Part shown: positions 1 through 64,000 of the stretch, one piece after another
Layout: each line of letters opens with the position of its first letter
How positions within the stretch are numbered: the stretch's first letter is position 1
Source of the DNA: Dictyostelium discoideum
Lineage: Eukaryota
Assembly: GCA_000004695.1 (NCBI GenBank)
Contig: CM000154.2
Location: forward strand, 1,920,001-1,984,000
DNA length: 64,000 bases
Reading direction: 5' to 3'
Made by a program: the position numbers and the translations under genes
The notes under the pieces: generated by a model
Seen by the model: the letters and a program-made list of their open reading frames with translations, nothing else
Database searches by the model: none
Told to the model about the DNA's origin: nothing

Positions 1-134
1 TTGAATGTTTAAACATCCATAATTATCCCCCAAAAATTTTTTTTTTTTTATTTATTTTTCTTTATTAAATTTTATTTTATTTTTATTTTTTTTTTATTTT
101 TTTTTATTTTTTTTTTTTTTTAATATATGTATCC

Positions 135-165
<31 letters not shown>

Positions 166-1134
166 GTGTTTGAATAAATAAAATATTCACACTCTCCAAC
201 CACTCTAAACACACTCACAAACAATATATTAAACACACTCACACAACGCAAAACACAACTTCTTTGTTATATTATTATTTATATATATAATTATTACTCT
301 CTCTTAAATATATATATATATATATAAAAATATATTTATAAAAGAAATAATTAGAACTTTAATATATATTTACTATTTTACTATTACTATTTGTGTGTTT
401 TTTAAAACGAAATTAAAACCACAAAATTTATAAAATTACTTTTTGTGTTTTTAAGTATGTCTTTTTAAAAATAATAATAATAATAATAATAATATAAAAA
501 TAATAAAAATAATACCCAAATTCATAGGTTAATAAATAAATTTAACCCATCAAAAAAATTATAAAAAAAAAAAAATATTATTAAAATAAAAAAATAAAGA
601 GTTTTTATTTTTTATTTTTTTGTTTTTCATTATTATTATTTTTTTTTTTTTTTTTCATTTTTTTTTTTGTAATAATGATAATTAATTATCATTAAAAAAA
701 TATATTCGATTATTTATATATTTTTTTATTTTTTTATTTTTTATAAAAAAAGAAATGTGGATTTTTAATGTTACAACAATTTGAAGATATAATACTACTA
801 TCTATTATCTTTTAAAATCATTAAAAGTCAACGATGTAATTACCCCCAACTCATTGTTTAAATGTCGTTTGTTGTTTGTTTGTTAAAATTTATTTTCACT
901 TTTGATAAACAAAATAATCAAAGGGTTTGGTGATAATAAAAAAAAAAAAAAAAAAAAAAATTAAAAAACCATTTATACACATACATATTTCATTCTCCTA
1001 AAACCACACACACAAACCCACCACACTGTCAAAGAATAAAAATATTAATTACCCACATGATAAATAAAATTAAAGCTTTTATTTCTTTTCTTTATTAAAT
1101 TTTAAAAAAAAAGTTGGTTATAAAACCACGATTG

Positions 1135-1168
<34 letters not shown>

Positions 1169-2099
1169 AGTGCCTATGTCATACTTTAATTATTTTTATA
1201 TTTTTTTTTAATTTAACCACACCACTTTATTTTTTTTTATTTTTTTTTATTTTTTTTTATTTTAAAATTAAAAATATCTAAAAGGGAATTAAGTGGTACC
1301 ACAACCACATTTTGACACCCTCTACCACTAATTTATCTTTATTAGGGTATTATGGTTCACTACACAATAGTGATAAAAAAAAAAAAAATTAAACTTATTT
1401 TATATCTGTTATGGTGTTTTCCTCCCTCTCCCCAATTATTTAATAACTGATATTATTTCCCTTTACACAAATTATTTTCCAAATTCAATGATTCAACAAG
1501 AAAAAAAAAAAAAAAAACAATAAAAAAAAAAAAAAAACATTGACTAACATCGATATTTTTAAATCTTAATTTTTTTTTTTTCTCTTACTTTTCTTTTTTT
1601 TTTTTTAAAAAATAGATCCAATATTATAATATTAATTCATTGTAAATAACACAGAAATATAAACACAATAATATTTAAATTATTTTCATTTCCAAATAAT
1701 TAAAAAATAATAAAAAAAATAAAAAAAAAACTAAAATATATCTAAAATTAACCAACCAATAATAAGTTTTCAATCAATCAAAAAAAAAAAAAAAAAAAAA
1801 AAAACCATACTCAACGTTAAAATTGTAAGAAATCTTTATTTTTATTTATAATTTTTTTTTTATTTTTTTTGAAAATAACCTCCATTTAATCATTTTTTGA
1901 TTCATCCAAAAAATCAATTTAATTTTAATTTTCATCTACTTGAAAATTAAATTTTTGGACAACTGACCAATTAAAAAAAAGCGCTTTTTTTTTTTTTTTT
2001 TTTTTCCCAAAAAACTAAAAAAATATTTTAAAAAAAATTAATTTTTTAATTTTAATTTTTTAATTTTTTTTTCCCAAAATTTTAAAATAAACCCTCCCC

Positions 2100-2144
2100 C
2101 TATTTTAAAATTTTTTCATTTTTAAAATTTGGGGATGGTTTTTC

Positions 2145-2196
<52 letters not shown>

Positions 2197-2650
2197 GGTT
2201 TAAATTTTTTTTTTTTTTTTTTTTTTCCCCCCCCCCCCCCCCTAAAAAAAAAACAAAAAAAAAAAAATTTTTATATAAAAAAATCTCTCAAAAAAAATTT
2301 TTTTTTTTAATCTCCTTTTAAAAAAACGGGGGGGAAAAACCCTTTTTTTTAAAAAATTTTCCAAAAAGGGGGGGATTTAATTTTTTATTTCTCCAAACCC
2401 CCAAANNNNNNNNNNNNNNNNNNNNNNNNNNNNNNNNNNNNNNNNNNNNNNNNNNNNNNNNNNNNNNNNNNNNNNNNNNNNNNNNNNNNNNNNNNNNNNN
2501 NNNNNAAAATTGGGGAATTAAATTTATTATTTTCAAAAATTCCCAAAATTTTTTTTTAATTTAATTTTTTTTTTAAAATTAATTTTTTTTTTAAATTTTT
2601 TTTTTTAATTTGGGTTTTAAAAAAGGGAATTTTGTTTTTTTTTTTTATTT
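2100..2650. other. probable low-quality or mis-assembled sequence flanking the gap
   Basis: Strings such as ttttccccccccccccccctaaaaaaaa, aaacgggggggaaaaaccc and aaagggggggattt are atypical of the surrounding AT-rich DNA. The same signature recurs at 25340-25760. Confidence 0.5.
2406..2505. other. assembly gap (run of 100 N)
   Basis: Literal N run. The flanking sequence contains G/C homopolymers inside A/T runs, which suggests low-quality read ends. Confidence 0.99.
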
Positions 2651-2888
2651 TTGGTTTTTTTTTTTTTATTTTTGGTTTTTTTATATTAATAACAACAAAA
2701 ACTCAACTCTTTGAAATTATTGTATCATGAATATATTATTTTTAAATCATTTTGTTCTATAAAAATATTTTCAGTTGGTATTTTATTTTTAGAAATTATT
2801 TTCTTAGTTTTTTTATTTTTTTTTATTTTGTTTTTTTTAATACATCACCCCCTACCTCAAAATCTCACAATTCAATCAAAAAAAAAAA

Positions 2889-2927
<39 letters not shown>

Positions 2928-3642
2928 CACCCACATATAAATAGTGTTTATTGATCTATTTAAAGAATTTTGTAAATTTGAAAAAAAAAAAATTAAAAAA
3001 AAAAATAAAAAAATAAAAAAATTTTTTAAATTAAATTTTATTTCATCCAAATTGGAAAAAAAAAAAATTATTAACAAAAAGAAAAAAAAAAAATATTGTT
3101 AACAATAATTAAAATAATAATAATAATAAAAATAATAATTTATTTATTTATTTTTTATTTATTTAAATAAATATAAAATATTATTTGTTCGATTAATGAT
3201 AATTATTATTACTTAAATTTATAAAATATACTTATTAATATATATATATATATTAATTTTTATTTTATATTTTATTTTTTTCAAATAAAATTTTTTTATA
3301 TAAAAATAGATTTTTTTTTTTTCATAATTAGAAGATTTAAAAAAAAAAAAAAAAAAAAAAAATTTAAAAAAAAAAAAAAAAAAATTATAATAATAATAAT
3401 ATTTATATTAACATATAAATAATTAAAAATTAGTATTTAATAGGGAAGGGATATATATTATACAACTATAAATTTTTAATAATAATAAATTATAATATTT
3501 TGAAAATAAAAAAAAAAAAAAAAAAGGAGAAAAAAAAAAAAGTCAAATAAATAAATAATATTAAATAATATATAATTAAAAAAAAAAAAAAAAAAAATTT
3601 AATAATAATAATAATAATAATAAAAATTATTAAAATAAAATT

Positions 3643-5769
3643 ATGTTATCAACTCATCATCACCAAGGGAATTCAAGCTCATCTTCATCATCTTCATCCC
3701 CATCACAGACAATTGGCGGATCGGATTTATCAAATATATCAGCACTCCCATTACCATTACCATCTATATTTACAACAGCACAAAACCAAATGAATCCACC
3801 AATTTTATTCCCACCAACTTCATCGTTGTTGGGAGGTTCATCAAACACACCATCATTTTTATTACCACCATCATCTATAATGTCATCAAATGTTTTTCCA
3901 TCTCATGATGGTCAATATCCAGATATGCCAAATATGGTTGATCAATATCAAATACATCCAAATCAAAATCCTCATTATAATTATCAATATCAATTAATGT
4001 TTATGCAACAACAAGCTCAACAAAATCAACCACCACAACAAAATCAACAACAACAACATCACCAACAACAACAACAACAACCACAACACCATCAACAAAT
4101 GCAACAACAACAACATCATCAACAAATGCAACAACAACAACAACATCATCAACAAATGCAACAACAACAACATCACCAACAAATGCAACATCATCAATTA
4201 CAACAACACCAACACCAACACCAACAACAACAACAACAACAACAACACCAACAACAACATCATCAACAACAACAACAACAACAACAACAACATCACCAAC
4301 AACAACAACATCACCAACATAGTCAACCACAACAACAACATCAACACAATCAACAACAACAACATCAACATAATCAACAACAACATCAACAACAACAAAA
4401 TCAAATTCAAATGGTACCACAGCAACCACAATCATTATCAAATAGTGGAAATAATAATAATAATAATAATAATAACAACAATAGTAATAATAACAATAAT
4501 AATAATAATAATAATAATTCACATCAATTAAATAATTTAACATTATCACAAAATAATACAAGTGGTAGTAATACACCATCACCATCAACTAAAGGTAAAA
4601 GAAAACATCATGAAACATCAAATTCAGAGAAAAAAGATTCATCTGGACAAACAATTCCAAAATGTACTCGTTGTAATGAAGCAGCATCATGGAAACATGA
4701 TAAAAGACGTTGGTGGTGTAAAGAATGTAAAAAAGCCTTTACTCCAGGTATTACCAAAATGCAACAAGTACCACAACAAGCACAACTTCAACCATTACAA
4801 AATCATAATCAAATAATACCACAACTTTGGGATTCTCAACAAAATAATAGTTCTCAAAATACTCCACCAACTCAACCACAAAACAATATGAATCAAATCA
4901 ATCATCAACTTTTACAACAACAACATCAACAAGCTCAACTTCAAGCTCATTTAAATTTAACAGCATCAAATCAACAAGTACCACCACAATTACAACAACA
5001 AATCAATGGTGGTTTACCAAATAATAACAATAGTTTAATCACTCAAAATACATTGAATTCATTATCAACCTCTGTATCATGTCCACCTTGTCCATTGTGT
5101 AGAGGTATTTCATCATGGAAACATGATAAAAAGCGTTATTTCTGTAAAGAATGTAAAAAACCATTTACACCTGTTGGTGCAGGACTTTCACCATCATCAT
5201 CACCTTCTTCACCAAAAAAGAAATCAAATATTACACCAATTACAACTTCATCAACATCATCATCTTCTTCAACTCCTTCAATTATAAACAACAACAATAA
5301 CAACAACGCAAATTCTTCTAAAAATAATACACCAAAAAAACAATTATCACCACCACCATCTGTTTTACAATCACCATCTTCCTCTTCAATCTCACAATCA
5401 CCACTTCAATTAAATTATCAAACTCCAACTTACTCACCAAATCCATCACTTCCATCAATTGGTGGAAATTTAAATTCCCTTGCAAATAGTATAAAACCAG
5501 ATGGTGGTATCTTAATATCTGGTCTATCTCCTCCAAAATCTTCATCATCATTAAATAATTTAAATTCTTTCTCAAATACTGGTGCACTTTTATCAAGTAA
5601 TGGAATTAATCTAGCCAATTTAGGTAATCCACTATCTCAATTAAATAAAAAACAAAAAAAGAGATCCGATAAAGATATAAATGATGGTGGTGTTCAAGTA
5701 TTGGTTAGTTGTGTCGATACTAATGTAAATAATTGTTCTTCAATTATACCTGATGGTGATAGTTGGTAA
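3643..5769 (+). CDS. poly-Q/S/N-rich protein with two near-identical CxxC-x14-CxxC zinc-ribbon-like motifs; putative nucleic-acid-binding or transcription factor
   Basis: Uninterrupted 708-aa ORF. The duplicated motifs are CTRCNEAASWKHDKRRWWCKECKKAFTP and CPLCRGISSWKHDKKRYFCKECKKPFTP. A basic KGKRKHH stretch precedes the first motif and KKQKKR lies near the C-terminus. A long (CAA/CAC/CAT)n tract encodes Q/H runs. Confidence 0.6.
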   Translation: MLSTHHHQGNSSSSSSSSSPSQTIGGSDLSNISALPLPLPSIFTTAQNQMNPPILFPPTSSLLGGSSNTPSFLLPPSSIMSSNVFPSHDGQYPDMPNMVDQYQIHPNQNPHYNYQYQLMFMQQQAQQNQPPQQNQQQQHHQQQQQQPQHHQQMQQQQHHQQMQQQQQHHQQMQQQQHHQQMQHHQLQQHQHQHQQQQQQQQHQQQHHQQQQQQQQQHHQQQQHHQHSQPQQQHQHNQQQQHQHNQQQHQQQQNQIQMVPQQPQSLSNSGNNNNNNNNNNNSNNNNNNNNNNNSHQLNNLTLSQNNTSGSNTPSPSTKGKRKHHETSNSEKKDSSGQTIPKCTRCNEAASWKHDKRRWWCKECKKAFTPGITKMQQVPQQAQLQPLQNHNQIIPQLWDSQQNNSSQNTPPTQPQNNMNQINHQLLQQQHQQAQLQAHLNLTASNQQVPPQLQQQINGGLPNNNNSLITQNTLNSLSTSVSCPPCPLCRGISSWKHDKKRYFCKECKKPFTPVGAGLSPSSSPSSPKKKSNITPITTSSTSSSSSTPSIINNNNNNNANSSKNNTPKKQLSPPPSVLQSPSSSSISQSPLQLNYQTPTYSPNPSLPSIGGNLNSLANSIKPDGGILISGLSPPKSSSSLNNLNSFSNTGALLSSNGINLANLGNPLSQLNKKQKKRSDKDINDGGVQVLVSCVDTNVNNCSSIIPDGDSW
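4015..4400 (+). repeat. coding (CAA)n/(CAC)n microsatellite encoding a poly-Q/H tract
   Basis: Directly visible caacaacaa... and caccaacaa repeats. The QHHQQMQQQQ unit is repeated about four times at the protein level. Confidence 0.9.
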
Positions 5770-5892
5770 ATAAATTTTTTTTTTTTTTTTCCCAAAGAAA
5801 AAAAAAAAAAAAAAAATCAAAAATTCAATCCCCCAATTAATATAAAACATGTAAATTTTCTTTTTTTAACTAATTCTTTTTCCTAAAAATAA

Positions 5893-5925
<33 letters not shown>

Positions 5926-6069
5926 CCATTTTTTTAATTATTTTAAATAATATTTAAATAATATTTTAAATTTTAATTTTAAATAATAATACCCTTTAAT
6001 TCCCCCCTGTAAATAAAAAAACCCTAAAATGGAAAATGGAAAACCCTGGAAAAAAAAAAATTTTTTTCC

Positions 6070-6115
<46 letters not shown>

Positions 6116-6303
6116 CCTTCCAATATATCAAAAAAAAAAAAAAATTAAAATATTAAATTAACTCAAAAAAAAAAAAAAAAATTAAATAAAAAAAAAAAAA
6201 TAATAATATATATATAAATAAAATAAAAAAAAATTAAAAAAATAAATAGTTTTTTTTATAATAATAGGTTTTTTTTTATTTTTTTTTTTTTTGTTTTTAA
6301 TAT

Positions 6304-7406
6304 TTAAAGTTTATTTCTAAAATCTGGTATTTCAGTTTTATAAATATTTTTTGATTTTATATAATTTAAAGCATTATCAGGCATTAAATATTTAACAGAA
6401 AATTTATTTCTTAATTTTTCTCTAATCTTTGTTGAAGATACATCATTTGTAATATCAGCAGGTATTAAATAAATTCCATCTTTATTCTTTGTTAATATTT
6501 CATTAATTGATATAATATCATTTAAATTTGAACCAATTCTAGGAATTACTGCAATACCAAAATTATCTTTTGATGATAATAAATTCATCTTTATTTTTAT
6601 AATTATTATTATTTTATTTTATTTTAAATTAATTTTTATTTTTATTTTTTATTTTTAATACATACATCATTATCAGACCAAAGATTTGGTATATTAAAAG
6701 AACCTAATAAATCAGAACCACAAACCAATATTACATTTACTTTGCAAATGATATTTTTATTGATGTTTAAATAATTTTCAACACTTAATTTGATATGATC
6801 TAATACTTGTCTTGTTGGTGTGAATATTGGTTTGTCAGATTCAAATCTATCCATCATTAACCAATCTGAATCTTCAATTGATAATTCAACCATTGTTGTT
6901 CTATGTGATGATTCAATTAATGTCTTTTTATCATAGCCATCACCAACTGGTGATAAATANNNNNNNNNNNNNNNNNNNNNNNNNNNNNNNNNNNNNNNNN
7001 NNNNNNNNNNNNNNNNNNNNNNNNNNNNNNNNNNNNNNNNNNNNNNNNNNNNNNNNNNNTTTTTTTTTTTTTTTTTTTTAATATTATTTGTTTAGATTAT
7101 TAAAAAAAAAAATAAAAAAAATAATAATAGTAATAATAATAATAATAATAAAAAAAAAATAAAACAAATGAATAAATTATTTATTTTATTTTATCTTATA
7201 TTATTTTATTTTATTTTATTTTATTTATAATTTTATTTTATTTTATTTTATTTTATTTTATTTTATTTTATTTTATTTTATTTACCCATCATTCTTAAAT
7301 GCATATATGTAATAGGGTTAAATGAACCAGTTCCAACTAATATTAATGGTTTTCTTGAATCATTTATATTTGGTATAGTTAATTTTGAAACTGAGAAATT
7401 ATTCAT
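6304..7406 (-). CDS. nmnat: nicotinamide/nicotinate mononucleotide adenylyltransferase (NMNAT), multi-exon, interrupted by an assembly gap
   Basis: Exon 1 (7286..7406, minus) encodes MNNFSVSKLTIPNINDSRKPLILVGTGSFNPITYMHLRMMG, containing the GxFNPxT(H) nucleotidyltransferase motif, followed by a GTAA donor. The middle exon (about 6667..6959) encodes YLSPVGDGYDKK...HRTTMVELS...ILVCGSDLLGSFNIPNLWSDND (NMNAT LLCGADxLxSF..PNLW). The last exon (6304..6588) encodes ADITNDVSSTKIRE...SVKYLMPDNALNYIKSKNIY (NMNAT ISSTxIR and SVKYLIPDxVxxYIK motifs). The 100-N gap at 6960-7059 falls inside the coding region. Confidence 0.8.
6960..7059. other. assembly gap (100 N) inside the NMNAT gene
   Basis: Literal N run. 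Confidence 0.99.
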
Positions 7407-8199
7407 TTTATAAAAAAAAAAAAAGATTTGACTGATGTTGTTATTTTAACTTTTCTTAAAAAAACAACTATATAAAATTAGAATTTAATTGAAAAAAAAA
7501 AAAATCAATAGTTTTTAATTTTTTTTTTTTTTATTTTTTTTATTTTTTTTTTTTTTTTCAATTAAATTCGCAGAATTTGTTATTTTTAAGAATGGAATAA
7601 AAAAAAATTAATTAAATTGTTATAAATCTTTTTTTTTGGTTAGTTAATTAAACTATTTTAAAATTATTTTTATCATTTTATTTTTTAATTTGAATTATTA
7701 TTATTATTATTATTGTTATTATTTTTTTTTTTTTTTTTTCATTTTTTTTTTTTAATATTTATTATTATTATTTATTGTTAATTGAAATATTTTTAAACAG
7801 TTCATTAAAATTAGAAATCAAATAAATAAAAAATAAAAAAAAAATAAAAAAAACAATAAAAATATATCAAAGTTAATAAAGAAAATGATATTCACTCACC
7901 GGATAAGCGTAGGATTTAAAAAAAATTATACCTTAAAAATGAATAAATAAAAGATATTAAAAAAAAAATTAAAAAAAAATATATTTATAGATATATCCAT
8001 AAATAAATTATTTATATTAAAAAAAATAAAAAAAAAATTAAAAAAAAAAAAAAAAAATTAAAAAAAAATATTAATTTCATTTTTTTCATTTTCATTTTAT
8101 CACCCTTTTTTTTTTTTTTTTTTTTTTTATCTTTCATGAATATTTGTATTCATATAAATTACATATAAATTTAAACAATAATAAAAAGAATTTAAAACA

Positions 8200-8230
<31 letters not shown>

Positions 8231-8244
8231 TTTATTTTTAAAAA

Positions 8245-9570
8245 ATGGAAGATAATAATAATAATAATAAATTTAAAAATGAGGAAGAATTAAATCCACT
8301 ATCATTTTCTAGACATAGTATTAGTGGCAGTAGTAATAATAATTTCCAAAAACATCAACAACAACAACAACCAGTAAATAAACCACAATCAATATTAAAA
8401 ACACCTACAAATAGAGATTCAGTTAAAGCTAAACCGACATCTCTTTCTTTGTCAACATCTTCAACATCTTCATCTTCATCATCTTCATCATTATCACTAT
8501 CACCTACTTCTAGTTATTCACCTTCAACAATTTCATCAAAAGTTGGCGGAACATCAAAATTATTATCAACATCTGATTTAGTTACACCAATCAAATCTAG
8601 TGCTAATAATAATATAAATTTACCAACCTTTTTAAATGAATCAACACCACTTCCAAGTCAAACACCAGGAACAAGGAATAGAGTTATGATGTCTGATATT
8701 AAACCAACTGTTCATATTTATCCCTCAACACCTATAGATAAAATTAAACAACCAACAACCATTAAACCAAAGAATACAAATGGTGGTCTATTTAATATTA
8801 ATAAATTTTTAAATCGTAGTAATCATTTAAATTTAAATGATACAACAATTATTGATCAAACTATGAATGATAAAAATTCTGATGATGATGATGATGATGA
8901 TGATAATAATAATAATAATGATAATTATACAGAGGATGAAAATAAAAATAAATCATTTTTCTCAAGCACTAGTAGTAAATTTTATAGAAATAATAATAAT
9001 ATAAATAATAATAATAATAATAATATAAATAATAATTATAATTTATCACCAACATCAGAATATTATCCATCATCATCAATATCATCATCATCATCATCAT
9101 CACTATATAAAACAACGATTGGTGGTAGTGATAAAATAATTAAAAAAAGAAAACCAATAATTAGAAAGAAATCATTAATTACAAAAATTAAAGAAACTAT
9201 AAAATATCCAATTAATAAATTAGATAAAATTCAAGAAGATATTGCTACATTTCATGATAATAAATATTATAAAACTTTAATATATTGTTTAGCATTACTA
9301 TTGAATTTAATTCTATTTAGCTATGCAATTGATTTAATTAGTGGTTTATCAATTGCTTTAGTATTATTATCAATTAGTATAATCAATTCAATATTATTTT
9401 TTAAATCATCAAAGAAATCTTATCTCTATAGATTCGAAGGTACTCAATTAGGTCCAAATATGTCAATTGAACAAATTGAATCAATAATTCCTACTAGTGG
9501 TGCTTATGGAAATGAAACAAAAGATAATGTTGTAGTTTTAAAAATTTGGAATCCAAGTTTGTATTTTTAA
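8245..9570 (+). CDS. hypothetical S/T/N-rich protein with C-terminal transmembrane segments
   Basis: 441-aa ORF. Hydrophobic stretches LIYCLALLLNLILFSYAIDLISGLSIALVLLSISIINSILFF lie near the C-terminus. A possible GT...AG intron at about 9556-9680 would add an exon encoding ...EFPSKILFNFFSPLHVLMMILSSPEFEKF. No recognisable catalytic motif. Confidence 0.45.
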   Translation: MEDNNNNNKFKNEEELNPLSFSRHSISGSSNNNFQKHQQQQQPVNKPQSILKTPTNRDSVKAKPTSLSLSTSSTSSSSSSSSLSLSPTSSYSPSTISSKVGGTSKLLSTSDLVTPIKSSANNNINLPTFLNESTPLPSQTPGTRNRVMMSDIKPTVHIYPSTPIDKIKQPTTIKPKNTNGGLFNINKFLNRSNHLNLNDTTIIDQTMNDKNSDDDDDDDDNNNNNDNYTEDENKNKSFFSSTSSKFYRNNNNINNNNNNNINNNYNLSPTSEYYPSSSISSSSSSSLYKTTIGGSDKIIKKRKPIIRKKSLITKIKETIKYPINKLDKIQEDIATFHDNKYYKTLIYCLALLLNLILFSYAIDLISGLSIALVLLSISIINSILFFKSSKKSYLYRFEGTQLGPNMSIEQIESIIPTSGAYGNETKDNVVVLKIWNPSLYF

Positions 9571-9837
9571 AATTAATAATTAATTAATTAATTAAATAAT
9601 AATTAATTAAATAATTAAATATTAATATCTCTTTTTTTTTTTTTTTTTTTTTTTTTCTTTTTTCTCATACAAATATTTATTTAGAATTTCCTTCAAAAAT
9701 TTTATTCAATTTCTTTAGTCCATTACATGTTTTAATGATGATTTTATCAAGTCCTGAATTTGAAAAATTTTTAACTTTTACAATTTTATCAATTATAATT
9801 TCATTAATGGTATTTATTTTTATTTTTTATATTTATA

Positions 9838-9874
<37 letters not shown>

Positions 9875-9966
9875 ATTTATATATATATAATTTAAATTAA
9901 AATAATATATATTAACCTTTGTGAAAAAAAAAAAAAAAAAAAAAAAAGTTTTATTTCTTTGGTGAG

Positions 9967-10320
<354 letters not shown>

Positions 10321-10346
10321 TAATAATAATAAAACTTGTAAATATT

Positions 10347-10377
<31 letters not shown>

Positions 10378-10747
10378 ATTTCCCATTTGTAATTGAGATT
10401 TTTTATTTTTTTTAAAAATATTATCTATATATTTTAAAATTTTTAATTTCATCAATTTCAATACCTTGTTTTCTATTTATTTCATTTTGTTCTTCTTGTA
10501 TTCTAATTTTTAAATTCTTTTTCTTTTGTTTTGGAGTATGATTGAATTCAATTACATTTGGGAAAGTGATAAAAAAGACTTTTTTTTTTTAAAAAAAATA
10601 ATTGCAAAATAAAAAATAAATTAAAAAAAAAGGTAAAGTTTAATTGTTAATAGTGATTTTCACAAATTATTTTTTTTATTATTATCATTATTTTTTTTTT
10701 TTTTAATAATAATAATTATTATTATTTAAATACACATACCTTTACTA

Positions 10748-11149
10748 ATATTATTGCACTAAAGACAGATACTAAACCAGCAGGGAAAAATTTACCAGAA
10801 TTTACAAATCTCATTCCCATTATAATTAAAAGTACCAATGATAATGCTAAAATTTATATTAAAAATAAATAAATAAAATGAATATTTAATTTTATTAATT
10901 AATTGATTGATTTAAATAATATATATATGTGTGTGTTGTTTTAATATTTTTTTAAAAATTAAATAAATAATTACCCATTGTTAATTGTGTACCATTCTTT
11001 TTATTGGTGGTAGTAAGGTTAGCACTATAACCAACTAATAAACCACTAAGTAAACCCATGATAAGAGATGGCATTGAATTTGCTTTTAAGTAACCAATCA
11101 ACCCACCAATTGCAAGTAAAATTGCATATGCATAAACTAATGTTGTCAT
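10748..11149 (-). CDS. TMEM14-family small four-TM membrane protein (2 exons resolved)
   Basis: Exon 1 (10973..11149) encodes MTTLVYAYAILLAIGGLIGYLKANSMPSLIMGLLSGLLVGYSANL...TQLTM and ends ATGG|GTAATT. Exon 2 (about 10748..10850) encodes ALSLVLLIIMGMRFVNSGKFFPAGLVSVFSAIILVK followed by a GTATGT donor. It matches TMEM14 motifs GYxKxGSxPSLxAGL and IMGMRFxxSGKFMPAGL. A further short 3' exon is possible. Confidence 0.65.
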
Positions 11150-11529
11150 TTTCTTTTCTTTTTTTTTTTTTAAGTATCTTTTTCAAATTATTATTTTTTT
11201 TTTTGTGATTAAAAATTTTTAATAATATAAAAAAAAACAAAAATAAAAAAAAAAAAAATTGATGATGATTTTTTTGATTTTTAATTTGTAAAAATAAAAA
11301 AAAATAAAAAAAATAAAAAAAAAAAAAAAGAACTGTTGGGAAAAGTCAAAAAAATCATATGATATTTGTCATTAATTTCAAAATAAAATAATAATTTTAA
11401 AAATAATTATATTTATGCGTTTTAGAAAATTCACAAAGGAGTTTTTTTTTTTTTTTTTTTTTTTTTAATGTAAACAAGTTTTACATTTTATTTATTTATT
11501 TAATTATTTATTTATTTTTTATATTATAA

Positions 11530-11564
<35 letters not shown>

Positions 11565-11769
11565 TCACATAACCTGTTTGAAAAATTCAACTCCTACCAT
11601 AAGAACCTTATAAAAAAAAAACTCCTTTGTGGTTACCTTACATTTAATTTTTAAAAGTTAGGGAAAAAAAAAAATAAAAAAAAAAAAAATGAAAAAAATG
11701 GTAAGAAATATGCAACTAACTCCCGATTATTATTTTTTTTTTTTTTTTTTTTTAATACTTTCAACAGGT

Positions 11770-11804
<35 letters not shown>

Positions 11805-11953
11805 AAAAATAAAAAAATTAATTAATTTATCTTTGATTAAAAAAGATGATCGGATAAAATTCAAAGCTTAAAAAAAAAAAAAACCCTCTAAAAGTAAAAG
11901 GAAATACTTCTTTTATTTTAAACTGATAAAAATCCGAAAAGGACCCGAAAGAG

Positions 11954-12007
<54 letters not shown>

Positions 12008-13040
12008 TTTTTTCCCCTTTTTTATTATAAAAGCTTGTCGCCAGAGAAAAATAAAAAAAAAAAAAATAAAAAAACCCGATAATCTCAGATCTGTTGAAAT
12101 GGTAATAAAAGGTTCATAAAAAAAAAAAAAAAAAAAATATCTAATTTACGTTGCAAATTGGGCAATTAACGACGCGTCACTTGTTTTTTTTTTTTTTTTT
12201 TTTTTTCGTGTGATTAATTAACAACATGATTAAAAAAATAAAATGAAAAAAAAAAATAAAATAAAATAAAATAAAAAAAAAAATAAAAAAAATTCTACAA
12301 CCTTGTAAATTAAAAAAAAAAAAAAGGTGGGCATAATTATCAAACTTGGTCCACTTTTCGTAAATTTTTTAAAATTTTTTAAATTTCGTACTATGCGGAA
12401 AAGTCTCTCTTGATTTTTTTTTTCTTTTTTTTTTATACAAAATTTTTTTTCATTTTTTGATAGTAAAAAGATATTTTCATCGAGGCATAATCGAAAAAGT
12501 GGATGGTAGATCCCAGTTAATCGCGATTAAGTTGATTTTTTTTTTTTTTCTTCACTTTTTTTTCACTTTTTTTTATTTTCTTTTTTTTTTTTTTTTTTTA
12601 ATTTTTATTTTATTTTATTTCACAATATTAGGTCGAGTCAACAATTAGATAAACACATTTTAGTGTATTCATAATCTTCTTTTTTTTTTTTTTTCTTTAT
12701 TTTTTAAAATCAAAAAAATCAAATAAAATAAAATTATTCATTTAAATTGCATTTAATAAAAAAAATAAAAAAAATAAAAAAATTAAAAAAAAAATAAAAT
12801 CTAAAAATAGAAAACTATAAATAAAAATTTTGACACCAAACAGAGAAAAAAATAAAAAAAAAAAAAAATAATAAAAAATTATTTTCAAACCAACTTACAA
12901 CACATTACAATTAAAAATAAATAACCTCATATAGTTTATTTAATCCTACTCTCATATTTTATTTCTACAAATTTAAAATAGTCTCAAAATCAATTTTCTA
13001 TTGGTTATTCAAATAATAAAAACAAAAAAAAAAAAAATAA

Positions 13041-13078
<38 letters not shown>

Positions 13079-13711
13079 AAAACTTTCACAAATATACAAC
13101 GAACCTACCAATTTAAGAATAAAATATCTAGCTATATAAGCGAATTATTCACTTTTTTCATATAAATCAATAATCAATAATTAAAAGAATAAAAAAAATT
13201 TAAAAATTTAAAAAATATAAAAATATAATAACAAAAAAAAAAAAAAAAAAAAAATTTAAACATAATAGTAATAAATATTGAATAGAAAAAATAAACAAAA
13301 AAAAAATAAAAATAAATAAATAAATAAATAAAATAATAAATATATAAATAAATAAATAAATAAATAAATATATAAATAAATAATAAATAAATAAATTAAA
13401 TACATTAAATAATTAATTAAATAAATAAAAATAAATAAAAATAAATTAAATAAAATAAATAAATAAATAAATAAATTAACACAAATAAATATATAACTTA
13501 AAAATTAAAAATAAAATTATTAAATAGGAAAATAACAAAAATAATAGATAAAATAAATATAATTAAACTAAAATAAAATAAATTATACCAAACAAAAACA
13601 AAATAACAAATAAAATAATAAAAAGATATTAAAATAAATTAAAAAAAAAATTAAAAAAAAAATAAAAAAAAAAAAAGATAATTTGAATCAAAAATAAATT
13701 GGTTGATTGGG

Positions 13712-13765
<54 letters not shown>

Positions 13766-13768
<3 letters not shown>

Positions 13769-14884
13769 TTAACTCAAGATGAACATAGAGAGGCATGTAG
13801 AGTTTACATGCAAAAATATAGAAGTAAACCAGAGAATAGAGAAAAGATAAGACAACAAAATGCAGAATATAGAAAAAGAAAGAAGCAAGAATCAATTAGA
13901 CAAGTTACAGAGATTGGATCATTAGAAACTACTCTCGATAGTCAAAACTCTAGAATCAGTCAATTGGAAAAACAATTGATTGAATCAAATTTTAAAGTTA
14001 ATTTATTTGAAAAAGAAAAATTAATACCAAAAAATTATTTAAATATTATCAACACTTTAAGATTACAATTAACCAATGCTCAAAATGAAATTGAAGAACA
14101 AAAGAATACAATTTCATTCAATCATCAACAACAACAATCACTTCAACATCAATTACAATCTTTACAATTACAACAACAACAACAATTGGAATTAATAAAT
14201 GCTTATAGTGGTGCCACTAATAATAATAGCAATAATAATTTAACATCACCATCTTCAACTAGTTCATTTTCATTACCACCAACTCCAACTTCTTCAAATG
14301 TTCCATTACAACCATCATTTCAAAGTTCATTCTCTGCTATGAATAGTTTAACAAATGAACAACTTCAACCACAATCACAATCACAATCACAATCACAATC
14401 ACAATCACAATCACAATCACAATCACAATCACAATCACAACAACAACAACAACAACAAAAACAATCACAAAATGTAAATAAAAAACAAAAGATAGTTGGA
14501 TTATTTAATCAAGAATCTAGTCCATCCTCGTCATCATCATCACCATCATCATTTTCAAGTCCACCATCATCTCCTTCACTTCAATATCTTCCATACTCTC
14601 CAGCTTTACCAAATTCAATGACAAATTCTCCATCACCTACTCCAAGTGTAAGCGGTGGTGGCGGTAGTAGTGCTGTATCAACTCCACAAATTTCTTCAAA
14701 TTATTCCAATACAAGTACTGGTAGTTTATCCTCTCTAGTTCCTTTTGAAGAAAATGGCTCAAATATTGTTTCATTTAAACAAACTAATCATTTCACTCTA
14801 GATCTCTTATGTGAGGTACTTCAAAGCGAAAAATCTTTACAGCATACCACCATCACCTTTCCAAGAAAAAAGAAATTTTGGTGA
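13766..14884 (+). CDS. hypothetical protein with an N-terminal basic region plus predicted coiled coil (bZIP-like) and an S/Q-rich tail
   Basis: ORF from ATG at 13766 (MLTQDEHREACRVYMQKYRSKPENREKIRQQNAEYRKRKKQE...). A heptad-like region SLETTLDSQNSRISQLEKQLIES follows. The (CAATCA)n tract at 14378-14437 encodes (QS)n. The bZIP assignment is tentative because the basic region does not match the canonical N-x7-R signature. Confidence 0.5.
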
Positions 14885-15068
14885 TTTTAAAACAAGTATT
14901 GGTTTTGTTTTAAATGATATTAAATTATAAAAAAACAAACAAACCCAAACGAACTAACAAACAACAAGCAAACAAACAATATTTTTTCAATTTTATTTTT
15001 ATTTTTTTTTATATTTCTAATTAATAAAATATTATTTTATTCCATTAATTTATTATATCTTTTGTTTG

Positions 15069-15109
<41 letters not shown>

Positions 15110-16054
15110 CTAAAAATAAAGAATAAATATAAAACATAATCATTATGGTTTAAAAATAATATTTTTTTAAACTATTTTATTTTTATACATTTAATATTTT
15201 ATTTATTTTACTTTTTTTAATTTAATTTATTTTATTATATATTATTTATTTCTTCTTGGTCAGAATCTTCAGAACCTTGGCTTGAATCTTCTTGGTCAGT
15301 TTATTCTTGACCATAATTTTAAAGTTGTTGTTGGAATATTATTTAGCATTTAGTTAAAGAGATCATTAATGTTACTTGGGCCAAAAGTTTTAAAACCATC
15401 TAATAGTTTTGATATTTTTTCCTTTAACCAAACACATTTACGAATAATATTTTTATTTTGTACCCATTATATCAGATAAGCCTTTTAAAAAAATAGTCTT
15501 TCATTCTCTGTCCAGTTTGAACCCTATTTAATTATAATTTGAATAAAAGTATTAATGATGATCACCACTACTTGGTAATTTCTATCACCACTACCCCATT
15601 TTAAAAAATTAATTAAATTGTATTTGTAGAAAAAAGAAAAAATTAAAATTAAATGAAGAAAAAAAAAAAATATAATTTTGGAAAAAAAAAAAAAAATTAA
15701 TTTTGGAAAAAAAAAAAAAATTTAAAATTAATTTACAAGAATTCAACTCCATACACAATTTTATATTTTTTTTTTATTTTTTTTTTTTTATTTTTAAATT
15801 AAGCTTTATAAAATATGTTTATAGTTAAAATTTTTTTTTTTTTTTTTTTTAAATTTTTTTTTTTTTTTTTTTTTTCAAGTTTTTTTTTTTTTATTTCTAT
15901 AAAATAAAAATACAAACATATAAATTCAATTTATACAAATAAATAATAAAAGATAAAAAAAAAAAAAAAAAATGGAATTTTTGTAAGTGTAATTTAAAAA
16001 ATTATAAAAACAATATATTATGAGGAAGAATTTTTTTTTTTAGATAAAACAATA

Positions 16055-17609
16055 AACTTTGTAATGCAATAAATTTGCATCATAAAAAACTTTAATATCA
16101 TGGATTTGGTTGAGAGAATGGTAACCAATGGGAAAATTAAAGAAATATTACCAAAGTTAATATCAACAAAACAAATTCATGAAGAAAAGATTTTATTTTT
16201 AATTAATTTAATTTTAGTATTGTTGGAATCTATTAATTTCATTAAAATTGATAAATAGATAGAGAATTTTAACAATAACACCAATTAATGAAAATAGATT
16301 TAATTTATTGAATGATTATTGGCAAATGTTATTAGAAAATCATCAGTTTTTAAATAATCATTTTATTGAAACAGGAGTATATAATAATTTAATAATCAAT
16401 AAAGATACGTTTGAAAGTGAAGGCAGATTAGAACAAATTCAATTTTATACTCTAGTACATCCAATAATTTGCAAAAACTGTATCAGAAACATTAGCTCAT
16501 AATGCCAAAAATAGATTCAATGATTCAACCATAACTCCAAATCAAATTGTAGACCATACTCGTTTGCTCAATGGTACATGTGAATCTACTTTTTGAATGT
16601 TGAAAAATGGACAATGGATAGAACATGACCAGAGCTCAGTGCTTATATGAACTCATTTAGATCATTCTCTATGCAATGTGTCCAATCGACCACCACTTGG
16701 GATTCAACAACCATTAGAAGAATACCATATTATCGTGATGAACCAGAATATGATACTGAAACTAAATTGGAATTTATTAGATTATTTTTTAATAGTTTGA
16801 CAAATCAATTCTCTAAAAGAACCTTTACAAGAAATGAAAATAAGCAACCATTTGAATCCGAAATGGTAAATCAATTCAATGATAGCAAATTAAAATTAAA
16901 TTATTGTTTAAAATTAGTTAGAAACAATTTCTTGTGCGAAACTGGTAAATTTCAACTTTCAATCAAAGGTTTGTCCAAGTCCCACACCAAGAAAAAAGAG
17001 CAATTTCAGTAAATATAGCAAGAAAATGTATAGGTTATAATGAAGATTCTCGTTTAGATGCTGTAATTTTTCAAACATCTGATTTTCGCCGTAAAGTTAT
17101 ATTTAAAGAAGAAGTTGCCAACTATGAATTTACTCCAAGTTTGGTAAATGAATCAATTAAAATAAAGAATGAATGTGAAGATTTAACACTTCTCCTCAAT
17201 GAAAGAAGATTGGTTCTAAATCAAAATCCAATTTTGTTATCCCAACTAATCGATTTGGCATCAATTATTAAAAATGAAAAACACGAATATAATGCGTTCA
17301 AATAAAATTTCTAATCAACTTAGAATGCAATAATCAAAAATAAAGAATTATTCTGATTCATATTTTGAAAAGGCAAATACTTTCAAATTTAATAAATCAA
17401 TTGTTTCAGAGATTGAAGTCAAATAATTTAATTGAAAGAGAAGGTCTTCCCAATAAATTAGAAAACCTAGATATGGAAAATATTATTGGTTTATATGAAA
17501 TTGAATCTTCAAATGATAATATGGAATGAAAATCCAAATCTATAATTTATTATTGAGGCTTGAACATTATGTGAATCTAATTTTTGTTATAGTGTCATTT
17601 CTGGTTTCA
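16055..17609 (+). repeat. copy A of an unidentified dispersed repeat family (normal-complexity sequence with broken ORFs)
   Basis: Unlike the AT-homopolymer intergenic DNA elsewhere, this segment has codon-like complexity with multiple interrupted frames (ORFs 16308..16502, 16647..17012). 16055-16160 is homologous to 19958-20060; 17380-17540 to 21690-21860; and 17050-17400 to the reverse complement of 21870-22110. Confidence 0.6.
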
Positions 17610-17770
17610 NNNNNNNNNNNNNNNNNNNNNNNNNNNNNNNNNNNNNNNNNNNNNNNNNNNNNNNNNNNNNNNNNNNNNNNNNNNNNNNNNNNNNNNNNNN
17701 NNNNNNNNNAAAATTAGATTCACATAATATAATGTTCAAGCCTCAATAATAAATAATAGATTTGGATTAT
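17525..17770. repeat. imperfect palindrome (inverted repeat arms of about 60 nt) centred on an assembly gap
   Basis: 17525-17585 (aatccaaatctataatttattattgaggcttgaacattatgtgaatctaatttt) is the reverse complement of 17710-17770 (aaaattagattcacataatataatgttcaagcctcaataataaataatagatttggatt). The 100-N gap at 17610-17709 sits exactly at the centre. Confidence 0.75.
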
Positions 17771-18699
17771 TATCAAAAAAAATGGCTGATATAATTAAAA
17801 ATTTATAAATAATAATAATAAATATAATAAAAAAATAAATAAATAAATAAATAAAATTTTAAATAATAAAAAAAAATTAAGAAAAAAAAGGTTAACAAAT
17901 TGAAGCCTTAATATTTATAAATAATAAAAAAAAAAAAAAAAAGTAAGAAAACATTAATTAACATCACATCAAATTTGTTTCGTCAACTTTTTAATTTAAA
18001 TTTAAATGAAGAGATAGAAAATTTAAAATCTGCATATATGCTTATATTGGGAATTAAATCTTTTTAAATGGTTTCAAGTTGGCCCGTTGTAAATGAAATA
18101 ATTGATCTTGAAATTACTGTTGATATTGTAATAGTAATTTCTGTTGTTTTTCTATTTACTGTGAGATTGGTGACATTGTTTCATTATTATTATTATTTTG
18201 TTGACCAGTTATCATTGGCCCATTATCCTCATTATTATAAACTTATTTAATAAACTAATTAAATTAAATAAATTATTACTATTATTAAAGGAAGAAGAAA
18301 ATCTTGTAAATCAAACTCTGGATTTATTTGAAAAAACGGCCCTTGATTTTTTCAAAATATTTTTTAAAAAAAAAAAAAATTAAATGTATAATTATCTAAA
18401 AACAAATTTTAATAATTTAAGATCAAGATTTTGTACCATATCTGTTCTTTTTATTTTTAGATACACTATTTAAATGTTTTAGAATATGTTGAGTTAATAA
18501 AATTACATTTTTTAAAAAAAAATATTTGAACAGATTGGGTAAAAAAAAAAAAAAGAAATTAAAATATTTTTTTAAAAAATTCAGGAATAAATTAATATTT
18601 TATTAATTAGAAATATAAAAAAAAAAAAAAAAATTTAAATGAATAAATAATCTACAAATAAAATTATTTATAATTTTGATTATTCTTTGCAACAATTTT

Positions 18700-19135
18700 T
18701 GATATTTTGAGAGAGCTTTACAGCAATTTCAATAATACTGTACAGTCCATCTTTTTTCGAAATTCTTATCAATTGTAATCATGATAGTTTGCAGTTAGAA
18801 CAATGGCAGTAACTGCTGGTGAAACATCACGAAGAAGGGTATATGCAACACGTTGAACATCAGCAACTGTGATTTCATTAATACGTGTGTATACCTCAAA
18901 TGGTGATAAACGACGACCTAAAGTTAAAATTTGACGACCAATGCCTTCGCAAACTTTACTGGTACCATCGTATTGCATTAATGTGGTAGCTAAAAGTTTT
19001 TGTTTGTTACGTTCTACCTCATTTTTATTGCAACTAGTTGCGATTCTTTGCCACTCCTTCAAACATTTCAGCAACTAAATCATCAACACGTTCTGGTTGA
19101 CAAACACCATAGTTACCAAAAGAGAAAGAACAAAC
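18700..19135 (-). pseudogene. duplicated 3' fragment of the mitochondrial processing peptidase beta gene (mppB pseudogene fragment)
   Basis: 18780-19125 is near-identical at the nucleotide level to 22900-23225 of the intact gene. ORF 18769..19074 encodes LKEWQRIATSCNKNEVERNKQKLLATTLMQYDGTSKVCEGIGRQILTLGRRLSPFEVYTRINEITVADVQRVA..., matching mppB residues about 284-384 with a premature stop. 18700-18780 is more diverged. Homology includes the stop codon and about 20 nt of 3' UTR and ends abruptly at about 19125. Confidence 0.85.
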
Positions 19136-19511
19136 AAAAAAATAAACAAACAAACAAACAAACTAAACAATAAGCTTGGTTTTTTGGTTTGTTTGTTTGT
19201 TTGTTTGCTTGTTGTTTCCTAAACTTTTAATGAATTCTCTTTATATTACATGTAATCTAATTCTTTTTTGCCAGGACTCCTTCAAGAACTTAAAACTTTA
19301 AAATGCCATATTATTCGGACAAATTGGACAAAATCTTAGAAAATAGTTTTTTGGAACAAAAGAAATTGAAATACCAGTTACTCTTTTATGTATAAAGATT
19401 GGTTGATTGCTTTTGTTTTTTAAAAAAAAAAAAAAAAAAAACGCACACTTATAAAAATAGGTAATAACTATTTATTTTTATTTTTTATTCTATCCTCCCT
19501 TTTATCTTTTG

Positions 19512-19545
<34 letters not shown>

Positions 19546-19957
19546 CAATTGGATAAATAAATGAAAATAAGAAATTTAAAAAACTAAAAAAAAAAAATAA
19601 TAATAATAAAAATCCCAACTCAATTTATATTATACAAACGTATTTTTTATATTTTAAAAAAAAAATTTGAAAATTTATATATTTTAAAGGAAAAAAAATT
19701 CTTATCTAACTGTTTTTATTCTGTTCAAAATATAAAAATGTATATTACTTGTTTTGGTGATTTTTTTTTTAATATTCTATTTATTATATTCATTTTTTGG
19801 ATTTTAGTCATTTTTTGTATATTTTACATATTTTATACTATCATTTTGGGTTGAAGTGAAGTAAAATAAAATTTTGCTACCTATTATGGAAAGGGATCAT
19901 ATAGGTTTAAAAATAATGATTATTATTTGGATAATCTAAAATATAAAATTAAAATAG

Positions 19958-20987
19958 TAATGCAACTAATTTTGCTTTTTAATAATGGATTTGGTTAAGA
20001 GAATGGTATCCAATTGAAGAATTATAGGAATGTTACCAAGTTTTTACCAACAAACATTAAAATTGATATTGAGTTTTTAACAACTACACGTGTAGTATAC
20101 TAATAAATGAAAAATTAAAATATTTCAAAAATTAAATCAATTTCTTTTTATTTTATCATTATATTATATAGTTTTGGAATAGACTATATGTTTAAATAAT
20201 AATAGTAAAAAAAAAAATAATGGTTAAAAAATATTTACATTCAAACAATTAATCCATCAAAACTCAAACATTCTTCACGACCACTGAGAAAAATTTTAAC
20301 TTAGGCACTATAAGCCCCAACAGCCCAAACTGAATTGTAAAAACCTTGTAAGGGCTGTTCTTAACCCTTATGAATGATGTATGGGCTGCTTGCAAAGTTT
20401 CAAATTTTGCACGCAGCCCGTACAGTCTTTTAAAGGGTTGTGTAAAGCCCTTACAAGGTTTTTTAGATATTTGCTAACAACAATAATACTTAAAAAAAAA
20501 AAACGGTTGCACAACCCATTCAAATTTTTAAAAAAAATTATTCAAACGAAAATTCAATATTAATAAATATATATGAAATTTCATATTTATATAAAAAAAT
20601 AATCAAAATAAATACAATAATTTATAATTTTTTTTTTTTATATAAAAAAATATAAAATCAAATAAATATAAATATATTTTTATCTATTTTAAATTTTATA
20701 TAAATTTTTTTTTTTTTTTTTTTTTTCTATTTATTTGATTTTATTTGATTTTTTTATTTTTGACCTAAAATAAATGTAAAGTTATTAGTTAAAGTTATTA
20801 GTTTTTTTATTTTTTTTTTTTATTTATTTATTTTTTTTTTTTTAGGTACTTTAATATTAAAAAAAAAACATGTTATTTTTTAAAAAAAATTTACATTTAT
20901 ATATAGGATATAAATTTTCCTATTTTATTTTATTTTATTTCCTAAATATAAATTCCTATTTTATTTTATTTTATTTATTTATTGGTT

Positions 20988-21069
<82 letters not shown>

Positions 21070-22110
21070 TAATTGACTATAGTATAATAATTTTTGAATC
21101 TATATTTAAATAAAATATAATTGAAAAATATAAAATAAAAACAATATGCAAAGTGATTTTTTATTTTAATTTTGGTAAAGAGAAAATTAAAATTAAAAAA
21201 AAGAAAAAATTAATAATAAAAAATACTACATACATTCAGGTTTTTATTTTTTTTGCAAAGTCACAAACAATATTATCGTATTTTCTTACCAAATGTTTAA
21301 ATAAATAAATTTATTAACAACGATTAAATATTGTTTATTTTTTAAATACATTTAAAAAAGAAAAAATTATAAACCTTGTTATTGCCCATTTTAAAAAAAA
21401 CCTTTGGAATCTTTGCAGTACATTTTTTTTTTTAAAAAAAAAAAATACCTTGTATTAGCCCGGTTGGGACGAATAGACCGTTCAGCCATTTAGTCCATTT
21501 TTTTTTTTTTAAAAAAAAATTTTTTAAGGACTGTCAACCGGGTTTATACAAGCCCTTATAAGAGATCATGGCTTGGTCGTGTTGTAAAATAATATATAAA
21601 CAATAAAATAAAATAAAATAAAATAGAAAAAAATATTAAAATCATTTTAAATCATATAATGTATGTGCCATATTTGATCTTTATTAAACATTATTTTTAG
21701 TTTTTCAGCTGAAGTCAAAATAAATAAGTTAATTGATAGAGAAGGTACCATGAAATTAGAGAAAATAGTTATTGAAAATATTATTAGTTTAAATGAAAAA
21801 GAATTTTCAAATGGATTTATGGAAATTTATTATTTATTAAACCTATATTGTGTCGATTTGAGTGTTTTCATCTTTTCCAAGGATGAATCAGCCAATTTCT
21901 TTATTTTAGAAGTTGCTTTCTAAGTTGACTCTGAGATTATTTCTAATCCATTATGGATTTATATATATGGTTTTTTCTCTTTTACAATATGAAATCTTCT
22001 TTCATTCATCCTTAAATTTAATAAATTCATATAACAAGCTTAGAGAAATTTCATAGTGGGCAACTTCTTCAGAAATATAACTCTACGACGAACATCTGGT
22101 GTAGGACTTT
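19958..22110. repeat. copy B of the same dispersed repeat family, rearranged with an internal inversion and GC-richer hairpin islands
   Basis: See copy A for homology blocks. 21690-21860 (plus orientation) and 21870-22110 (inverted) match adjacent parts of copy A. Hairpin islands lie at 20340-20460 and 21465-21560. Confidence 0.55.
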
Positions 22111-22139
22111 GGACAAACCTTCGAAAGAAATAAAATAAT

Positions 22140-22193
22140 TATCAACACACCAACATAATAATAATATAATGATAATAATAATAATAATAATTA

Positions 22194-22283
<90 letters not shown>

Positions 22284-22310
22284 TAATAATAATAATAAGA
22301 TTACTCAACT
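22140..22310. repeat. (ATT/AAT)n microsatellite
   Basis: ataataataataat... run. A second (ATT)n run lies at 22617-22702. Confidence 0.9.
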
Positions 22311-22611
22311 AAAACATACAAAACACAAATATTAAATAAACGTGAATAAAATAATATATATGAAAATTATAAATATAAATTGTTATTTTAGGGAAAAATA
22401 TCATAAATGCCCAACACATACCAAAACACTCAACGGATGAATATAAAAATAAAGACCAAATATCAATACGAATTAAAACGATTTTAGTATGTTTTTTTTT
22501 TCATTTTATTTTATTATTATTTTTATATATATTATTTTTTAACAGTTTTTTTTTGAGAATGTATGAGTTTAGTGTGGATTAATTGCCTGAATGTATTTAT
22601 GTATTAACCAC

Positions 22612-22701
<90 letters not shown>

Positions 22702-22799
22702 TAATATTATTAATATTATTATTTATTTTTATAAACCTATAATCTGTTCCAATACTAAATAATTTAAAGATAAAAAAAAAAAAAATTAGTAAAAATTTA

Positions 22800-24200
22800 T
22801 TAGTTAAAATTTTTGGAAAAAAATTGAGAGAGCTTCGCAGCAATTTCAATAATACTTACAGTCCAGCCTTTAACAAAATTGTAGTCAGGGTAGTTTGCAA
22901 TTGGGCCAATGGCAGTAACTGCTGGTGAAACATCACGAAGAAGGGTAGATGCAACACGTTGAACATCAGCAACTGTGATTTCATTAATACGTGTGTATAC
23001 CTCAAATGGTGATAAACGACGACCTAAAGTTAAAATTTGACGACCAATGCCTTCGCAAACTTTACTGGTACCATCGTATTGCATTAATGTGGTAGCTAAA
23101 AGTTTTTGTTTGTTACGTTCTACCTCATTTTTATTGCAACTAGTTGCGATTCTTTGCCATTCCTTCAACATTTCAGCAACTAAATCATCAACACGTTCTG
23201 GTTGACAAACACCATAGTTACCGAAAAGACCTGTATCTTGATAACAAGTGAAAAAGGTAGAATAAGATTCTGCAAGATCTTCAGTGGCAACAATTTCACC
23301 AAGGTTTGATGCAATGTTTTTACCGGCGGCAATACCACGATTCCAGTTACCAATCATAGTTTGAATTAATTCTAAAACAAAGTAATCTGGATCAGTCCAT
23401 GGAAGGGCTCTAACAGCAACGGCAAAATGAATCAATGGTTGTTCATCATCACGGACACGGAGTTCTGAACCAATAAAGTCATTGGTGATTGCGGCTCTCT
23501 TTACATCTTTAGAAACTTGTGACATCTTTACGTTTGCGAATTTCTCTTTAACTTGTTCAACGAGTTGTTCATGGTTAACTGCACCAGCAGCAGAGATAAC
23601 TAAACGATCACCAGTATAATTTTCATTGATAAATTCTTGAATTTGTTCACGAGTAATTGATTTAATATTTTCGACTGGACCTAAAATGGTTCTACCTAAT
23701 GCTGAACCTTGGAAAGCGGCGGCGTGTAATTGATCAAAGACAACTTCATCTTCTTTGGATTGAATATAATCGTTTTCACTGAGGATGGTGTCACGCTCTT
23801 GTTCAATTAATGAGGTTTCAAATTTACTATTTTGTAAGATATCAGAGAGGATATCAACGGCATTTGGTACGTTATCTTTTAAAACTTTCATGTAGTAAGC
23901 ACTGTGTTCACGACTAGTGAATGCATTTAAACTACCACCCATATTTTCAATTTCAGTTTCAATTGATTGTGGTGTTGGACGTTTGGCTGTACCTTTGAAA
24001 ATCATATGTTCTAAAAAGTGTGCTACACCATTATTCTTATCAGTTTCATAAACTGAACCACTATCAACCCAAACACCTACACTTGCAACTTCACCATATG
24101 TTTGTTCTGTTGCAACTCTAATACCATTTGATAATGTTGTAATTTTAGTTTCTGGTGAAATCTTTAAATATGATGGGTCAACTGTTTTTCTTGAAAATGA
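22800..24200 (-). CDS. mppB: mitochondrial processing peptidase beta subunit / core-1-like M16 peptidase (3' exon(s); 5' presequence exon not resolved)
   Basis: The minus-strand ORF, extended upstream to an AG acceptor at about 24200, encodes RSFSRKTVDPSYLKISPETKITTLSNGIRVATEQ...VGVWVDSGSVYETDKNNGVAHFLEHMIFKGTAKR (the M16 HxxEH inverted zinc motif, HFLEH), then ...LGRTILGPVENIKSITREQIQEF...NYPDYNFVKGW. The codon usage is GC-richer than the neighbours, suggesting high expression. The upstream exon carrying the initiator Met and targeting peptide could not be placed. Confidence 0.85.
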   Translation of the reverse strand, partial: SFSRKTVDPSYLKISPETKITTLSNGIRVATEQTYGEVASVGVWVDSGSVYETDKNNGVAHFLEHMIFKGTAKRPTPQSIETEIENMGGSLNAFTSREHSAYYMKVLKDNVPNAVDILSDILQNSKFETSLIEQERDTILSENDYIQSKEDEVVFDQLHAAAFQGSALGRTILGPVENIKSITREQIQEFINENYTGDRLVISAAGAVNHEQLVEQVKEKFANVKMSQVSKDVKRAAITNDFIGSELRVRDDEQPLIHFAVAVRALPWTDPDYFVLELIQTMIGNWNRGIAAGKNIASNLGEIVATEDLAESYSTFFTCYQDTGLFGNYGVCQPERVDDLVAEMLKEWQRIATSCNKNEVERNKQKLLATTLMQYDGTSKVCEGIGRQILTLGRRLSPFEVYTRINEITVADVQRVASTLLRDVSPAVTAIGPIANYPDYNFVKGWTVSIIEIAAKLSQFFSKNFN

Positions 24201-25087
24201 TCTCTAAAAATAATTTAAATTTTTATGTATATATATTTTTTATAATTATTTTTGTTAATCATTTGACATTTTTTTTTTTTTTTTTTTTTTTTTTATATAT
24301 TTATTTAATTAAAAATTTAATTATTTTTTTATTTAATTATTTATTTCATTTCATTTCATTCATTTTATTTATTTATTTTTTAAATATTTTTTTTTTTTTT
24401 TTGAAAGTGTGGTGAAGGTATTATAAAAAAAAAAAATTATGAGGCAAAAAAAAAAAATATATATATATATTTGTTTACACTACACCATAGTTATATAATC
24501 GATTAAAAAGAAGATTTAGATTTTTTTTCTTTTTTTATTTTTTCCTTAAAAATTATTTTTTATTTTTTTTAGTCTTTTTTTATTTGTGTGGTGGGTGAAT
24601 TAAAATAAAAAAATAAAACAATAGTTTTTTTATATTTTTAGTATAAAAACTATATTATTTCATTGAAACCTACAGAAAAGTTTTTAGTTGATTTAACAAA
24701 TAATTTGGTGATATTTGACATTCTATAGAAATTAATAATATATACTATTATGTTTATATACAACTCGAAAAATGATCAAAAATTTAAAAAATTAAAAAAA
24801 AAAATAAAAAAAAAAAAAAAAAAAAAAAACCAAAAAAAAAAAAAAATTAAAAAAATTAAAAAAAAAAAAATTTCGAAAAATGTTGAAAAAATTTTTTAAT
24901 GATACAATGAACTTCTGAATTAATATGCAAAAAAAAAAAAAAAACTAAAACACTAAAAATTAAAAATTTCATTGAAAATTTAATTAATCAAATTTAATTT
25001 AATCATTTTTTTATATTATTTATTTTTTCAATAATTAAAATGAATAATCGTTAAATTGAAAAAAAAATAAAAAACAATTTTCAAAAA

Positions 25088-25141
<54 letters not shown>

Positions 25142-25339
25142 CTTAAGTCTCAGTAACAAACTATTGAAATTTGGTCAAATACCCCAAATTAGTTTTTTTT
25201 TTTTTTTTTTTTTTATCTTTATTCAAAAAAATAAAAATATAAAAAAACAAATTCAAATTTAAATCTGATAAATTTGGGTGAAAATAAAATAATAAATATA
25301 TAAATAAATAAATAAAAAAAATAAGGTAATTAATAATTG

Positions 25340-25672
25340 ATATCGTTTTTTTTTTTTTTTTTTTTTTTAAAAAAAATTCCCCAAAAAAAAAAAAAAAAAA
25401 AAAACCAAAAAAAATTAAAAATTAAAAAAAGGGGGTTAAAAAAAAAAAAAAAAAAAATTTTTTTTAAATGGGGGGGGGGGAAATTTTTGGGGTTTTTTTT
25501 TAAAGGGAAAATAAACAAAAATTTTTTGGGAAATTCCCAAAAATTAAGGGGAAAAAAAAAAAAAAATTTCCCAAATTTTTTTTTTTTGGGGGGAAAAAAA
25601 AAAAAAAGGAACCCCCCCCCCCTTGGAAATTTTAAAAATTACCCAAAAAGGGAAAAAAAAGGGGGGGGGGGG

Positions 25673-25724
<52 letters not shown>

Positions 25725-25760
25725 CTTTAAAAATTCATTTTTTTTTTTTTTTTTTTTTTT
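25340..25760. other. probable low-quality sequence (G/C homopolymers inside A/T runs)
   Basis: Strings such as aatggggggggggaaatttttggggttttttttt and aaaaggaacccccccccccttgg. The ORFs called here (25337..25804 and others) are poly-K/F artefacts. Confidence 0.5.
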
Positions 25761-25872
25761 ATTTATTATTATTTTTATTTTTTGATATTAGCCAAATCAT
25801 ATAAAATTGTTTGTATTAAATATTTTAATCAAAAACCTTTAATATTACTTTTATATAATAATAATTATAATA

Positions 25873-25923
<51 letters not shown>

Positions 25924-25925
25924 TT

Positions 25926-25958
<33 letters not shown>

Positions 25959-26095
25959 TTTTAATTAAAATATTTTGAACATATACTTATTTTTTTTTTT
26001 TAAAAAAAAAAAAAAAAATTTTTTTTTAAAATTATTTTAGATATTTTTTAATTTTATTTGTAAATAATTAATTTGTATTTTTAAAAAAAAAAAAG

Positions 26096-27490
26096 ATGTC
26101 AGAAGCAACTATTGTTGAATTATTAAAAAGATTAGATCAAGCAACTACTCGTTTAGAAGCAGTTGAAAAATCAATTGCATCAGGTGTTGCATCATCATCA
26201 TCATCATCATCACCATCAAGTGGTGCAGCTGGTCCATCATCAGCATCAGTTAAGGAATTCCAAAATTTAGTTGATCAACATATTACACCATTTGTTGCTC
26301 TTTCAAAGAAATTAGCACCAGAAGTTGGTAATCAAGTTGAACAATTAGTTAAAGCCATCGATGCTGAAAAGGCCTTAATCAACACTGCATCACAAAGTAA
26401 AAAACCATCTCAAGAAACTTTATTAGAATTAATTAAACCATTAAATAACTTTGCCGCTGAAGTTGGTAAAATTAGAGATAGCAACCGTTCCTCAAAATTC
26501 TTTAACAATCTCTCTGCTATCAGTGAATCAATTGGTTTCCTTAGTTGGGTTGTAGTTGAACCAACTCCAGGTCCACATGTTGCAGAAATGAGAGGTTCAG
26601 CTGAATTCTACACTAATCGTATCTTAAAAGAATTCAAAGGTGTTAATCAAGATCAAGTTGATTGGGTTTCAAACTATGTAAACTTCCTTAAAGATCTCGA
26701 AAAATATATTAAACAATATCATACCACCGGTTTAACTTGGAATCCAAAAGGTGGAGATGCTAAATCTGCTACACCAGCACCAGCTTCATCAGCACCAGCC
26801 GCCCCAGTTGCACCAGCTGTTTCATCCACTCCAGTTGAATCAAAGAAAGGTCCAGGTTTAGGTGCAGTTTTCGGTGAACTTAGCAAAGGTGATGGTGTTA
26901 CCAGTGGTTTAAAAAAAGTTACCAACGATATGAAATCCAAAAATTTCACCGACAAATCATCAGTTGTTAAAGCTGCTGATACTAAAGTCGCCAAAGTTGA
27001 TGCTCCATCTAGACCAGCCGTTTTTGCTCTCCAAGGTAACAAATGGTCCATTGAATATCAAGTTAACAACAAAGAAATTGTCATTGCCGAGCCAGATAGT
27101 CGTCAAACTGTTTACATTTTCCAATGTGTAAACTCTTTAGTTCAAATCAAAGGTAAAGTTAATGCAATTACTCTTGATGGTTGTAAAAAGACTTCAATCG
27201 TTTTCGAAAATGCCATTTCCTCTTGTGAAGTTGTCAATTGTAATGGTGTTGAAATCCAAGTCACTGGTCGTGTACCATCAATTGCTATCGATAAGACAAG
27301 TGGTTGTCAAATTTATCTCTCTAAAGATTCTTTAGAAACTGAAATCGTCTCTTCAAAATCATCTGAAATGAATGTTTTAATTCCAGGTGCAACTGAAAAT
27401 GATGATTTAGTTGAATTAGCTATTCCAGAACAATATAAAACTTCTGTTAAAGGTAATAAATTACATACTGAATCAACTTCACATATTTAA
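26096..27490 (+). CDS. cap: adenylyl cyclase-associated protein (CAP), single exon, 464 aa
   Basis: Full-length ORF. The N-terminal helical domain starts MSEATIVELLKRLDQATTRLEAVE. A central Pro/Ala-rich linker (ATPAPASSAPAAPVAPAV) is followed by a verprolin-like PGLGAVFGEL and a C-terminal beta-helix (CARP) domain (...NKWSIEYQVNN...VQIKGKVNAITLDGCKKTSIVFENAISSCEVVNCNGVEIQV...). GC-richer codon usage is typical of an abundant cytoskeletal protein. The length matches Dictyostelium CAP. Confidence 0.93.
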   Translation: MSEATIVELLKRLDQATTRLEAVEKSIASGVASSSSSSSPSSGAAGPSSASVKEFQNLVDQHITPFVALSKKLAPEVGNQVEQLVKAIDAEKALINTASQSKKPSQETLLELIKPLNNFAAEVGKIRDSNRSSKFFNNLSAISESIGFLSWVVVEPTPGPHVAEMRGSAEFYTNRILKEFKGVNQDQVDWVSNYVNFLKDLEKYIKQYHTTGLTWNPKGGDAKSATPAPASSAPAAPVAPAVSSTPVESKKGPGLGAVFGELSKGDGVTSGLKKVTNDMKSKNFTDKSSVVKAADTKVAKVDAPSRPAVFALQGNKWSIEYQVNNKEIVIAEPDSRQTVYIFQCVNSLVQIKGKVNAITLDGCKKTSIVFENAISSCEVVNCNGVEIQVTGRVPSIAIDKTSGCQIYLSKDSLETEIVSSKSSEMNVLIPGATENDDLVELAIPEQYKTSVKGNKLHTESTSHI

Positions 27491-28903
27491 AAAAAAAATT
27501 TTTTAAATTTATAAATAAAAAAAAAAAAATAAAATAAAAAAATAAAAAAAAAAATTAATAAATTTATATATATATATTTATATGTATTAAAAAAAAAAAA
27601 AAAATGATAAAAAAAAAAAAAAAAAAAATAATAATGATCATTAAACTTTTAACTTAATTTTCATTTTTTTAAATATTTTTTTAATATTGAAAACCACCAT
27701 TTAAATGATTTATAAGGAGAATGGCTATCCATTTGGGTAATTTTGTTATTTTTTTTAACTCAATAGCAATTGCTCACTGCAGAAGGGTAAAGTTTCTCTA
27801 TATTGCTTCTGCTATATTGATTTAGTTGCCACAATCTTATTCTATTATTATTTTTAATAGTGCTTGTAAAAAAAAAAAAAAGAAAACAATGATCTTCATT
27901 TAATTAATAGTGAGTAGTTTGGTTGTAGAGGGAGTTAAAAGAATTATATTTTATTATATGTAATTATATTTATATTTTATTTATTTATTGAATAACTATA
28001 TTTAATTTATATATCCTTAATAATTTAATTTAGTTTAATTTAATTTTTATTTTAATTATATATTTATTTTTTTATTTAATTTTCTTTTTAACATATTTAT
28101 ATTTAGGAGATAATAAACTGAAAATAAATAAATTTTCATTTTCATTTTATACTATATAAAATGAGTTGACATAATTTACTAAAAGAGAATAATTAAAATA
28201 ATATAATAATTTTGTAAAAAATTAATTTATATTAATTATTGAAAACACTAAAAAAAGAATATATATAGAAACAAATGATTTTAAAATAAGTGAATAATAC
28301 AAAATAATTATTGTAACAAATAACTGTTGGTTTCGTTAAATAGTTGTGAAAAATTACTATCATAAAACAGTTGGTATGGATTCTTTTTTTAATACTTAAA
28401 CCATTTTCAACTCACTCTCTCATACATTGGTTCTTTTTTTATTTTCACCCTCTAAAACTGAACGATGGTAAATATCAATATATAGCATATTTCATTTGAA
28501 CACACCATTTTCCAAACTCTAAAACCAAGTTTTATATTGGTTTTCAAGGTAAATATTGAACAGAAACATAATTCCCATCATAATCAACTATATCCTCATC
28601 GATTGAATTAGAGTTGGTGAAATCAATGATTGGGTGTTGTTTAACATTTTCAAAAAAAAATCTCAAATTTTATAAAGATACTATCACTCAATTCTAAATT
28701 TGGTGTTTGATGGTTTGTGTATACTAGTACCTCTAGAAGGACTAATAGTATTTATTTATTTTAATTATATTTATTTTTTTATTTATTTTATTTTATTAAT
28801 TCTATTTTTTTAAAAATATCTTTAATTAATTTATTTAACCTTAATTCTTTAATTTTAATAAATTTAATTTTAACATTAATTTATTATTTATTTATTTTAT
28901 TTT

Positions 28904-28945
<42 letters not shown>

Positions 28946-29844
28946 TAACATATGTTTGATTGTTGAGTAATATCCTAATAAAACTGACAATAATAATAAT
29001 ATTTTATTTTACATTTTATACTATATAAAATTAGTTGAAATCATTTATATTTTTCTAATTTAATTATTTTTTAGATATAATTAAATATAATAATTATTAT
29101 AACAAACGACTAATGCTTTCATTGTACATTTGTAACTCCATCTTCTCACCCATTTCCATCAAATTCTCCCTTTTTCATAATTCTATCTAGATTAATACAT
29201 TATTTCCTGCGTAATTGATAAACCCATATTAATCTTAATATTTCCTGTAGTTTTATTTTTGATAGGTCTAAAATTTTTGTTGACATATATTTTTTTTAAA
29301 ATCAAAATGGTTATTTCCTACCACTAGTTTCAATATTTGGTTCCTCTAGAATGTCTCTGGAATTTCTTCTTCCCCATTTGAAAACTCATTTTCACTCTCA
29401 TCCATTTTTCATTAAAAAAAGTTTAATTTTTGACCTTTATTAAATGCTGTTGTTGGTTTTTTTTTTATAAAATAAAATGGAAAAATTTCATTTAAAGTGT
29501 ATTGTAACATGACCACCATGAAATTGTCATTTTTTTTTTTTTTTTATTTTTTATTTAAATTATAAACTTTTTAATAATGCTCCAAAAAAAAAAAAAAAAT
29601 TTTAAATAAAAAAATAATATCCCTAAAAAAAAAAACAACAAATGGTACATAAAAAGTAAAATAATATTTTTGGAGGCAAGATCCCCAATAAAAAGGTTGG
29701 TGAAATAATAAAAAAATAACATATTAACCGCACTCAATGTGCTTGGGAACACATTAAATTTTAATATTTATTGATTAATTTTCAATTTTTTTTTTTCATT
29801 TTTAAATATAATTTGTCATATATTACACGTTAATAAAAAAAATT

Positions 29845-29876
<32 letters not shown>

Positions 29877-30276
29877 TAAAAACAGAAAATCTTGGTAACT
29901 GAATTTTGGTAAAGGTGCTTAAAATATGGTACTTTTTAAAAAAAAAAAGATATTTTTTTTTTTTTTTTTTTAATTTAATTTCGTTTAATTTTTTTTTTTT
30001 TTTTTATTAATTTTTTTTTTTTTTTTTTCTAATTTTTTTTTTTTTTTTTTATTTAATCAAATGTAATGAAAACCACACATTCAAACACAATTAAATAATA
30101 ATCAATCTATTCAACAATATAAATTATAATAAAATTAATAATAATAATAAATAATAATAAAAAAAATAAAAAAATATAAATTATTATTTTATTTTATTTT
30201 ATTTTTTCTTTTTTTAATATTATTATTATTATTGATATAATAGTGTAATAATTAATAATTATTTATAAATTTAAAA

Positions 30277-31758
30277 ATGCAAGAATTACTTTATCAAAAT
30301 TTAAATGATAAAAATGAATTAAAAGTTGAATCACCAAATTTAAATAGTTTTAATAATAGTAATAATAATAATAATAATTATAATAATAATAATAATAAAA
30401 TTTTAAAAATTTTAAAAATAATTTATTATAAATTAAAATATTATTTTAAAAGTTTTAAAATATTTTTAAAAAATAATTTAAAATTAATTTTAAAAAGAAT
30501 TTTTGGTCAATTATGTTTTTTAGCATTAATTTTTGGAATTATTACACCAATTTCAATTTATATTTATAATAATTCACCAAGTAAATATCTTAGTAGTGAA
30601 TTATTATTTTCACCAGAGAATTCAACTTATTCACCAATTTTACAAAATATTTCAATTTATGATCAACAATATTTTCCAAATCAATGGGATGATGTAAATG
30701 TTTTATTGGATACTCATTCACATACTTATTATTCAGACGGTTCATTATCACCAGAAGAGAATATAAAATGGCATATTTTAAATGGATATAATGTTATGTT
30801 TATGACTGATCATAATCAAGTCTATGGTGGATTAGTTGGTATGAAAATTGCACAAGAGAAATATTCCGATAAAATATTAGTTATACCAGGTATTGAGTGG
30901 ACAAATTGTAGATGTCATTTAAATTTAATTGGTATAACAGAGAATGTACCTTTAATAAAGTATCCAACAGATGAAGAAATTAAAAATTTAATTGATTTAG
31001 TTCATTCAAAAGGTGGTCTAGTTATATTGAATCATTATCCATGGAGTAGTTGGTCAGGTTTAGATCAACCTTCAATTCAACAATGGTATGATTGGGGTAT
31101 TGATTTTTTGGAAGTTGCAAATCAATATACATTTGATTATCAAGGTATGATATTTTGTAAAAATCATAATCTTCGTTATGTTAGTGGTTCAGATTTTCAT
31201 TATTATCAAAGAGCATATGCTTGGACAGTTTTTAATATACCTGAATTAGGTAACACTGGTAAAATACCAACTCAAGAAATGGTAATGTCAACCCTCTTAA
31301 ATACTTCAACTAAAACTTCATTTGCTTTTGATCCAGTTGCAAGTAATACAATTATGGTTGAATTTCAATTTACAAAATTTAATCCAACTTGGATTTTCCT
31401 TTCACCTTGGATTTATTTGGGTGGTTTCTTTCATAGTTTTTTCGAATTAAAAAAAGGAATGTATAGTTTTGTTGATGGTAGTTGTACTGGTCAAACTCTA
31501 GATATTCATTCAAAAGAAATTTCTTGTTTAATTTTTTGGATTTTTTTAATTTTCTTTTTAATTCATTTTTTAAATATTTTAATTTTAATTTTAAAAAATT
31601 TTTTATTAAATTTATTTAAAAAAATTAAAAATTTTTTAAAATTAAATAATAAAATTAAAACACCAAAATTTAAAAGTAAAAATTTTAATTTAGATAATAG
31701 TGAAGAATTAGTATCAACAAATGAAATAAATAATTTTAAAATAAGTGAAGATTTTTAA
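30277..31758 (+). CDS. PHP-domain (polymerase/histidinol-phosphatase-like) metal-dependent phosphoesterase with hydrophobic N- and C-terminal segments
   Basis: The LLDTHSHTYYSDGSLSPEE motif (PHP HxH...DG) is followed by MFMTDHN and EVANQYT. Hydrophobic stretches LCFLALIFGIITPISIYIY and CLIFWIFLIFFLIHFLNILILIL flank the domain. The 5' part (KILKILKIIYYKLKYYF...) is AT-rich and may contain an unrecognised intron. Confidence 0.65.
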   Translation: MQELLYQNLNDKNELKVESPNLNSFNNSNNNNNNYNNNNNKILKILKIIYYKLKYYFKSFKIFLKNNLKLILKRIFGQLCFLALIFGIITPISIYIYNNSPSKYLSSELLFSPENSTYSPILQNISIYDQQYFPNQWDDVNVLLDTHSHTYYSDGSLSPEENIKWHILNGYNVMFMTDHNQVYGGLVGMKIAQEKYSDKILVIPGIEWTNCRCHLNLIGITENVPLIKYPTDEEIKNLIDLVHSKGGLVILNHYPWSSWSGLDQPSIQQWYDWGIDFLEVANQYTFDYQGMIFCKNHNLRYVSGSDFHYYQRAYAWTVFNIPELGNTGKIPTQEMVMSTLLNTSTKTSFAFDPVASNTIMVEFQFTKFNPTWIFLSPWIYLGGFFHSFFELKKGMYSFVDGSCTGQTLDIHSKEISCLIFWIFLIFFLIHFLNILILILKNFLLNLFKKIKNFLKLNNKIKTPKFKSKNFNLDNSEELVSTNEINNFKISEDF

Positions 31759-31921
31759 AAATAAATAAAAAAAAATTTTAAAAAATAAAAAATAAAAAAA
31801 AATTTTAAAAAAATATATTTATATAATTTAAAAATAATTAAATAATTTAATAAATAATTTTTTTTTATTTTTATTTTTTTTTTTTTTTTCTTTTTTTTTT
31901 TTTAATTTAAAATTGTTTTTT

Positions 31922-33292
31922 TTAATTTAAAATTGATCTACAAGATGGACAACATAAATCTGGATCTTGATAAATTTCTTCACCTGGGAAACAATTAAGT
32001 TTAAAACAATTTGAATGATTACAAGTTGGTCTACATTGTTTACAACATTGATCATCTGGCTGATAAAGTTCATAACCATTTGCACAAAATATTAATGGAC
32101 AGAAAATATTTGAACAATCTTTTTTACATTTTCTTGGACAACATTCACCAATTTCAGTGAATGGTGAATATCCTGGTTGACAGAAAATTGGTGGACAATA
32201 AACCAATTTACAATTTGGAACGCAAGTATTTGGACAACAATCAGTTTCATTTAAAAGTGGAACAAATCCATCTGGACAATTTAATGGTGGACAATGATAT
32301 TGTGGATCACATTTACATGAACTTGGGCAACAATCACCTGGTGCTGTATATGGTAATTTACCAATTGGACAGAAATATGGAGGACATGGTCTATTTGGAT
32401 TACATTGACATGAACTTGGGCAACAATCACCTGGTTTAGTATATGGTAATTTACCATCTGGACAAATGTATGGGAGACATGGTGTACTTGAATCACATTG
32501 ACATGAACTTGGACAACAATCACCTGGTCTTGTATATGGTACTTGACCTATTGGACAGAAATATGGAGGACATGGTCTATTTGGATTACATTGACATGAA
32601 CTTGGACAACAATCACCTGGTTTAGTATATGGAGTTTGACCTTCTGGACAGAAATATGGAGGACATGGTCTACTTGAATCACATTTACATGAACTTGGAC
32701 AACAATCACCTGGTCCTGTATATGGTACTTGACCTATTGGACAGAAATATGGAGGACATGGTCTACTTGGATCACATTTACATGAACTTGGACAACATTC
32801 ACCTGGTTTTGTATATGGTACTTGACCGTCTGGACAAAAATATGGAAGGCATGGTCTACTTGGATCACAAATACATCTACTGGGACAACAATCACCTGGT
32901 GCTGTATATTCTTTATAACCTGGTGCACAACCTAATAAAGGACAAACATTATTTGGTCTACAAACACATTCTGGACAACATTTATCATCAGCTTTAAATG
33001 GAATTTTATCACCTTCACATCTAATGAATGGACAATCAGATGGTGCTGGACAAATTGTACATACTGGACAACATGAATTTGGTGGTCTAATTAAATCATA
33101 ACCTGGTTTACAAACTGGAATTAAACATCTTACATTATTACATTCCAAATCTTGTGCGGCCAAAACTGTTGAATTATCAGTAGATGTTGAATTTAATGGT
33201 GAGCTTTCTTCACCAAATACTTTTAATAAATTATTACTTGAAAATAATAACAAACATATTGAAAATATTATTAAACTATTTAGTTTTACCAT
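31922..33292 (-). CDS. secreted cysteine-rich tandem-repeat protein (about ten 34-aa Cys-rich modules)
   Basis: Signal-peptide-like MVKLNSLIIFSICLLLFSSNNLL. The module CPPYFCPIGQVPYT(K/G/R)PGDCCPSSC(K/Q)C(D/N)P(S/N)RP is repeated with minor variation. No intron is evident. Confidence 0.7.
   Translation of the reverse strand: MVKLNSLIIFSICLLLFSSNNLLKVFGEESSPLNSTSTDNSTVLAAQDLECNNVRCLIPVCKPGYDLIRPPNSCCPVCTICPAPSDCPFIRCEGDKIPFKADDKCCPECVCRPNNVCPLLGCAPGYKEYTAPGDCCPSRCICDPSRPCLPYFCPDGQVPYTKPGECCPSSCKCDPSRPCPPYFCPIGQVPYTGPGDCCPSSCKCDSSRPCPPYFCPEGQTPYTKPGDCCPSSCQCNPNRPCPPYFCPIGQVPYTRPGDCCPSSCQCDSSTPCLPYICPDGKLPYTKPGDCCPSSCQCNPNRPCPPYFCPIGKLPYTAPGDCCPSSCKCDPQYHCPPLNCPDGFVPLLNETDCCPNTCVPNCKLVYCPPIFCQPGYSPFTEIGECCPRKCKKDCSNIFCPLIFCANGYELYQPDDQCCKQCRPTCNHSNCFKLNCFPGEEIYQDPDLCCPSCRSILN
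32190..32900. repeat. about 102-bp tandem repeat (about 7 copies) within the Cys-rich protein CDS
   Basis: The unit ...catgaacttggacaacaatcacctggt...tatggtacttgacc(t/g)(a/t)ttggacagaaatatggaggacatggtctacttggatcaca... recurs with about 90% identity. It generates spurious antisense ORFs 32161..32997. Confidence 0.85.
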
Positions 33293-33363
33293 TTTTTATA
33301 TAAAAAAAAAACAATCACATATATTGTTTTTATTTTAAATTTTTTTTTTTAAATTTTTTTTAA

Positions 33364-33398
<35 letters not shown>

Positions 33399-34613
33399 AT
33401 ATATATATATAATAAAATAAGATAATTAATTAAATAAATAAGATTGATATTTAAATTTGAATTGATTTTAAAAAAAAATAAAATTGTATTTATACTTAAA
33501 AAATTTAAAAGTTAAAATATAAAACTTTGAAATTTTATTTTTACATTTCCAATTATAGTTTTATAAATAGTAATACCATAATTAACCCCCCTTTTAAATT
33601 TGTAAAAATTTTATTTTTTTTTTATTTTTTTTTTTTTTTTGGTGTGGTTTTTTTTTAGATAAGGGAATTTAAAAATAGTAAAAGAAAATTTAATTTTGAT
33701 TATAATTAAAATAGAAAAGAGGTAATGATTAAATATTTTTTTAAATTAATATAAACATTCAAATTTTACTTGGAAAAAAATAATATTAATAAAAAAAAAA
33801 TTAATATTTATTTGTTTTTTTTTTTTTTTTTTTCTATACGATTTAATTTTATTTATTTATAATATGAATTTAGTATGGTAAAAATATAATACTCAAAATT
33901 ACACAATTTGATTTAAAATAAAAAATGAATGTAACCATTATATATATATATATATAATTTTTTTTTTTTTTTTTTTTTTTATAATTATCAATCATTAAAA
34001 AAAAAAAAATTTTTATAGTCTCTAACTTGGATGTTATAGACATAGAGTAATGATTAAAAATTTTTTTAATTTTTTCTCTTTTTTTTTTTTTTTAGAAATT
34101 AGATATTAGTAAAAAAAAGGATCACACCTTTGTTTTTTTTTTTTTTTTTTTTTTTTATTTTTTTTTTTTATTTTTTTTTTAAAATATTAAGAATCAAATT
34201 ATCTTATGTTCATTACAAACCCCCTCAGTTTTTCATTATTTTTTGAACCAAAAAACATCTGTTTAGATTTAAGACCCAAATATAATTTAATATTTCCATA
34301 TTTCAACAAAAAAAAATAAAATAAAAAAAAAAAATAAAATTCTAAAAATGATAATATTAAAATCAAATCTATTTCTATAAAAATTCAAATTTGAAATAAA
34401 AAATAATAAAAAAGGAATTTTTTTTAAAAATCTATTATCAAAAAACAAAAAATTGTATATTTAAATATATGAAAAAATTTTTTTTTTTCTTTTTTTTTTT
34501 TTTCAACATATACATAAAAAAAAAAAAAAAAAAAAGATATATATCTCTAAAATTAATCAAATTATTTATTATTTTTTATATTTTAATTTTTAAAATTAAT
34601 TTATTTTTTTAAT

Positions 34614-35245
34614 ATGGCAACTATTATGGATTTTTTATTACGTCAAGGTTTAAATGTTCCAGTTGGATATTCATCAGTTGGTAGTCAATCAACATCGTCA
34701 TCATCAACTTCAATTCCAATGGATAGTTCATTAAGAAATGTTGATTATTTACCAGAAATTGATATCACTGAAACCAAAGATTCTTTAATTATTGAATGTG
34801 AATTGGCTGGTGTATTAAAAGAAGATATCTCTATTGAAGTAGCTGAATCTAAATTAATTATCAAAGGTGATAAAAAGAGATATGCCTATAGAAGACCAAA
34901 TCAATCTTGGTCATATGATGATAAAAACCAAATTTCACAATCCTCTAAAATCTCTGAACAATCAAGTGGAGCTGATCAATGGCAACATAGTAATGATCCA
35001 AATGTAGATTCTCAATCAAATCTAAATATGCCATCATCTAAACAAGATCCAAATGTTCAACAATCTCGAGTTGGAAATGTACCAGAATCAAAAGTAAATA
35101 GAAATGACACTACTGAACCTAATTTACCATCTCAACCTTTCCAATCTGATATGAATCCATCATCATCATCATCATCAATTGAAAAACAACAAATCCCAAA
35201 TGTTAGTCATCCATCATTTCAACAATGGTCTGGTCAACCACAACC

Positions 35246-35315
<70 letters not shown>

Positions 35316-36782
35316 CCATTTGAACAACAATCACAACAACAATCAAATTTAAATGATCCTATGCAAAGACAAGATTCAAAAGAAATTTCTCAACCATCTG
35401 AATTACAAAGATCAAATTTTGGCGAATCAAGTGTAAATCAACCATCCTCTTCTTCTTCTTCTTTACTTGGATCAGATAATAGTCAATCAAATGTTGATTT
35501 ACCATCCTCAAGATCTGTTGAACCACAAAGACCAAATGTTAGTGATTCAGATACTAACCAAGGATATTCACAATCTGTAGAACAAAGACTTGGTAATACT
35601 CAACAGCAATCATCACAATTACCACAACAACAACAACAACAACAAGATCAACCAAGATCAAATGTAAATGAACCTTCTTTTCAACAATGGTCTTCTCAAC
35701 AAGATCAACATAGATCAAATGTTAATGATCCTTCTTCTCAACAATGGTCTTCTCAACCATCTGAACAACAACAAAAATCAAATATTAGTGAATCAAATGT
35801 TAGTCAACCATCATCTACACAATTTGTTGAAAATATTCCAAGTAATTTAGAACAATTACCTCAACAAGAGCAACAAAGATCAAATGGAAATGAACCTTCT
35901 TCTCAACCATGGTCTTCTCAACCATCTGAACAACAAAGATCCAACATAAATGAACCTCCTTCTCAACAATGGTCATCTAAACAAGATCAACAAAGATCAA
36001 ATGTTAATGACCCTTCTTCTCAACAATGGTCATCTCGACCATCTGAACAACAACAACAACAACAAAAACCAAATATTGGCGAATTAAATGTTAATCAAGC
36101 ATCATCTGATGTATGTTCTGGTCCATCAGTATCAGAAACTAGAAAACAATTTGAAGAAAACTATCTTAATGAACAACAAAGACAACCACAACAACAAGAT
36201 TTAAGTTCATTACATAAAGATGAAAAGAAACCATCGTCATCATCAGTTTCTCAAACTGCTCAATTATTTGAACCAAATAAACGCGAAGAACAAAGAAAAG
36301 ATAAACCAGAAGAAAAGAAATTCGATTCTGATATAATTAAATCATCTGAACCAACAAATGTTGAATCAATTGAAAATAAAGATTGGATACAACAAAAACC
36401 ACAAGAACAACAACAAGAGCCAAGAGAAATTTCTTCAACAGAAACATCAAATCTTCAACAACCAATGGAAAGACAAATCAATACTGAAACTCCAAAAGAA
36501 CAACAAGTATCACCTCAACAACAACAACCTCAACAACAACAACAACCTCAACAACAACAACAACCTCAACAACAACAACCTCAACCTCAACAACAACAAC
36601 AAGAAAGAAAATATATCTCTGAAAGAACTTTTGGACATTTTAAGAGAACAATGGACCTTTCCAAGATGTTATATCGTTTAAATTTAAGAGAAGAAGTTCA
36701 AACTCATTTCGTTAATGGTCTTTTAATCATTATACTCAATAAGAAACCATTTGAACCATCAATTAAAATTCCAGTAAATTAA
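34614..36782 (+). CDS. small heat-shock protein (Hsp20/alpha-crystallin domain) split by an about 560-aa Q/S/N-rich low-complexity insertion
   Basis: The N-terminal part [44 protein letters not shown] matches the first half of an alpha-crystallin domain (DxxETxDxxxxxxxLPGxxKEDIxVEVxxxxLxIxGE). The C-terminal part [44 protein letters not shown] matches the second half (RxERxxGxFxRxFxLP...IxAxxxNGVLxIxxPK). The insert contains repeated RSNVN(D/E)[14 protein letters not shown] units and (CAA)n. Confidence 0.7.
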
Positions 36783-36942
36783 AAATTAAAAAAAAAAAAA
36801 AATTATATATATATTAATAATAGATCAAACCAAAAATAGAATGTATAAAAATAGATTTTTTAAATAAATAAATAGATAAAAAAAAAAAAATATATATTAA
36901 TTGTTTTTATTATTATTATGTGTTGTTTTTTTTTTTTTTTTT

Positions 36943-38443
36943 CTATTCAGATTTCTTCTTTTTTAAAGATAGTTTTTCATTTTTATAAAGTTTATCTTGT
37001 TGATCAATCCATTGATCAATATCAACCCATTTACGTAATAACCAGTCAATTCTTTCTTGTTTAGTCTTTGGAATATCTTTATATTTAATTTGTTCAAATT
37101 TAATTTTTACAACTCTATTACATAACTCACCATTCATCATTTGTCCAAAATCTGATGATGCTTCCATACCAAAATGAGAACAGAATAACTGAAAAAAAAA
37201 AAGATATTAGTAAATTTAAAAAAAAGAAAAAAAAAAAAAAAAATATATTAATAAAATTATAAATAATATTTACAATATCACCACATGGATTTGCTTCTAA
37301 AAGTGATAAAACACCACCAACTCTTGGTAATAATGTATGTTTAAGATTTGATGCTAATTCATAATTTTTAGTATCATTCTTTTTCTTAAAACTTTCTAAA
37401 ACTTTTTCTCTCTTTGATTTTGAAAATCTTGTACCTAATAAAAAAAAAATTATTATAATAATATTATATTATTAAAATTAAAAATCCAATTATATATTTT
37501 AAATAAATAATTTTTTTTTTTTTTTAAAAAAATTACCTTCTGGCCAAATACAAGTTACATCTGGTTCAGTTGGTTTAAAATCTGATACCATTGATTTAAT
37601 AGCTTCAATTTCAACCTCCATTCCATCTGTACCTGCATCTCTAAATAAGAAAAAGTTTGGTGTTCTTGAACCAGAAACATCAAGTGCTGGATCCCATAAT
37701 AATTCTTTCTTTACAATATATCTCATATGATAAAATAATGAAAAAATACCTCTTTTTTTAATATATTATTATTATTATTATTAAAAAAAAATTAAATTAG
37801 TAAAATAAAAAATAAATTTTTTTTTTTTTTTTTTAAAAAAAAAAACATACTGTGGTACTAAAGTATCAGCAAATGAGGCATGTCTCGAAAAGATAATTTT
37901 TGGACCAATACCTAAAGAATCAGCTAATCTCTTTTTGAAACCTTTATCATAGTAATGAGCAATGAAAGATGAATTGACATCACCAGCAACTTCAATTTGA
38001 ACATCAATACCCAAGAGATAACAACTCCAACCAAATAACATTTCACCACCCCACCAAGATTGATACCAATAGTTCCAACGGAAGAAACGTGCTTTACCAG
38101 GATCACTTACAACTAGTAATGATAATAAATGAATAAAGTAGATTAAAAATGTTGAAATCAATGCAATTAATTCTATGAATAAATAGGATTCAAAGAATGT
38201 TAAAATTCTAACATAATTTAATCCTCTACGACGTTTGTAATGATATAAATCCAATGCTAATGCTACAATTGCTAACACTGGGAATAATAATGTGAGTACT
38301 ACCAACACTATCAAAATTAATGAAATTGAAATACTTCTTCTATTCCATTTCTCTAACCATAAACGAAATCCACTATTAAATTCACTTGAGTATCTACCAT
38401 AATCATGTAAATATCTTTTCTTTGGTATTCTTTGTTTTGGTGG

Positions 38444-38492
<49 letters not shown>

Positions 38493-38596
38493 GATGTTGT
38501 TGAAGTTGAAGTTGTTAATGGTTCCATTATTTTATTAATATTATTATTTGTATTAATATTATTACTACCACTACTATTATAACTAATAATATTCAC
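36943..38596 (-). CDS. lysophospholipid acyltransferase (AGPAT/LCLAT-like, PlsC family), at least 4 exons
   Basis: Exon 1 (ORF 37781..38596, donor CCACA|GTATGT near 37852) contains the HxxxxD motif IIFSRHASFADTLVP. The next exon (ORF 37499..37726) encodes KKELLWDP...LFRDAGTDG...CIWPEG (the FPEGTR-like motif). Further exons at about 37268-37440 (TRFSKSKREKVLESF...LPRVGGVLSLL) and 36943..37167 (acyltransferase C-terminal region). The N-terminus carries a poly-Ser tract (GAT/GAA-encoded) and TM helices. Confidence 0.75.
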
Positions 38597-39110
38597 AGTA
38601 TAATTTAATAATAAACACTTTTAATTAATATGATAAAAAAAAAATTAAAAAATTAAAAAATAAAAAAATAAAAAAAAAAGAGAAAAAATATAAAAAAAAA
38701 AAATAAAAAAAAAGCAAAAAAAAAAAAAAAAAAAAAAATTTTAAAAAATGAGCACATGTTACACCAAAAAAAGATTCTTTTTTTATATTTTTTAAAAAAT
38801 ATCTTTTTTTTTATTTTGACCAATATTTTTTTTAAAAAGGTATTTTGTCACACAAAAAATAAAATATGATTTTTTTTTTTAAAATTTTTTTTTTTTTTTT
38901 TTTTCAAGAAAATATTCTGCAAAGATAAACATTAGATTAAAAAAAAAAAAACATTAGATTTAAAAACTTTTTGATTAAAAAAAAAAAGTTGTAAAAGAAA
39001 TAATTAATTCTTTAATTGATTATTTTTTTTTTAACACCAAAAACAATATCTAATTTTTTTTTTTTTTTTATTTTATTTTATTTTTATTTTATTTTATTTT
39101 TTTTTTTTTT

Positions 39111-39596
39111 TTAAATAATTAATTCCATCATTGTATCACAACGACTATAGACTGAGCTATGAAGAGGAATTAATTTAAAACCTAATTTTTCATATAATTT
39201 AATTGCTGGTGTTAAAATTGAATTTGTTTCCAAAAATAATTTTTTGGCATTTAATTCTTGTTTTGCTTTATTGATTAATGATTGTCCTAATAAGAAACCA
39301 ATTTGTTTTCCTTTTGCTTTTGGTGTTACAGACATTTTAGCAAGCTCATAACAAAACTTTTCAGGCTCTTCTGATTTTAAAAGTGCACATGTTCCAACGA
39401 CCTCTCCATTTAAAATTGCAAATATAATATGACCACCTTTATTTAAAATGTTTTCTTCAGGATTTTCCAATACTTTAATATCCTCCTCTTCCATTTTAAA
39501 ATATTGTGATATCCATTCAACACTTAAATTTTTAAAATTTTCTTTATACTTTGATTCATATGGTACAATTTTAATTTCATCATTTGTTTCAATCAT
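39111..39596 (-). CDS. GNAT-family N-acetyltransferase
   Basis: ORF with probable start MIETNDEIKIV. The acetyl-CoA-binding region is VVGTCALLK...ELAKMSVTPKAKGKQIGFLLGQSLINKAK (GNAT motif A, Q/RxxGxG/A-like) followed by LETNSILTPAIKLYEKLGF (motif B). Confidence 0.75.
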   Translation of the reverse strand: MIETNDEIKIVPYESKYKENFKNLSVEWISQYFKMEEEDIKVLENPEENILNKGGHIIFAILNGEVVGTCALLKSEEPEKFCYELAKMSVTPKAKGKQIGFLLGQSLINKAKQELNAKKLFLETNSILTPAIKLYEKLGFKLIPLHSSVYSRCDTMMELII

Positions 39597-39852
39597 TTTT
39601 TTTTTTTTTTTTTGATATTTGATTTTTGATTTTTTTTTAAACAATTTTCAAACCAAAAAAAAAAAAAAAAAAACAAAACAATGACAAAAAAAACAAAACA
39701 AAAAAATGAAAAAAAAAAAAATAAAAATAAAAAAAAAAAAAATTTAGGATGACGTTAAACTTACTTTTACATTTGATTTAAATTCTTTTGACAATTCCAT
39801 TTAATTATATTTAATTAATTATTATCAACTTTTTAATAAATAATTGATTATC

Positions 39853-39898
<46 letters not shown>

Positions 39899-40862
39899 TT
39901 TTTTTTTAAACAATTATAATACCCCCAAAAAAAAAAAAAATTAAATTAATTAAAAATAATTAAAAAAATTTGGTCCAAAAAAAAAAGAAAAAAAAAAAAC
40001 AATTAACTTTCCAAAGTTCGCAATTAAGAATTCAAATAAAAAAAATTAAAAATTTTAAAAAAATAAAAAAAAAAAAAAAAATATTTATCAATAAATTCCT
40101 AATTTCTTAAATTTTTTTTTTTTTTTATTTTAGTGATTTTCTTTGATTGACCTTTTTATCACATGTGCTCAATTCCATTTAATAGCCACACACATAAATA
40201 AATATCTTAAAAAAAAAAAAAAAAAAACGGCTTTTTTTTTTTTTAAATTATTTTTTTTTTTTTAAATTATTTTTTTATTTTTTTTTGAATTTTTTGATTT
40301 TTCTTTTTTTTTTTTTTTTACATAACATTATACGTCAACTTTTTTTTTTTTTTTAAACAATAAAAATTTTGATTATTTCTTTTTTACTTTTTTTTTTTTT
40401 TCTTTTTTTATATACCCATTTTCTCTTCATTGTTTTATATATTTTCTTTTTTTTTTTTTTTTTTTTTATACAAAGGATCCTACATAATTCATAAAAAGAA
40501 GAAGAAAAAAAAAAAAAAAGTATGTATCCAAAATACAGATATTTATTGATTTTTTTACTTTTTTTAAAAATGACGTAGTGAAACCAAAAAAAATATTATT
40601 TATATAATGAAAAAAATAAAAAAGTGGAAAAATAAAAAAATAAAAAAAATATCTCTCACTTTCACAAAAAAAAAAAAATAAAATAAATATCTCTCACTTT
40701 CACAAAAAAAAAAATAAAAAAAATAAAAATAAAAATAATATCAAAAAATTAAAATAATATCAAAAAAATATACAATTAAATGAATAAAATAAAAATAATA
40801 TCAAAAACATATAATTAAATGAATAAAATAAAAAAAAGATCAAACAACAATGAACCAACACA

Positions 40863-40898
<36 letters not shown>

Positions 40899-41584
40899 AA
40901 AAAAAAATAAATAAATAAAATAATTATAAAATAAAAATTCTTACTTTTAAAAGGTTTTGTTTTGTTTTGTTTTTTTTTTTTTTTTTTTAATTGTTAAATA
41001 ATAACCTTCTCAAAAAGTTTATAAATCTATAAATAGTGTCATTGTTTTTTATGCTCTTTATCAAACCAAAGTAATAAAAAAAAAAAAAAAAAAAAAAACT
41101 GGAAAAAAAAAAAAAAAAAAAAAAGATATTATTATTTATAATAATAGTAATAATATCAAAATTTTTGTGATATTAAAAATGGGGCTAAAATTGGAACGCA
41201 CAAAAAAGGGAATGTGTGTGATGGTGTGGGTTTTGGGAAACCTTTTTTTTTTTTTTTTTTTTTTTTTTATTTTTTTTATTTTTTTTTTCCAATTTTTTTT
41301 TTATGGGCCTCCACCTTTTTTTTTTTTTTATTTTTTGGGAAAATTTTTTTTTTCAAAATTTTTTTTATTTTTTTTTTTAAAATTTTCCTAATAATAGAAT
41401 TGTGATATCATTTTTTTCACTTCAAATAATTATATGTATGTTGGTAAAACAATTTCATTTTTTTTTTTTTTTTATATAAATTTTTATTTTTTTATTTTTT
41501 ATTTGTTTAAAATTTTATAATTATTTATTTTTTTTTAATATCTTTTATTAATTATCTAAAAAAAAAAAAAAAATCTTTTTTGAT

Positions 41585-41621
<37 letters not shown>

Positions 41622-41652
41622 CTTTTAATCAAAAAAAAAAAAAAAAACAAAA

Positions 41653-41684
<32 letters not shown>

Positions 41685-42029
41685 CTTTTTTTTTTTTATT
41701 TTTTTCAAATTATTTTTATTTTTAAAATAAAAAATTAAAAAAAAAAAAAAAAAAATTGTTACTGATATTTGTTTTTTTTCCCTTTCCATAACGACAGTTA
41801 CCCAACCTACTCGTCAATATTGATATAACAATTATAAGAATAAATAATAATAAAATATTAAAAGAATAAATAATAATAATAATAAAAATAATAATAAAAA
41901 AAACAAGTGTACAATAGAAATAATTTACAAAAAAAAAAAAAAAAATAAAAAATAAAAATATCAAACACTTTTTTTTTTTTTTTTTTTTTTTTCTAAAAGC
42001 CAACACTCCACACAACTTTAAAAATCTTA

Positions 42030-42062
<33 letters not shown>

Positions 42063-42157
42063 TAATAATAGTGTATTAATATTAATAAAAAAAATAAACA
42101 CAAAAATAAATTAGAGAGGAGAAAGAAAATAAAAAAAAAAAAAAAAAAATAAAAAAG

Positions 42158-42388
42158 ATGAATAACCAATTAGTTCCACAAAATGCAGCAGCCGCAGCCG
42201 CAGCCGCAGCCGCAGCAGCAGCAGCAGCAGCAGCAAATAGTTTAAAATCAAGAAAACCATATACAATCTCAAAACAAAGAGAAAATTGGACAGATGAAGA
42301 ACATCAAAAGTTTTTAGAAGCTTTGACATTATTTGACAGAGATTGGAAAAAGATTGAATCTTTTGTTGGTAGTAAAACAGTTATACAG
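42158..42388 (+). CDS. SHAQKYF-class (CCA1/RVE-like) single-repeat Myb transcription factor, exon 1
   Basis: Encodes MNNQLVPQN(A)17[51 protein letters not shown], with a GC-rich (GCA/GCC)n poly-Ala tract. The donor CAG|GTATGT is at 42389. Confidence 0.85.
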
Positions 42389-42452
42389 GTATGTTTTTTA
42401 TATTATTTTAGTAATTTTAAAATTATATAGATTTACAGAAATAGAGAGAGAG

Positions 42453-42485
<33 letters not shown>

Positions 42486-42527
42486 ATTTAAAAATTAATA
42501 AATATATATATTTTAAATATTTAATAG

Positions 42528-43203
42528 ATTAGAAGTCATGCACAAAAATATTTTATAAAAGTTCAAAAAAACAATACAGGTGAAAGAATACCACCACCAA
42601 GACCAAAAAGAAAATCAATTCAACCATATCCACAAAAACAAAAACATGATGGAATGGGAGCATTTATACCAGATTCATTATCGGGTAATCACTTTATAAG
42701 TAGTTCATCATTTGCAACATGGATGACCTATAGAGGATTAATGCCAAATATATCGGAATCACAAATTAATCCAAGTGATCTTCAAAAACAATTGGAACAA
42801 TTACAACAGGCCCAACAATATATTCAACAAGCCGTTACAACTGCACAGAGTTCACAAAGAAATGGTGGGTTACCACCAAATCCTTCAAGTAATAATGGTG
42901 GTACCACTCTAACACCAAACTTTCCAAAAATCTATGCATTCCTTTCAAATCTATTCGAATCAAATGGTACCTCTTTCACTGAGGCTTTATCAGATCTATC
43001 AATGATTGATCGTGAAACAATGCAAATTCTAATGCATAATTTAGCAATCAATCTTGCAAATCAACAATATAGAGATAATCATCAAACACTTTCTGAACAA
43101 TATAGAATGAAAAGAGATGAGGATGAAGATTTAAATGCCATTATGATTTCACCAAGAAATTCAACTGGAAATATAAATGTCTCTGGTGATTTTTATGATA
43201 ATA

Positions 43204-43246
<43 letters not shown>

Positions 43247-43280
43247 TAATAATAATAATAATAATAACAACAATAATAAC

Positions 43281-43359
<79 letters not shown>

Positions 43360-43568
43360 GTGGTGATTTTGGTGATCAAAACCATTCAAATATGGTTAAT
43401 TTAGGAAACTATTATAATAATCATCCAAATCAAAATACTATTAATGCTTTATATTCTTTAAATCAACCTTCAACACTTTCAAATAATCCTTTAAATATGG
43501 TGGGAAATTTAAATCCTCAAAAACAACCACCTTTTAATTTAAATCTAAATATGCAATCTGGTTTTTAA
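42528..43568 (+). CDS. SHAQKYF-class Myb transcription factor, exon 2
   Basis: The acceptor aatag| at 42527 is in frame with exon 1. It begins IRSHAQKYFIKVQK (the diagnostic SHAQKYF motif) and continues into ORF 42654..43568. An (AAT)n tract at 43196-43360 encodes an about 55-residue poly-Asn run. Confidence 0.85.
43196..43360 (+). repeat. coding (AAT)n microsatellite (poly-Asn)
   Basis: Visible aataataat... run with occasional aac. It generates spurious antisense ORFs at 43141..43404. Confidence 0.9.
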
Positions 43569-44054
43569 AAAAAAAAAAAAAACAGAACCAAAAAAAAAAA
43601 AAAAAGAAAAAAAAGAAAAAAAAAAAAAAAAAAAAAAAATAGAATATGTATTTATTTTTTTAAACTCTTTCGTAAAAAGTAAAAAAAAAAAAAAGTAATC
43701 AAGAAAATTTCGAAATTTAAACAAAACAAAAAAAGTATTTTTTTTAAAGTGAATGTAAAATAAATAAAATAATTTAAAAAAAAAAAAAAAAAAAAAAAAC
43801 CCCCAATTTTAAATTTTTTTTTGATCTTTTTTTTTTTTGTGCGAATCAAAGAAAAGTCTTTTTTTGTGCAAATCAAAAAAAAAAAAATTAATAATTTTAT
43901 TTTTTTTTTTTTTAATTTTTTTTTTTTTTTTTTTCCATCAAAAACAGATTGAAAAAAAAAAATTTTAAAAAAACAAAAAAAAAAAAATTTTCAACTATTT
44001 TAATTTGTTTTTTTTTTTTATTAATCTAAACACATTTTAAAAAAAAAAGATAAA

Positions 44055-44845
44055 ATGGGTCAAGGAAATTCTAAATTATCAAGTGATGATATTAAAAAAA
44101 TAATGAGCAAAACTAATTATACTAGTGAGCAAGTTAGTCAAATCTTAAAGGATTATCAATCAGTTAATCAAGATAGTAAAGGTCTTTCATTGGAAGAGTT
44201 TAAATCATTCTTTTCAATTAGATTTAAAGATTATGATGATGCTTCAATTTTACATATGTTCAAAATTTTCGATAGCGATAAAGTATTTATTTTTTATTTT
44301 ATTTTTAAAATTTTCTATTTTTTTTTATTATTATTTTAAAACACAAAATTGACTAAAAAATTATTATTATTATTATTATTATTATTATTTTAATTTTAGA
44401 ATGGTAGAATTAGTTTTAAAGAATTTGTTGGGTAATTATTATTATTATTATATTATTATTATTATATTATTATTATATTATTATTTTATTAACAATATAT
44501 ATATATTTTTTTTTAATTATAATTTATAGTGCATTATTTATAATTACAAAATCACCAGTTTCAGATAAACTTTCATTTTTATTCGATATGTTTGATCGTG
44601 ATTTAAATGGATATTTAGATTTAGAGGAAAGTTATAATATCCTTAAATTAGCATTAAATACAAGTGTTGGTTTAGGTTTCGATGTTAGTCAAGCTGGAAG
44701 TTTTGCTGAAGGTTTATTAAATAGTATGAATAGAAATTCACATGGTGGTATTACAAAAGAAGAATTCATTAAAAAAGCCTCTGTCAATGATACCTTTGTT
44801 AGAATGTTATGTTTATATCAAAGCTATGATACTTTATTATACTAA
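44055..44845 (+). CDS. N-myristoylated EF-hand calcium-binding protein (calcineurin-B / neuronal-calcium-sensor-like), 3 exons
   Basis: Exons 44055..44282, 44400..44431 and 44530..44845 are joined by GTATTT/GTAATT donors and TTTTAG/TTTATAG acceptors, and the frame is verified across the junctions. MGQGNSK is a myristoylation consensus. EF-hand loops are DSDKNGRISFKEF (split by intron 1) and DRDLNGYLDLEE. Confidence 0.8.
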
Positions 44846-45078
44846 AAAAATAATAAAATAATAAAAAAATAAAATAATAAAAAAAAAAGATAATCATGGA
44901 ACAGTGGTATTGGTAAAATAAAATAAAAGTGCAATGATTACAAAAATCTGTAAATTGAAAAAAAATAAAAATAAATTAAAAAAATTTAAAACAAACATAA
45001 AATACCTATTTTTTACATTTTTAAATATTTTATAATATTTTATTATAATTATTATCATTATTATTATTATTATTATTA

Positions 45079-45121
<43 letters not shown>

Positions 45122-45192
45122 AGGGGAGGGTAGCAGTTATTTAGTATGGTTTTTCATTTTTTTTTATTTTTTTTTTTAGTCGGTTATTCAAT

Positions 45193-45318
45193 TTATTGTT
45201 GTTTGACATGATCAATCTTTTCAACTTTAACTTGACCATCGATTAACTTGTAGATATAAACTGTAATATTATTACTTTGTACATCCATTAAAACAAAAGA
45301 TGGGATGACATCACTATG

Positions 45319-45356
<38 letters not shown>

Positions 45357-46338
45357 GTTAGTAAGAGTTTCCAGGTTTTTTTTTTATTATTTTTATAAAT
45401 TTAAAAATAAACATACTTTGAAATATTACTAAAAGCACCAGTTGCAGAACCTGGATTAACAAAAAGTTTACCATTTGATTCAAAAACTTCGAGTACATGA
45501 GTATGACCACTAATAAGAACATCAACATCTAATTGTCTTTGAAGAGCAGCTAAAGATGCTCTATCACCCCAAGGTACAATTTGGTGACCATGACAAAGAC
45601 CAAATTTAAATTGTCCAATTGAAACGATTTTAGTATCTGGATAAGAAGTGTTCTAAATTTTTTTTTTTCGAGTGTGTTTATTTTTATTTTTTAAATTCCA
45701 AAAATTAATAATCATTGTGCGCCATTGTATTTTATATTATTTTTGAATATATCCTTATATTCAAATCATTTGTCCAATTCTTCTTTTTTTTTTTTTTTTT
45801 TTTTTGTTTGACCTGTTTTTTTTATTTTTCATTATTATTAATATTATTATTATTATTATTATTTACATACCTCGTCTAAATCACCTCTAACAATATGAAC
45901 ATCACTTGTTAAAACTTTGAAATAATCATGAATTTCTTTTGAAACTAAATTACCTGTACAAAGAATGTGTTGAATTTTCTCTGGAACCTAATTATATAAT
46001 TTTTATTTATTTATTTATATTAATAAATATTAAATATTTAAAATAAAGTACTTGGAACTAGGGAAGTTGATTAAAAAAATAATAAAAATAAAAATAAAAA
46101 TAAAAATAAAAATAAAATTGATTTATACATACTAAAAGTTTTTTGAACTCTGGTGGAATACCATAAGATCTGTGTGGAACGTGTACATCACCAATTGCAA
46201 TAATAAACTATATAAAAAGTTATAAAAAGTGGTTTAAATATGAGTTATTAGAAATGGTTACTAATTTTATTATTATCATCATTATTGTTATTATTATTAT
46301 CATTATTATTATTATTAATATCTTAAAAATTATACCAT
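45193..46338 (-). CDS. vps29: VPS29 retromer subunit (calcineurin-like metallophosphoesterase fold), 5 exons including an ATG-only first exon
   Basis: Minus-strand exons at about 46129..46212 ([25 protein letters not shown]), 45866..45982 ([39 protein letters not shown]), about 45418..45654 ([74 protein letters not shown]) and the terminal exon 45193..about 45318 ([41 protein letters not shown]). The proposed initiator ATG is at 46336-46338, followed by GTATAA. Confidence 0.8.
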
Positions 46339-46599
46339 TTCGTGTAATATATATAAAAATATTTATTTTAAAAAAAAAAAAAATATATGAAATAAAAAAA
46401 AAAAAAAAAAAAAAAAATCAAAAGAATTTTTTTTTTTTATTTTTTTTTTATTTTTTTATTTTTTTTTTATGGCATTTTCCTCAAATCCTTTCATTTTTTT
46501 TTTTTATTTTTTAATTTATTTTATTTTATTTTTTTTTATATTGTTTAAAAACAAGGTCAAGATTTAATTAATTTATTTTTTCGATTGAAATTAAAAAAT

Positions 46600-46630
<31 letters not shown>

Positions 46631-47178
46631 TCAAAAATTAAAGGTAACTTTAATTCTATTCTTTTTTTTTTTTTTTTTAAAATAAAACAATAAAATTAAT
46701 GAAAATAAAAAAATTAACTAATTCTTTTTTTTTTAAAATAAAACAATAAAATTAATAAAAATAAAAAAATTAACTAATTCTTTTTTTTTTTTTTTTTATA
46801 AAAAAAATTTTTTTTTTAAAATCTATTCTTTCTTTAAAATAAAAAACAATCACAAAAATTAAAAAAGAAAGTGAAAAAAAAAAAAAAAAAAAAAAATCTA
46901 TAATTAAACTATTGGGAATGGTCCAAAAAAAAAAAAAAAATTACCAAAATTATTGGTTGAACTGAAAAAAAAAAAAAGTGGGGTATTCTATGAAAATATC
47001 TCTAAAGATTTTGGTCAATTTATTTTTTTGGTAGTTTTACCCTATTTAATTTTTTTTTTTTATGGTAATATTAAAAGGAATATTTTTTTTTTTTTATGGT
47101 AACATTAAAAGGAATTTTTTTTTTCTACCAATCATTATTTTTTTTATCAAATAAATAAATAATAAACAAACATATACA

Positions 47179-48306
47179 ATGATTGATTCAGAGATAGAGT
47201 TAAATAAAGTAATAGTAGTACCATTAATATCAAAAGATTCATTAGATATTAATGATGCAAAAAATTACTATGGAACCGAGTTACACCCAAATCAACCAAT
47301 TCCAACAATAGTTTCAACTCAATCTGAAGTGAATTCTTTAGTTAATCAAAAATCTGGTAATAATCAACAATTGGCCAATGAAGAAAGATTAGTTATATTA
47401 TTAAAACAACAAGAGGTAGAAAAAGATAAAACATTTGATACAAATAAATATTTTAACGAATTATCAACAGATTTATTTGGAAAGAATTTAATTCATACTG
47501 AAGTAATTAGTTCAACACAAGATATAATGTTAAAATATTTAACATATACTCGTCAAGGATTAGTAATGATTGCAGATCAACAAACCGATGGTAGAGGACG
47601 TGATGGAAATAAATTCTTGTCTCCATTGGGATGTTTGTTAATGTCATTCAAATGTAAACAAACTGATTGTAACAAATTACCATTCCTTCAATATTTGACT
47701 GGTATGGCAATGGTCGAAGCAATTCACTCTTTCCCAATTGCATCTGATTTAAATCTTAGTTTGAAATGGCCAAATGAAATCTTTACTAAGGAAGCAGGTA
47801 TTAAGCTTGGTGGAGTCCTCTGTGAACCAAAATATCTTAACAATGAATTTGATGTTGTCATTGGTGTTGGTGTTTATCTTTCAAATTCAAATAATCCATC
47901 AACAACTGTAAATCAATTAATTCACCAGAAACAACAACATGGATCTTCTTTATCATCAACAACAACAAGTACTGATATTCCAATTTATATTAATAGAGAA
48001 GAATTGGTTTCAAAATTCTTTAACAAATTCGAACCAATGTTTATGGAGTTTACAAGAGATGGCTTTAATGCAGATCTTGAAAATAGATACACTGACTTAT
48101 GGATGCATACAAATCAAATTGTAAAAGTAAAAGAAAGAGATTACCATCATGTTAAAATCATTGGTATTTCTGATAGAGGTTTCCTTAAAGTTATTGAATG
48201 TGATGCTGGTGGTAATTCATCTCCAAACTCTCAAATCGTTGAACTAAACCCAGAAAGTACTTCATTTGATATTCAAAATTTAATTTTAATGCAAAAATCA
48301 CAATAA
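47179..48306 (+). CDS. biotin--protein ligase (BirA/holocarboxylase-synthetase catalytic domain) paralog 1
   Basis: VMIADQQTDGRGRDGNKFLSPLGCLLMSF matches the BPL GRGRxGxxWxSPxG biotin-binding loop. LKWPNEIFTKEAGIKLGGVLCE matches BirA KWPNDLYL...KLAGILVE. Confidence 0.8.
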   Translation: MIDSEIELNKVIVVPLISKDSLDINDAKNYYGTELHPNQPIPTIVSTQSEVNSLVNQKSGNNQQLANEERLVILLKQQEVEKDKTFDTNKYFNELSTDLFGKNLIHTEVISSTQDIMLKYLTYTRQGLVMIADQQTDGRGRDGNKFLSPLGCLLMSFKCKQTDCNKLPFLQYLTGMAMVEAIHSFPIASDLNLSLKWPNEIFTKEAGIKLGGVLCEPKYLNNEFDVVIGVGVYLSNSNNPSTTVNQLIHQKQQHGSSLSSTTTSTDIPIYINREELVSKFFNKFEPMFMEFTRDGFNADLENRYTDLWMHTNQIVKVKERDYHHVKIIGISDRGFLKVIECDAGGNSSPNSQIVELNPESTSFDIQNLILMQKSQ

Positions 48307-48882
48307 TCAAAATAAATAATTAAAATAAATAATTTAATATTGGTTTTGTTTTGGTTTGTGTTTTTCCTGTTAATGTTAATTTTTTTTTATTATAAGGAGA
48401 CCTTTTTTTTTTTATTATTTATCATTCATTTCTTATAACTTGTTTTTTATTTTGAAAAATAGATTTAAAATAAAAAAAAAAAAAAAAAAAATTATAATTA
48501 TTATAAATTCTTCATAGAATAGAATTTAAAAAGTACTTTTTGATTTGGAAAAAAAAAAAAAAAAAATAAAAAAAAAGTTTTTAAAAAAAAAAAAAAAAAA
48601 TGTTTGAAAATGGAAATTTTTTTTTATTTCTAGTTAGATGTGTGTCTTTTTCAACTTACTTTTTTAAGTGGTTAACTGGATGAATTTATTATAATTATTC
48701 TTTTTTTTTTTTACAAAGGTAATGAAATATAAATTTTTTTTTATTTTTTTTTTTTTTGTTATAAAAAGGAAATTTTTTTTGTTATTTAAACCCAATTTTT
48801 TTTTTTTTTTTTAATATTAATAGTAATTATTTTTTTTTTCCTTCCCTCATTATTTTTTTTAAATAATAAATAAACATATACA

Positions 48883-50010
48883 ATGATTGATTCAGATATA
48901 GAATTAAATAAAATAATAGTAGTACCATTAATATCAAAAGATTCATTAGATATTAATGATGCAAAAAATTACTATGGAACCGAGTTATACCCAAATCAAC
49001 CAATTCCAACCATAGTTTCAGCTCAATCTGAAGTAGATTCTTTAATTAATCAAACTTCTGGTAATAATGATGAAGAAAGATTAGTTTTATTATTAAAACA
49101 ACAACAACAAGAGGTAGAAAAAGATAAAACATTTGATACAAATAAATATTTTAACGAATTATCAACAATTTTATTTGGAAAGAATTTAATTCATTCTGAA
49201 GTAATTAGTTCAACACAAGATATAATGTTAAAATATTTAACATATACTCGTCAAGGATTAGTAATGATTGCAGACCAACAAACCAAAGGTAGAGGACGTG
49301 GTGTAAATAAATTCTTGTCTCCATTGGGATGTTTGTTAATGTCATTCAAATGTAAACAAACTGATGGTAATAAATTACCATTCCTTCAATATTTGGCTGG
49401 TATGGCAATGGTCGAAGCAATTCACTCTTTCCCAAGTGCATCTGATTTAAATCTTCGTTTGAAGTGGCCAAACGATATCTATAGTAATGAACCAGGTATG
49501 AAAGTTGGTGGTGTCCTCTGTGAATCAAATTATCTTAACAATGAATTTGATGTTGTCATTGGTGTTGGTGTTAATCTTTCAAATTCAAATAATCCATCAA
49601 CAACTATAAATCAATTAATTCAAAAGAAAAAATATGGATTTTCATCATCATCATTGGCAACAAGTACTGATATTCCAATTTATATTAGTAGAGAAGAATT
49701 GGTTTCAAAATTCTTTAACAAATTCGAACCAATGTTTATGGAATTTACAAGAGATGGCTTTAATGCAGATCTTGAAAATAGATACACTGACTTATGGATG
49801 CATACAAATCAAATTGTAAAATTTAAAGAAAGAGATAACCATCATGTTAAAATCATTGGTATTTCTGATAGTGGTTTCCTTAAAGCTATTGAATGTGATG
49901 CTGATGGTAATACATCTTCTGACTCTGAAACCGTTGAGCTTCACCCAGATGGTACTTCATTTGATATTCAAAACTTAATTTTAATGCAAAAATCACAACA
50001 ACCAAAATAG
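48883..50010 (+). CDS. biotin--protein ligase paralog 2 (tandem duplicate)
   Basis: About 85% amino-acid identity to paralog 1, including GRGRGVNKFLSPLG and KWPNDIYS...KVGGVLCE. About 20 nt of conserved 5' flank (aaacatatacaATGATTGATTCAGA) is shared. Confidence 0.8.
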   Translation: MIDSDIELNKIIVVPLISKDSLDINDAKNYYGTELYPNQPIPTIVSAQSEVDSLINQTSGNNDEERLVLLLKQQQQEVEKDKTFDTNKYFNELSTILFGKNLIHSEVISSTQDIMLKYLTYTRQGLVMIADQQTKGRGRGVNKFLSPLGCLLMSFKCKQTDGNKLPFLQYLAGMAMVEAIHSFPSASDLNLRLKWPNDIYSNEPGMKVGGVLCESNYLNNEFDVVIGVGVNLSNSNNPSTTINQLIQKKKYGFSSSSLATSTDIPIYISREELVSKFFNKFEPMFMEFTRDGFNADLENRYTDLWMHTNQIVKFKERDNHHVKIIGISDSGFLKAIECDADGNTSSDSETVELHPDGTSFDIQNLILMQKSQQPK

Positions 50011-50395
50011 ATAAAAAAAAAAAAATTTTTAGTAATCACTTTTTTTCCCAATATTTTCTTTACAGAATAATAAATAATAAATAAATAATAAATAAATAAT
50101 AAATATATATATTTTTTATCATAATTTATTTTATTTTTATTATTTATTTGTATTAAAATGAGTTTAAAAAAAAAAAAAAAAAAATTAAATTTGAAAAATA
50201 ATATTAACCCAACAGACGAGAAAGAGAGAACCAGATTTTTTTTTTTTTTTTTTTTTTGATATCGAACCCCATTTCCTTTAAGAAAAAACTTAAATAATTA
50301 AAAAAAAAATATGAATAGATATTATTTAAGACCCATATATAATTTCCCACACTATTTTTATTATTATTTATTTATAATATTTAATTTTATTCAAT

Positions 50396-53239
50396 TTATT
50401 CTAAATTTATTACCCATTGTAAATATTTATAATTTAAATCAGTTTTTAATATTTCTACTGAATATTGTGAAAAATCACTTGATTTAATTACACCAATTTC
50501 AAAATAATATTGAACAATTTCAACTAGATCTTCTGATATTGCAAATTCAACCAATCTATCATTAATTTTAAAATAGTTGGGTACATACTTTAAACATAAA
50601 TCCCATAGATGTATATTATTTGTTTGGCCATTGAATATAAAATTTATTCTTGCAGTATTTGAAGGACTTTTTTCAATTTCTCTAAAAGTAATTAAAATGA
50701 ATTCTAAATGATTTTCAAAAAGAAATTTAAAGAATTGATAAAATTTTGTTTCAAATAATTTCAAAAAGAGGTTGTGGTCTTTTAATGTTTCAATTGTTTC
50801 ATTATATAAATTTGAAAATAAATATTCAATAATTTCAATTGTTTTATTATTAATAGCATCTTGAATAAACCAATTAATTCCAAATCCAGGTTTTGAAAGC
50901 ATTAAAAATTCTTTAATTTTATTACAATTTAATAAAAACATTGATAAATTATTAAAGGAATTTGGTTCTTGTTCAATTAATGAATATTCTAAAAACAATT
51001 CAACCTCTCCAATTTTTGCTAGACTAGGGAGGTATATTTCATTTATTTCAATAGTATCTTGATTATAGGGCTCTCCAATATTATTATTATTAATTTCTTT
51101 TGGGAAAATTTTATAAACTAATTCTTTAAAACTATTTGATTGTAGAATAATATCAAATGATAAATCATTTAAATACAAAAATATTTTAAATTCCAAACTA
51201 TCAGTATAATACCTTCCTATTAAAAAAGAAATTTTAAAATATTTAATTTTTGACCAAACAAAAATGTAATATGCATGATCATATTGAGATGATGATGATA
51301 AATAATTAATAGCATTGATTTCAAATAATTCATGAATTTCAATTAAATCATTTAATGATGAAATTCCATTTGATTGAATTAAATGTTTATAAAGATTTTG
51401 AAATAATAATTGAAATTTCTTTAAATCATTAACATTATTATTTAAAAGTTTTAAAAGTTTAAATAATATATAATTAATAAATTCTTTAATATCTTTAAAA
51501 TTATTTGATGACACCAATGATTCATTATCTACTATAATTGGGTAATTAGATTTATTTTTTAATAATATCTTTTCAACACTTTCAATTGAAATATTAAATT
51601 CATAATCTTCTAACATTTGTTTAGTTACTATAAAATCTAATGATAATATTGAATTTAATAATTTATCTGTATATAAAAATTTATTTGAAATAAAATTAAT
51701 TTTGTGATCATTTGAAATTATTAAATTTTCCTTTGTTATTGTTGAAGTTGTTGTTGTTGTTGTTGTTGTTGCTGTTGTTGATAAAGGTAATAAATTAAAA
51801 AATAATTTTAATGATAAATAATCAAAAAATTTAAAACTAATTGAATTTAAATAATTTAAAAGTGAATCTCTTGAATTTTCATCATTAAAAATTTTATAAT
51901 CTAAATTTCTATTAACATTTTTTAATAGTTCATATATTTTAATATTTTTAAATTTATTTTGAAAAAGTATGAGATCATCATCATTATTATTATTATTATT
52001 AAAATGATTTAAAATTTTTTTTATTGATTCTATATCACAATTTAAAATTGATAAAAAAAAAGTACTTCTATAAATTAAAAGTTGATATGATTTCATAATA
52101 TTTTTTTCAAATGTTATTTGATTTTTGTTATATAATTTCTTTTCAAAATAATTGGCCAATTCAAATGTCTTAAAAGTTTTTGAAATTCCAAGTGGACATT
52201 TAAATTGATAATCATATAGGAATAGAAACTTTGAATCGTTACAAATATCTTTGATATTGATTGGAATATTATAAAAATCATTTGTTTCTAATATAAAATC
52301 AACAAATTCTTCACTATCAACTATCATATTATACATTGGTTGGTTGGGATGTGGAATTCTACCATCACCATTATATTTAATAATTTTTTTAATTATCCAT
52401 TTATACCTATTGAAATTGATTGGATTTTCTTTTATTGGTACAATACTCTTCATAGTTGGTTCTAATATTTTTTCAAGTACAGTTGATAAAATTGATTCTA
52501 TTCTTTTATTTTTAAAATATTGATTATATAAATTTTTAATAACTTTATAAATTGTAAATACTTTATCTTTGGTTTTATTATTATCATTATTATCATTATG
52601 ATTATCATCATCATCATCATAAATTATTCCATTTGATGATGAAAAAATATAAACTAAATAAACTACTGTTCTTTCTTGACGATAATGAGGATTTTTATAA
52701 ATAAGTTGAATAAATTCAATTAATTGATCTTTTTTTATTAAAACATTTTTATCTATACCAAAATGTAAAGGTAAAATTTGTATATCATTCTCTACAATTA
52801 ATTTTATTCCTTTTAAACATAAATAGTTTTGAGAATAAACTGATAAATCACACCAAAATGAATCTGCAAATTTGTTAATTAAATTATCTTCACCTATTGG
52901 CTCTAAAAATTCTTCATTATATTCTTTTAAATAATTATAATAAACACCCCTTTTTAAATGTTGTGAATGAGTTTTAATTATAATTTTTAAGAGTTGATGT
53001 ACTTTTTCTTGGTTTGTTGATAATGAATTTATTATTTTTAAATTATCAATAATTGAATCATTAAATTTTAGATTTAATTTTACTTGATTCGTTTTATTAA
53101 AAAAACTATTTTCTGCAAATGATTTCTCTATAAATATTTTATAACAATTGATTAATTCTTTAATTGTATTTTCTTTATATACATTTTCAAAATAAATACT
53201 ATATTCTAAAAATTCATTTCTGGATTGTAAAAATGTCAT
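50396..53239 (-). CDS. large hypothetical N/I/K/L-rich protein, no recognisable domain
   Basis: Long uninterrupted minus-strand ORF. The likely start is MTFLQSRNEFLEY after a poly-K-encoding A-run. Internal poly-T (ACA/ACT) and poly-N tracts. Probably lineage-specific. Confidence 0.5.
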   Translation of the reverse strand: MTFLQSRNEFLEYSIYFENVYKENTIKELINCYKIFIEKSFAENSFFNKTNQVKLNLKFNDSIIDNLKIINSLSTNQEKVHQLLKIIIKTHSQHLKRGVYYNYLKEYNEEFLEPIGEDNLINKFADSFWCDLSVYSQNYLCLKGIKLIVENDIQILPLHFGIDKNVLIKKDQLIEFIQLIYKNPHYRQERTVVYLVYIFSSSNGIIYDDDDDNHNDNNDNNKTKDKVFTIYKVIKNLYNQYFKNKRIESILSTVLEKILEPTMKSIVPIKENPINFNRYKWIIKKIIKYNGDGRIPHPNQPMYNMIVDSEEFVDFILETNDFYNIPINIKDICNDSKFLFLYDYQFKCPLGISKTFKTFELANYFEKKLYNKNQITFEKNIMKSYQLLIYRSTFFLSILNCDIESIKKILNHFNNNNNNDDDLILFQNKFKNIKIYELLKNVNRNLDYKIFNDENSRDSLLNYLNSISFKFFDYLSLKLFFNLLPLSTTATTTTTTTTSTITKENLIISNDHKINFISNKFLYTDKLLNSILSLDFIVTKQMLEDYEFNISIESVEKILLKNKSNYPIIVDNESLVSSNNFKDIKEFINYILFKLLKLLNNNVNDLKKFQLLFQNLYKHLIQSNGISSLNDLIEIHELFEINAINYLSSSSQYDHAYYIFVWSKIKYFKISFLIGRYYTDSLEFKIFLYLNDLSFDIILQSNSFKELVYKIFPKEINNNNIGEPYNQDTIEINEIYLPSLAKIGEVELFLEYSLIEQEPNSFNNLSMFLLNCNKIKEFLMLSKPGFGINWFIQDAINNKTIEIIEYLFSNLYNETIETLKDHNLFLKLFETKFYQFFKFLFENHLEFILITFREIEKSPSNTARINFIFNGQTNNIHLWDLCLKYVPNYFKINDRLVEFAISEDLVEIVQYYFEIGVIKSSDFSQYSVEILKTDLNYKYLQWVINLE

Positions 53240-53648
53240 TTCAATAACTTTAATTTTTAAAATTTTTTTTTTTTTTTTTTTTTTATTTTTTTTTTTTTCA
53301 TTTTTTTTTTTTTTTTTTTTCACAAAACAAAAAAAAACAATTCAAAGAAAATTAAATAAAAAATAAGAAATATCTTGGATTAATTAATTTTAATTGTTTT
53401 TTTTTTTTTTTTAAATTTCAAAGTGATTGTGTCGTTGAAAAAAAAAACTCAAAAATGTTTTAATATCATTATAATCTTTAATTTTATTAAATAAATATTG
53501 AATTTTTTAAATTAAGTTTCAAATACTGCACATTTATATTATATTATTATTTATATTATTATTATTATTTATATTATTATTTATTATTATTATTATTTAT
53601 TATTATTATTATTATTTATTATTATTATTATTATTACAATTTTTTTAT

Positions 53649-55169
53649 TTATTTGTATTTATTTAAATTTTTTGGTTTTAAATGAATTATTGATGATGGT
53701 AAAGCATTTGGAAGAATTGATTTTTTATAAGAAAGACTAAGATTTAAAAAAGTTAGTGATGAAGGTAATGAACCAATTTCAATGATTTGATTGAAACCAT
53801 TTATAAAGTTTAGTGTTTTTAATTGATTTGGTAATAGACCAATTGGAATTGGATGGTTATAAAAACCAAAAGTTAATTCTTTTAAAGAATTTGGAAATAA
53901 ACCAATATGATCCTTTGTTAGGGGTTGATTAAAATGTTGACCAAAATCTATTGAAGTGATCGATTGTGGAAAGAAACCAATATCAATTTTATGATTCCAA
54001 CATGATGGTACAAAATCAGTGTCATAAAAAGATAATACTGAGAATGAAAGTAATTGATTCAAATCTGATAGAGCATTTTGTTCAATTATGAATTTAGAAG
54101 TACTTGGCACAATATCTAATTTCTTTAAAGATTTTGGTAATTGATAATTTGATAGTATTGGATAATGTGTTAAAATCTTATCAATGAGTAAATACTCAAC
54201 AGTGTCAGGTATGGCAAAGGGCAGAATTGTCATTTTCTTTGCCAACAATTGTAAATGGGTGATACCATTTGGTAAGAGACCTTTATACAATTTCATATTT
54301 CTCCCAAATGTAAGTAATGGTGGAAAACGTGAATCTGTAATAGTCAAGTTTTTAATAGTTTTTGGAAGAACCCACATGGTTTTATTACAAATTTCCACAT
54401 CTGATAAATATTCACAAATTGTTAATTTCTCCAATTTTGGTGGTAACACATTTTCAAACAATTCTCTCCCATAGGATGAAATTTTTAAAGTTTTTAAATT
54501 AACCAAATAATCTAAATCACCCAATTGAATTGGGGTATCATTATTTTGCCATTCTCTACCCAAATCCAAACTTGTAAGAGTTGTTGAAAATTTTTGAAAT
54601 AATTGTGGTGTTAATTGAATATTGTATCCACATCTAATAGATATTTTAATTAATGATGGAAATCTTAACAAATGTCCATAGAGTGCATTAACATCTCTCT
54701 CTGTAATGCCAATATTCACTATTGAGTTGAAAAAAGTTGGTATCTTTGAAATGTTAATATCATCGGGATACAAGGAAATTGGGAATCGAATCTCCATGTG
54801 TTGAACTGATTGTGGGATGATTGAATAATCAATAGTTGTTTTTGAAATTGTTCTAGTTGAACTACCATCATCATATAAATAATAATGTTGAGTTTGAAAA
54901 TTCTTTGGTACATTTAATAATGATGAAAAAATGATTTTTTTTAAAAATCCACTCTCTGGTATATCTCCTTTCTTTAATATTTCATTACAATTTAATCTTA
55001 ATGATTCAATATAATCTCTAAATTTAAAGTCTCTTAATTCTTTTAAACTTTCAAATCTAATTTCTCTATTCTTTTGAAATATTGAAACATGTGAAAATAT
55101 TATTTTCCTTAAAAAACAATTTCTAAAAACTTTAAAAAATAATTTTTCAATATGTGAATCATCTGACAT
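53649..55169 (-). CDS. FNIP-repeat-containing protein
   Basis: Repeated about 22-aa units of the FNIP type, e.g. FGFYNHPIPIGLLPNQLKTLNFINGFNQIIEIGSLPSSLTFLNL, FGQHFNQPLTKDHIGLFPNSLKELTF and LPPKLEKLTI. This repeat class is common in Dictyostelium. Confidence 0.7.
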   Translation of the reverse strand: MSDDSHIEKLFFKVFRNCFLRKIIFSHVSIFQKNREIRFESLKELRDFKFRDYIESLRLNCNEILKKGDIPESGFLKKIIFSSLLNVPKNFQTQHYYLYDDGSSTRTISKTTIDYSIIPQSVQHMEIRFPISLYPDDINISKIPTFFNSIVNIGITERDVNALYGHLLRFPSLIKISIRCGYNIQLTPQLFQKFSTTLTSLDLGREWQNNDTPIQLGDLDYLVNLKTLKISSYGRELFENVLPPKLEKLTICEYLSDVEICNKTMWVLPKTIKNLTITDSRFPPLLTFGRNMKLYKGLLPNGITHLQLLAKKMTILPFAIPDTVEYLLIDKILTHYPILSNYQLPKSLKKLDIVPSTSKFIIEQNALSDLNQLLSFSVLSFYDTDFVPSCWNHKIDIGFFPQSITSIDFGQHFNQPLTKDHIGLFPNSLKELTFGFYNHPIPIGLLPNQLKTLNFINGFNQIIEIGSLPSSLTFLNLSLSYKKSILPNALPSSIIHLKPKNLNKYK

Positions 55170-55760
55170 TTTTTTAATTTTATTTATTTAAATTATTTAT
55201 TTATTTATTTTTTTAAAATTATTTATTTATTTTTTTTTTATGTGGGTGAATTTTTGATTTAAAATAATAAAAACAAAAAAAAAAAAAAACAAAAAAAAAA
55301 AAAAAAAAACAAAAAAAAAATTAAAATAATTAAATTTCAACACAAAGCTTTAAATAAATTTCATTTTTTTTCTTAAAATAAATAAATTTAATTTTTTTAA
55401 GAAAAAAAAAACATAACATGAATTGAAAAACATCATTTGAAACATTTTAATTTTAAGTAATACCTTATAATAGAAAATTTATTCTATAAATAAAAAAATT
55501 CTATAAATAAAAAAAAAAGTATTTATTATATTATAATTTATTTAATTTAATTTAATTTTTTTTTTTTTTTTTTCTTTTTTTTTTTTTTTATTCTTTTTTT
55601 TTTTTTTTTTTTTCTATTTTTTTTATTCTTTTTTTCTATTTTTTTTTTTTTTTTTTTTTTTTGAGATTTAAAAAAAAATATATATATAAATGTAAATATA
55701 TGTATATATTATTATTTAATTATTTAATAATATTTTGAATTTTTTTTTTTTTTTTTTTTT

Positions 55761-57234
55761 TTACTCTTCATTTGGATCTAATACAAGAGTAAATTGAGTT
55801 TGAGCATTAACTGATAATGATCTACGTCTTTCAAATGTAGTTTCTTGAAGTTTTGATAAAATTGGTAATTGAGCCATTGGCTGAGGTATATGATTTGGAT
55901 GTTGTGGTTGTACCCAAAATTGTGGTTGTGGTTGTAGTAATGGTGGTGGTTGATGATGTTGTTGTTGTTGTTGTTGAATTTGTTGTTGTTTATTTACAGA
56001 GATTGGAGAAAAGTGACCAGGTGACATTCTTTCGAAACCACCACTACTACCAGACATTTTCATCATTGAAATGATTGATGGTGGTGTATTTCTTAATGAA
56101 TTATAAGGTGAATTTTGAGCACTACCACTATTACTTCCACTACCACCAATATTGGTGTTGCTGGTAGTAGTATTGTTGTTGTTGTTTAAAAATATATCAG
56201 GTGCAGAATAAGAAAAACCTTGAAATGCCATTTGATCTTGATCAGAAAGATTTGAATTTATAGTATAAGGATTGATTGGTTGTGAATTCATTGTACAAAG
56301 TGGATCGAAATAAGATAAATCCAGTGGACCCACTAAATGAGGTTTAAAAGGTGGATCAACTTCTTTATTCAATAATTTTGACCAATTTACATTCTTAAAG
56401 AAAGGATGAGCTTTAATCTCCTCTACATCAGATTCACCAGAACCTAATCTTTTTGATGGGTCTCTATTTAAGAGTAATGAAACTAAACTTGCTGCATTTT
56501 TTGAAATTTGAGGTGGGAATTTTAAAGGTGACGAAAGGATTAACTTTGTCATTTCATGTGGATCCTCACTGTAGAATGGGGGCAACCCAGCGATCATCTC
56601 GTAGAATAGTGTGCCCAATGCCCACCAGTCCACCGATTTACTATAGCCTGTACCATTGATGATTTCAGGTGCGACATATTCGGGTGAGCCACACATTGTG
56701 TAGGTGACATGGCCCTCTTGGATACCCTCTTTACATAGGCCCAAATCCACTAAACAAATATTACCATCCAAATCCATTAACAAATTCTCTAATTTCAAAT
56801 CCCTGTAGATTACACCATGTTCATGTAGGAACCCAATGGCTAACATAATTTGACCAATATAGAATCTTGCTGTCTCCTCACTAAATGTTTCCCTTTCTGA
56901 AATGTGATAAAATAATTCACCACCACCAATGTAATCCAAAACCATACATAAACTATCTTGTGTTTGAAATGAATACTTTAATCCAACTATAAATGGATGA
57001 TAATATTTCTTTAATAATTTCCTTTCAGTAAATGTATGTCCAACTGCATTCATATTTAAACATTTATCTTTTTTTATAACTTTCATTGCATATAATCTAC
57101 CAGTATCAATTTTCTTTACTAAATTAACTTGTCCAAATGCACCTCTACCAATCATTCTTAAAAATATAAAATCATCAACTGTTACTTTTTTCTATTTTTT
57201 TTTTTTTAAAATTTTTAAAATATTAATATATATA

Positions 57235-57272
<38 letters not shown>

Positions 57273-57634
57273 GATATATTATAAGTTTTTCAAATTACTT
57301 ACACTTGAATTTGTAAAACTTGTTTTAACATGAATTGATACAGATTGACTTGTACCAGTTAATGGAAACCATTGATCACAAAATTGTTTTTTAAATGTTG
57401 CAAATGGTATATAAAGTTTACCAACTAATTTACTATTATTACTACTACCACCACCTTCTATACTATTATTTGCTATAGTTACATTTGCATTACCTTGCCA
57501 TATTGATAATGCTAATATTGATTTTGATGATATTACATCACTTTTTTTTTTAAAAAATAAAAAAAAAAAATAAAAAAAAATAAAAAAATAAAAAAATTTT
57601 AATATAAAAATAAAATTAAAATAATTTGATAATA

Positions 57635-57721
<87 letters not shown>

Positions 57722-57992
57722 TTGATAATATTTACAATGTATAACCTTCATTCCATTCAATTTGTGATTGATCTTTATTTATTACTATTGAAGAAGTTTG
57801 AACTGATTGTTTTTCAAGTGATGCCAAACAATAAACTTTTATTGGATTATCCATTATTTTTAAACCTTTTATACTCTTTATTGAAAAAAATAATTGTGCT
57901 TGAGTTTCCAATATATCTTCATTATTCCACGCCGCCATATTACTCTCTTCTTGCTTCTTTGATAGCAATGAATTGTAAATATCTTTTAACAT
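55761..57992 (-). CDS. AGC-family Ser/Thr protein kinase with N-terminal C2 domain (Sch9/S6K-like architecture), at least 3 exons
   Basis: Exon A (about 57741..57992, [16 protein letters not shown]...[33 protein letters not shown]) and exon B (about 57300..57518, [18 protein letters not shown]...[22 protein letters not shown]...SS|GTAAGT) encode a C2-like beta-sandwich. Exon C (55761..about 57193) holds the kinase: [27 protein letters not shown]-loop [14 protein letters not shown], and the AGC hydrophobic motif FQGFSYSAP. The intron 57519-57740 is (AAT)n-rich. Confidence 0.85.
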
Positions 57993-58724
57993 TTTTTATT
58001 CCTTTCTCTCTCTCTCTCTCCCCTCTCTTTATTTGTGTGTGTGTGTGTGTATATGTGATTGTATGTGTTTGTGTATTTTTTTATGGTAGTGAATATAATT
58101 GATTGATATAATAGTAATGTGATTACAATGGTGTGATTAAAAAAAAAAAAAAAAAAAAAAAAAAATTATTTACAAGTGTATTTATTTAAATATATTTAAA
58201 AAACAAATTTTATAGTTTACAACAATGATAATATAATAAATAATTAGGATATAAAAAAAAAATAAAAAAAAATAAAAAATAAAAAAAAGGGTAAAAAAAA
58301 ATAAAAAAAAAATTAATAAAAATAAAAATATAAAAAAATATTGGAACTATAGTTACAAAAAAAAAATAAAAAATAAAAAATAAAAAAAATAATGAAAAAA
58401 AAAAAAAGCGGGGCTACAAACCACGTCCCATCAAATAAAATTTGGTTGTATAATTGTTGTTTGTGATTTAAATGATTTTTTTTTTTTTTGATTTTTTTTT
58501 TTCTTTTTCCTATTTTTTTTTTTTTTTTTTTGATTTTTATTTTTTTTTATTTTTTTATTTTTTTTTTTATTTTTTTATTTTAATTTTTTTTTTTTTTTTT
58601 TTTTTTCCAAATTACTAACGAATTTTTGGTTATAACATAACATCTAAAATATCTTCATCATGTGTATTTATTTAGATTTGAATTTTGATTAAATTCAACA
58701 CCAAAAAAAAAAAGATTTAATAAA

Positions 58725-58755
<31 letters not shown>

Positions 58756-59096
58756 GATATTTTTTTTTTGATATTTTTTTTTTCCAAATTGGGCTTTTTT
58801 TTTTTTTAGGAAATTAAACACCAAAAATAAAATCAAAAAATCTTTTTTATTTTTTTATTTTTTTTATTTTTTTAGATTACTTTTTTTTTTTTATTTTTTT
58901 TTTTTTTTCCTCTTTTGGATTACTATTTTATTAACTCTTTTTTTTTTTTTTTTTTTTTATTTAACCAATTATTATTTTTTTTAATCAATTATTTTTTTTT
59001 TTTAATTGTAAAAATTTCTTGACCATTCTTTTTTTTTTTTTTTTTTTTTTTTTATTTTTATTTTTATTTTTTTATTTTTCAAATTTTCATTAATTT

Positions 59097-59134
<38 letters not shown>

Positions 59135-59162
59135 GTAATTAAGAAAAGTATAATACTCTACA

Positions 59163-60936
59163 ATGAGGTAAGTTTTATTTAAAAAATTATAATTTTATTA
59201 AAATTTAAATTAATTTAAGTTTTTTTTTTTTTTTTTATTAAATTTGATAAAATTATAGTGAAGTTGAGGAACAAACTTTAATAAAAGATGCATCAATGAA
59301 TGAACCAACAGATAAAACCACCACTGAAGGCGATAATGGTGGTGAAAATGAAAATGAAAATGAAAATATAGCAGAAGGTGGTGAAAATCAAGAAGATAAT
59401 AATAATAATAATGAGGGGGAGGAAGAAGAAGAGGAGGAAGAGGAAGAGGAGGAAGAAGAAGAGGAAGATGAAGAATCAGATGACGATGATGTTGTTGTAC
59501 TTTTAGATCAAGAAAGTGTTGAAGCATCATCGAGTAAACCTGGTGCAACATTTAGAACTACACCAAATAAATTTTCATATAGAAATCCATCATCGATTAC
59601 ACCTGGGTCAGGTGGTAAATATATGTTAACAAAACAAACACCAACAGGTGGTGGTGGTGGTGGTAGTGGTTTCAATTCAGCTAAATCAAATCAAAAAACA
59701 ATCTTTGAATTTGATATCGAATCATTTGAAGAGAAACCTTGGTTAAAACCAGGTGCTGATATTTCAGATTATTTCAATTATAATTTCACTGAAGAAACTT
59801 GGAAAGCCTATTGTGAAAGACAAAACACAATGAGAATGGAATTAAATAATTTAGGTAAAATTAAAGGCTATGAAAGTAATAAACCAAATATTGGTGGTAA
59901 TACCACTGGTGGTACTGGTGGTAATGGTATTGGTGATAAACCAAATATTACCAATGGTAATTTAGGTGTTGGTGTTGGTGGTGGTATTGGTGGTGGTAGT
60001 AGCGGTAGTGGTGGTAGTATAGTTGGTGATTTACCACCAGAGTTACAAGGTGATAAATTACAACAAGGAATTCAAAGACCACAATTTAAACGACAACCAA
60101 GTAGATCTGATATTAATGATGAATCAAATTTAGATCAACAACAACAAACTGATGGTAGATTTAATAGAGGTGGTCAACAACAAATACCTCCTCAACAACC
60201 ACAACCACAACAACAACAACAACAACCACAGCCACAACAGTATCAAACAAATTATCAAAGAGATAGAATTTATAATCAAGATTATCGTGGTAGTGGTAGA
60301 ACATATAGTACAACTAATCAATATGAGGATGATAGTAATAATAATAATAATGGTAGTGGTAGTGGTGGCGGTAGTGATAGAAGAAGAAATGAAAGTTCAT
60401 CATCATCATCAAGAGGTGATTCTGATAGGGGTGAAAGAGAAAGAGAAAGAGATAGAGATGATAGAGATAGAAGTGAAAGAGAAAGATCGGATAGAGATAG
60501 AAGTGAAAGAGAAAGATCAGACAGAAGTGAAAGAGAAAGATCAGATAGAGATAGAAGTGAAAGAGAAAGATCAGATAGAAGTGAAAGATCAGACAGAGAT
60601 AAAACAAGTAGTAGTAGTAGTAGTAGTAATAATAATAGTAGTTCATCAACAAGAGGTAGTGATAGATATGATAGAGAAAGAGGGGGTGATAGAGATAGAA
60701 CCTCTGAAAGTAGTAGTAGAGGGAGTGATAGAGATAGAGATGATTATAAAAGTAGAAGTAGTAGTAATACTGGAGGTAGCAGTAGTAGTTTAAGATCAGA
60801 CAGAGATTCAAGAACACCAAGTAATACAAGTAGTAACTACTCCTCTTCTAATCCCTCTTCTTCTTCCTCCTCCTCAGATTATAAAAGAAAGAATTATAAT
60901 ACTGACAGTAATGATAGATCAAAGAAAAGAAAATAA
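59163..60936 (+). CDS. fip1: pre-mRNA 3'-end processing factor Fip1 homolog, with a proposed 5-nt first exon
   Basis: The Fip1 motif is [42 protein letters not shown]. The acidic N-terminus (GAA/GAG)n and the C-terminal RD/RE/RS dipeptide-repeat domain are typical of Fip1. A proposed micro-exon ATGAG (59163-59167) plus a GTAAGT...TTATAG intron (59168-59258) joins in frame to 59259, giving [20 protein letters not shown]. Otherwise the start is the ATG at 59296. Confidence 0.8.
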
Positions 60937-61149
60937 AAAAAAATAAAAAAAAATTAAATTAAATTAAATTATATATATATACATTCTTGCACCATTTTTT
61001 TTATTTATTATTATTATTATTATATTATTACTATTATTATTATTATTATTATTTTTTTTTTATTTTTTTTTTTATTTTTTTTTTTTTATTTTTTTTGAGG
61101 TTGTGTTTTAGTTTTAGTTTTAATAAATTTTTTAAAATTATTTTTTTGA

Positions 61150-61668
61150 TTAGTTTGTTGTTGTTGTTGTTTCTTGACCTTTTATGATTCCACCAATTCT
61201 GATATAAGTTGCTAAACCTTGAAAGCCTGTTGTTCTTTTATAGTTCTTTCTTGGTTTATGTTTAAAGATGGTTACATGTTCGGTTTTTGCTTGTTCTTCA
61301 ATATAAGCATGAACTTTGAAATTACTAATGATTGGTTTACCAATTATAGTTTCATTTTTAGTACCAACTAATAAAACTTTATCTAAAACGATATGTTCAC
61401 CAACATCAACTTGAATTTTATCAGTCATAATAATATCACCTTCTATAACTTTATATTGTTTACCTGAAATATGTACAACTGCAAATGAATCTTTACCAAT
61501 TGGTGTAAATTGATTTTTGGAATTATATGATTCTTCTGATGTTACTGCAACAGCTTCTGGAATTGATGTAAAATTTCTAAATAATAATTTATTTGTTTGT
61601 TGTTGTTGATTTCTTAATAAAATTGATGATGATGATTTCATCAAATTTGATCCAATATTTCTAATCAT
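61150..61668 (-). CDS. mrpl21: mitochondrial ribosomal protein bL21m
   Basis: FAVVHISGKQYKVIEGDIIMTDKI...VLLVG...HVTIFKHKPRKNYKRTTGFQ matches the bacterial-type L21 signature (xAIIETGGKQYRVxEGD...GxKVxVFKxKRRKxYRRKxGHRQ). An N-terminal extension is consistent with a mitochondrial presequence. Confidence 0.75.
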   Translation of the reverse strand: MIRNIGSNLMKSSSSILLRNQQQQTNKLLFRNFTSIPEAVAVTSEESYNSKNQFTPIGKDSFAVVHISGKQYKVIEGDIIMTDKIQVDVGEHIVLDKVLLVGTKNETIIGKPIISNFKVHAYIEEQAKTEHVTIFKHKPRKNYKRTTGFQGLATYIRIGGIIKGQETTTTTN

Positions 61669-61738
61669 TTCTTTATTAATATATATATATTTTTTTTCAA
61701 TTTTCAACCTAAAGTAAACAATGAAAAATGAAAAATTC

Positions 61739-61771
<33 letters not shown>

Positions 61772-62389
61772 CCAAAAAAAAATAAAAAAAAAAAAAATAA
61801 AAAAAAAAAAGGAAAAATAAAAAAAAATATTTTGATCAAAACATATTCGAATTTACTTATTTTTTTTTAATTTTTTTTTTTTTTCAAACAATTATTTAAT
61901 TTAATTTATTTTTAATATGATTTAATATATAAAAATAGAGCACCGATTCAGTTTTTTGAATTTTTTATTTAAATTTTTTATTTTGTCCACTAATTTATCT
62001 TTAAACAAATAAAATAAATAAATGAGAATAAGAAATTTAAAAAAAATTCTAATTAAATCATTTTTCTGGTTTTTTAATATATTTGATTTTTTAAAATAAA
62101 AAAAACAATTACAAAAAATGAATGAAAAATAATTATATTCTAAAAAATTAAAAAATAAAATAAAAAAATAAAATGTTTGAATTCATTTTATATCATTTGT
62201 GTATTTTTGGTTGCTCTATTAAAAATAAATAAAATTAAATCATTGTTATAAAAAAAAAAAAAAAAAAAAAAATTTAAAATAAAATATGAAAATGGAAATA
62301 ATAGTTATTATTTTTTTTTTTTGATTTGAAAATTAAATTAATATATTTATATATATTAATATAAAATTAATATTTATTTATTGAAACAA

Positions 62390-62420
<31 letters not shown>

Positions 62421-62433
62421 CAATGATTTAATT

Positions 62434-64000
62434 TTATTCATTTGATAATAAAGCAACTCTATAAAGATCCAAATAATTTCTAGCAGCAAATGAATGATTA
62501 TAAACTAAACCATTAAAAGCTTTAGTTGCATCTTTACCAATATAATCGTCAATGTATTGTTTACCACCTGGATGTTTTTCAGCAAATTCAGACATATCAT
62601 AGATAACATCTTCAATGATTAAGAGTTGTTTCTTTTCTTTTTGACATTTCTCTTTAACTTGAGCACGAGTGAATGATGGTAATTGATCCAATGGTTTACC
62701 CCAATAGAGTTGATCACGTAATTTTTTGATGGTTTTCTCTTGCATTTGAATTTTACCTTTTGCGAATAATTCACTTGGGAATCTCTTTAATTCATAGGCG
62801 AAACCAAACCAACTAAGGAAATTGATTAACCACTTACCTGGATCGTAAGCAGACATATGAATACCATTTCTGTAATCATATGGGAATTCATGATGAAAGT
62901 TATGATAACCTTCACCAAAAGTGACCAAAGATGTGATAAAAGAGTCACGTGGAGATCTTTGGTCGGTGTAAGTTGCTTCACCAAGATAATGAGCCAAAGA
63001 GTTGATACAAAAGGTACATTGCATCATGAGTACTTTGGAGGCAACACCAGCGATGAAAAATCCACCTTTCCAATCATTCCAACCAAAACCACAAATGAAC
63101 ATTGGTAAGAACCAACCCAAACTGAATGCCAATGGAATGAAATATTTATGTTGGAAACGTAAAACTGGATCAGCTTTAAGATCACTAATATCGGCATCAC
63201 CTGGAATACGTTTGAAAAGCATCCAACCCATATGGGAATAGAAAAGACCTTTCTTTACATTGTATGGATCCTTATCGGTATCAGTGAAACGATGATGGGC
63301 ACGATGATCTTGGCACCATTCGAAAACACTACCTTCAAAAGTTGATGTACCCATTAACATGAGAACTATACGAACTGGTAATGAAGCCCTATAGGAACGA
63401 TGAGAGAATAAACGATGATAACCAGCTGTAATACCCATACCAGAGATATAGTAAGCGAGGAATGCGGTAATATAGGTTTTAGTGATGAATGGAGTTGTTA
63501 AAATACCATAGAGTGCTAAAAATGGGGTACCACATAAAAAGATAGCAACATTCCAATTGATTCTTTCATGGAATGGTTTTGATGGATCAACCTTGAGCAA
63601 ACCAAATGGATGAGTTACTGGATCGAATAAATTGGAGGATGAGGTCTCATCTTGTTTCTTTTCATCCAATTCGACAGAGAGTGTAGAATTCTTTGGTTCA
63701 ACATGTTGGACAACTGGTGGTAAATTGATCAAGAGTGAAGCAAATGATAATTCAGTGATATTTTCATACTCTTTCTTTAATAAATTGTAAGCATCTTTCC
63801 ATTTGTATGATGGTACACCCAAATTTTGAGACATGTGACTCAAGGTAACACCAATGTTAAAATCTTGTGTTAAATATTGTACCCAACGTGGGAGGGCAAA
63901 GAAAGTTGGTTTACTTGCGACACTTGAGAGAGATGAAGCCTTGAGGAATGTTGACATCCAAAAGTGGTACACAAACAATGGGATCAAATAGTACTTGAAT
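62434..64000 (-). CDS. delta-9 acyl-CoA desaturase with C-terminal cytochrome b5 domain (OLE1-like); the 5' end lies beyond the window
   Basis: Histidine boxes HRLFSHRSY, HRAHHRFTDTDKDPY and GEGYHNFHHEFPYDYRNG. The C-terminal cyt-b5 has the HPGG motif (EKHPGGKQYIDDYIGKDATKAFNG). The ORF is open to the window edge. Confidence 0.85.
   Translation of the reverse strand, partial: FKYYLIPLFVYHFWMSTFLKASSLSSVASKPTFFALPRWVQYLTQDFNIGVTLSHMSQNLGVPSYKWKDAYNLLKKEYENITELSFASLLINLPPVVQHVEPKNSTLSVELDEKKQDETSSSNLFDPVTHPFGLLKVDPSKPFHERINWNVAIFLCGTPFLALYGILTTPFITKTYITAFLAYYISGMGITAGYHRLFSHRSYRASLPVRIVLMLMGTSTFEGSVFEWCQDHRAHHRFTDTDKDPYNVKKGLFYSHMGWMLFKRIPGDADISDLKADPVLRFQHKYFIPLAFSLGWFLPMFICGFGWNDWKGGFFIAGVASKVLMMQCTFCINSLAHYLGEATYTDQRSPRDSFITSLVTFGEGYHNFHHEFPYDYRNGIHMSAYDPGKWLINFLSWFGFAYELKRFPSELFAKGKIQMQEKTIKKLRDQLYWGKPLDQLPSFTRAQVKEKCQKEKKQLLIIEDVIYDMSEFAEKHPGGKQYIDDYIGKDATKAFNGLVYNHSFAARNYLDLYRVALLSNE

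Follow-up and report, generated by a model that had tools for sequence, protein, structure and literature searches.

The window analysed here, a whole stretch of 64,000 nt from chromosome 5 of Dictyostelium discoideum AX4 with a GC content of ~20%, contains the orphan gene DDB_G0288767 (hereafter gene G) and the mitochondrial processing peptidase gene mppB, and is interrupted by three assembly gaps, each written as a run of exactly 100 Ns. The third gap lies 3′ of gene G and is flanked by the inverted repeat that is the subject of this study. For comparison we used L002, the corresponding locus of a gapless D. discoideum assembly (GCA_054883475.1) that was reached through the mppB protein cluster and extends only to window position 12606, and L009, a locus carrying the gene G orthologue from D. 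cf. discoideum, a cryptic sister species and the sole outgroup species. The strain of L002 is probably AX2-214. The N-free chromosome-scale assemblies of strains and sister species used here most probably come from a Nanopore and Illumina study (PMC12745789, PRJNA1300491), whose strain set includes the lab strain AX2-214. A further contig, L010, was assembled by Logan from short reads of another run (SRR28564541) and carries gene G together with the left arm of the repeat. The features of the window that concern us are the following.

2406–2505: assembly gap, 100 Ns
6960–7059: assembly gap, 100 Ns
16647–17305 (+): gene G, DDB_G0288767, AX4 hypothetical protein and orphan; model of 202 aa with its stop at 17303–17305
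17421–17530 (+): segment Y, the final exon-like part of gene G ahead of the palindrome; collinear with L009 7431–7529, up to ...ATGGAA
17531–17609 (+): visible left arm, 79 of 85 nt, with the terminal TTCTAT falling in the gap; reverse complement of the right arm as read in L002
17610–17709 (no strand): assembly gap, 100 Ns; true content, as read from L002, 53 nt consisting of TTCTAT (end of the left arm), ATTTGCATAATAATTG (16-nt loop) and ATAGAATGAAACCAGAAATGACACTAGAACA (first 31 nt of the right arm)
17710–17768 (+): visible right arm, 59 of 90 nt, carrying the 5-nt ATAAT at 17729–17733
17769–17882 (+): right flank, a remnant of the ancestral ORF end plus 3′ region; collinear with L009 and identical between the window and L002
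21729–22096 (+): junction in copy B, with 21729–21826 forward (~L009 7432–7529), 30 nt at 21827–21856, and 21857–22096 inverted (~L009 7397 back to 7080)
22800–24005 (−): mppB, a 401-aa ORF of peptidase M16, 100% identical over 382 aa to D. discoideum AX4 mitochondrial processing peptidase beta

An inverted repeat flanks the third gap

A preliminary description of this DNA had reported reverse-complement arms of ~60 nt on either side of the 100-N gap, and these are present: the reverse complement of 17710–17768 aligns with 17531–17584 at 53 of 54 positions, with one mismatch and one 5-nt indel, which is the tandem ATAAT of the right arm. Inverted local alignment of the 300-nt flanks of the gap gave a score of 90, compared with 27.1 ± 4.2 for dinucleotide shuffles of the same flanks (maximum 50 in 500). 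Among 376 random window sites, five outscored the gap flanks, all of them (AAT)n or poly(A) simple repeats, whereas the gap-arm sequence is complex. We also looked for a flanking inverted repeat at the other two gaps (2406–2505 and 6960–7059) and found none. The flanks of the first gap (2256–2405 and 2506–2655) resemble the poor ends of reads, with bases doubled as in AAACGGGGGGGAAAAACCCTTTTTTTT, and contig ends of this assembly may include low-quality sequence.

The extent of the visible arms differs in two respects from what had been described. Two small indels had been counted, of which the 5-nt ATAAT stands and the second proved to be a 10-nt offset in ordinary flank. Specifically, we considered TGATAAT/ATTATCA as an outer extension of the arms across a 10-nt indel and rejected it on finding TGATAATATGGAA collinear with the Y segment of L009; by this alignment the outer TGATAAT...ATTATCA stretch is flank and not arm. 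The centre of the palindrome does fall inside the gap but not exactly in its middle as far as the visible arms go, which are asymmetric about the Ns: the left-arm match ends 25 nt short of them, leaving 17585–17609 without a partner inside the window, while the right arm directly abuts them.

The gap content completes a 191-bp hairpin

The window and L002 are 98.8–99.9% identical on both sides of the gap, with alignments that end at 17609 and restart at 17710. Between these alignments L002 holds 53 nt (16961–17013), giving a true gap length of 53 nt where 100 Ns are written; L002 is not AX4, and the content of the AX4 gap is in this sense inferred from a sister lab strain. Within these 53 nt, ATAGAATGAAACCAGAAATGACACTAGAACA is the partner of 17579–17609 that is absent from the window, and the symmetry centre lies at nucleotides 14–15. 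The whole element thus comprises 85 + 16 + 90 = 191 bp at 25% GC, with 83 of 85 arm positions paired plus the 5-nt tandem insertion of the right arm. Homology ends at 17531 and 17768. As single-stranded DNA it folds at −86.1 kcal/mol, compared with −17.5 ± 3.2 for shuffled sequences (z = −22), and as RNA it is predicted to fold at −122 kcal/mol (z = −22).

It had been proposed that spanning sequence be checked for arms that extend symmetrically into the gap, and in L002 they do so: around the 16-nt loop, the left arm gains 6 nt and the right arm 31 nt. The opposite outcome, a gap of unique non-palindromic sequence with arm similarity limited to the 60 nt seen at first, does not apply, as 37 of the 53 gap nucleotides belong to the arms. 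The suggestion that the true element might be a much longer inverted duplication is refuted by the complete 191-bp unit with its arms of 85 and 90 nt. We conclude that this inverted repeat is a genuine structure of D. discoideum chromosome 5 at the 3′ end of DDB_G0288767. The only differences from the other assemblies within 200 nt of the gap are at 17542 and 17589, both in the left arm near the contig end, where the window has A and both L002 and L010 have C; these may be strain differences or Sanger errors.

Contig ends coincide with the hairpin stems

In AX4, 6 nt separate the end of the left contig from the loop, and 31 nt separate the loop from the start of the right contig, which places both ends within the stems. 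L010 terminates exactly at ...TTCTAT, the boundary between arm and loop, so that assembly by a second method also broke at this structure. Judging from these contig-end positions, the hairpin very plausibly caused the gap at 17610–17709. The earlier proposal that structure and not chance made this gap is therefore well supported by the contig ends in the stems, the stop of L010 and the lack of an inverted repeat at the other two gaps. In this process, the hairpin would have halted clone-based Sanger reads from both sides, leaving a gap in the AX4 reference.

The sister species carries one arm

Window positions 17427–17882 are collinear with L009 7431–7836 on the + strand, yet the segment that forms the arms in AX4, which we call segment S, is present only once in L009 (7636–7722), inside a 62-aa ORF (7578–7766). 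This region of L009 has no significant inverted repeat and folds at −11 kcal/mol (z = +0.9). The right arm and right flank follow L009 on the + strand, through S at 7636–7722 and then the flank, whereas it is the reverse complement of the left arm and loop that is collinear with L009 7618–7720, i.e. these match the − strand. The loop itself matches the 16 nt upstream of S at 14 of 16 positions when reversed and at 3 of 16 when compared directly. For the ~90 nt at L009 7530–7619 we found no counterpart in AX4. Nearer to mppB in the same sister genome, at 13453–13539 of locus L003, lies another homologue with one arm, followed by the same right flank.

The left arm matches the right arm at 83 of 85 positions and S of L009 at 75 of 85. 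The arms thus differ from each other at 2 of 85 positions but from L009 at ~8–10 of 85, and eight of these differences are common to both arms, a pattern expected of a copy made after the species split. From these alignments we infer that the left arm is a derived, inverted copy of exon segment S and that the right arm is the ancestral one, still in place. This polarity would follow from one un-rearranged outgroup locus (L009) and the L003 paralogue, where an arm could also have been lost. We considered whether the L009 tract deleted in AX4 (tract D) could itself be a diverged left arm of older date, making the AX4 hairpin a homogenised quasi-palindrome, and rejected this in view of the absence of a significant inverted repeat or fold in L009.

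The host gene appears to be decaying

A Pfam search of the gene G ORFs detected no domain, and a literature search for DDB_G0288767 found no paper. Among the loci examined, homologues of G are confined to AX4/AX2-like strains, a single Logan contig and D. cf. discoideum. The L002 gene model of G ends at L002 17094, equivalent to window 17529, with a TGA stop at window 17527–17529. Comparison with L009 indicates that this TGA arose at the palindrome junction, where it would truncate the ancestral last exon, and the ATAAT insertion at 17729–17733 additionally breaks the ancestral reading frame. Upstream, at ~16975, a 1-nt deletion common to AX4 and L002 (CCAAGTCC vs CCAAAGTCC in L010) shifts the frame of G; the AX4 gene model bridges this frameshift with an intron, whereas L010 has an uninterrupted 219-aa ORF. 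The junction TGA and the upstream frameshift together give gene G the appearance of a decaying gene.

Gene G lies in a duplicated and rearranged neighborhood of mppB

Self-BLAST of the window, run with DUST and a GC filter as the unfiltered version was swamped by A/T-rich noise, revealed a local tandem duplication in which copy A (16091–19123) and copy B (19978–23229) share 79–88% identity. Copy A consists of G and a 3′ fragment of mppB, and copy B of G remnants and the intact mppB. The term repeat family, previously applied to these copies, is hence a misnomer, as A and B are two units of one local tandem segmental duplication, made of the orphan gene and the mppB 3′ end, and are not dispersed. 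The forward-then-inverted junction noted in copy B (21690–22110), on the other hand, was confirmed at the coordinates listed above. The forward part of B ends at the same nucleotide position as that of A, with L009 collinearity running up to ...ATGGAAAT, and the paralogous copy of Y in B spans 21722–21824. The arms of A are 97.6% identical, while A and B differ by ~21% in Y. The arms of A are thus far more alike than A is to B, which argues for either separate events or later homogenisation of the arms.

The mppB gene has introns, and fragments of its 3′ end recur behind it in several arrangements. In the window, the fragment at 18628–19123 (−) is a pseudogene that shares 95% identity with the mppB gene at D. 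cf. discoideum locus L001 but, with AX4's own mppB (22757–23229), only 88% over the whole stretch and 93.5% over the coding part. L001 has one inverted mppB 3′ fragment (12231–12606), and L003 has three direct ones (12377–12701, 15234–15688 and 15818–15991); L004 and L005 have no G. The region downstream of mppB is arranged differently in every genome examined. In addition, the CAP–mppB gene pair is inverted with respect to its neighbors between the D. discoideum clade (L002–L005) and D. firmibasis, D. citrinum and D. dimigraforme (L006–L008), these neighbors being PHP-like, 457-aa and HSP20-like genes on one side and 387-aa, Tmemb_14 and CTP_transf genes on the other. The inversion of CAP–mppB and the variable sequence downstream of mppB place the palindrome within a rearrangement-prone breakpoint region.

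Other repeats were also observed in the window. A 125-bp palindrome at 20339–20463 is GC rich (40%), with 62-nt arms that are 79% complementary around a 1-nt spacer, and similar ACCTTGTA...GCCC motifs lie ~1 kb beyond it, inside copy B (21360–21590). Its sequence bears no relation to that of the gap palindrome, and it could represent a small repeat element. Further along, 47057–48335 and 48773–50028 form a 1.3-kb direct duplication of 89.5% identity, and 32268–32909 is a block of 93-nt tandem repeats of 83–89% identity.

Discussion

The 191-bp repeat at the 3′ end of DDB_G0288767 was probably made by a local template switch in the AX4 lineage, the simplest reading of the alignments, which truncated an already dispensable gene, and the hairpin shows no sign of function. 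During replication or break repair, the growing strand would have left its template at the end of Y (point 1) and primed again ~190 nt farther along, on the opposite strand, where the right end of S lies (point 2). From there it would have been extended backward through S and the 16 nt upstream of it (point 3) before rejoining its first template where S begins (point 4). The outcome would be the loss of ~90 nt of ancestral exon, the presence of S twice in opposite orientation and the inversion of the 16-nt spacer. On L009 the switch points map approximately to ~7529 (point 1), 7620 (point 3), 7636 (point 4) and ~7722 (point 2), and a single four-point event accounts for the deletion (7530–7619), the inverted copy (7620–7722) and the direct copy (7636 onward). 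The source is local: the left arm and loop are reverse complementary to sequence that lies no more than a few hundred nucleotides away on the same chromosome. The left junction, corresponding to point 1, lies at ~17524–17530, where a search for microhomology found none that was convincing. A break-repair route, by polymerase snap-back or templated insertion in end joining, leads to the same product and is indistinguishable from a replication-fork switch.

Three other histories would produce an inverted repeat at this position. A cloning or assembly artefact, whether from a contig placed in the wrong orientation or from a contig end built on a chimeric or fold-back read, would fit the poor read tails included in contig ends of the window, as at 2406–2505, and the two base differences from the other assemblies in the last 70 nt of the left contig, but we give it almost no credence: both arms lie in the same places, joined across the gap, in the independent Nanopore and Illumina assembly, the left arm up to the loop is also found in the independent short-read contig L010, and the window and L002 agree at every one of the 240 nt that follow the gap on its right side. 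L002 is moreover not derived from AX4, as it lacks Ns and carries indels and substitutions relative to the window along its length. The compact, AT-rich palindromic unit with sharp ends at 17531 and 17768, together with the presence of another, unrelated palindrome 2.6 kb away (20339–20463), could instead suggest a MITE or foldback transposable element inserted at the site. This is highly improbable, as the immediate flanks (AATGAA and ATTATC) show no target-site duplication, with no direct repeat between ...GGAATGAA and ATTATCAA..., and searches of the 64-kb window and of 10 related loci (~200 kb) yielded no second copy. Nor is the site empty in L009 and L003, where one arm is continuous with the same flank and lies in an ORF, which means that the arms derive from exon sequence of the locus itself and were not brought in from elsewhere. 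It is also very unlikely that the hairpin is what remains of a far longer palindrome, built of the 3′ half of the gene, a centre and the same half inverted, that predates copies A and B and was later trimmed in A and centrally deleted in B. Such a relic would explain why A and B leave L009 collinearity at the same position, ...ATGGAA(AT), why 320 nt of upstream gene sequence recur inverted in B, and why ATTATCAA...(AAT)n follows both copies; however, arm identity of 97.6% against the ~21% divergence of A and B in Y would require continued arm-to-arm conversion, A inverts downstream sequence and B upstream sequence so that they are not two halves of one palindrome, and the right-flank similarity of B is short and AT rich.

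A different question is whether the hairpin, however it arose, acts as a hairpin-RNA gene, with the palindrome transcribed either in the 3′ UTR of DDB_G0288767 or alone and diced into siRNA- or miRNA-like small RNAs. The predicted RNA fold is very stable, as given above, the hairpin starts at the stop codon of the L002 gene model (window 17527–17529), and it has sub-threshold Rfam matches to several miRNA precursor families with perfect hairpins. Template switching is a documented source of new miRNA hairpins, which are said to arise de novo in this way in a template-switch study, and the AX4 gap would hide the hairpin from reference-based miRNA prediction. Nevertheless, we consider such a role unlikely. 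No Rfam family reached its gathering score, the best being RF04213 at 64.8 bits vs a threshold of 90, and the matches fall on both strands and to unrelated plant and animal families, reflecting only a generic hairpin shape. The k-mers of the arms had no match in the supplementary data of two D. discoideum miRNA catalogues, in which the AX4 gap would have blocked prediction anyway, or in Dictyostelium papers; in the literature they gave only chance primer matches in unrelated papers. The hairpin is also unconserved, with one arm in D. cf. discoideum and none near mppB in four other loci, and its host gene is frameshifted. A more specific version of this role, in which the hairpin would form the start of the DDB_G0288767 3′ UTR, be cut by Dictyostelium Dicer-like enzymes and represent a very young amoebozoan hairpin-RNA locus derived from its own exon, is in our view quite unlikely. 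Were it true, every AX4-based small-RNA study would have missed the locus, its centre being an assembly gap. We conclude that the hairpin probably has no function.

The probable template switch leaves an ordinary but well-resolved hairpin, which represents no new kind of element or mechanism and is already spanned by public long-read assemblies. It plausibly explains the persistent AX4 gap 3′ of DDB_G0288767, and with a content of 53 nt and not 100, analyses mapped to AX4 can be corrected.

Comparison with known systems

Palindromic AT-rich repeats such as the human PATRR11 and PATRR22 were unclonable and left gaps in the reference genome. The AX4 element resembles them as an AT-rich, near-perfect palindrome able to form a hairpin or cruciform, centred on a gap in a clone-based assembly that could be closed only by other sequencing methods. 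It differs from the PATRRs in its size (191 bp vs several hundred bp) and in having an origin traceable to one copying event at the locus; also unlike the PATRRs, translocation or polymorphic breakage is not in evidence for the AX4 element. With MITEs and foldback elements it shares the form of a short AT-rich unit folding into one long hairpin, but it lacks a target-site duplication, is single copy in the loci searched and has one arm that is ancestral in situ in relatives. Plant miRNA genes reportedly originate by inverted duplication (a model attributed to Allen et al. 2004), and here too both arms come from the coding sequence of a gene and have the near-perfect complementarity typical of a young locus. 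In AX4, however, the source gene itself is degenerate, and the hairpin is known from sequence only.

The closest parallel is with template-switch mutations, for which Loytynoja and Goldman are said to have set out a four-point model in 2017. As in that model, a tract was replaced by the reverse complement of neighboring sequence, the point order 1 < 3 < 4 < 2 yields a perfect stem and the loop is inverted; judging from L009 and L003, the ancestor probably had no hairpin. Four-point template switches are known to yield reverse-complement repeats, with the loop inverted when the copied source covers it (Monttinen and Loytynoja, PMC8794818). The AX4 event differs from the usual case in the length of the copied tract, ~100 nt vs 10–30 nt, and in its location in an exon of a decaying amoebozoan protein gene. 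It stands as an unusually clean and large example of a probable template switch, for which one can still recover the likely ancestral single copy, the tract that was deleted and the spacer that was inverted.

Follow-up and report, generated by a model that had tools for sequence, protein, structure and literature searches.

The 64-kb window of Dictyostelium discoideum DNA analysed here contains, 4.1 kb from the intact gene mppB, a fragment of about 490 bp that copies the 3′ end of that gene. The fragment itself is an ordinary object, an unprocessed pseudogene fragment, in an instructive setting: taking all lines of evidence together, it is probably the scar of a DNA-level duplication at a rearrangement-prone inversion junction, later partly overwritten by the live gene. 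Coordinates of the features discussed are collected in Table 1.

For comparison, loci with 10-kb flanks were retrieved via the mppB protein cluster from D. discoideum isolates (L002, L003), D. cf. discoideum (L004, L005), D. dimigraforme (L006), D. citrinum (L007, L008), D. firmibasis (L009), and D. purpureum (L010). A further locus, L001, comes from an independent assembly that covers the same region (GCA_054883475.1, contig CM142511.1).

Extent and State of the mppB Fragment

When the window was compared with itself by blastn after low-complexity filtering, the fragment and mppB formed one of the few strong pairs left (18707-19123 vs. 22824-23229, same strand, 93.5% identity over 418 columns, E = 7e-175). 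This pairwise alignment bears out an earlier, sequence-only reading of the region, which had proposed a same-orientation copy of the mppB 3′ end and had described 18780-19125 as near-identical to 22900-23225, close to the high-identity block that the alignment delimits at 18801-19123. The sharp break that had been placed near 19125 falls at 19123/23229, where homology with mppB ends abruptly. In the other direction, local alignment extends the similarity weakly leftward to 18628/22757. An nhmmer profile built from the mppB 3′ ends of ten genomes, whose match reaches 18634, gave two matches and no more across the window: 23300-22722, in the gene, and 19121-18634 (E = 2e-133), in the fragment.

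What was copied is codons 343-464 (of 469) together with most of the last intron. Translation showed that the start of the gene is missing, that a 1-nt insertion at 19063 shifts the frame (+1), and that the tail carries stop codons, in agreement with the premature stop and the lack of a functional gene noted earlier. The fragment also has a 10-nt insertion, its splice donor is changed from GTAAGT to GTACAGT, and the terminal exon of mppB is unrecognisable in it. It has neither a reading frame nor a known function and is classed as non-functional. Its 101-aa ORF is not on record as a called gene in public assemblies, and a literature search for an mppB pseudogene returned nothing specific. A 100-N gap (17610-17709) lies 1 kb from the fragment. 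L001 carries the identical fragment at the same place, and matches window positions 17710-21019 at 99.9%, which rules out an assembly artefact as the source of the fragment. For annotation, 18634-19123 can be marked as a pseudogene fragment; how mppB works is unchanged by the finding.

TABLE 1. Features of the mppB junction in the window, with positions counted from the first nucleotide of the window.
Feature	Position	Strand	Evidence or remarks
mppB 3′ fragment, unprocessed pseudogene piece	18634-19123	-	blastn, nhmmer, translation (frameshift and stops)
Block 1 of fragment: near-identical exon stretch up to the end of homology, putative gene-conversion tract	18801-19123	-	320/322 matches plus two 1-nt indels (98.8%)
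Block 2 of fragment: last 47 exon bases plus 10-nt insertion, old and diverged	18744-18800	-	36/47 matches (77%)
Block 3 of fragment: 5′ end of last mppB intron	18707-18743	-	34/36 matches plus 1 indel (94%)
Intact mppB	22737-24721	-	Exon 1, 24721-24674; exon 2, 24203-22860; last intron, 22859-22755; terminal exon, 22754-22737
Collinear block, P remnant of copy B at 19957-20054	16061-16170 vs. 19957-20054	+	nhmmer E = 6e-07; blastn 82.5%
Collinear block, P remnant of copy B at 21705-21823	17406-17525 vs. 21705-21823	+	nhmmer E = 3e-06; blastn 79%
Collinear block, mppB fragment vs. gene	18664-19120 vs. 22786-23225	+	nhmmer
Inverted block, copy B remnant at 21853-22107	17070-17391 vs. 22107-21853	- (copy B remnant)	nhmmer E = 8e-15
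Orphan pseudogene P, copy A	16061-17609	+	Three-frame translation; many frameshifts
Extra copy of the ~80-130 nt following the mppB stop	20145-20275	+ (opposite to gene)	Matches 22556-22638 inverted (blastn)
(CAAA)n-AAGCTT-(GTTT)n palindrome, 95 bp, fused to gene-internal breakpoint 19123	19124-19218	.	Arms 43-53 nt, 75-84% complementary
(CAAA)n-like tract directly after the stop of the neighbour gene (13703-14884)	14929-14980	+	
Fold-back palindrome at the end of P, centred on the 100-N gap 17610-17709	17526-17773	.	Inverted repeat

The Last Intron of mppB and Its Copy

The spliced translation of the intact gene equals AX4 MppB (P0121, UniRef Q4W6B5) over all 469 residues, and the product of this mitochondrial peptidase gene carries Peptidase_M16 and M16_C domains (Pfam). 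The last intron is 105 nt long (GTAAGT...TAG), and the 18-nt terminal exon encodes YWNRL and the stop. The stretch at the left of the fragment, which had been read as the stop region with about 20 nt of 3′ UTR, is instead the 5′ part of the last intron, into which the open reading frame continues. With intron sequence inside it, the copy must derive from genomic DNA, spliced mRNA being excluded as its template; judged by this content, the fragment is an unspliced genomic copy rather than a retrocopy.

The last intron itself is variable in the comparison set. It is present in the window, L001, L004, L006, L007, and L008 and absent from L002 (site at ~11845-11870), L003 (~11855-11880), and L009 (D. 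firmibasis, ~11846-11890). In L005 (~11900-12090) the terminal exon is fused to the main exon, and behind it come intron-like sequence and another terminal exon, a degenerate one. In D. purpureum (L010, 12358-12448) an intron sits 10 codons further upstream instead. Two deposited mppB models have aberrant C-termini: that of L004 (10001-12002; P0001, 508 aa) reads through the last intron, and that of L002 (10001-13804; P0122, 514 aa) splices into downstream junk. The true products of both should be 469 aa long and end in YWNRL. With this variation, mppB offers a compact case for the turnover of a 3′-terminal intron in a haploid organism with good genetics.

Mosaic Identity and Gene Conversion

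The left part of the fragment had already been noticed as more diverged than the rest, and it is, although the alignment resolves a three-step pattern (blocks 1 to 3, Table 1) and not a simple decay toward the outer end. Divergence changes abruptly inside continuous homology, with 2 mismatches in 322 positions of block 1 vs. 11 in 47 of block 2 (Fisher p = 3e-9). Beyond block 3, the similarity over the rest of the intron is barely above that of shuffled controls, 25 of 500 shuffles reaching its score.

The two exon blocks also differ in the states that they carry. Block 1 shares with the gene a window-specific C (23049/18943) where the intact genes of all eight other genomes have T, together with several states present in just one or two other lineages. 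In 244 comparable columns there is 1 difference between the fragment and its own gene, compared with 7-12 between the fragment and the genes of sister lineages. In block 2, six changes are private to the fragment, and at six positions it matches other lineages and not the gene of the window (e.g., the older states T at 18799 and C at 18794). Few sites bear on the sharing of derived states. Inside the tract the C at 23049 is shared. The window-specific C at 22905 is not shared, but outside block 1 the fragment does carry the A that is specific to the window at 22891, as well as several intron states of the same kind.

Because block 1 carries a strain-specific state of the gene while the remainder keeps older states, we favor gene conversion of an old copy. 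As the simplest reading, the mosaic points to an old fragment that the live gene recently overwrote along its inner 323 bp, an event for which we infer both direction and date. This is the second of the mechanisms that the sequence-only reading had offered, a local segmental duplication followed by partial gene conversion, and it fits the three collinear blocks described below as well as the contrast between the gene state of block 1 and the older states of the tail. Against conversion, a recent re-duplication of just the 323-bp block beside an older relic would give the same mosaic. The sharp switch from ~99% to ~77% identity in continuous homology, with a shared strain-specific derived state, is like that of interlocus conversion between genes and pseudogenes; unlike that system, the present case offers one clear shared derived site only, and conversion of the live gene by fragments is a suspicion. 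The fragment and mppB are a compact pair in which to study such conversion.

The Larger Duplication Unit and Orphan Pseudogene P

Comparison of the units on either side of the breakpoint (14885-19123 vs. 19124-23229; nhmmer and blastn) yielded three collinear same-strand blocks, with offsets of 3.9-4.3 kb, and one inverted block. The blocks other than that of mppB are 79-82% identical, and all are parts of one orphan pseudogene, here called P. A search of 5.8 billion proteins found a sole relative of P, the hypothetical protein ACTFIY_002005 of D. cf. discoideum, and the stitched translation of P contains no Pfam domain. P is also found in L004 (13053-13626) and is absent from the corresponding junctions of the outgroup species.

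From these blocks we infer a direct duplication in which P and the mppB 3′ end were copied together, in a unit no shorter than 3.2 kb. The co-duplicated pieces of P are only ~80% identical, and the duplication unit would therefore be old. The AT-rich stretches between the blocks fail to align, so the duplication is not demonstrably tandem end to end; two stretches (15125-15370 and 19294-19402) have no partner. The extra copy of sequence from beyond the mppB stop (Table 1) has further matches, behind the stop of mppB, in L002, L004, and L005.

The fragment resembles other unprocessed pseudogene fragments that arise by segmental duplication: the intron is retained, the orientation is that of the gene, the distance is a few kb, neighbouring sequence was co-duplicated, and the copy is truncated within an exon and disabled. 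It differs in being a mosaic in age and in lying at a lineage-specific inversion junction rather than in a plain tandem array.

Palindromes and Microsatellite at the Junction

The palindrome fused to the gene-internal breakpoint is predicted to fold into a DNA hairpin of -25.8 kcal/mol (z = -3.7). Elsewhere in the 64-kb window, its (CAAA)n motif occurs only at 14929-14944, in the tract directly after the stop of the neighbour gene, and a 21-mer of this tract recurs in the right arm of the palindrome, as read from the sequences. The (CAAA)n at the same position after the neighbour gene is 157 bp long in L002 and 25 bp long in L003, and in L004 a (CAAA)n tract adjoins the inner end of the mppB fragment. 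The variants CAAGCAA and CTAAC are common to the post-neighbour tract, the junction palindrome, and the L004 junction, in inconsistent order. Gene and fragment share AAAAGA right before they diverge. The breakpoint may thus contain up to 6 nt of A-rich microhomology, and the pattern as a whole suggests a microhomology-mediated or fold-back junction.

Of the other palindromes, the one at the end of P is interrupted in the window by the 100-N gap; L001 (16880-17100) closes this gap with ~53 bp, giving a near-perfect palindrome with arms of ~95 bp. A third, hairpin-like palindrome of 125 bp lies at 20339-20463 (62-nt arms, 79% complementary, 1 nt between them) and is relatively GC-rich. It does not occur elsewhere in the window and has no blastn match in related loci L002-L009.

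The CAP-mppB Inversion and Its Descendant Junctions

In L006-L010 the gene order is neighbour gene (+), CAP (-), mppB (+), with a PHP-domain gene after mppB in L006-L009 and different genes beyond mppB in D. purpureum. In the window and L001-L005 the CAP-mppB block (~5 kb, window 22676-27626) is flipped between the same flanks. Because all five outgroup loci (L006-L010) share the other order, the comparison shows the inverted order to be, as judged from gene arrangement, derived and common to the discoideum clade. The inversion put the 3′ end of mppB tail-to-tail against the 3′ end of the neighbour gene, and the intergenic space at this junction is 2.6-7.9 kb in the discoideum clade vs. 0.13-0.35 kb in L006-L009.

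The content of the junction differs among the descendants. No mppB fragment lies within 10 kb of the gene in L002 or L003. In L004 a single inverted fragment lies ~300 bp past the gene, and its inner end corresponds to 23161; L005 has three direct fragments with inner ends near 23015-23037; and the window has its one direct fragment, with the inner end at 23229. At alignment column 427, in the tail, all five fragments of the three lineages carry A, as against T in most intact genes, which lends modest support to a single old fragment lineage that was later moved, truncated, and re-copied. Across the L002-L005 junctions the segments are permuted beyond what one inversion or one duplication could produce. 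In L005 the block that corresponds to window 7959-12525 is inverted as well.

Duplications produced by staggered breaks or fold-back at evolutionary inversion breakpoints have been described for Drosophila and other genomes. The present junction is like them in that a gene-end fragment sits at an inversion junction, that the L004 copy is inverted beside the gene, and that palindromes and a microsatellite occur at the joints. It is unlike them in that gene and copy in the window have the same orientation and lie at one end of the inversion, and nhmmer found no inverted mppB copy in the interval separating CAP from the PHP-domain gene, at the opposite end; the window thus lacks the classic staggered-break signature.

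A larger parallel within Dictyostelium is the tgrBC locus, a local rearrangement hotspot in which 100-250 kb hold fast-evolving recognition genes (PMC12745789). In the same set of genomes that locus shows repeated local duplication, inversion, and partial duplication that differ by lineage within the discoideum clade, with no enrichment in mobile elements, and the mppB junction is like it in this; unlike it, the junction spans only a few kb, lies next to a housekeeping gene, and has no evident selective benefit. It provides a small, fully sequenced example of the aftermath of a micro-inversion, in which the junction went on rearranging in every descendant lineage.

A Divergence Hotspot at the mppB 3′ End

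The intact genes of the discoideum clade are themselves unusually divergent at the site of block 2. Over the 48 nt that close the main mppB exon (window 22860-22906 and its equivalents in L002-L005) they show 11, 11, 11, and 8 differences, compared with 0-6 (mean ~1) in all remaining 48-nt windows along the 1344 nt of this exon. Some of these changes are synonymous and others are replacements. The CAP 3′ end, beside the other inversion breakpoint, has no such divergence spike, and the effect is therefore specific to the gene with fragment copies. At one position the mppB of the window and all five fragments have a Tyr codon in common; in most intact genes the residue there is Phe, and in D. 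citrinum it is Trp.

Exchange between gene and fragments would be the most economical cause of this hotspot, 47 nt being too few for proof. A broader version of this idea is that the mppB 3′ end is a clade-wide hotspot of recurrent duplication and conversion, in which decaying fragments, acting as donors, rewrote the final 16 codons of the main exon along with the last intron, separately in each lineage. We consider this version possible but doubtful; it is suggested by the 48-nt spike, the shared Tyr codon, and the lineage-variable last intron, all of which fit.

Proposed History and Competing Explanations

In the history that we consider probable, the ~5-kb block of CAP and mppB was first inverted, an arrangement seen in the discoideum clade only. 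The new junction differs by lineage, the window holding at least three palindromes and the (CAAA)n microsatellite. In the window lineage, a direct duplication of at least 3.2 kb, indicated by the collinear homology, would have copied P and the mppB 3′ end. One of its edges would lie inside the main exon at 23229, joined to the microsatellite palindrome, a joint that suggests a microhomology-mediated or fold-back event (replication template switch). The two copies then decayed to the ~80% identity observed, and recent gene conversion from the live gene over 18801-19123 would have restored ~99% identity there. Several observations sit less easily with this account. The duplication units align only in three GC-richer blocks. 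Inner breakpoints and orientation differ between lineages (L004 inverted, 23161; L005 ~23015-23037), so that independent origin or erosion is possible and the events may have had another order. A simple staggered-break model of the inversion, for its part, predicts an inverted copy between CAP and the PHP-domain gene, which is absent.

One alternative would make the fragment a by-product of the inversion itself, formed by staggered breaks or fold-back and brought into direct orientation by a later small inversion, with no separate duplication of 3-4 kb. The inverted L004 fragment, ~300 bp past the gene end and adjoining (CAAA)n, resembles a fold-back product, the L002 segments that match 18004-18080 and 19294-19402 are reversed relative to their flanks and hint at a local inversion in the window, and palindromes lie at 17526-17773, 19124-19218, and 20339-20463. 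We nevertheless judge such an origin unlikely, given that a direct duplication explains the three collinear blocks more simply, that the inner breakpoints vary by lineage (23229, 23161, ~23015-23037), and that the segment order in L002 does not match a simple inversion of the block in the window. Somewhat less likely still is a young duplicate of ~420 bp whose diverged 57 bp are a patch of local damage or error-prone repair, without conversion of an old copy. Such a duplicate would account for the return to 94% identity in block 3, much closer than block 2, which makes the diverged part an island and not the whole outer end, and for its coincidence with the same 48 nt that diverge between intact sister-lineage genes (8-11 differences vs. 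~1 per 48 nt elsewhere). The age of the unit as read from P, the presence in block 2 of states shared with genes and fragments of other lineages and not of private changes alone, and the A at column 427 in all five fragments, which argues for an old common fragment lineage, all weigh against it.

Transport by a mobile element, whether 3′ transduction by a retroelement whose transcript ran on into mppB or retrocopying of the mppB mRNA, we regard as highly improbable. By eye the region is repeat-rich, and an A17 run lies on the + strand beside the outer end of the fragment (~18613-18633), but this run is T17 in the sense of the gene and aligns with the intron's own T14 tract, and is thus no poly(A) tail. 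The nearby ‘repeats’, which make up the repeat cluster of the sequence-only reading, are scrambled pieces of P, co-duplicated with the fragment, and not mobile-element copies. The first 36 nt of the last intron are kept at 94%, with weaker similarity over the rest, which rules out a spliced mRNA as the source. No Pfam match was obtained for nine ORFs of 51-121 aa between 16647 and 21923. TRE-type elements target tRNA genes (within about 50-100 bp), and ARAGORN found no tRNA gene in the 64-kb window. No target-site duplication or direct repeat was seen flanking 18634 and 19123 when the flanks were read by eye, and no retroelement body was found directly upstream of the fragment when coding ORFs were tested by Pfam, the adjacent sequence being the microsatellite palindrome. 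A mobile-element origin was therefore rejected on intron content, the lack of Pfam matches among the junction ORFs, and the lack of a tRNA gene, evidence that covers the coding parts of elements and their tRNA targets. The earlier proposal of 3′ transduction thus finds no support in intron, ORFs, tRNA genes, or poly(A); its companion, template switching, may apply as a replication or repair event at the microsatellite palindrome, but not in its mobile-element version.

Other Features of the Window

Beside the gap near the fragment, the window contains two more 100-N assembly gaps (2406-2505 and 6960-7059). Within a minus-strand ORF (31922-33292), tandem repeats with a period of ~93 bp and 84-89% identity occupy 32268-32909, and they occur in varying register in all related loci. 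The tandem 375-aa ORFs at 47-50 kb were considered as actin genes, a candidate rejected because Pfam places them in the lipoate/biotin ligase family. They form a pair of BPL_LplA_LipB (biotin/lipoate protein ligase) genes (47055-48335 and 48773-50028) with ~90% DNA identity over ~1.29 kb.

Follow-up and report, generated by a model that had tools for sequence, protein, structure and literature searches.

What are the two GC-richer islands that lie downstream of the mppB gene in Dictyostelium discoideum, and do they belong together? An earlier note on this stretch of 64 kb (hereafter the window, at full length; about 20% GC) pointed to a perfect 17-bp inverted repeat in the first island and to a second, related island, and offered a small structured RNA, a transposon terminus or a miniature inverted-repeat element as explanations. 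The observation is real and was understated; its interpretation is partly supported. We believe, with a probability of roughly 0.55, that the islands lie near the left and the right end of a single non-autonomous DNA-transposon-like insertion, as its subterminal regions. The transposon terminus is the closest of the options offered, on the understanding that it is the pair of islands that lies near the termini of a 1,306-bp block, the 17-mer itself being internal.

The two hairpins

The first island contains hp1, an imperfect palindrome whose arms (20339-20400 and 20402-20463) surround one central base. Between the arms there are 49 Watson-Crick pairs, 5 G.U pairs and 8 mismatches. The 17-mer AAAACCTTGTAAGGGCT at 20340-20356 does have an exact reverse complement; it is found at 20446-20462, 2 nt away from the position previously given (20444-20460), and chance would supply 0.16 such matches per window. 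The description of the island as unusually GC-rich agrees with our count (40% GC in hp1 versus 15% in the 1-kb flanks).

As RNA of the + strand, hp1 with its flanks has a minimum free energy of -74.9 kcal/mol (z = -12.2; 0 of 200 shuffles as good), and the 125 nt alone give -74.2 kcal/mol, that is, -0.59 kcal/mol/nt. The value for the - strand is -62.6 kcal/mol. This fold is the most stable among 6,318 windows of 130 nt over the 64 kb (mean -14.0, standard deviation 7.2); the other strong folds in the window were set aside as artefacts of homopolymer runs. A T6 run stands just after the stem.

The strands differ in pairing: 54 pairs, including 4 G.U, are formed on the + strand and 44 pairs, with 0 G.U, on the - strand. 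All 5 transition mismatches between the arms read as G.U on the + strand and 0 as A.C. If the palindrome decayed neutrally, either strand would be equally probable for each mismatch, so that the 5:0 asymmetry has p ~ 0.03 (one-sided; 0.06 two-sided). It is thus a hint of an RNA role, and a suggestive one only; hp2, the hairpin of the second island, has no G.U strand bias of this kind.

The hp2 fold is weaker (-38.1 kcal/mol, z = -5). The inverted pair cccggttg/caaccggg, which had been reported for this island, is present at 21459/21535. The proposed kinship of the islands holds for their end motifs and fails for the whole-length alignment of hp1 and hp2, which is not significant. The 3' ends (GGGTT..AAGCCCTTAYAAG) align with a score matched by 0 of 300 shuffles and the 5' ends (AAAWACCTTGTA) with a score matched by 3 of 300; flanks and interiors of the two hairpins give no significant alignment. 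AAGCCCTTA has only 2 copies in the 64 kb, one per island, each with an ACCTTGTA 102-103 nt upstream of it in the same orientation. With up to 2 mismatches allowed, the 64 kb contain the 16-nt subterminal motif TAHAAGCCCYWAYAAG four times, always inside the islands and in both orientations (20309+, 20345-, 20442+ and 21547+). In addition, an inverted module of about 23-24 nt can be followed inward from each end, as CTTGTAAGGGCTGTTCTTAACCC in hp1 and CTTATAAGGGCTTGTATAAACCC in hp2, with a score reached by 13 of 500 shuffles. The features are collected in the table.

Table. Positions of the hairpins, of the block that encloses them and of the interrupted flank copy (numbering of the window)
Feature	Position	Strand	Basis
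mppB 3'-flank copy, part 1 (inverted, paralogous; insertion target)	20139..20275	+	BLAST, flank alignments
Non-coding transposon-like block enclosing both islands	20276..21581	.	flank colinearity, BLAST left boundary, GC, no ORF
Left terminal inverted repeat CACGACCA	20276..20283	+	begins at the first base past flank homology
Extra copy of the 16-nt motif, reads TATAAGCCCCAACAGC	20309..20324	+	
hp1, imperfect palindrome/hairpin, 125 nt, 62-nt arms and 1-nt centre	20339..20463	+	repeat search, folding
Perfect 18-bp basal stem of hp1, 5' half AAAAACCTTGTAAGGGCT	20339..20356	+	
Perfect 18-bp basal stem of hp1, 3' half AGCCCTTACAAGGTTTTT, one further T after	20446..20463	+	
AT-rich block interior, 9.5% GC	20531..21360	.	
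Partial tandem duplicate of the hp2 5' arm, ~75-bp period	21361..21444	+	repeat families D10, D11
hp2, weaker right-end hairpin, T13/A9 apical region, end motifs common with hp1	21446..21563	+	
Right terminal inverted repeat TGGTCGTG, reverse complement of left	21574..21581	-	last base before flank homology resumes (21582)
mppB 3'-flank copy, part 2, resumes directly after the block	21582..21700	+	flank alignment

An interruption in a copied mppB flank

The open reading frame at 22800-24005 (- strand) is mppB, the mitochondrial processing peptidase beta, with 100% identity to the D. discoideum AX4 protein; the hairpin locus lies downstream of it, 2.3 kb from its 3' end. A 375-aa open reading frame, considered as a multi-copy actin, turned out to be a single-copy lipoate-ligase-like gene. 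The tRNA scan of the whole window returned zero tRNAs, and hence there is no context for a tRNA-targeted retroelement (TRE).

For comparison we used an independent AX4-type assembly (L002) and four other loci, two of D. cf. discoideum and two from divergent assemblies labelled D. discoideum; the four have ~88% identity to AX4 across mppB. The interval from mppB to the next conserved gene has a different structure in every Dictyostelium lineage compared. In L001 the last exon of mppB is present as a 272-bp inverted repeat (94%), in L003 part of the mppB 3' end is repeated in direct tandem, and the stretch specific to AX4 is pieced together from fragments of mppB and of the gene at 16-17.5 kb, some direct and some inverted. 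Both hairpins are found in the two AX4-type assemblies, and are in this sense lineage-specific; both are missing from the four other loci. No hairpin like hp1 was found downstream of mppB in the other lineages, the best fold there having -37.8 kcal/mol. In L002, hp1 and hp2 are 100% identical to those of the window and the region differs in poly-T length only; the hairpins are therefore not assembly artefacts.

The islands lie within an interruption of one of the flank copies. The copy breaks off at ...ACATTCTT, and BLAST independently puts the left boundary at 20275. In the uninterrupted flanks (AX4's own, L001 and L004) the ACATTCTT point is followed within ~10 nt by TTGTTATAAAATAATATAT...AATAAAATAAAAT...ATATTTGATC, and the interrupted copy does not reach that continuation before 21582. 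Once 20276-21581 is taken out, the copy becomes colinear with these three flanks, which serve as proxies for a true allelic empty site. The right-hand part of the flank has local scores of 94, 93 and 72 versus the AX4, L004 and L001 flanks, respectively; the control maxima were 49-55 for shuffles and 63-73 for other AT-rich chunks.

The block so delimited is discrete and non-coding and carries inverted repeats of 8 bp at its junctions; neither the paralogous nor the orthologous flanks contain it. These terminal repeats are perfect, GC-rich and placed exactly at both junctions; CACGACCA occurs only 3 times in the 64 kb, both strands included. The left end has 36% GC and the right end 30%; such a difference from the interior, at 9.5%, is what AT-biased decay would produce if it spared the cis-acting ends alone. 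A poly-T tract of ~110 nt (20959-21068) in the interior is 50 nt shorter in L002, where the block has 1,255 bp instead of 1,306 bp and is identical save for the poly-T length. There is no open reading frame of at least 60 aa with coding character in the block: those present are short, and use non-Dictyostelium-like codons or are of low complexity. In the hairpin the frames are short and have no start codons; look-ups of the exact products of two spurious ones through hp1, as a proxy for other assemblies or transcripts, returned no record. The insertion site has lost 8-10 nt of the target, and no target-site duplication was found, only TT adjoining both ends.

The palindrome of hp1 starts 63 nt inside the block. 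The 17-bp repeat, in the earlier note a candidate terminal repeat of a MITE-like element, does not bound a MITE of ~120 nt and forms the foot of this internal palindrome; hp1 as a stand-alone MITE of ~125 nt was rejected, since neither the window nor the six loci contain a further copy. The TA-like flanks of hp1 are uninformative in AT-rich DNA. In ~130 kb of other Dictyostelium DNA neither the block nor hp1 nor the 16-nt motif was found again, and the window contains no source sequence for the block. A search for both hp1 arms at flexible spacing gave 0 matches in metagenome, prokaryotic-genome and viral collections, none of which includes a Dictyostelium genome. BLAST of the island against E. 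coli genomes, plasmids and phages gave no match, which leaves a foreign or contaminant origin without support.

Known elements give partial likenesses. Three families of DNA transposons, Tdd, DDT and Thug, are recognised in D. discoideum and poorly characterised; Thug is a small one, with 0.1% of the genome (PMC5633606). By description, the Thug elements (thug-S and thug-T) resemble the block as small DNA elements of the same organism, and thug-S has internal hairpins where the block has a pre-miRNA-like one; unlike the block, which has no open reading frame, thug-S has an annotated gene model and an intron.

The block is similar to the Stowaway- and Tourist-like MITEs in being non-coding and hairpin-forming, with terminal inverted repeats and an AT-rich interior. 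MITEs are usually shorter than 800 bp, have a high copy number and clear target-site duplications, and fold as whole elements via their termini. The block, at 1,306 bp, exceeds a strict length limit of ~800 bp; it differs also in the missing target-site duplication and in its hairpin, which is an internal subterminal palindrome and not a pairing of the ends. With the foldback (FB-type) transposons it has in common end motifs in both orientations, long imperfect palindromes and local rearrangements; however, in the FB elements long inverted repeats reach all the way to the termini, where the block has a repeat of 8 bp and, between its two ends, only ~24 nt of inverted similarity.

hp1 and the known RNA classes

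Could hp1 be a known structured RNA, a box C/D snoRNA or a Dictyostelium Class I RNA? We find this hardly credible. The covariance scan that the earlier note had proposed gives no basis for such a reclassification: no Rfam family reaches its gathering score anywhere in the window, and at E <= 10 the region 20100-21700 matches only generic miRNA-hairpin models (15-23 bits versus thresholds of 43-90). The UGAUG-like box mentioned there does exist as the string ATGATGT (AUGAUGU in RNA) at 20375-20381 and is the point in favour of a snoRNA. A box C/D snoRNA should have RUGAUGA (box C) close to its 5' end and CUGA (box D) close to its 3' end, with a short stem that closes the termini. In hp1 the AUGAUGU is imperfect and lies mid-stem, the 3' part near its end contains no CUGA, and no snoRNA model matches at E <= 10, so the snoRNA hint was rejected.

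Class I RNAs have 42-65 nt, a short terminal stem, an unpaired 11-nt motif and a DUSE ~60 nt upstream (PMC7919456). The hp1 3' arm does contain CCCUUACAAGG, like the Class I 11-nt motif; however, hp1 has 125 nt and is almost fully paired. The DUSE consensus as used here, CCCAYAA, reportedly goes back to Hinas and Soderbom (2007). It occurs three times in the 64 kb, the nearest being more than 16 kb from hp1; hp1 thus does not have the DUSE ~60 nt upstream that marks Class I and other DUSE-driven RNAs, and the Class I reading was rejected.

A miRNA precursor is a different matter. The folding energy asked of D. discoideum miRNA precursors is below -0.2 kcal/mol/nt (PMC6161686, Table S1), and hp1, with -0.59 kcal/mol/nt over 125 nt, lies well on that side and is comparable in size to known precursors. 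Those published (among them ddi-mir-1176, -1177, -1183, -1186 and -7097) are intergenic single hairpins of 101-179 nt, mostly species-specific, with stabilities from -0.43 to -0.73 kcal/mol/nt. In D. discoideum the hairpins of the thug-S DNA transposon give rise to miRNAs via DrnB/RbdB (PMC4894637, PMC6161686), and in plants MITEs are known to give rise to new miRNA genes (PMC3086885, PMC8862332).

In a rival reading, hp1 is first of all a gene for a hairpin RNA, young and lineage-specific (a proto-miRNA or a hairpin-siRNA gene). Its transcript would come from the + strand and be cut by DrnB/RbdB, the block would be just the intergenic DNA in which it arose, and hp2 would be a decayed tandem sibling. 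The size and stability just given speak for it, as do the intergenic position of a GC-rich hairpin amid AT-rich DNA, the excess of pairs and of G.U on the + strand, and the T6 run. Poor conservation is no objection, since the miRNAs of dictyostelids have almost all arisen recently and are confined to single species; with very fast turnover, only one miRNA is common to D. discoideum and D. firmibasis (PMC11014262). However, the small-RNA surveys of 2016, 2018 and 2024 (PMC4894637, PMC6161686, PMC11014262) list hp1 neither as a miRNA nor as a candidate, which speaks against processing that is abundant and canonical, and none of 26 published mature miRNA sequences maps to it. Statistically the G.U asymmetry is weak, and the pri-miRNA start motif (a T-run and then G) is generic, with candidates on both strands, and thus uninformative. 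This reading leaves unexplained the 8-bp repeats at the junctions and the motif copies outside the hairpin; we consider it unlikely.

For chromosome 5 the catalogues consulted list only mir-1176, mir-1177 and miRNA_can_D2, all of them far from hp1, which in assembly GCA_054883475.1 lies at about 1,983,937-1,984,061 of CM142511.1. A match of the hp1 apical stem to the thug-S-derived miRNA_can_D3 was rejected as chance, with better-scoring matches elsewhere in the window; sequences of miRNA_can_D3 do not map to the window beyond chance.

Origin of the block and its meaning

The other explanation to be weighed needs no mobile element. The locus is a hot spot of duplication and rearrangement, which makes a non-transposon origin possible: the block would be 1.3 kb of filler or template-switch DNA left by repair or replication at a break, hp1 a functionless fold-back duplication, and the 8-bp match a coincidence. 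The different rearrangements of the mppB 3' end in L001, L003 and AX4, the patchwork of neighbouring-gene fragments in AX4 and the partial tandem duplicate adjoining hp2 are all consistent with it. So are the lack of other copies in the ~130 kb and the junction itself, as a few lost target bases and no target-site duplication are typical for end-joining. The coincidence, however, is a demanding one: that two independently placed junctions should match exactly, in inverted orientation, over 8 GC-rich bp has a probability of ~1e-4 or less (an estimate based on composition, with a few bases of slack). The GC-richer ends, which carry repeated motifs and enclose an interior of 9.5% GC, resemble the cis-acting ends of a transposon, and the window offers no sequence from which the block could have been copied. 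We regard this origin as improbable.

The transposon-like insertion has points against it as well: the terminal repeat is of 8 bp only, no target-site duplication was found, and the ~130 kb contain no other copy.

The block is built like a non-autonomous class II transposon: it is discrete and non-coding, inverted repeats mark its junctions, its subterminal motifs recur in both orientations, and its interior has drifted to the AT extreme of the genome. Preferring the insertion, we presume the following course of events. In the AX4 lineage of D. discoideum, a non-autonomous class II (cut-and-paste) element would have entered a copy of the mppB 3' flank that had been duplicated and inverted. Its transposase, provided in trans, would recognise the subterminal motifs and cleave at the terminal repeats. 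The palindrome of hp1 could have arisen by inverted duplication of a subterminal unit of ~60 nt bearing the motif, with the foldback-type ends as a model. If transcribed on the + strand, hp1 would yield a hairpin of 54 bp with the size and stability of a pre-miRNA, and the Dicer-like DrnB/RbdB machinery of Dictyostelium may process it, by analogy with the thug-S hairpins. That hp1 does produce small RNA is possible, with the odds clearly against it.

It is tempting to go further and to see in the block the first known representative of a D. discoideum family of non-autonomous DNA transposons that nobody has described and, at the same time, in hp1 a nascent miRNA or hairpin-siRNA gene already under RNA-level constraint on the + strand. 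Both together are quite improbable.

The structural differences at the mppB 3' end among all the lineages examined are relevant to anyone engineering or comparing this locus. If the block is single-copy and silent, it would be a mere local oddity in a rearrangement-prone intergenic region. As a transposon-like element, it would add to the very thin knowledge of the Dictyostelium DNA transposons and be a second, independent one, besides thug-S, to carry a pre-miRNA-grade hairpin. The element, found in the AX4 lineage and missing from its nearest sequenced relatives, would then be a datable test case for the emergence of new hairpin RNA genes in Amoebozoa.

Rearrangements at the 3' end of mppB

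The 3' end of the mitochondrial processing peptidase beta gene (mppB) carries a different rearrangement in each lineage examined. A partial direct duplicate of the gene lies on the reverse strand in AX4, contains an open reading frame and looks like an mppB pseudogene fragment (Table). The L001 locus (D. cf. discoideum) has an inverted copy of the last mppB exon (272 bp, 94% identity) beginning 466 nt after that exon; read-through of this pair could produce a long dsRNA hairpin against mppB. In contrast to the inverted copy of L001, the copy in the L003 strain is a direct tandem and partial one. The AX4-specific stretch, i.e., the rearranged DNA between mppB and the next conserved gene, also contains dispersed pieces of the neighbouring gene located at ~16.1-17.5 kb, in both direct and inverted orientation.

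Table. Features of the AX4 window and of the L001 and L003 mppB loci.
Feature	Coordinates	Strand	Remark
Partial direct mppB duplicate	18628-19123	-	88% to mppB 22757-23229 (C-terminal exon with stop region)
ORF inside the duplicate	18769-19074	-	within 18628-19123
L001 last-exon inverted pair	11581-11852 / 12319-12590		
L003 direct tandem partial pair	11744-11985 / 12377-12617		
Fragments in the AX4-specific stretch	21722-21824, 21992-22102, 19978-20054		vs gene 17421-17526, 17075-17184, 16091-16170
(ATA)48 microsatellite	22155-22298		mppB 3' flank
100-N assembly gaps (three)	2406-2505, 6960-7059, 17610-17709		
Tandem 375-aa ORFs	47179-48306, 48883-50010	+	BPL_LplA_LipB (lipoate/biotin ligase) domain

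Short repeats, a microRNA match and low-complexity DNA

In the 1,306-bp transposon-like block, 40 nt downstream of its 125-nt hairpin hp1, GCACAACCCATTC (20497-20525) is complementary to GGGTTGTG of the hp1 3' arm; there are just two copies of CACAACCC in the window. Since 20497-20525 looks like an additional partial arm-like unit, the sequence suggests that the left end of the block is built of alternating copies of a unit of ~60 nt. A poly-T tract of ~110 nt in the block (20959-21068) is 50 nt shorter in an independent AX4-type assembly.

The 15-nt sequence ATGAAATTAGAGAAA at 21750-21764 (+) matches ddi-mir-1186-3p (miRNA_can_D1-3p) exactly and is, equivalently, complementary to the ddi-mir-1186 5p strand. 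It is located where a short ORF starts, inside a duplicated gene fragment, and the match may be due to chance or may represent a target-like site.

Alternating homopolymer runs (G14, C11-16, and long A and T runs) at 25480-25720 and 2200-2400 give pseudo-hairpin folds (z = -1.2). One of the two stretches adjoins an assembly gap; thus, both resemble DNA of low quality or DNA that is difficult to sequence.

Divergence among assemblies labelled Dictyostelium discoideum

Two assemblies with this label (L004 and L005) share ~88% identity with AX4 over mppB and its upstream region (window 22865-26000) and 96.6-97.1% at the protein level. The former value, obtained for the mppB locus, is comparable to the 86.5% identity reported genome-wide between D. 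discoideum and D. firmibasis; because of this similar divergence, the two assemblies may represent cryptic species.

Follow-up and report, generated by a model that had tools for sequence, protein, structure and literature searches.

An uncharacterised gene of Dictyostelium discoideum encodes a tandem array of Cys-rich modules, each of which we identify by profile comparison as the C-terminal half of a VWC (chordin-like) domain, from Cys5 to Cys10, that is, subdomain 2 with the Cys preceding it. The N-terminal half of VWC, with its Cys1, Trp and CxxCxC motif, is missing from every module in the same comparisons.

A conserved gene encoding thirteen six-Cys modules

The window, by which we mean the whole 64-kb stretch of DNA analysed here, belongs to D. 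discoideum chromosome 5, with cap and DDB_G0288779 adjoining; according to the literature, DDB_G0288777 is mppB. The gene directly follows DDB_G0288779 on its downstream side and is encoded on the other strand. On the minus strand, a complete and uninterrupted single-exon coding sequence at 31922..33292 specifies 456 residues and a stop codon, at exactly the coordinates given by the original prediction of a Cys-rich frame, and the motif cited there is present in the protein (e.g. CPPYFCPIGQVPYTGPGDCCPSSC). The product contains 79 Cys (17.3%) and 78 Pro (17.1%), and its mature form is predicted to be a polypeptide of ~47 kDa with a pI of ~5. The GC content of the gene, ~26%, is near the top of the range for the window (13-30%) and higher than that of the AT-rich flanks. 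Gene callers return the same single-exon 456-aa product in further D. discoideum assemblies, and the product is identical in GCA_054883475.1. Syntenic orthologues occur in six further genomes, at a locus between a PHP gene and a Q-rich/HSP20 gene; the reading frame is intact in all seven genomes, representing at least three species, with orthologue dN/dS values of 0.08-0.46, indicative of purifying selection. All module Cys are retained in six of the seven sequences, the exception being one Cys-to-Ser change in one genome. Because the ORF calls are identical, synteny is kept, dN/dS lies at 0.08-0.46 and the Cys are retained, the 456-aa ORF is, on comparative sequence evidence, a real and conserved D. 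discoideum gene.

The gene index that we used lists no Pfam annotation for the gene. Literature searches through guessed neighbouring dictyBase, UniProt and RefSeq identifiers returned nothing on it, including expression, localisation and mutants, and searches combining Dictyostelium with VWC or VWFC located no description of such a protein.

The module is 31 aa (93 bp) long and carries six Cys in the pattern C-x4/5-C-x4-C-x12-CC-x2/3-C. Thirteen modules fill aa 49-451, with the six invariant Cys aligning in all 13, and no further copy was detected elsewhere in the 64-kb window when six frames were scanned. These values replace the roughly ten modules, eight Cys per module and period of about 102 bp (34 aa) of the original prediction. 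Modules 1-3 (aa 49-140; 32873..33148, minus strand) are diverged six-Cys modules that have one-to-one orthologues across species, with 84.6-94.5% DNA identity between lineages. Modules 4-9 (aa 141-326; 32315..32872, minus strand) form a homogenised centre of three 186-bp two-module units, and modules 10-13 (aa 327-451; 31940..32314, minus strand) are again diverged, with 3-residue linkers and 85-96% identity between lineages. The translation closes with a short tail, RSILN, and the stop codon (31922..31939, minus strand).

At the DNA level, Tandem Repeats Finder delimits an unstranded array at 32303..32909, with a 93-bp period (6.5 copies, 86% matches, score 857) and a 186-bp period (3.2 copies, 90% matches, score 968), which exceeds chance expectation by far. 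The predicted repeat identity of about 90% is thus right for the array; the near-identical modules are restricted to 4-9, for which pairwise DNA identity is 82-96% (91-96% among modules 5, 7 and 9), and identity falls to 54-67% when modules 1-3 and 10-13 are compared with the central ones. Within the centre, modules of a D/E type (CPDGQ, CPEGQ or CPDGK) alternate with modules of an I type (CPIGQ or CPIGK), and one residue separates consecutive modules (C-x-C), linkers across the protein being 1-3 aa long.

Each module corresponds to half of a VWC domain

Pfam assigned no family to the whole protein at E<=10, and when the whole protein and five fragments were searched, TIL, EGF, Dicty_CTDC and the spore-coat families (Dicty_spore_N) were unmatched at the same cut-off. 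C-terminal fragments, however, match positions 28-57 of the 57-position Pfam VWC model with E=0.002-0.005 and 17.5-18.8 bits, scores lower than the gathering threshold of that model (27.6 bits); modules 12-13 come closest to VWC by this measure. A match to IGFBP runs across a module junction (E=0.029-0.15, 13-15 bits against a cut-off of 28 bits). Thus, among the families that the original prediction had proposed to search, VWC does connect to the protein, through its C-terminal half only and below threshold, and TIL, EGF-like and Dicty_CTDC do not. The lack of a Dicty_CTDC match agrees with the predicted mismatch to the 24-aa repeats of EcmA/EcmB, and no clear Pfam match to any well-known Dictyostelium repeat family was found.

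Profile-profile comparison points the same way: when hhalign aligns the 13 modules with a set of 13 bona fide VWC domains, the probability is 96.2% and E=2.1e-9 over positions 30-59 of 59. An HMM of the full VWC domain, run without filters, places exactly 13 domains on the protein, all at positions 28-59 and none at positions 1-27, and the C-terminal VWC spacing C5-x4-C6-x4-C7-x(11-13)-C8C9-xx-C10 is present in 13 of 13 modules. Searches of PDB sequences, by phmmer with the protein and by hmmsearch with the module profile, returned no meaningful match.

For the structure we used AlphaFold2 on a two-module unit (79 aligned sequences), obtaining a model with a mean pLDDT of 86 in which regular secondary structure is nearly absent. 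Subdomain 2 (SD2) of VWC is irregular and ring-like (PMC6270503), and the predicted model agrees with that description. The disulfides of CV2 VWC1 are C1-C4, C2-C8, C3-C5, C6-C9 and C7-C10 (PMC6270503), and by analogy Cys2-Cys5 and Cys3-Cys6 are expected to pair within each Dictyostelium module. The VWC partners of C5 and C8 belong to the missing half, so that the corresponding two Cys of the module must bond differently, and elimination points to a Cys1-Cys4 bond. Three disulfides in each of 13 modules would make 39 in the protein. Loss of Cys pairs across 436 module instances is uninformative about pairing, the deviations being alignment truncations.

Conserved ends and a homogenised centre

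Module number is 13 in four D. discoideum genomes, one D. cf. discoideum and D. dimigraforme, and 14 in D. citrinum and a second D. cf. discoideum (ACTFIZ). The four D. discoideum genes and the first D. cf. discoideum gene are each 1371 bp long and free of indels relative to one another. The strain-level copy-number polymorphism that had been anticipated is therefore not borne out, since all five of the closest genomes have 13 modules, and a difference of one module is seen only when lineages farther apart are compared.

Recent expansion or concerted evolution, by contrast, finds support in two of the other species. In D. citrinum, six of seven central modules have their nearest counterpart within the same gene (five at 92-99%, the sixth at 85%), compared with a divergence of 12-14% between species for the flanking modules, and three alternate modules of D. 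dimigraforme share a 3-aa deletion that has spread among them. Copy-number change, indels and homogenisation are all restricted to the central modules. As read from these alignments, the protein comprises two types of part, namely the terminal modules 1-3 and 10-13, which are individually conserved, and the central six or seven, whose homogenisation proceeds through unequal exchange or gene conversion, two modules (186 bp) at a time. Between paralogous central modules dN/dS ranges from 0.29 to 1.23, with one pair undefined (dS=0); we considered diversifying selection among these modules and set it aside, as dN/dS on 93-bp units is too noisy.

Probable secretion and glycosylation, and the upstream region

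The first 27 residues (MVKLNSLIIFSICLLLFSSNNLLKVFG; 33212..33292, minus strand) resemble a signal peptide by hydropathy and are conserved in all orthologues, with a basic n-region followed by an uncharged hydrophobic core of ~15 residues. The mean Kyte-Doolittle value is 3.27 at residues 7-17 and at most 1.82 elsewhere, making this the sole strongly hydrophobic stretch, as expected from the signal peptide originally predicted; the hydropathy scan gave no second hydrophobic segment in the protein. Judged by eye with the -3/-1 rule, candidate cleavage sites follow S18/S19 or G27. An acidic linker rich in Ser, Thr and Asn comes next (aa 28-48; 33149..33211, minus strand), in which a sequon scan places N34 and N40; with N348 and N425 in modules 10-13 these make four N-glycosylation sequons, all four of which are retained as sequons in the orthologues, and every orthologue keeps or gains sequons. 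The RSILN tail, at five residues, leaves no room for a membrane anchor or GPI signal. From these features, the protein is probably secreted and N-glycosylated.

Two boxes lie upstream on the minus strand. CCACACC (33641..33647, ~355 bp upstream of the ATG) is a candidate CA-rich or G-box-type developmental element; D. citrinum and the D. discoideum genomes ACTFIR and ACTFIW have it at a similar distance, the other genomes have variants of it, and its surroundings are A/T runs. GGGGGGT (33585..33591), a candidate G-box half-site ~299 bp upstream of the ATG, reads GTGGGGT in the other genomes; it stands in a conserved context, aaatttagaaGTGGGGTta, which D. discoideum strains have in common with D. 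cf. discoideum and D. dimigraforme.

Stand-alone relatives in other taxa

The module profile retrieves 58 proteins from 1.84 billion representatives, and 35 of the 58 carry Pfam VWC. In most of the 58, the modules are separated by gaps of 2-9 aa and CxxCxC is not upstream; the stand-alone modules of other taxa match Pfam VWC at 28-57 only. The protein collections searched lack this protein and all of its orthologues, and the word-indexed collection lacks the Q-rich neighbour as well; the absence of dictyostelid matches is consequently uninformative, and we suspect a low-complexity filter. Homologue searches in the word-indexed collection gave one weak match, then seven short matches, then a clam family. 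Relatives are sparse and include proteins from Mya arenaria (XP_052805051, 'DDB_G0274171-like'), Rhizophlyctis rosea (HK097_000109) and Mycena latifolia (FB451DRAFT_1371370); proteins of Polyangiaceae metagenome-assembled genomes and many metagenomic proteins also carry the stand-alone module, the bacterial matches coming from a single-protein query. Among the relatives, inspection shows N-termini resembling the hydrophobic one of the Dictyostelium protein. This group of half-VWC proteins has no family name of its own.

The distribution raises a tentative and rather doubtful scenario in which the six-Cys module would be an old autonomous extracellular fold predating animals, present in Amoebozoa, chytrid and agaric fungi, molluscs and Polyangiaceae myxobacteria. 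The animal VWC domain would then be this module fused to the fibronectin-I-like SD1 half, and the Dictyostelium protein would count among the few arrays outside animals that consist purely of the ancestral unit. Horizontal exchange of the module between soil amoebae and myxobacteria is the alternative to such an ancient origin.

Proposed function

We lean slightly towards a role in the extracellular matrix or in adhesion for a protein that would be secreted and glycosylated and would form a rod locked by disulfides, a reading built on the sequence features described above. The protein would enter the ER and lose its signal peptide, after which three disulfides would lock each module. With linkers of 1-3 residues, the modules would be strung into a stiff, protease-resistant rod rich in Pro and Tyr. 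Binding specificity would reside in the terminal modules, and the centre would act as a repetitive spacer or as a multivalent surface. Such a rod could serve in multicellular development as a structural, cross-linking or adhesive component of the matrix.

Another possibility, which we think unlikely, is that the protein works outside the cell like stcC, modulating adhesion or cell-cell signalling during development, and is not a structural matrix protein; as a soluble multivalent rod it would attach to adhesion or recognition proteins of the cell surface, or to their ligands, and so tune post-aggregative development. The CCACACC and GTGGGGT boxes conserved upstream are what we take to be look-alikes of post-aggregative promoter elements (GBF/CAE), in keeping with such a role. 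A clam protein with four modules and one full VWC domain is named 'DDB_G0274171-like' or 'Y4171-like' by NCBI, a naming that implies that the Swiss-Prot entry DDB_G0274171 carries the same module, and DDB_G0274171 is stcC, an insertional suppressor of the developmental arrest of tgrC1-null cells (PMC4404348). However, the sharing of the module is read from a database name alone, the stcC protein is given no description in PMC4404348, nothing ties the present gene to Tgr signalling, and the stcC probe primers were not found in the window. Rather improbable, in our estimate, is a secreted defence factor or inhibitor, in which the array of small disulfide knots would serve an amoeba that feeds on bacteria either as a multi-headed protease inhibitor or as a factor that is antimicrobial or binds bacteria. 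Inhibitors are often built of small disulfide-rich modules in tandem, and the module co-occurs with Kazal, Kunitz, TIL and pacifastin domains among the profile matches and with WAP and pacifastin in the clam relatives; co-occurrence of domains does not, however, equal function, and VWC SD2 is not known to have inhibitor activity. Moreover, the centre is homogenised rather than diversified, unlike multi-headed inhibitors of differing specificity, orthologue dN/dS is below 1, and the paralogous modules (0.29-1.23) exhibit no consistent excess.

The significant profile similarity to VWC domains could be taken at face value, making the protein a genuine VWC or chordin-type growth-factor binder akin to the BMP regulators of animals, which we regard as very improbable. 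The Dictyostelium genome is not known to encode TGF-beta/BMP ligands. Furthermore, VWC binds BMP through its N-terminal clip and through subdomain 1 (PMC6270503), exactly the parts that all modules lack. Finally, a low-complexity protein that is Pfam-negative and missing from protein collections might be thought a pseudogene, an expanded repeat of no function or an artefact of annotating AT-rich DNA; the frame intact in seven genomes, the purifying selection, the conservation of Cys framework, sequons and synteny, and a GC content above that of the flanks effectively refute this explanation.

Significance

Our analysis gives a D. discoideum gene a domain assignment, a half-VWC module with six Cys and probably three disulfides, that plain Pfam scanning misses entirely. 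VWC-type modules were earlier thought limited to animals and their close relatives, which makes the gene mildly interesting; nothing found here comes as a major surprise. A free-standing VWC-type module outside opisthokonts is relevant to the question of how animals put their VWC domain together. The gene is also a natural example of stable, individually conserved ends around a concertedly evolving centre, an arrangement that predicts partner-specific ends and a centre that sets length or valency. Should the putative link to stcC be true, the module family may matter in the multicellular development of Dictyostelium.

Comparison with known systems

Among the secreted Dictyostelium proteins built of tandem Cys-rich repeats are EcmA/EcmB, with the 24-aa Dicty_CTDC repeats, and the spore-coat proteins SP60/SP70/SP96. 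As tandem Cys-rich proteins of the same organism they are plausible functional analogues; they differ in being unrelated in sequence (Pfam, E<=10) and in Cys pattern, and the EcmA/EcmB repeat has 24 rather than 31 aa. stcC is likewise from the same organism and, going by the NCBI name of the clam protein, probably shares the module, but it is a separate locus, and its sole known property is genetic (PMC4404348).

The stand-alone six-Cys proteins of clam, chytrid, mushroom and Polyangiaceae share the module itself (30-56% identity to the Dictyostelium module), short linkers of 2-9 aa and the layout of a signal-peptide-like N-terminus followed by an array, and a 2573-aa Big_13 protein has the single-residue C-x-C junction and the CCPTSC ending, as in Dictyostelium. 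They differ in usually having 2-9 modules, with Kazal, Kunitz, TIL, WAP or full VWC domains often interspersed, and none of them has 13 modules or the near-identical Pro/Tyr-rich centre (CPPYFCP.GQVPYT).

VWC has been classed as opisthokont- or metazoan-specific (PMC2770060), whereas the host of these half-VWC modules is an amoebozoan. The full VWC domain has ten Cys and the Dictyostelium module six, so that the ten-Cys pattern is not found in it, and the clip and the three-stranded sheet SD1, with C2xxC3xC4 and the Trp, are absent from 13 of 13 modules. In the Cys5-Cys10 half, VWC (Pfam PF00093; CV2 VWC1, PDB 3BK3; VWF C4, PDB 6FWN) has the same C-x4-C-x4-C-x12-CC-x2-C arrangement, and the positions of G and P and the PGxCCPxC signature are common to VWC and the Dictyostelium modules. 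Both occur in tandem, and both are extracellular and disulfide-rich, with scarce regular secondary structure, the last three features being predictions on the Dictyostelium side.

Architecture of the array

The gene occupies positions 31922-33292 of the minus strand, exactly the span of the original prediction, as an ORF that is open throughout and encodes 456 aa; in a second D. discoideum assembly (GCA_054883475.1) a single-exon gene of 456 aa is called at this position, and its product is identical to that of the window. Cysteine (79 residues) and proline (78) each make up roughly 17% of the protein. Cutting it after each CC-x2/3-C delimits 13 modules spanning aa 49-451, with six cysteines apiece in the pattern C-x4/5-C-x4-C-x12-CC-x2/3-C; when the 13 are aligned, the six cysteine columns are invariant, and one glycine and one proline are almost so. 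Tandem Repeats Finder reports the array at 32303-32909 with a period of 93 bp (6.5 copies, 86% matches, score 857) and with a period of 186 bp (3.2 copies, 90% matches, score 968). The 93-bp period makes the repeat unit 31 aa, not the 34 aa (about 102 bp) first proposed, and the about ten modules with eight cysteines each that had been envisaged give way to 13 with six. The predicted DNA-level repeat identity of about 90% holds for modules 4-9 (82-96% pairwise), to which high identity is restricted, but not for modules 3 and 10, which are merely 54-67% identical to the central ones. Since modules 5, 7 and 9 share 91-96% DNA identity with one another, the array is a two-module unit repeated three times. 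The module has no further copy elsewhere in the 64-kb window.

The module as the C-terminal half of a VWC domain

A Pfam search with the whole protein gives no match at E<=10, in line with the view in the note that the module does not match the 24-aa EcmA/EcmB repeats. Fragments containing modules 10-13 or 12-13 do match the von Willebrand factor type C (VWC) domain, with E=0.002-0.005 and scores short of the gathering cut-off, on a stretch confined to positions 28-57 of the 57 in the model; the proposed check of one module against TIL, VWC, EGF-like and Dicty_CTDC models thus has a sub-threshold answer in VWC, but none for the whole protein. A profile of the 13 modules returns 58 matches at E<=0.001 from 1.84 billion representative proteins, and Pfam VWC is present in 35 of them; in the best match, a Kazal-plus-20xVWC protein, the module aligns to Cys5-Cys10 of each ten-cysteine VWC domain. 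Against 13 bona fide VWC domains from that protein, hhalign places the target modules on positions 30-59 of 59 (probability 96.2%, E=2.1e-9), and a full-VWC HMM applied to the target without any filtering detects exactly 13 domains, each on positions 28-59 and none of the 13 matching the N-terminal half, results that show the mapping and not independent significance, the reference set having come from a protein found by the module profile. The independent link to VWC is the one provided by the Pfam matches.

Together, the Pfam matches and the hhalign and HMM mapping identify each module as the C-terminal half of VWC, that is, subdomain 2 (SD2) plus the preceding cysteine; absent from the modules are the clip, the conserved Trp, the CxxCxC motif and the sheet of subdomain 1 (SD1). 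The protein belongs neither to any known family of Dictyostelium repeats nor to the full VWC proteins, but consists of VWC C-terminal halves arrayed as stand-alone modules, a sparse, unnamed variant of a well-known domain.

An AlphaFold2 model of modules 5-6, built from 79 aligned two-module sequences (mean pLDDT 86.1, pTM 0.53), has almost no regular secondary structure and, as a prediction, agrees with SD2 as described in the literature, an irregular, ring-like unit stabilised by disulfides (PMC6270503). The disulfides of CV2 VWC1 are C1-C4, C2-C8, C3-C5, C6-C9 and C7-C10 (PMC6270503), and by comparison the stand-alone module holds the equivalents of C5 and C8 without their partners. Because those partners are missing, we infer a Cys1-Cys4 bond in the module; together with Cys2-Cys5 and Cys3-Cys6, this pairing would give 39 disulfides in total.

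Conservation and concerted evolution

The syntenic locus was retrieved via the neighbouring PHP and CAP proteins from six further genomes, D. discoideum ACTFIR and ACTFIW, D. cf. discoideum ACTFIY and ACTFIZ, D. citrinum and D. dimigraforme, and all six contain an intact orthologue flanked by the PHP gene and a Q-rich/HSP20 gene. The dN/dS ratio is 0.08-0.46 on the cleanly orthologous terminal modules (1-3 and 10-13) and 0.19-0.27 over the full length of equal-length sequences, and the module cysteines are all kept across the orthologues apart from one, C266S in ACTFIY. Purifying selection thus acts on the target, which is a gene and neither a fortuitous ORF nor a degenerating repeat. The ACTFIY change (T>A in codon 266 of L003:7605-8975 (-), leaving an odd cysteine total of 78) would leave one module-8 cysteine unpaired if genuine; the alternative is an assembly error.

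The terminal modules are one-to-one orthologues, with 84.6-96.5% DNA identity between lineages. In D. citrinum the nearest relative of six of the seven central modules lies within the same gene, at 92-99% identity for five and 85% for the sixth; flanking modules in this comparison are 86-88% identical between species. The D. discoideum I-type modules (CPIGQ/CPIGK; 5, 7 and 9) are likewise nearest to one another, D. dimigraforme has a three-residue deletion of the first loop in three alternate modules, and the modules of one gene have species-specific residues in common (CPNGQ, CPNDQ, VPIT). The central modules evolve in concert in two-module units; the within-gene relatives in D. citrinum and the spread of the D. 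dimigraforme deletion bear out the expansion or concerted evolution suspected at the outset. Thirteen modules are present in four D. discoideum genomes, ACTFIY and D. dimigraforme, and 14 in D. citrinum and ACTFIZ; judged from how the module types are ordered, at least two one-module changes probably occurred independently. Copy-number polymorphism between strains, also predicted, is not seen: the target shows no length variation among the five closest genomes (1371 bp, no indels), and the orthologues in ACTFIR and ACTFIY carry 39-50 substitutions. In contrast to this constant length among D. discoideum genomes, the Q-rich/HSP20 neighbour (34614-36782 (+), 722 aa, divergently transcribed from the target, HSP20 domain at the C-terminus) varies from genome to genome (722, 653, 628, 629 and 713 aa). 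It contains a (CAA)n run at 35235-35342 and coding tandem repeats of 57-60 bp at 35625-35993, and no entry for its protein was found in the searched collection.

The window is very AT-rich (13-30% GC). The ORF at 30277-31758 (+), adjoining the target on the lower-coordinate side, is identical to AX4 DDB_G0288779 (XP_636513), and 26096-27490 encodes the adenylyl cyclase-associated protein CAP; the window therefore belongs to D. discoideum chromosome 5. The ORF at 22800-24005 (-) is included in mppB (DDB_G0288777, Peptidase_M16; mitochondrial processing peptidase beta subunit), so the genes here follow the order mppB, cap, DDB_G0288779, target, Q-rich/HSP20. Farther along, 47179-48306 (+) and 48883-50010 (+) are adjacent 375-aa genes with 85% mutual identity that look like a recent tandem duplication; the product of the former, the one of the pair that was scanned, matches Pfam BPL_LplA_LipB (biotin/lipoate protein ligase).

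Secretion, expression and function

The N-terminus (MVKLNSLIIFSICLLLFSSNNLLKVFG) is the sole strongly hydrophobic stretch of the protein (Kyte-Doolittle hydropathy averaged over 11 residues, 3.27 versus <=1.82 elsewhere), and the hydropathy scan revealed no second hydrophobic segment. The hydrophobic core, about 15 residues long and kept in all orthologues, is what one expects of a signal peptide that is cleaved off and not of a membrane anchor, and five residues make up the C-terminal tail. Four N-glycosylation sequons (N34, N40, N348 and N425) each stay a sequon in every orthologue, through residue changes such as NET to NAT and NHS to NST or NSS. Secretion is a well-supported prediction.

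Upstream of the gene lie two G/C-rich boxes surrounded by A/T-run intergenic DNA, CCACACC at 33641-33647 (about -355) and G(T/G)GGGGT (GGGGGGT/GTGGGGT) at 33585-33591 (about -299), both conserved in the orthologous promoters; an (AATA)n microsatellite at 33362-33441 separates them from the ATG. These candidate promoter boxes resemble the CA-rich and G-box elements of post-aggregative genes, and hint at developmental expression.

The protein is acidic (pI about 5), and its sequence suggests a secreted, glycosylated, heavily cross-linked Pro/Tyr-rich rod, in which individually conserved end modules would flank a homogenised middle acting as spacer. On this evidence we favour a role as a structural, cross-linking or adhesive component of the extracellular matrix of multicellular stages. 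The protein may instead be a stcC-like modulator of signalling, stcC having been identified by insertions that suppress the developmental arrest of tgrC1-null cells (PMC4404348), as a clam module protein is named 'DDB_G0274171-like' by NCBI and DDB_G0274171 is stcC, a putative link that is name-based. In animals the module is found alongside Kazal, Kunitz, TIL, WAP and pacifastin domains, which suggests a protease inhibitor or defence protein as a further possibility. The VWC relationship also raises the binding of a BMP-type ligand, which is improbable given that the part of VWC responsible for binding is exactly the half missing here. The finding is useful for annotation and makes a minor point about evolution.

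Relatives in other organisms

Most of the 58 profile matches are stand-alone six-cysteine arrays and not classical VWC proteins; their linkers are 2-9 residues long with no SD1 between modules, and the Pfam VWC match of their modules is limited to positions 28-57. Relatives are found in a clam (Mya arenaria XP_052805051), a chytrid (Rhizophlyctis rosea) and a mushroom (Mycena latifolia). Three metagenomic bacterial lipoprotein-like proteins (P0001, P0018 and P0026) have copies of this same six-cysteine PGxCCPTC module with Gly/Ser-rich linkers between them, and two Polyangiaceae MAGs encode relatives of these (L009:2001-2132 and L010:2001-2183), which places a VWC-half-like module in bacteria as well. 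Architecturally, the Dictyostelium central array is matched most closely by P0033, a protein of 2573 aa that was recovered with the module profile and contains bacterial Ig-like (Big_13) repeats; its six modules (CDVGTCPPFSC...PGDCCPTSC) end in CCPTSC and, like the Dictyostelium centre, are connected by single-residue C-x-C joints. A domain survey that included D. discoideum lists VWC as specific to opisthokonts or metazoans (PMC2770060); finding half of the domain free-standing in bacteria and an amoebozoan thus modestly extends its known range.
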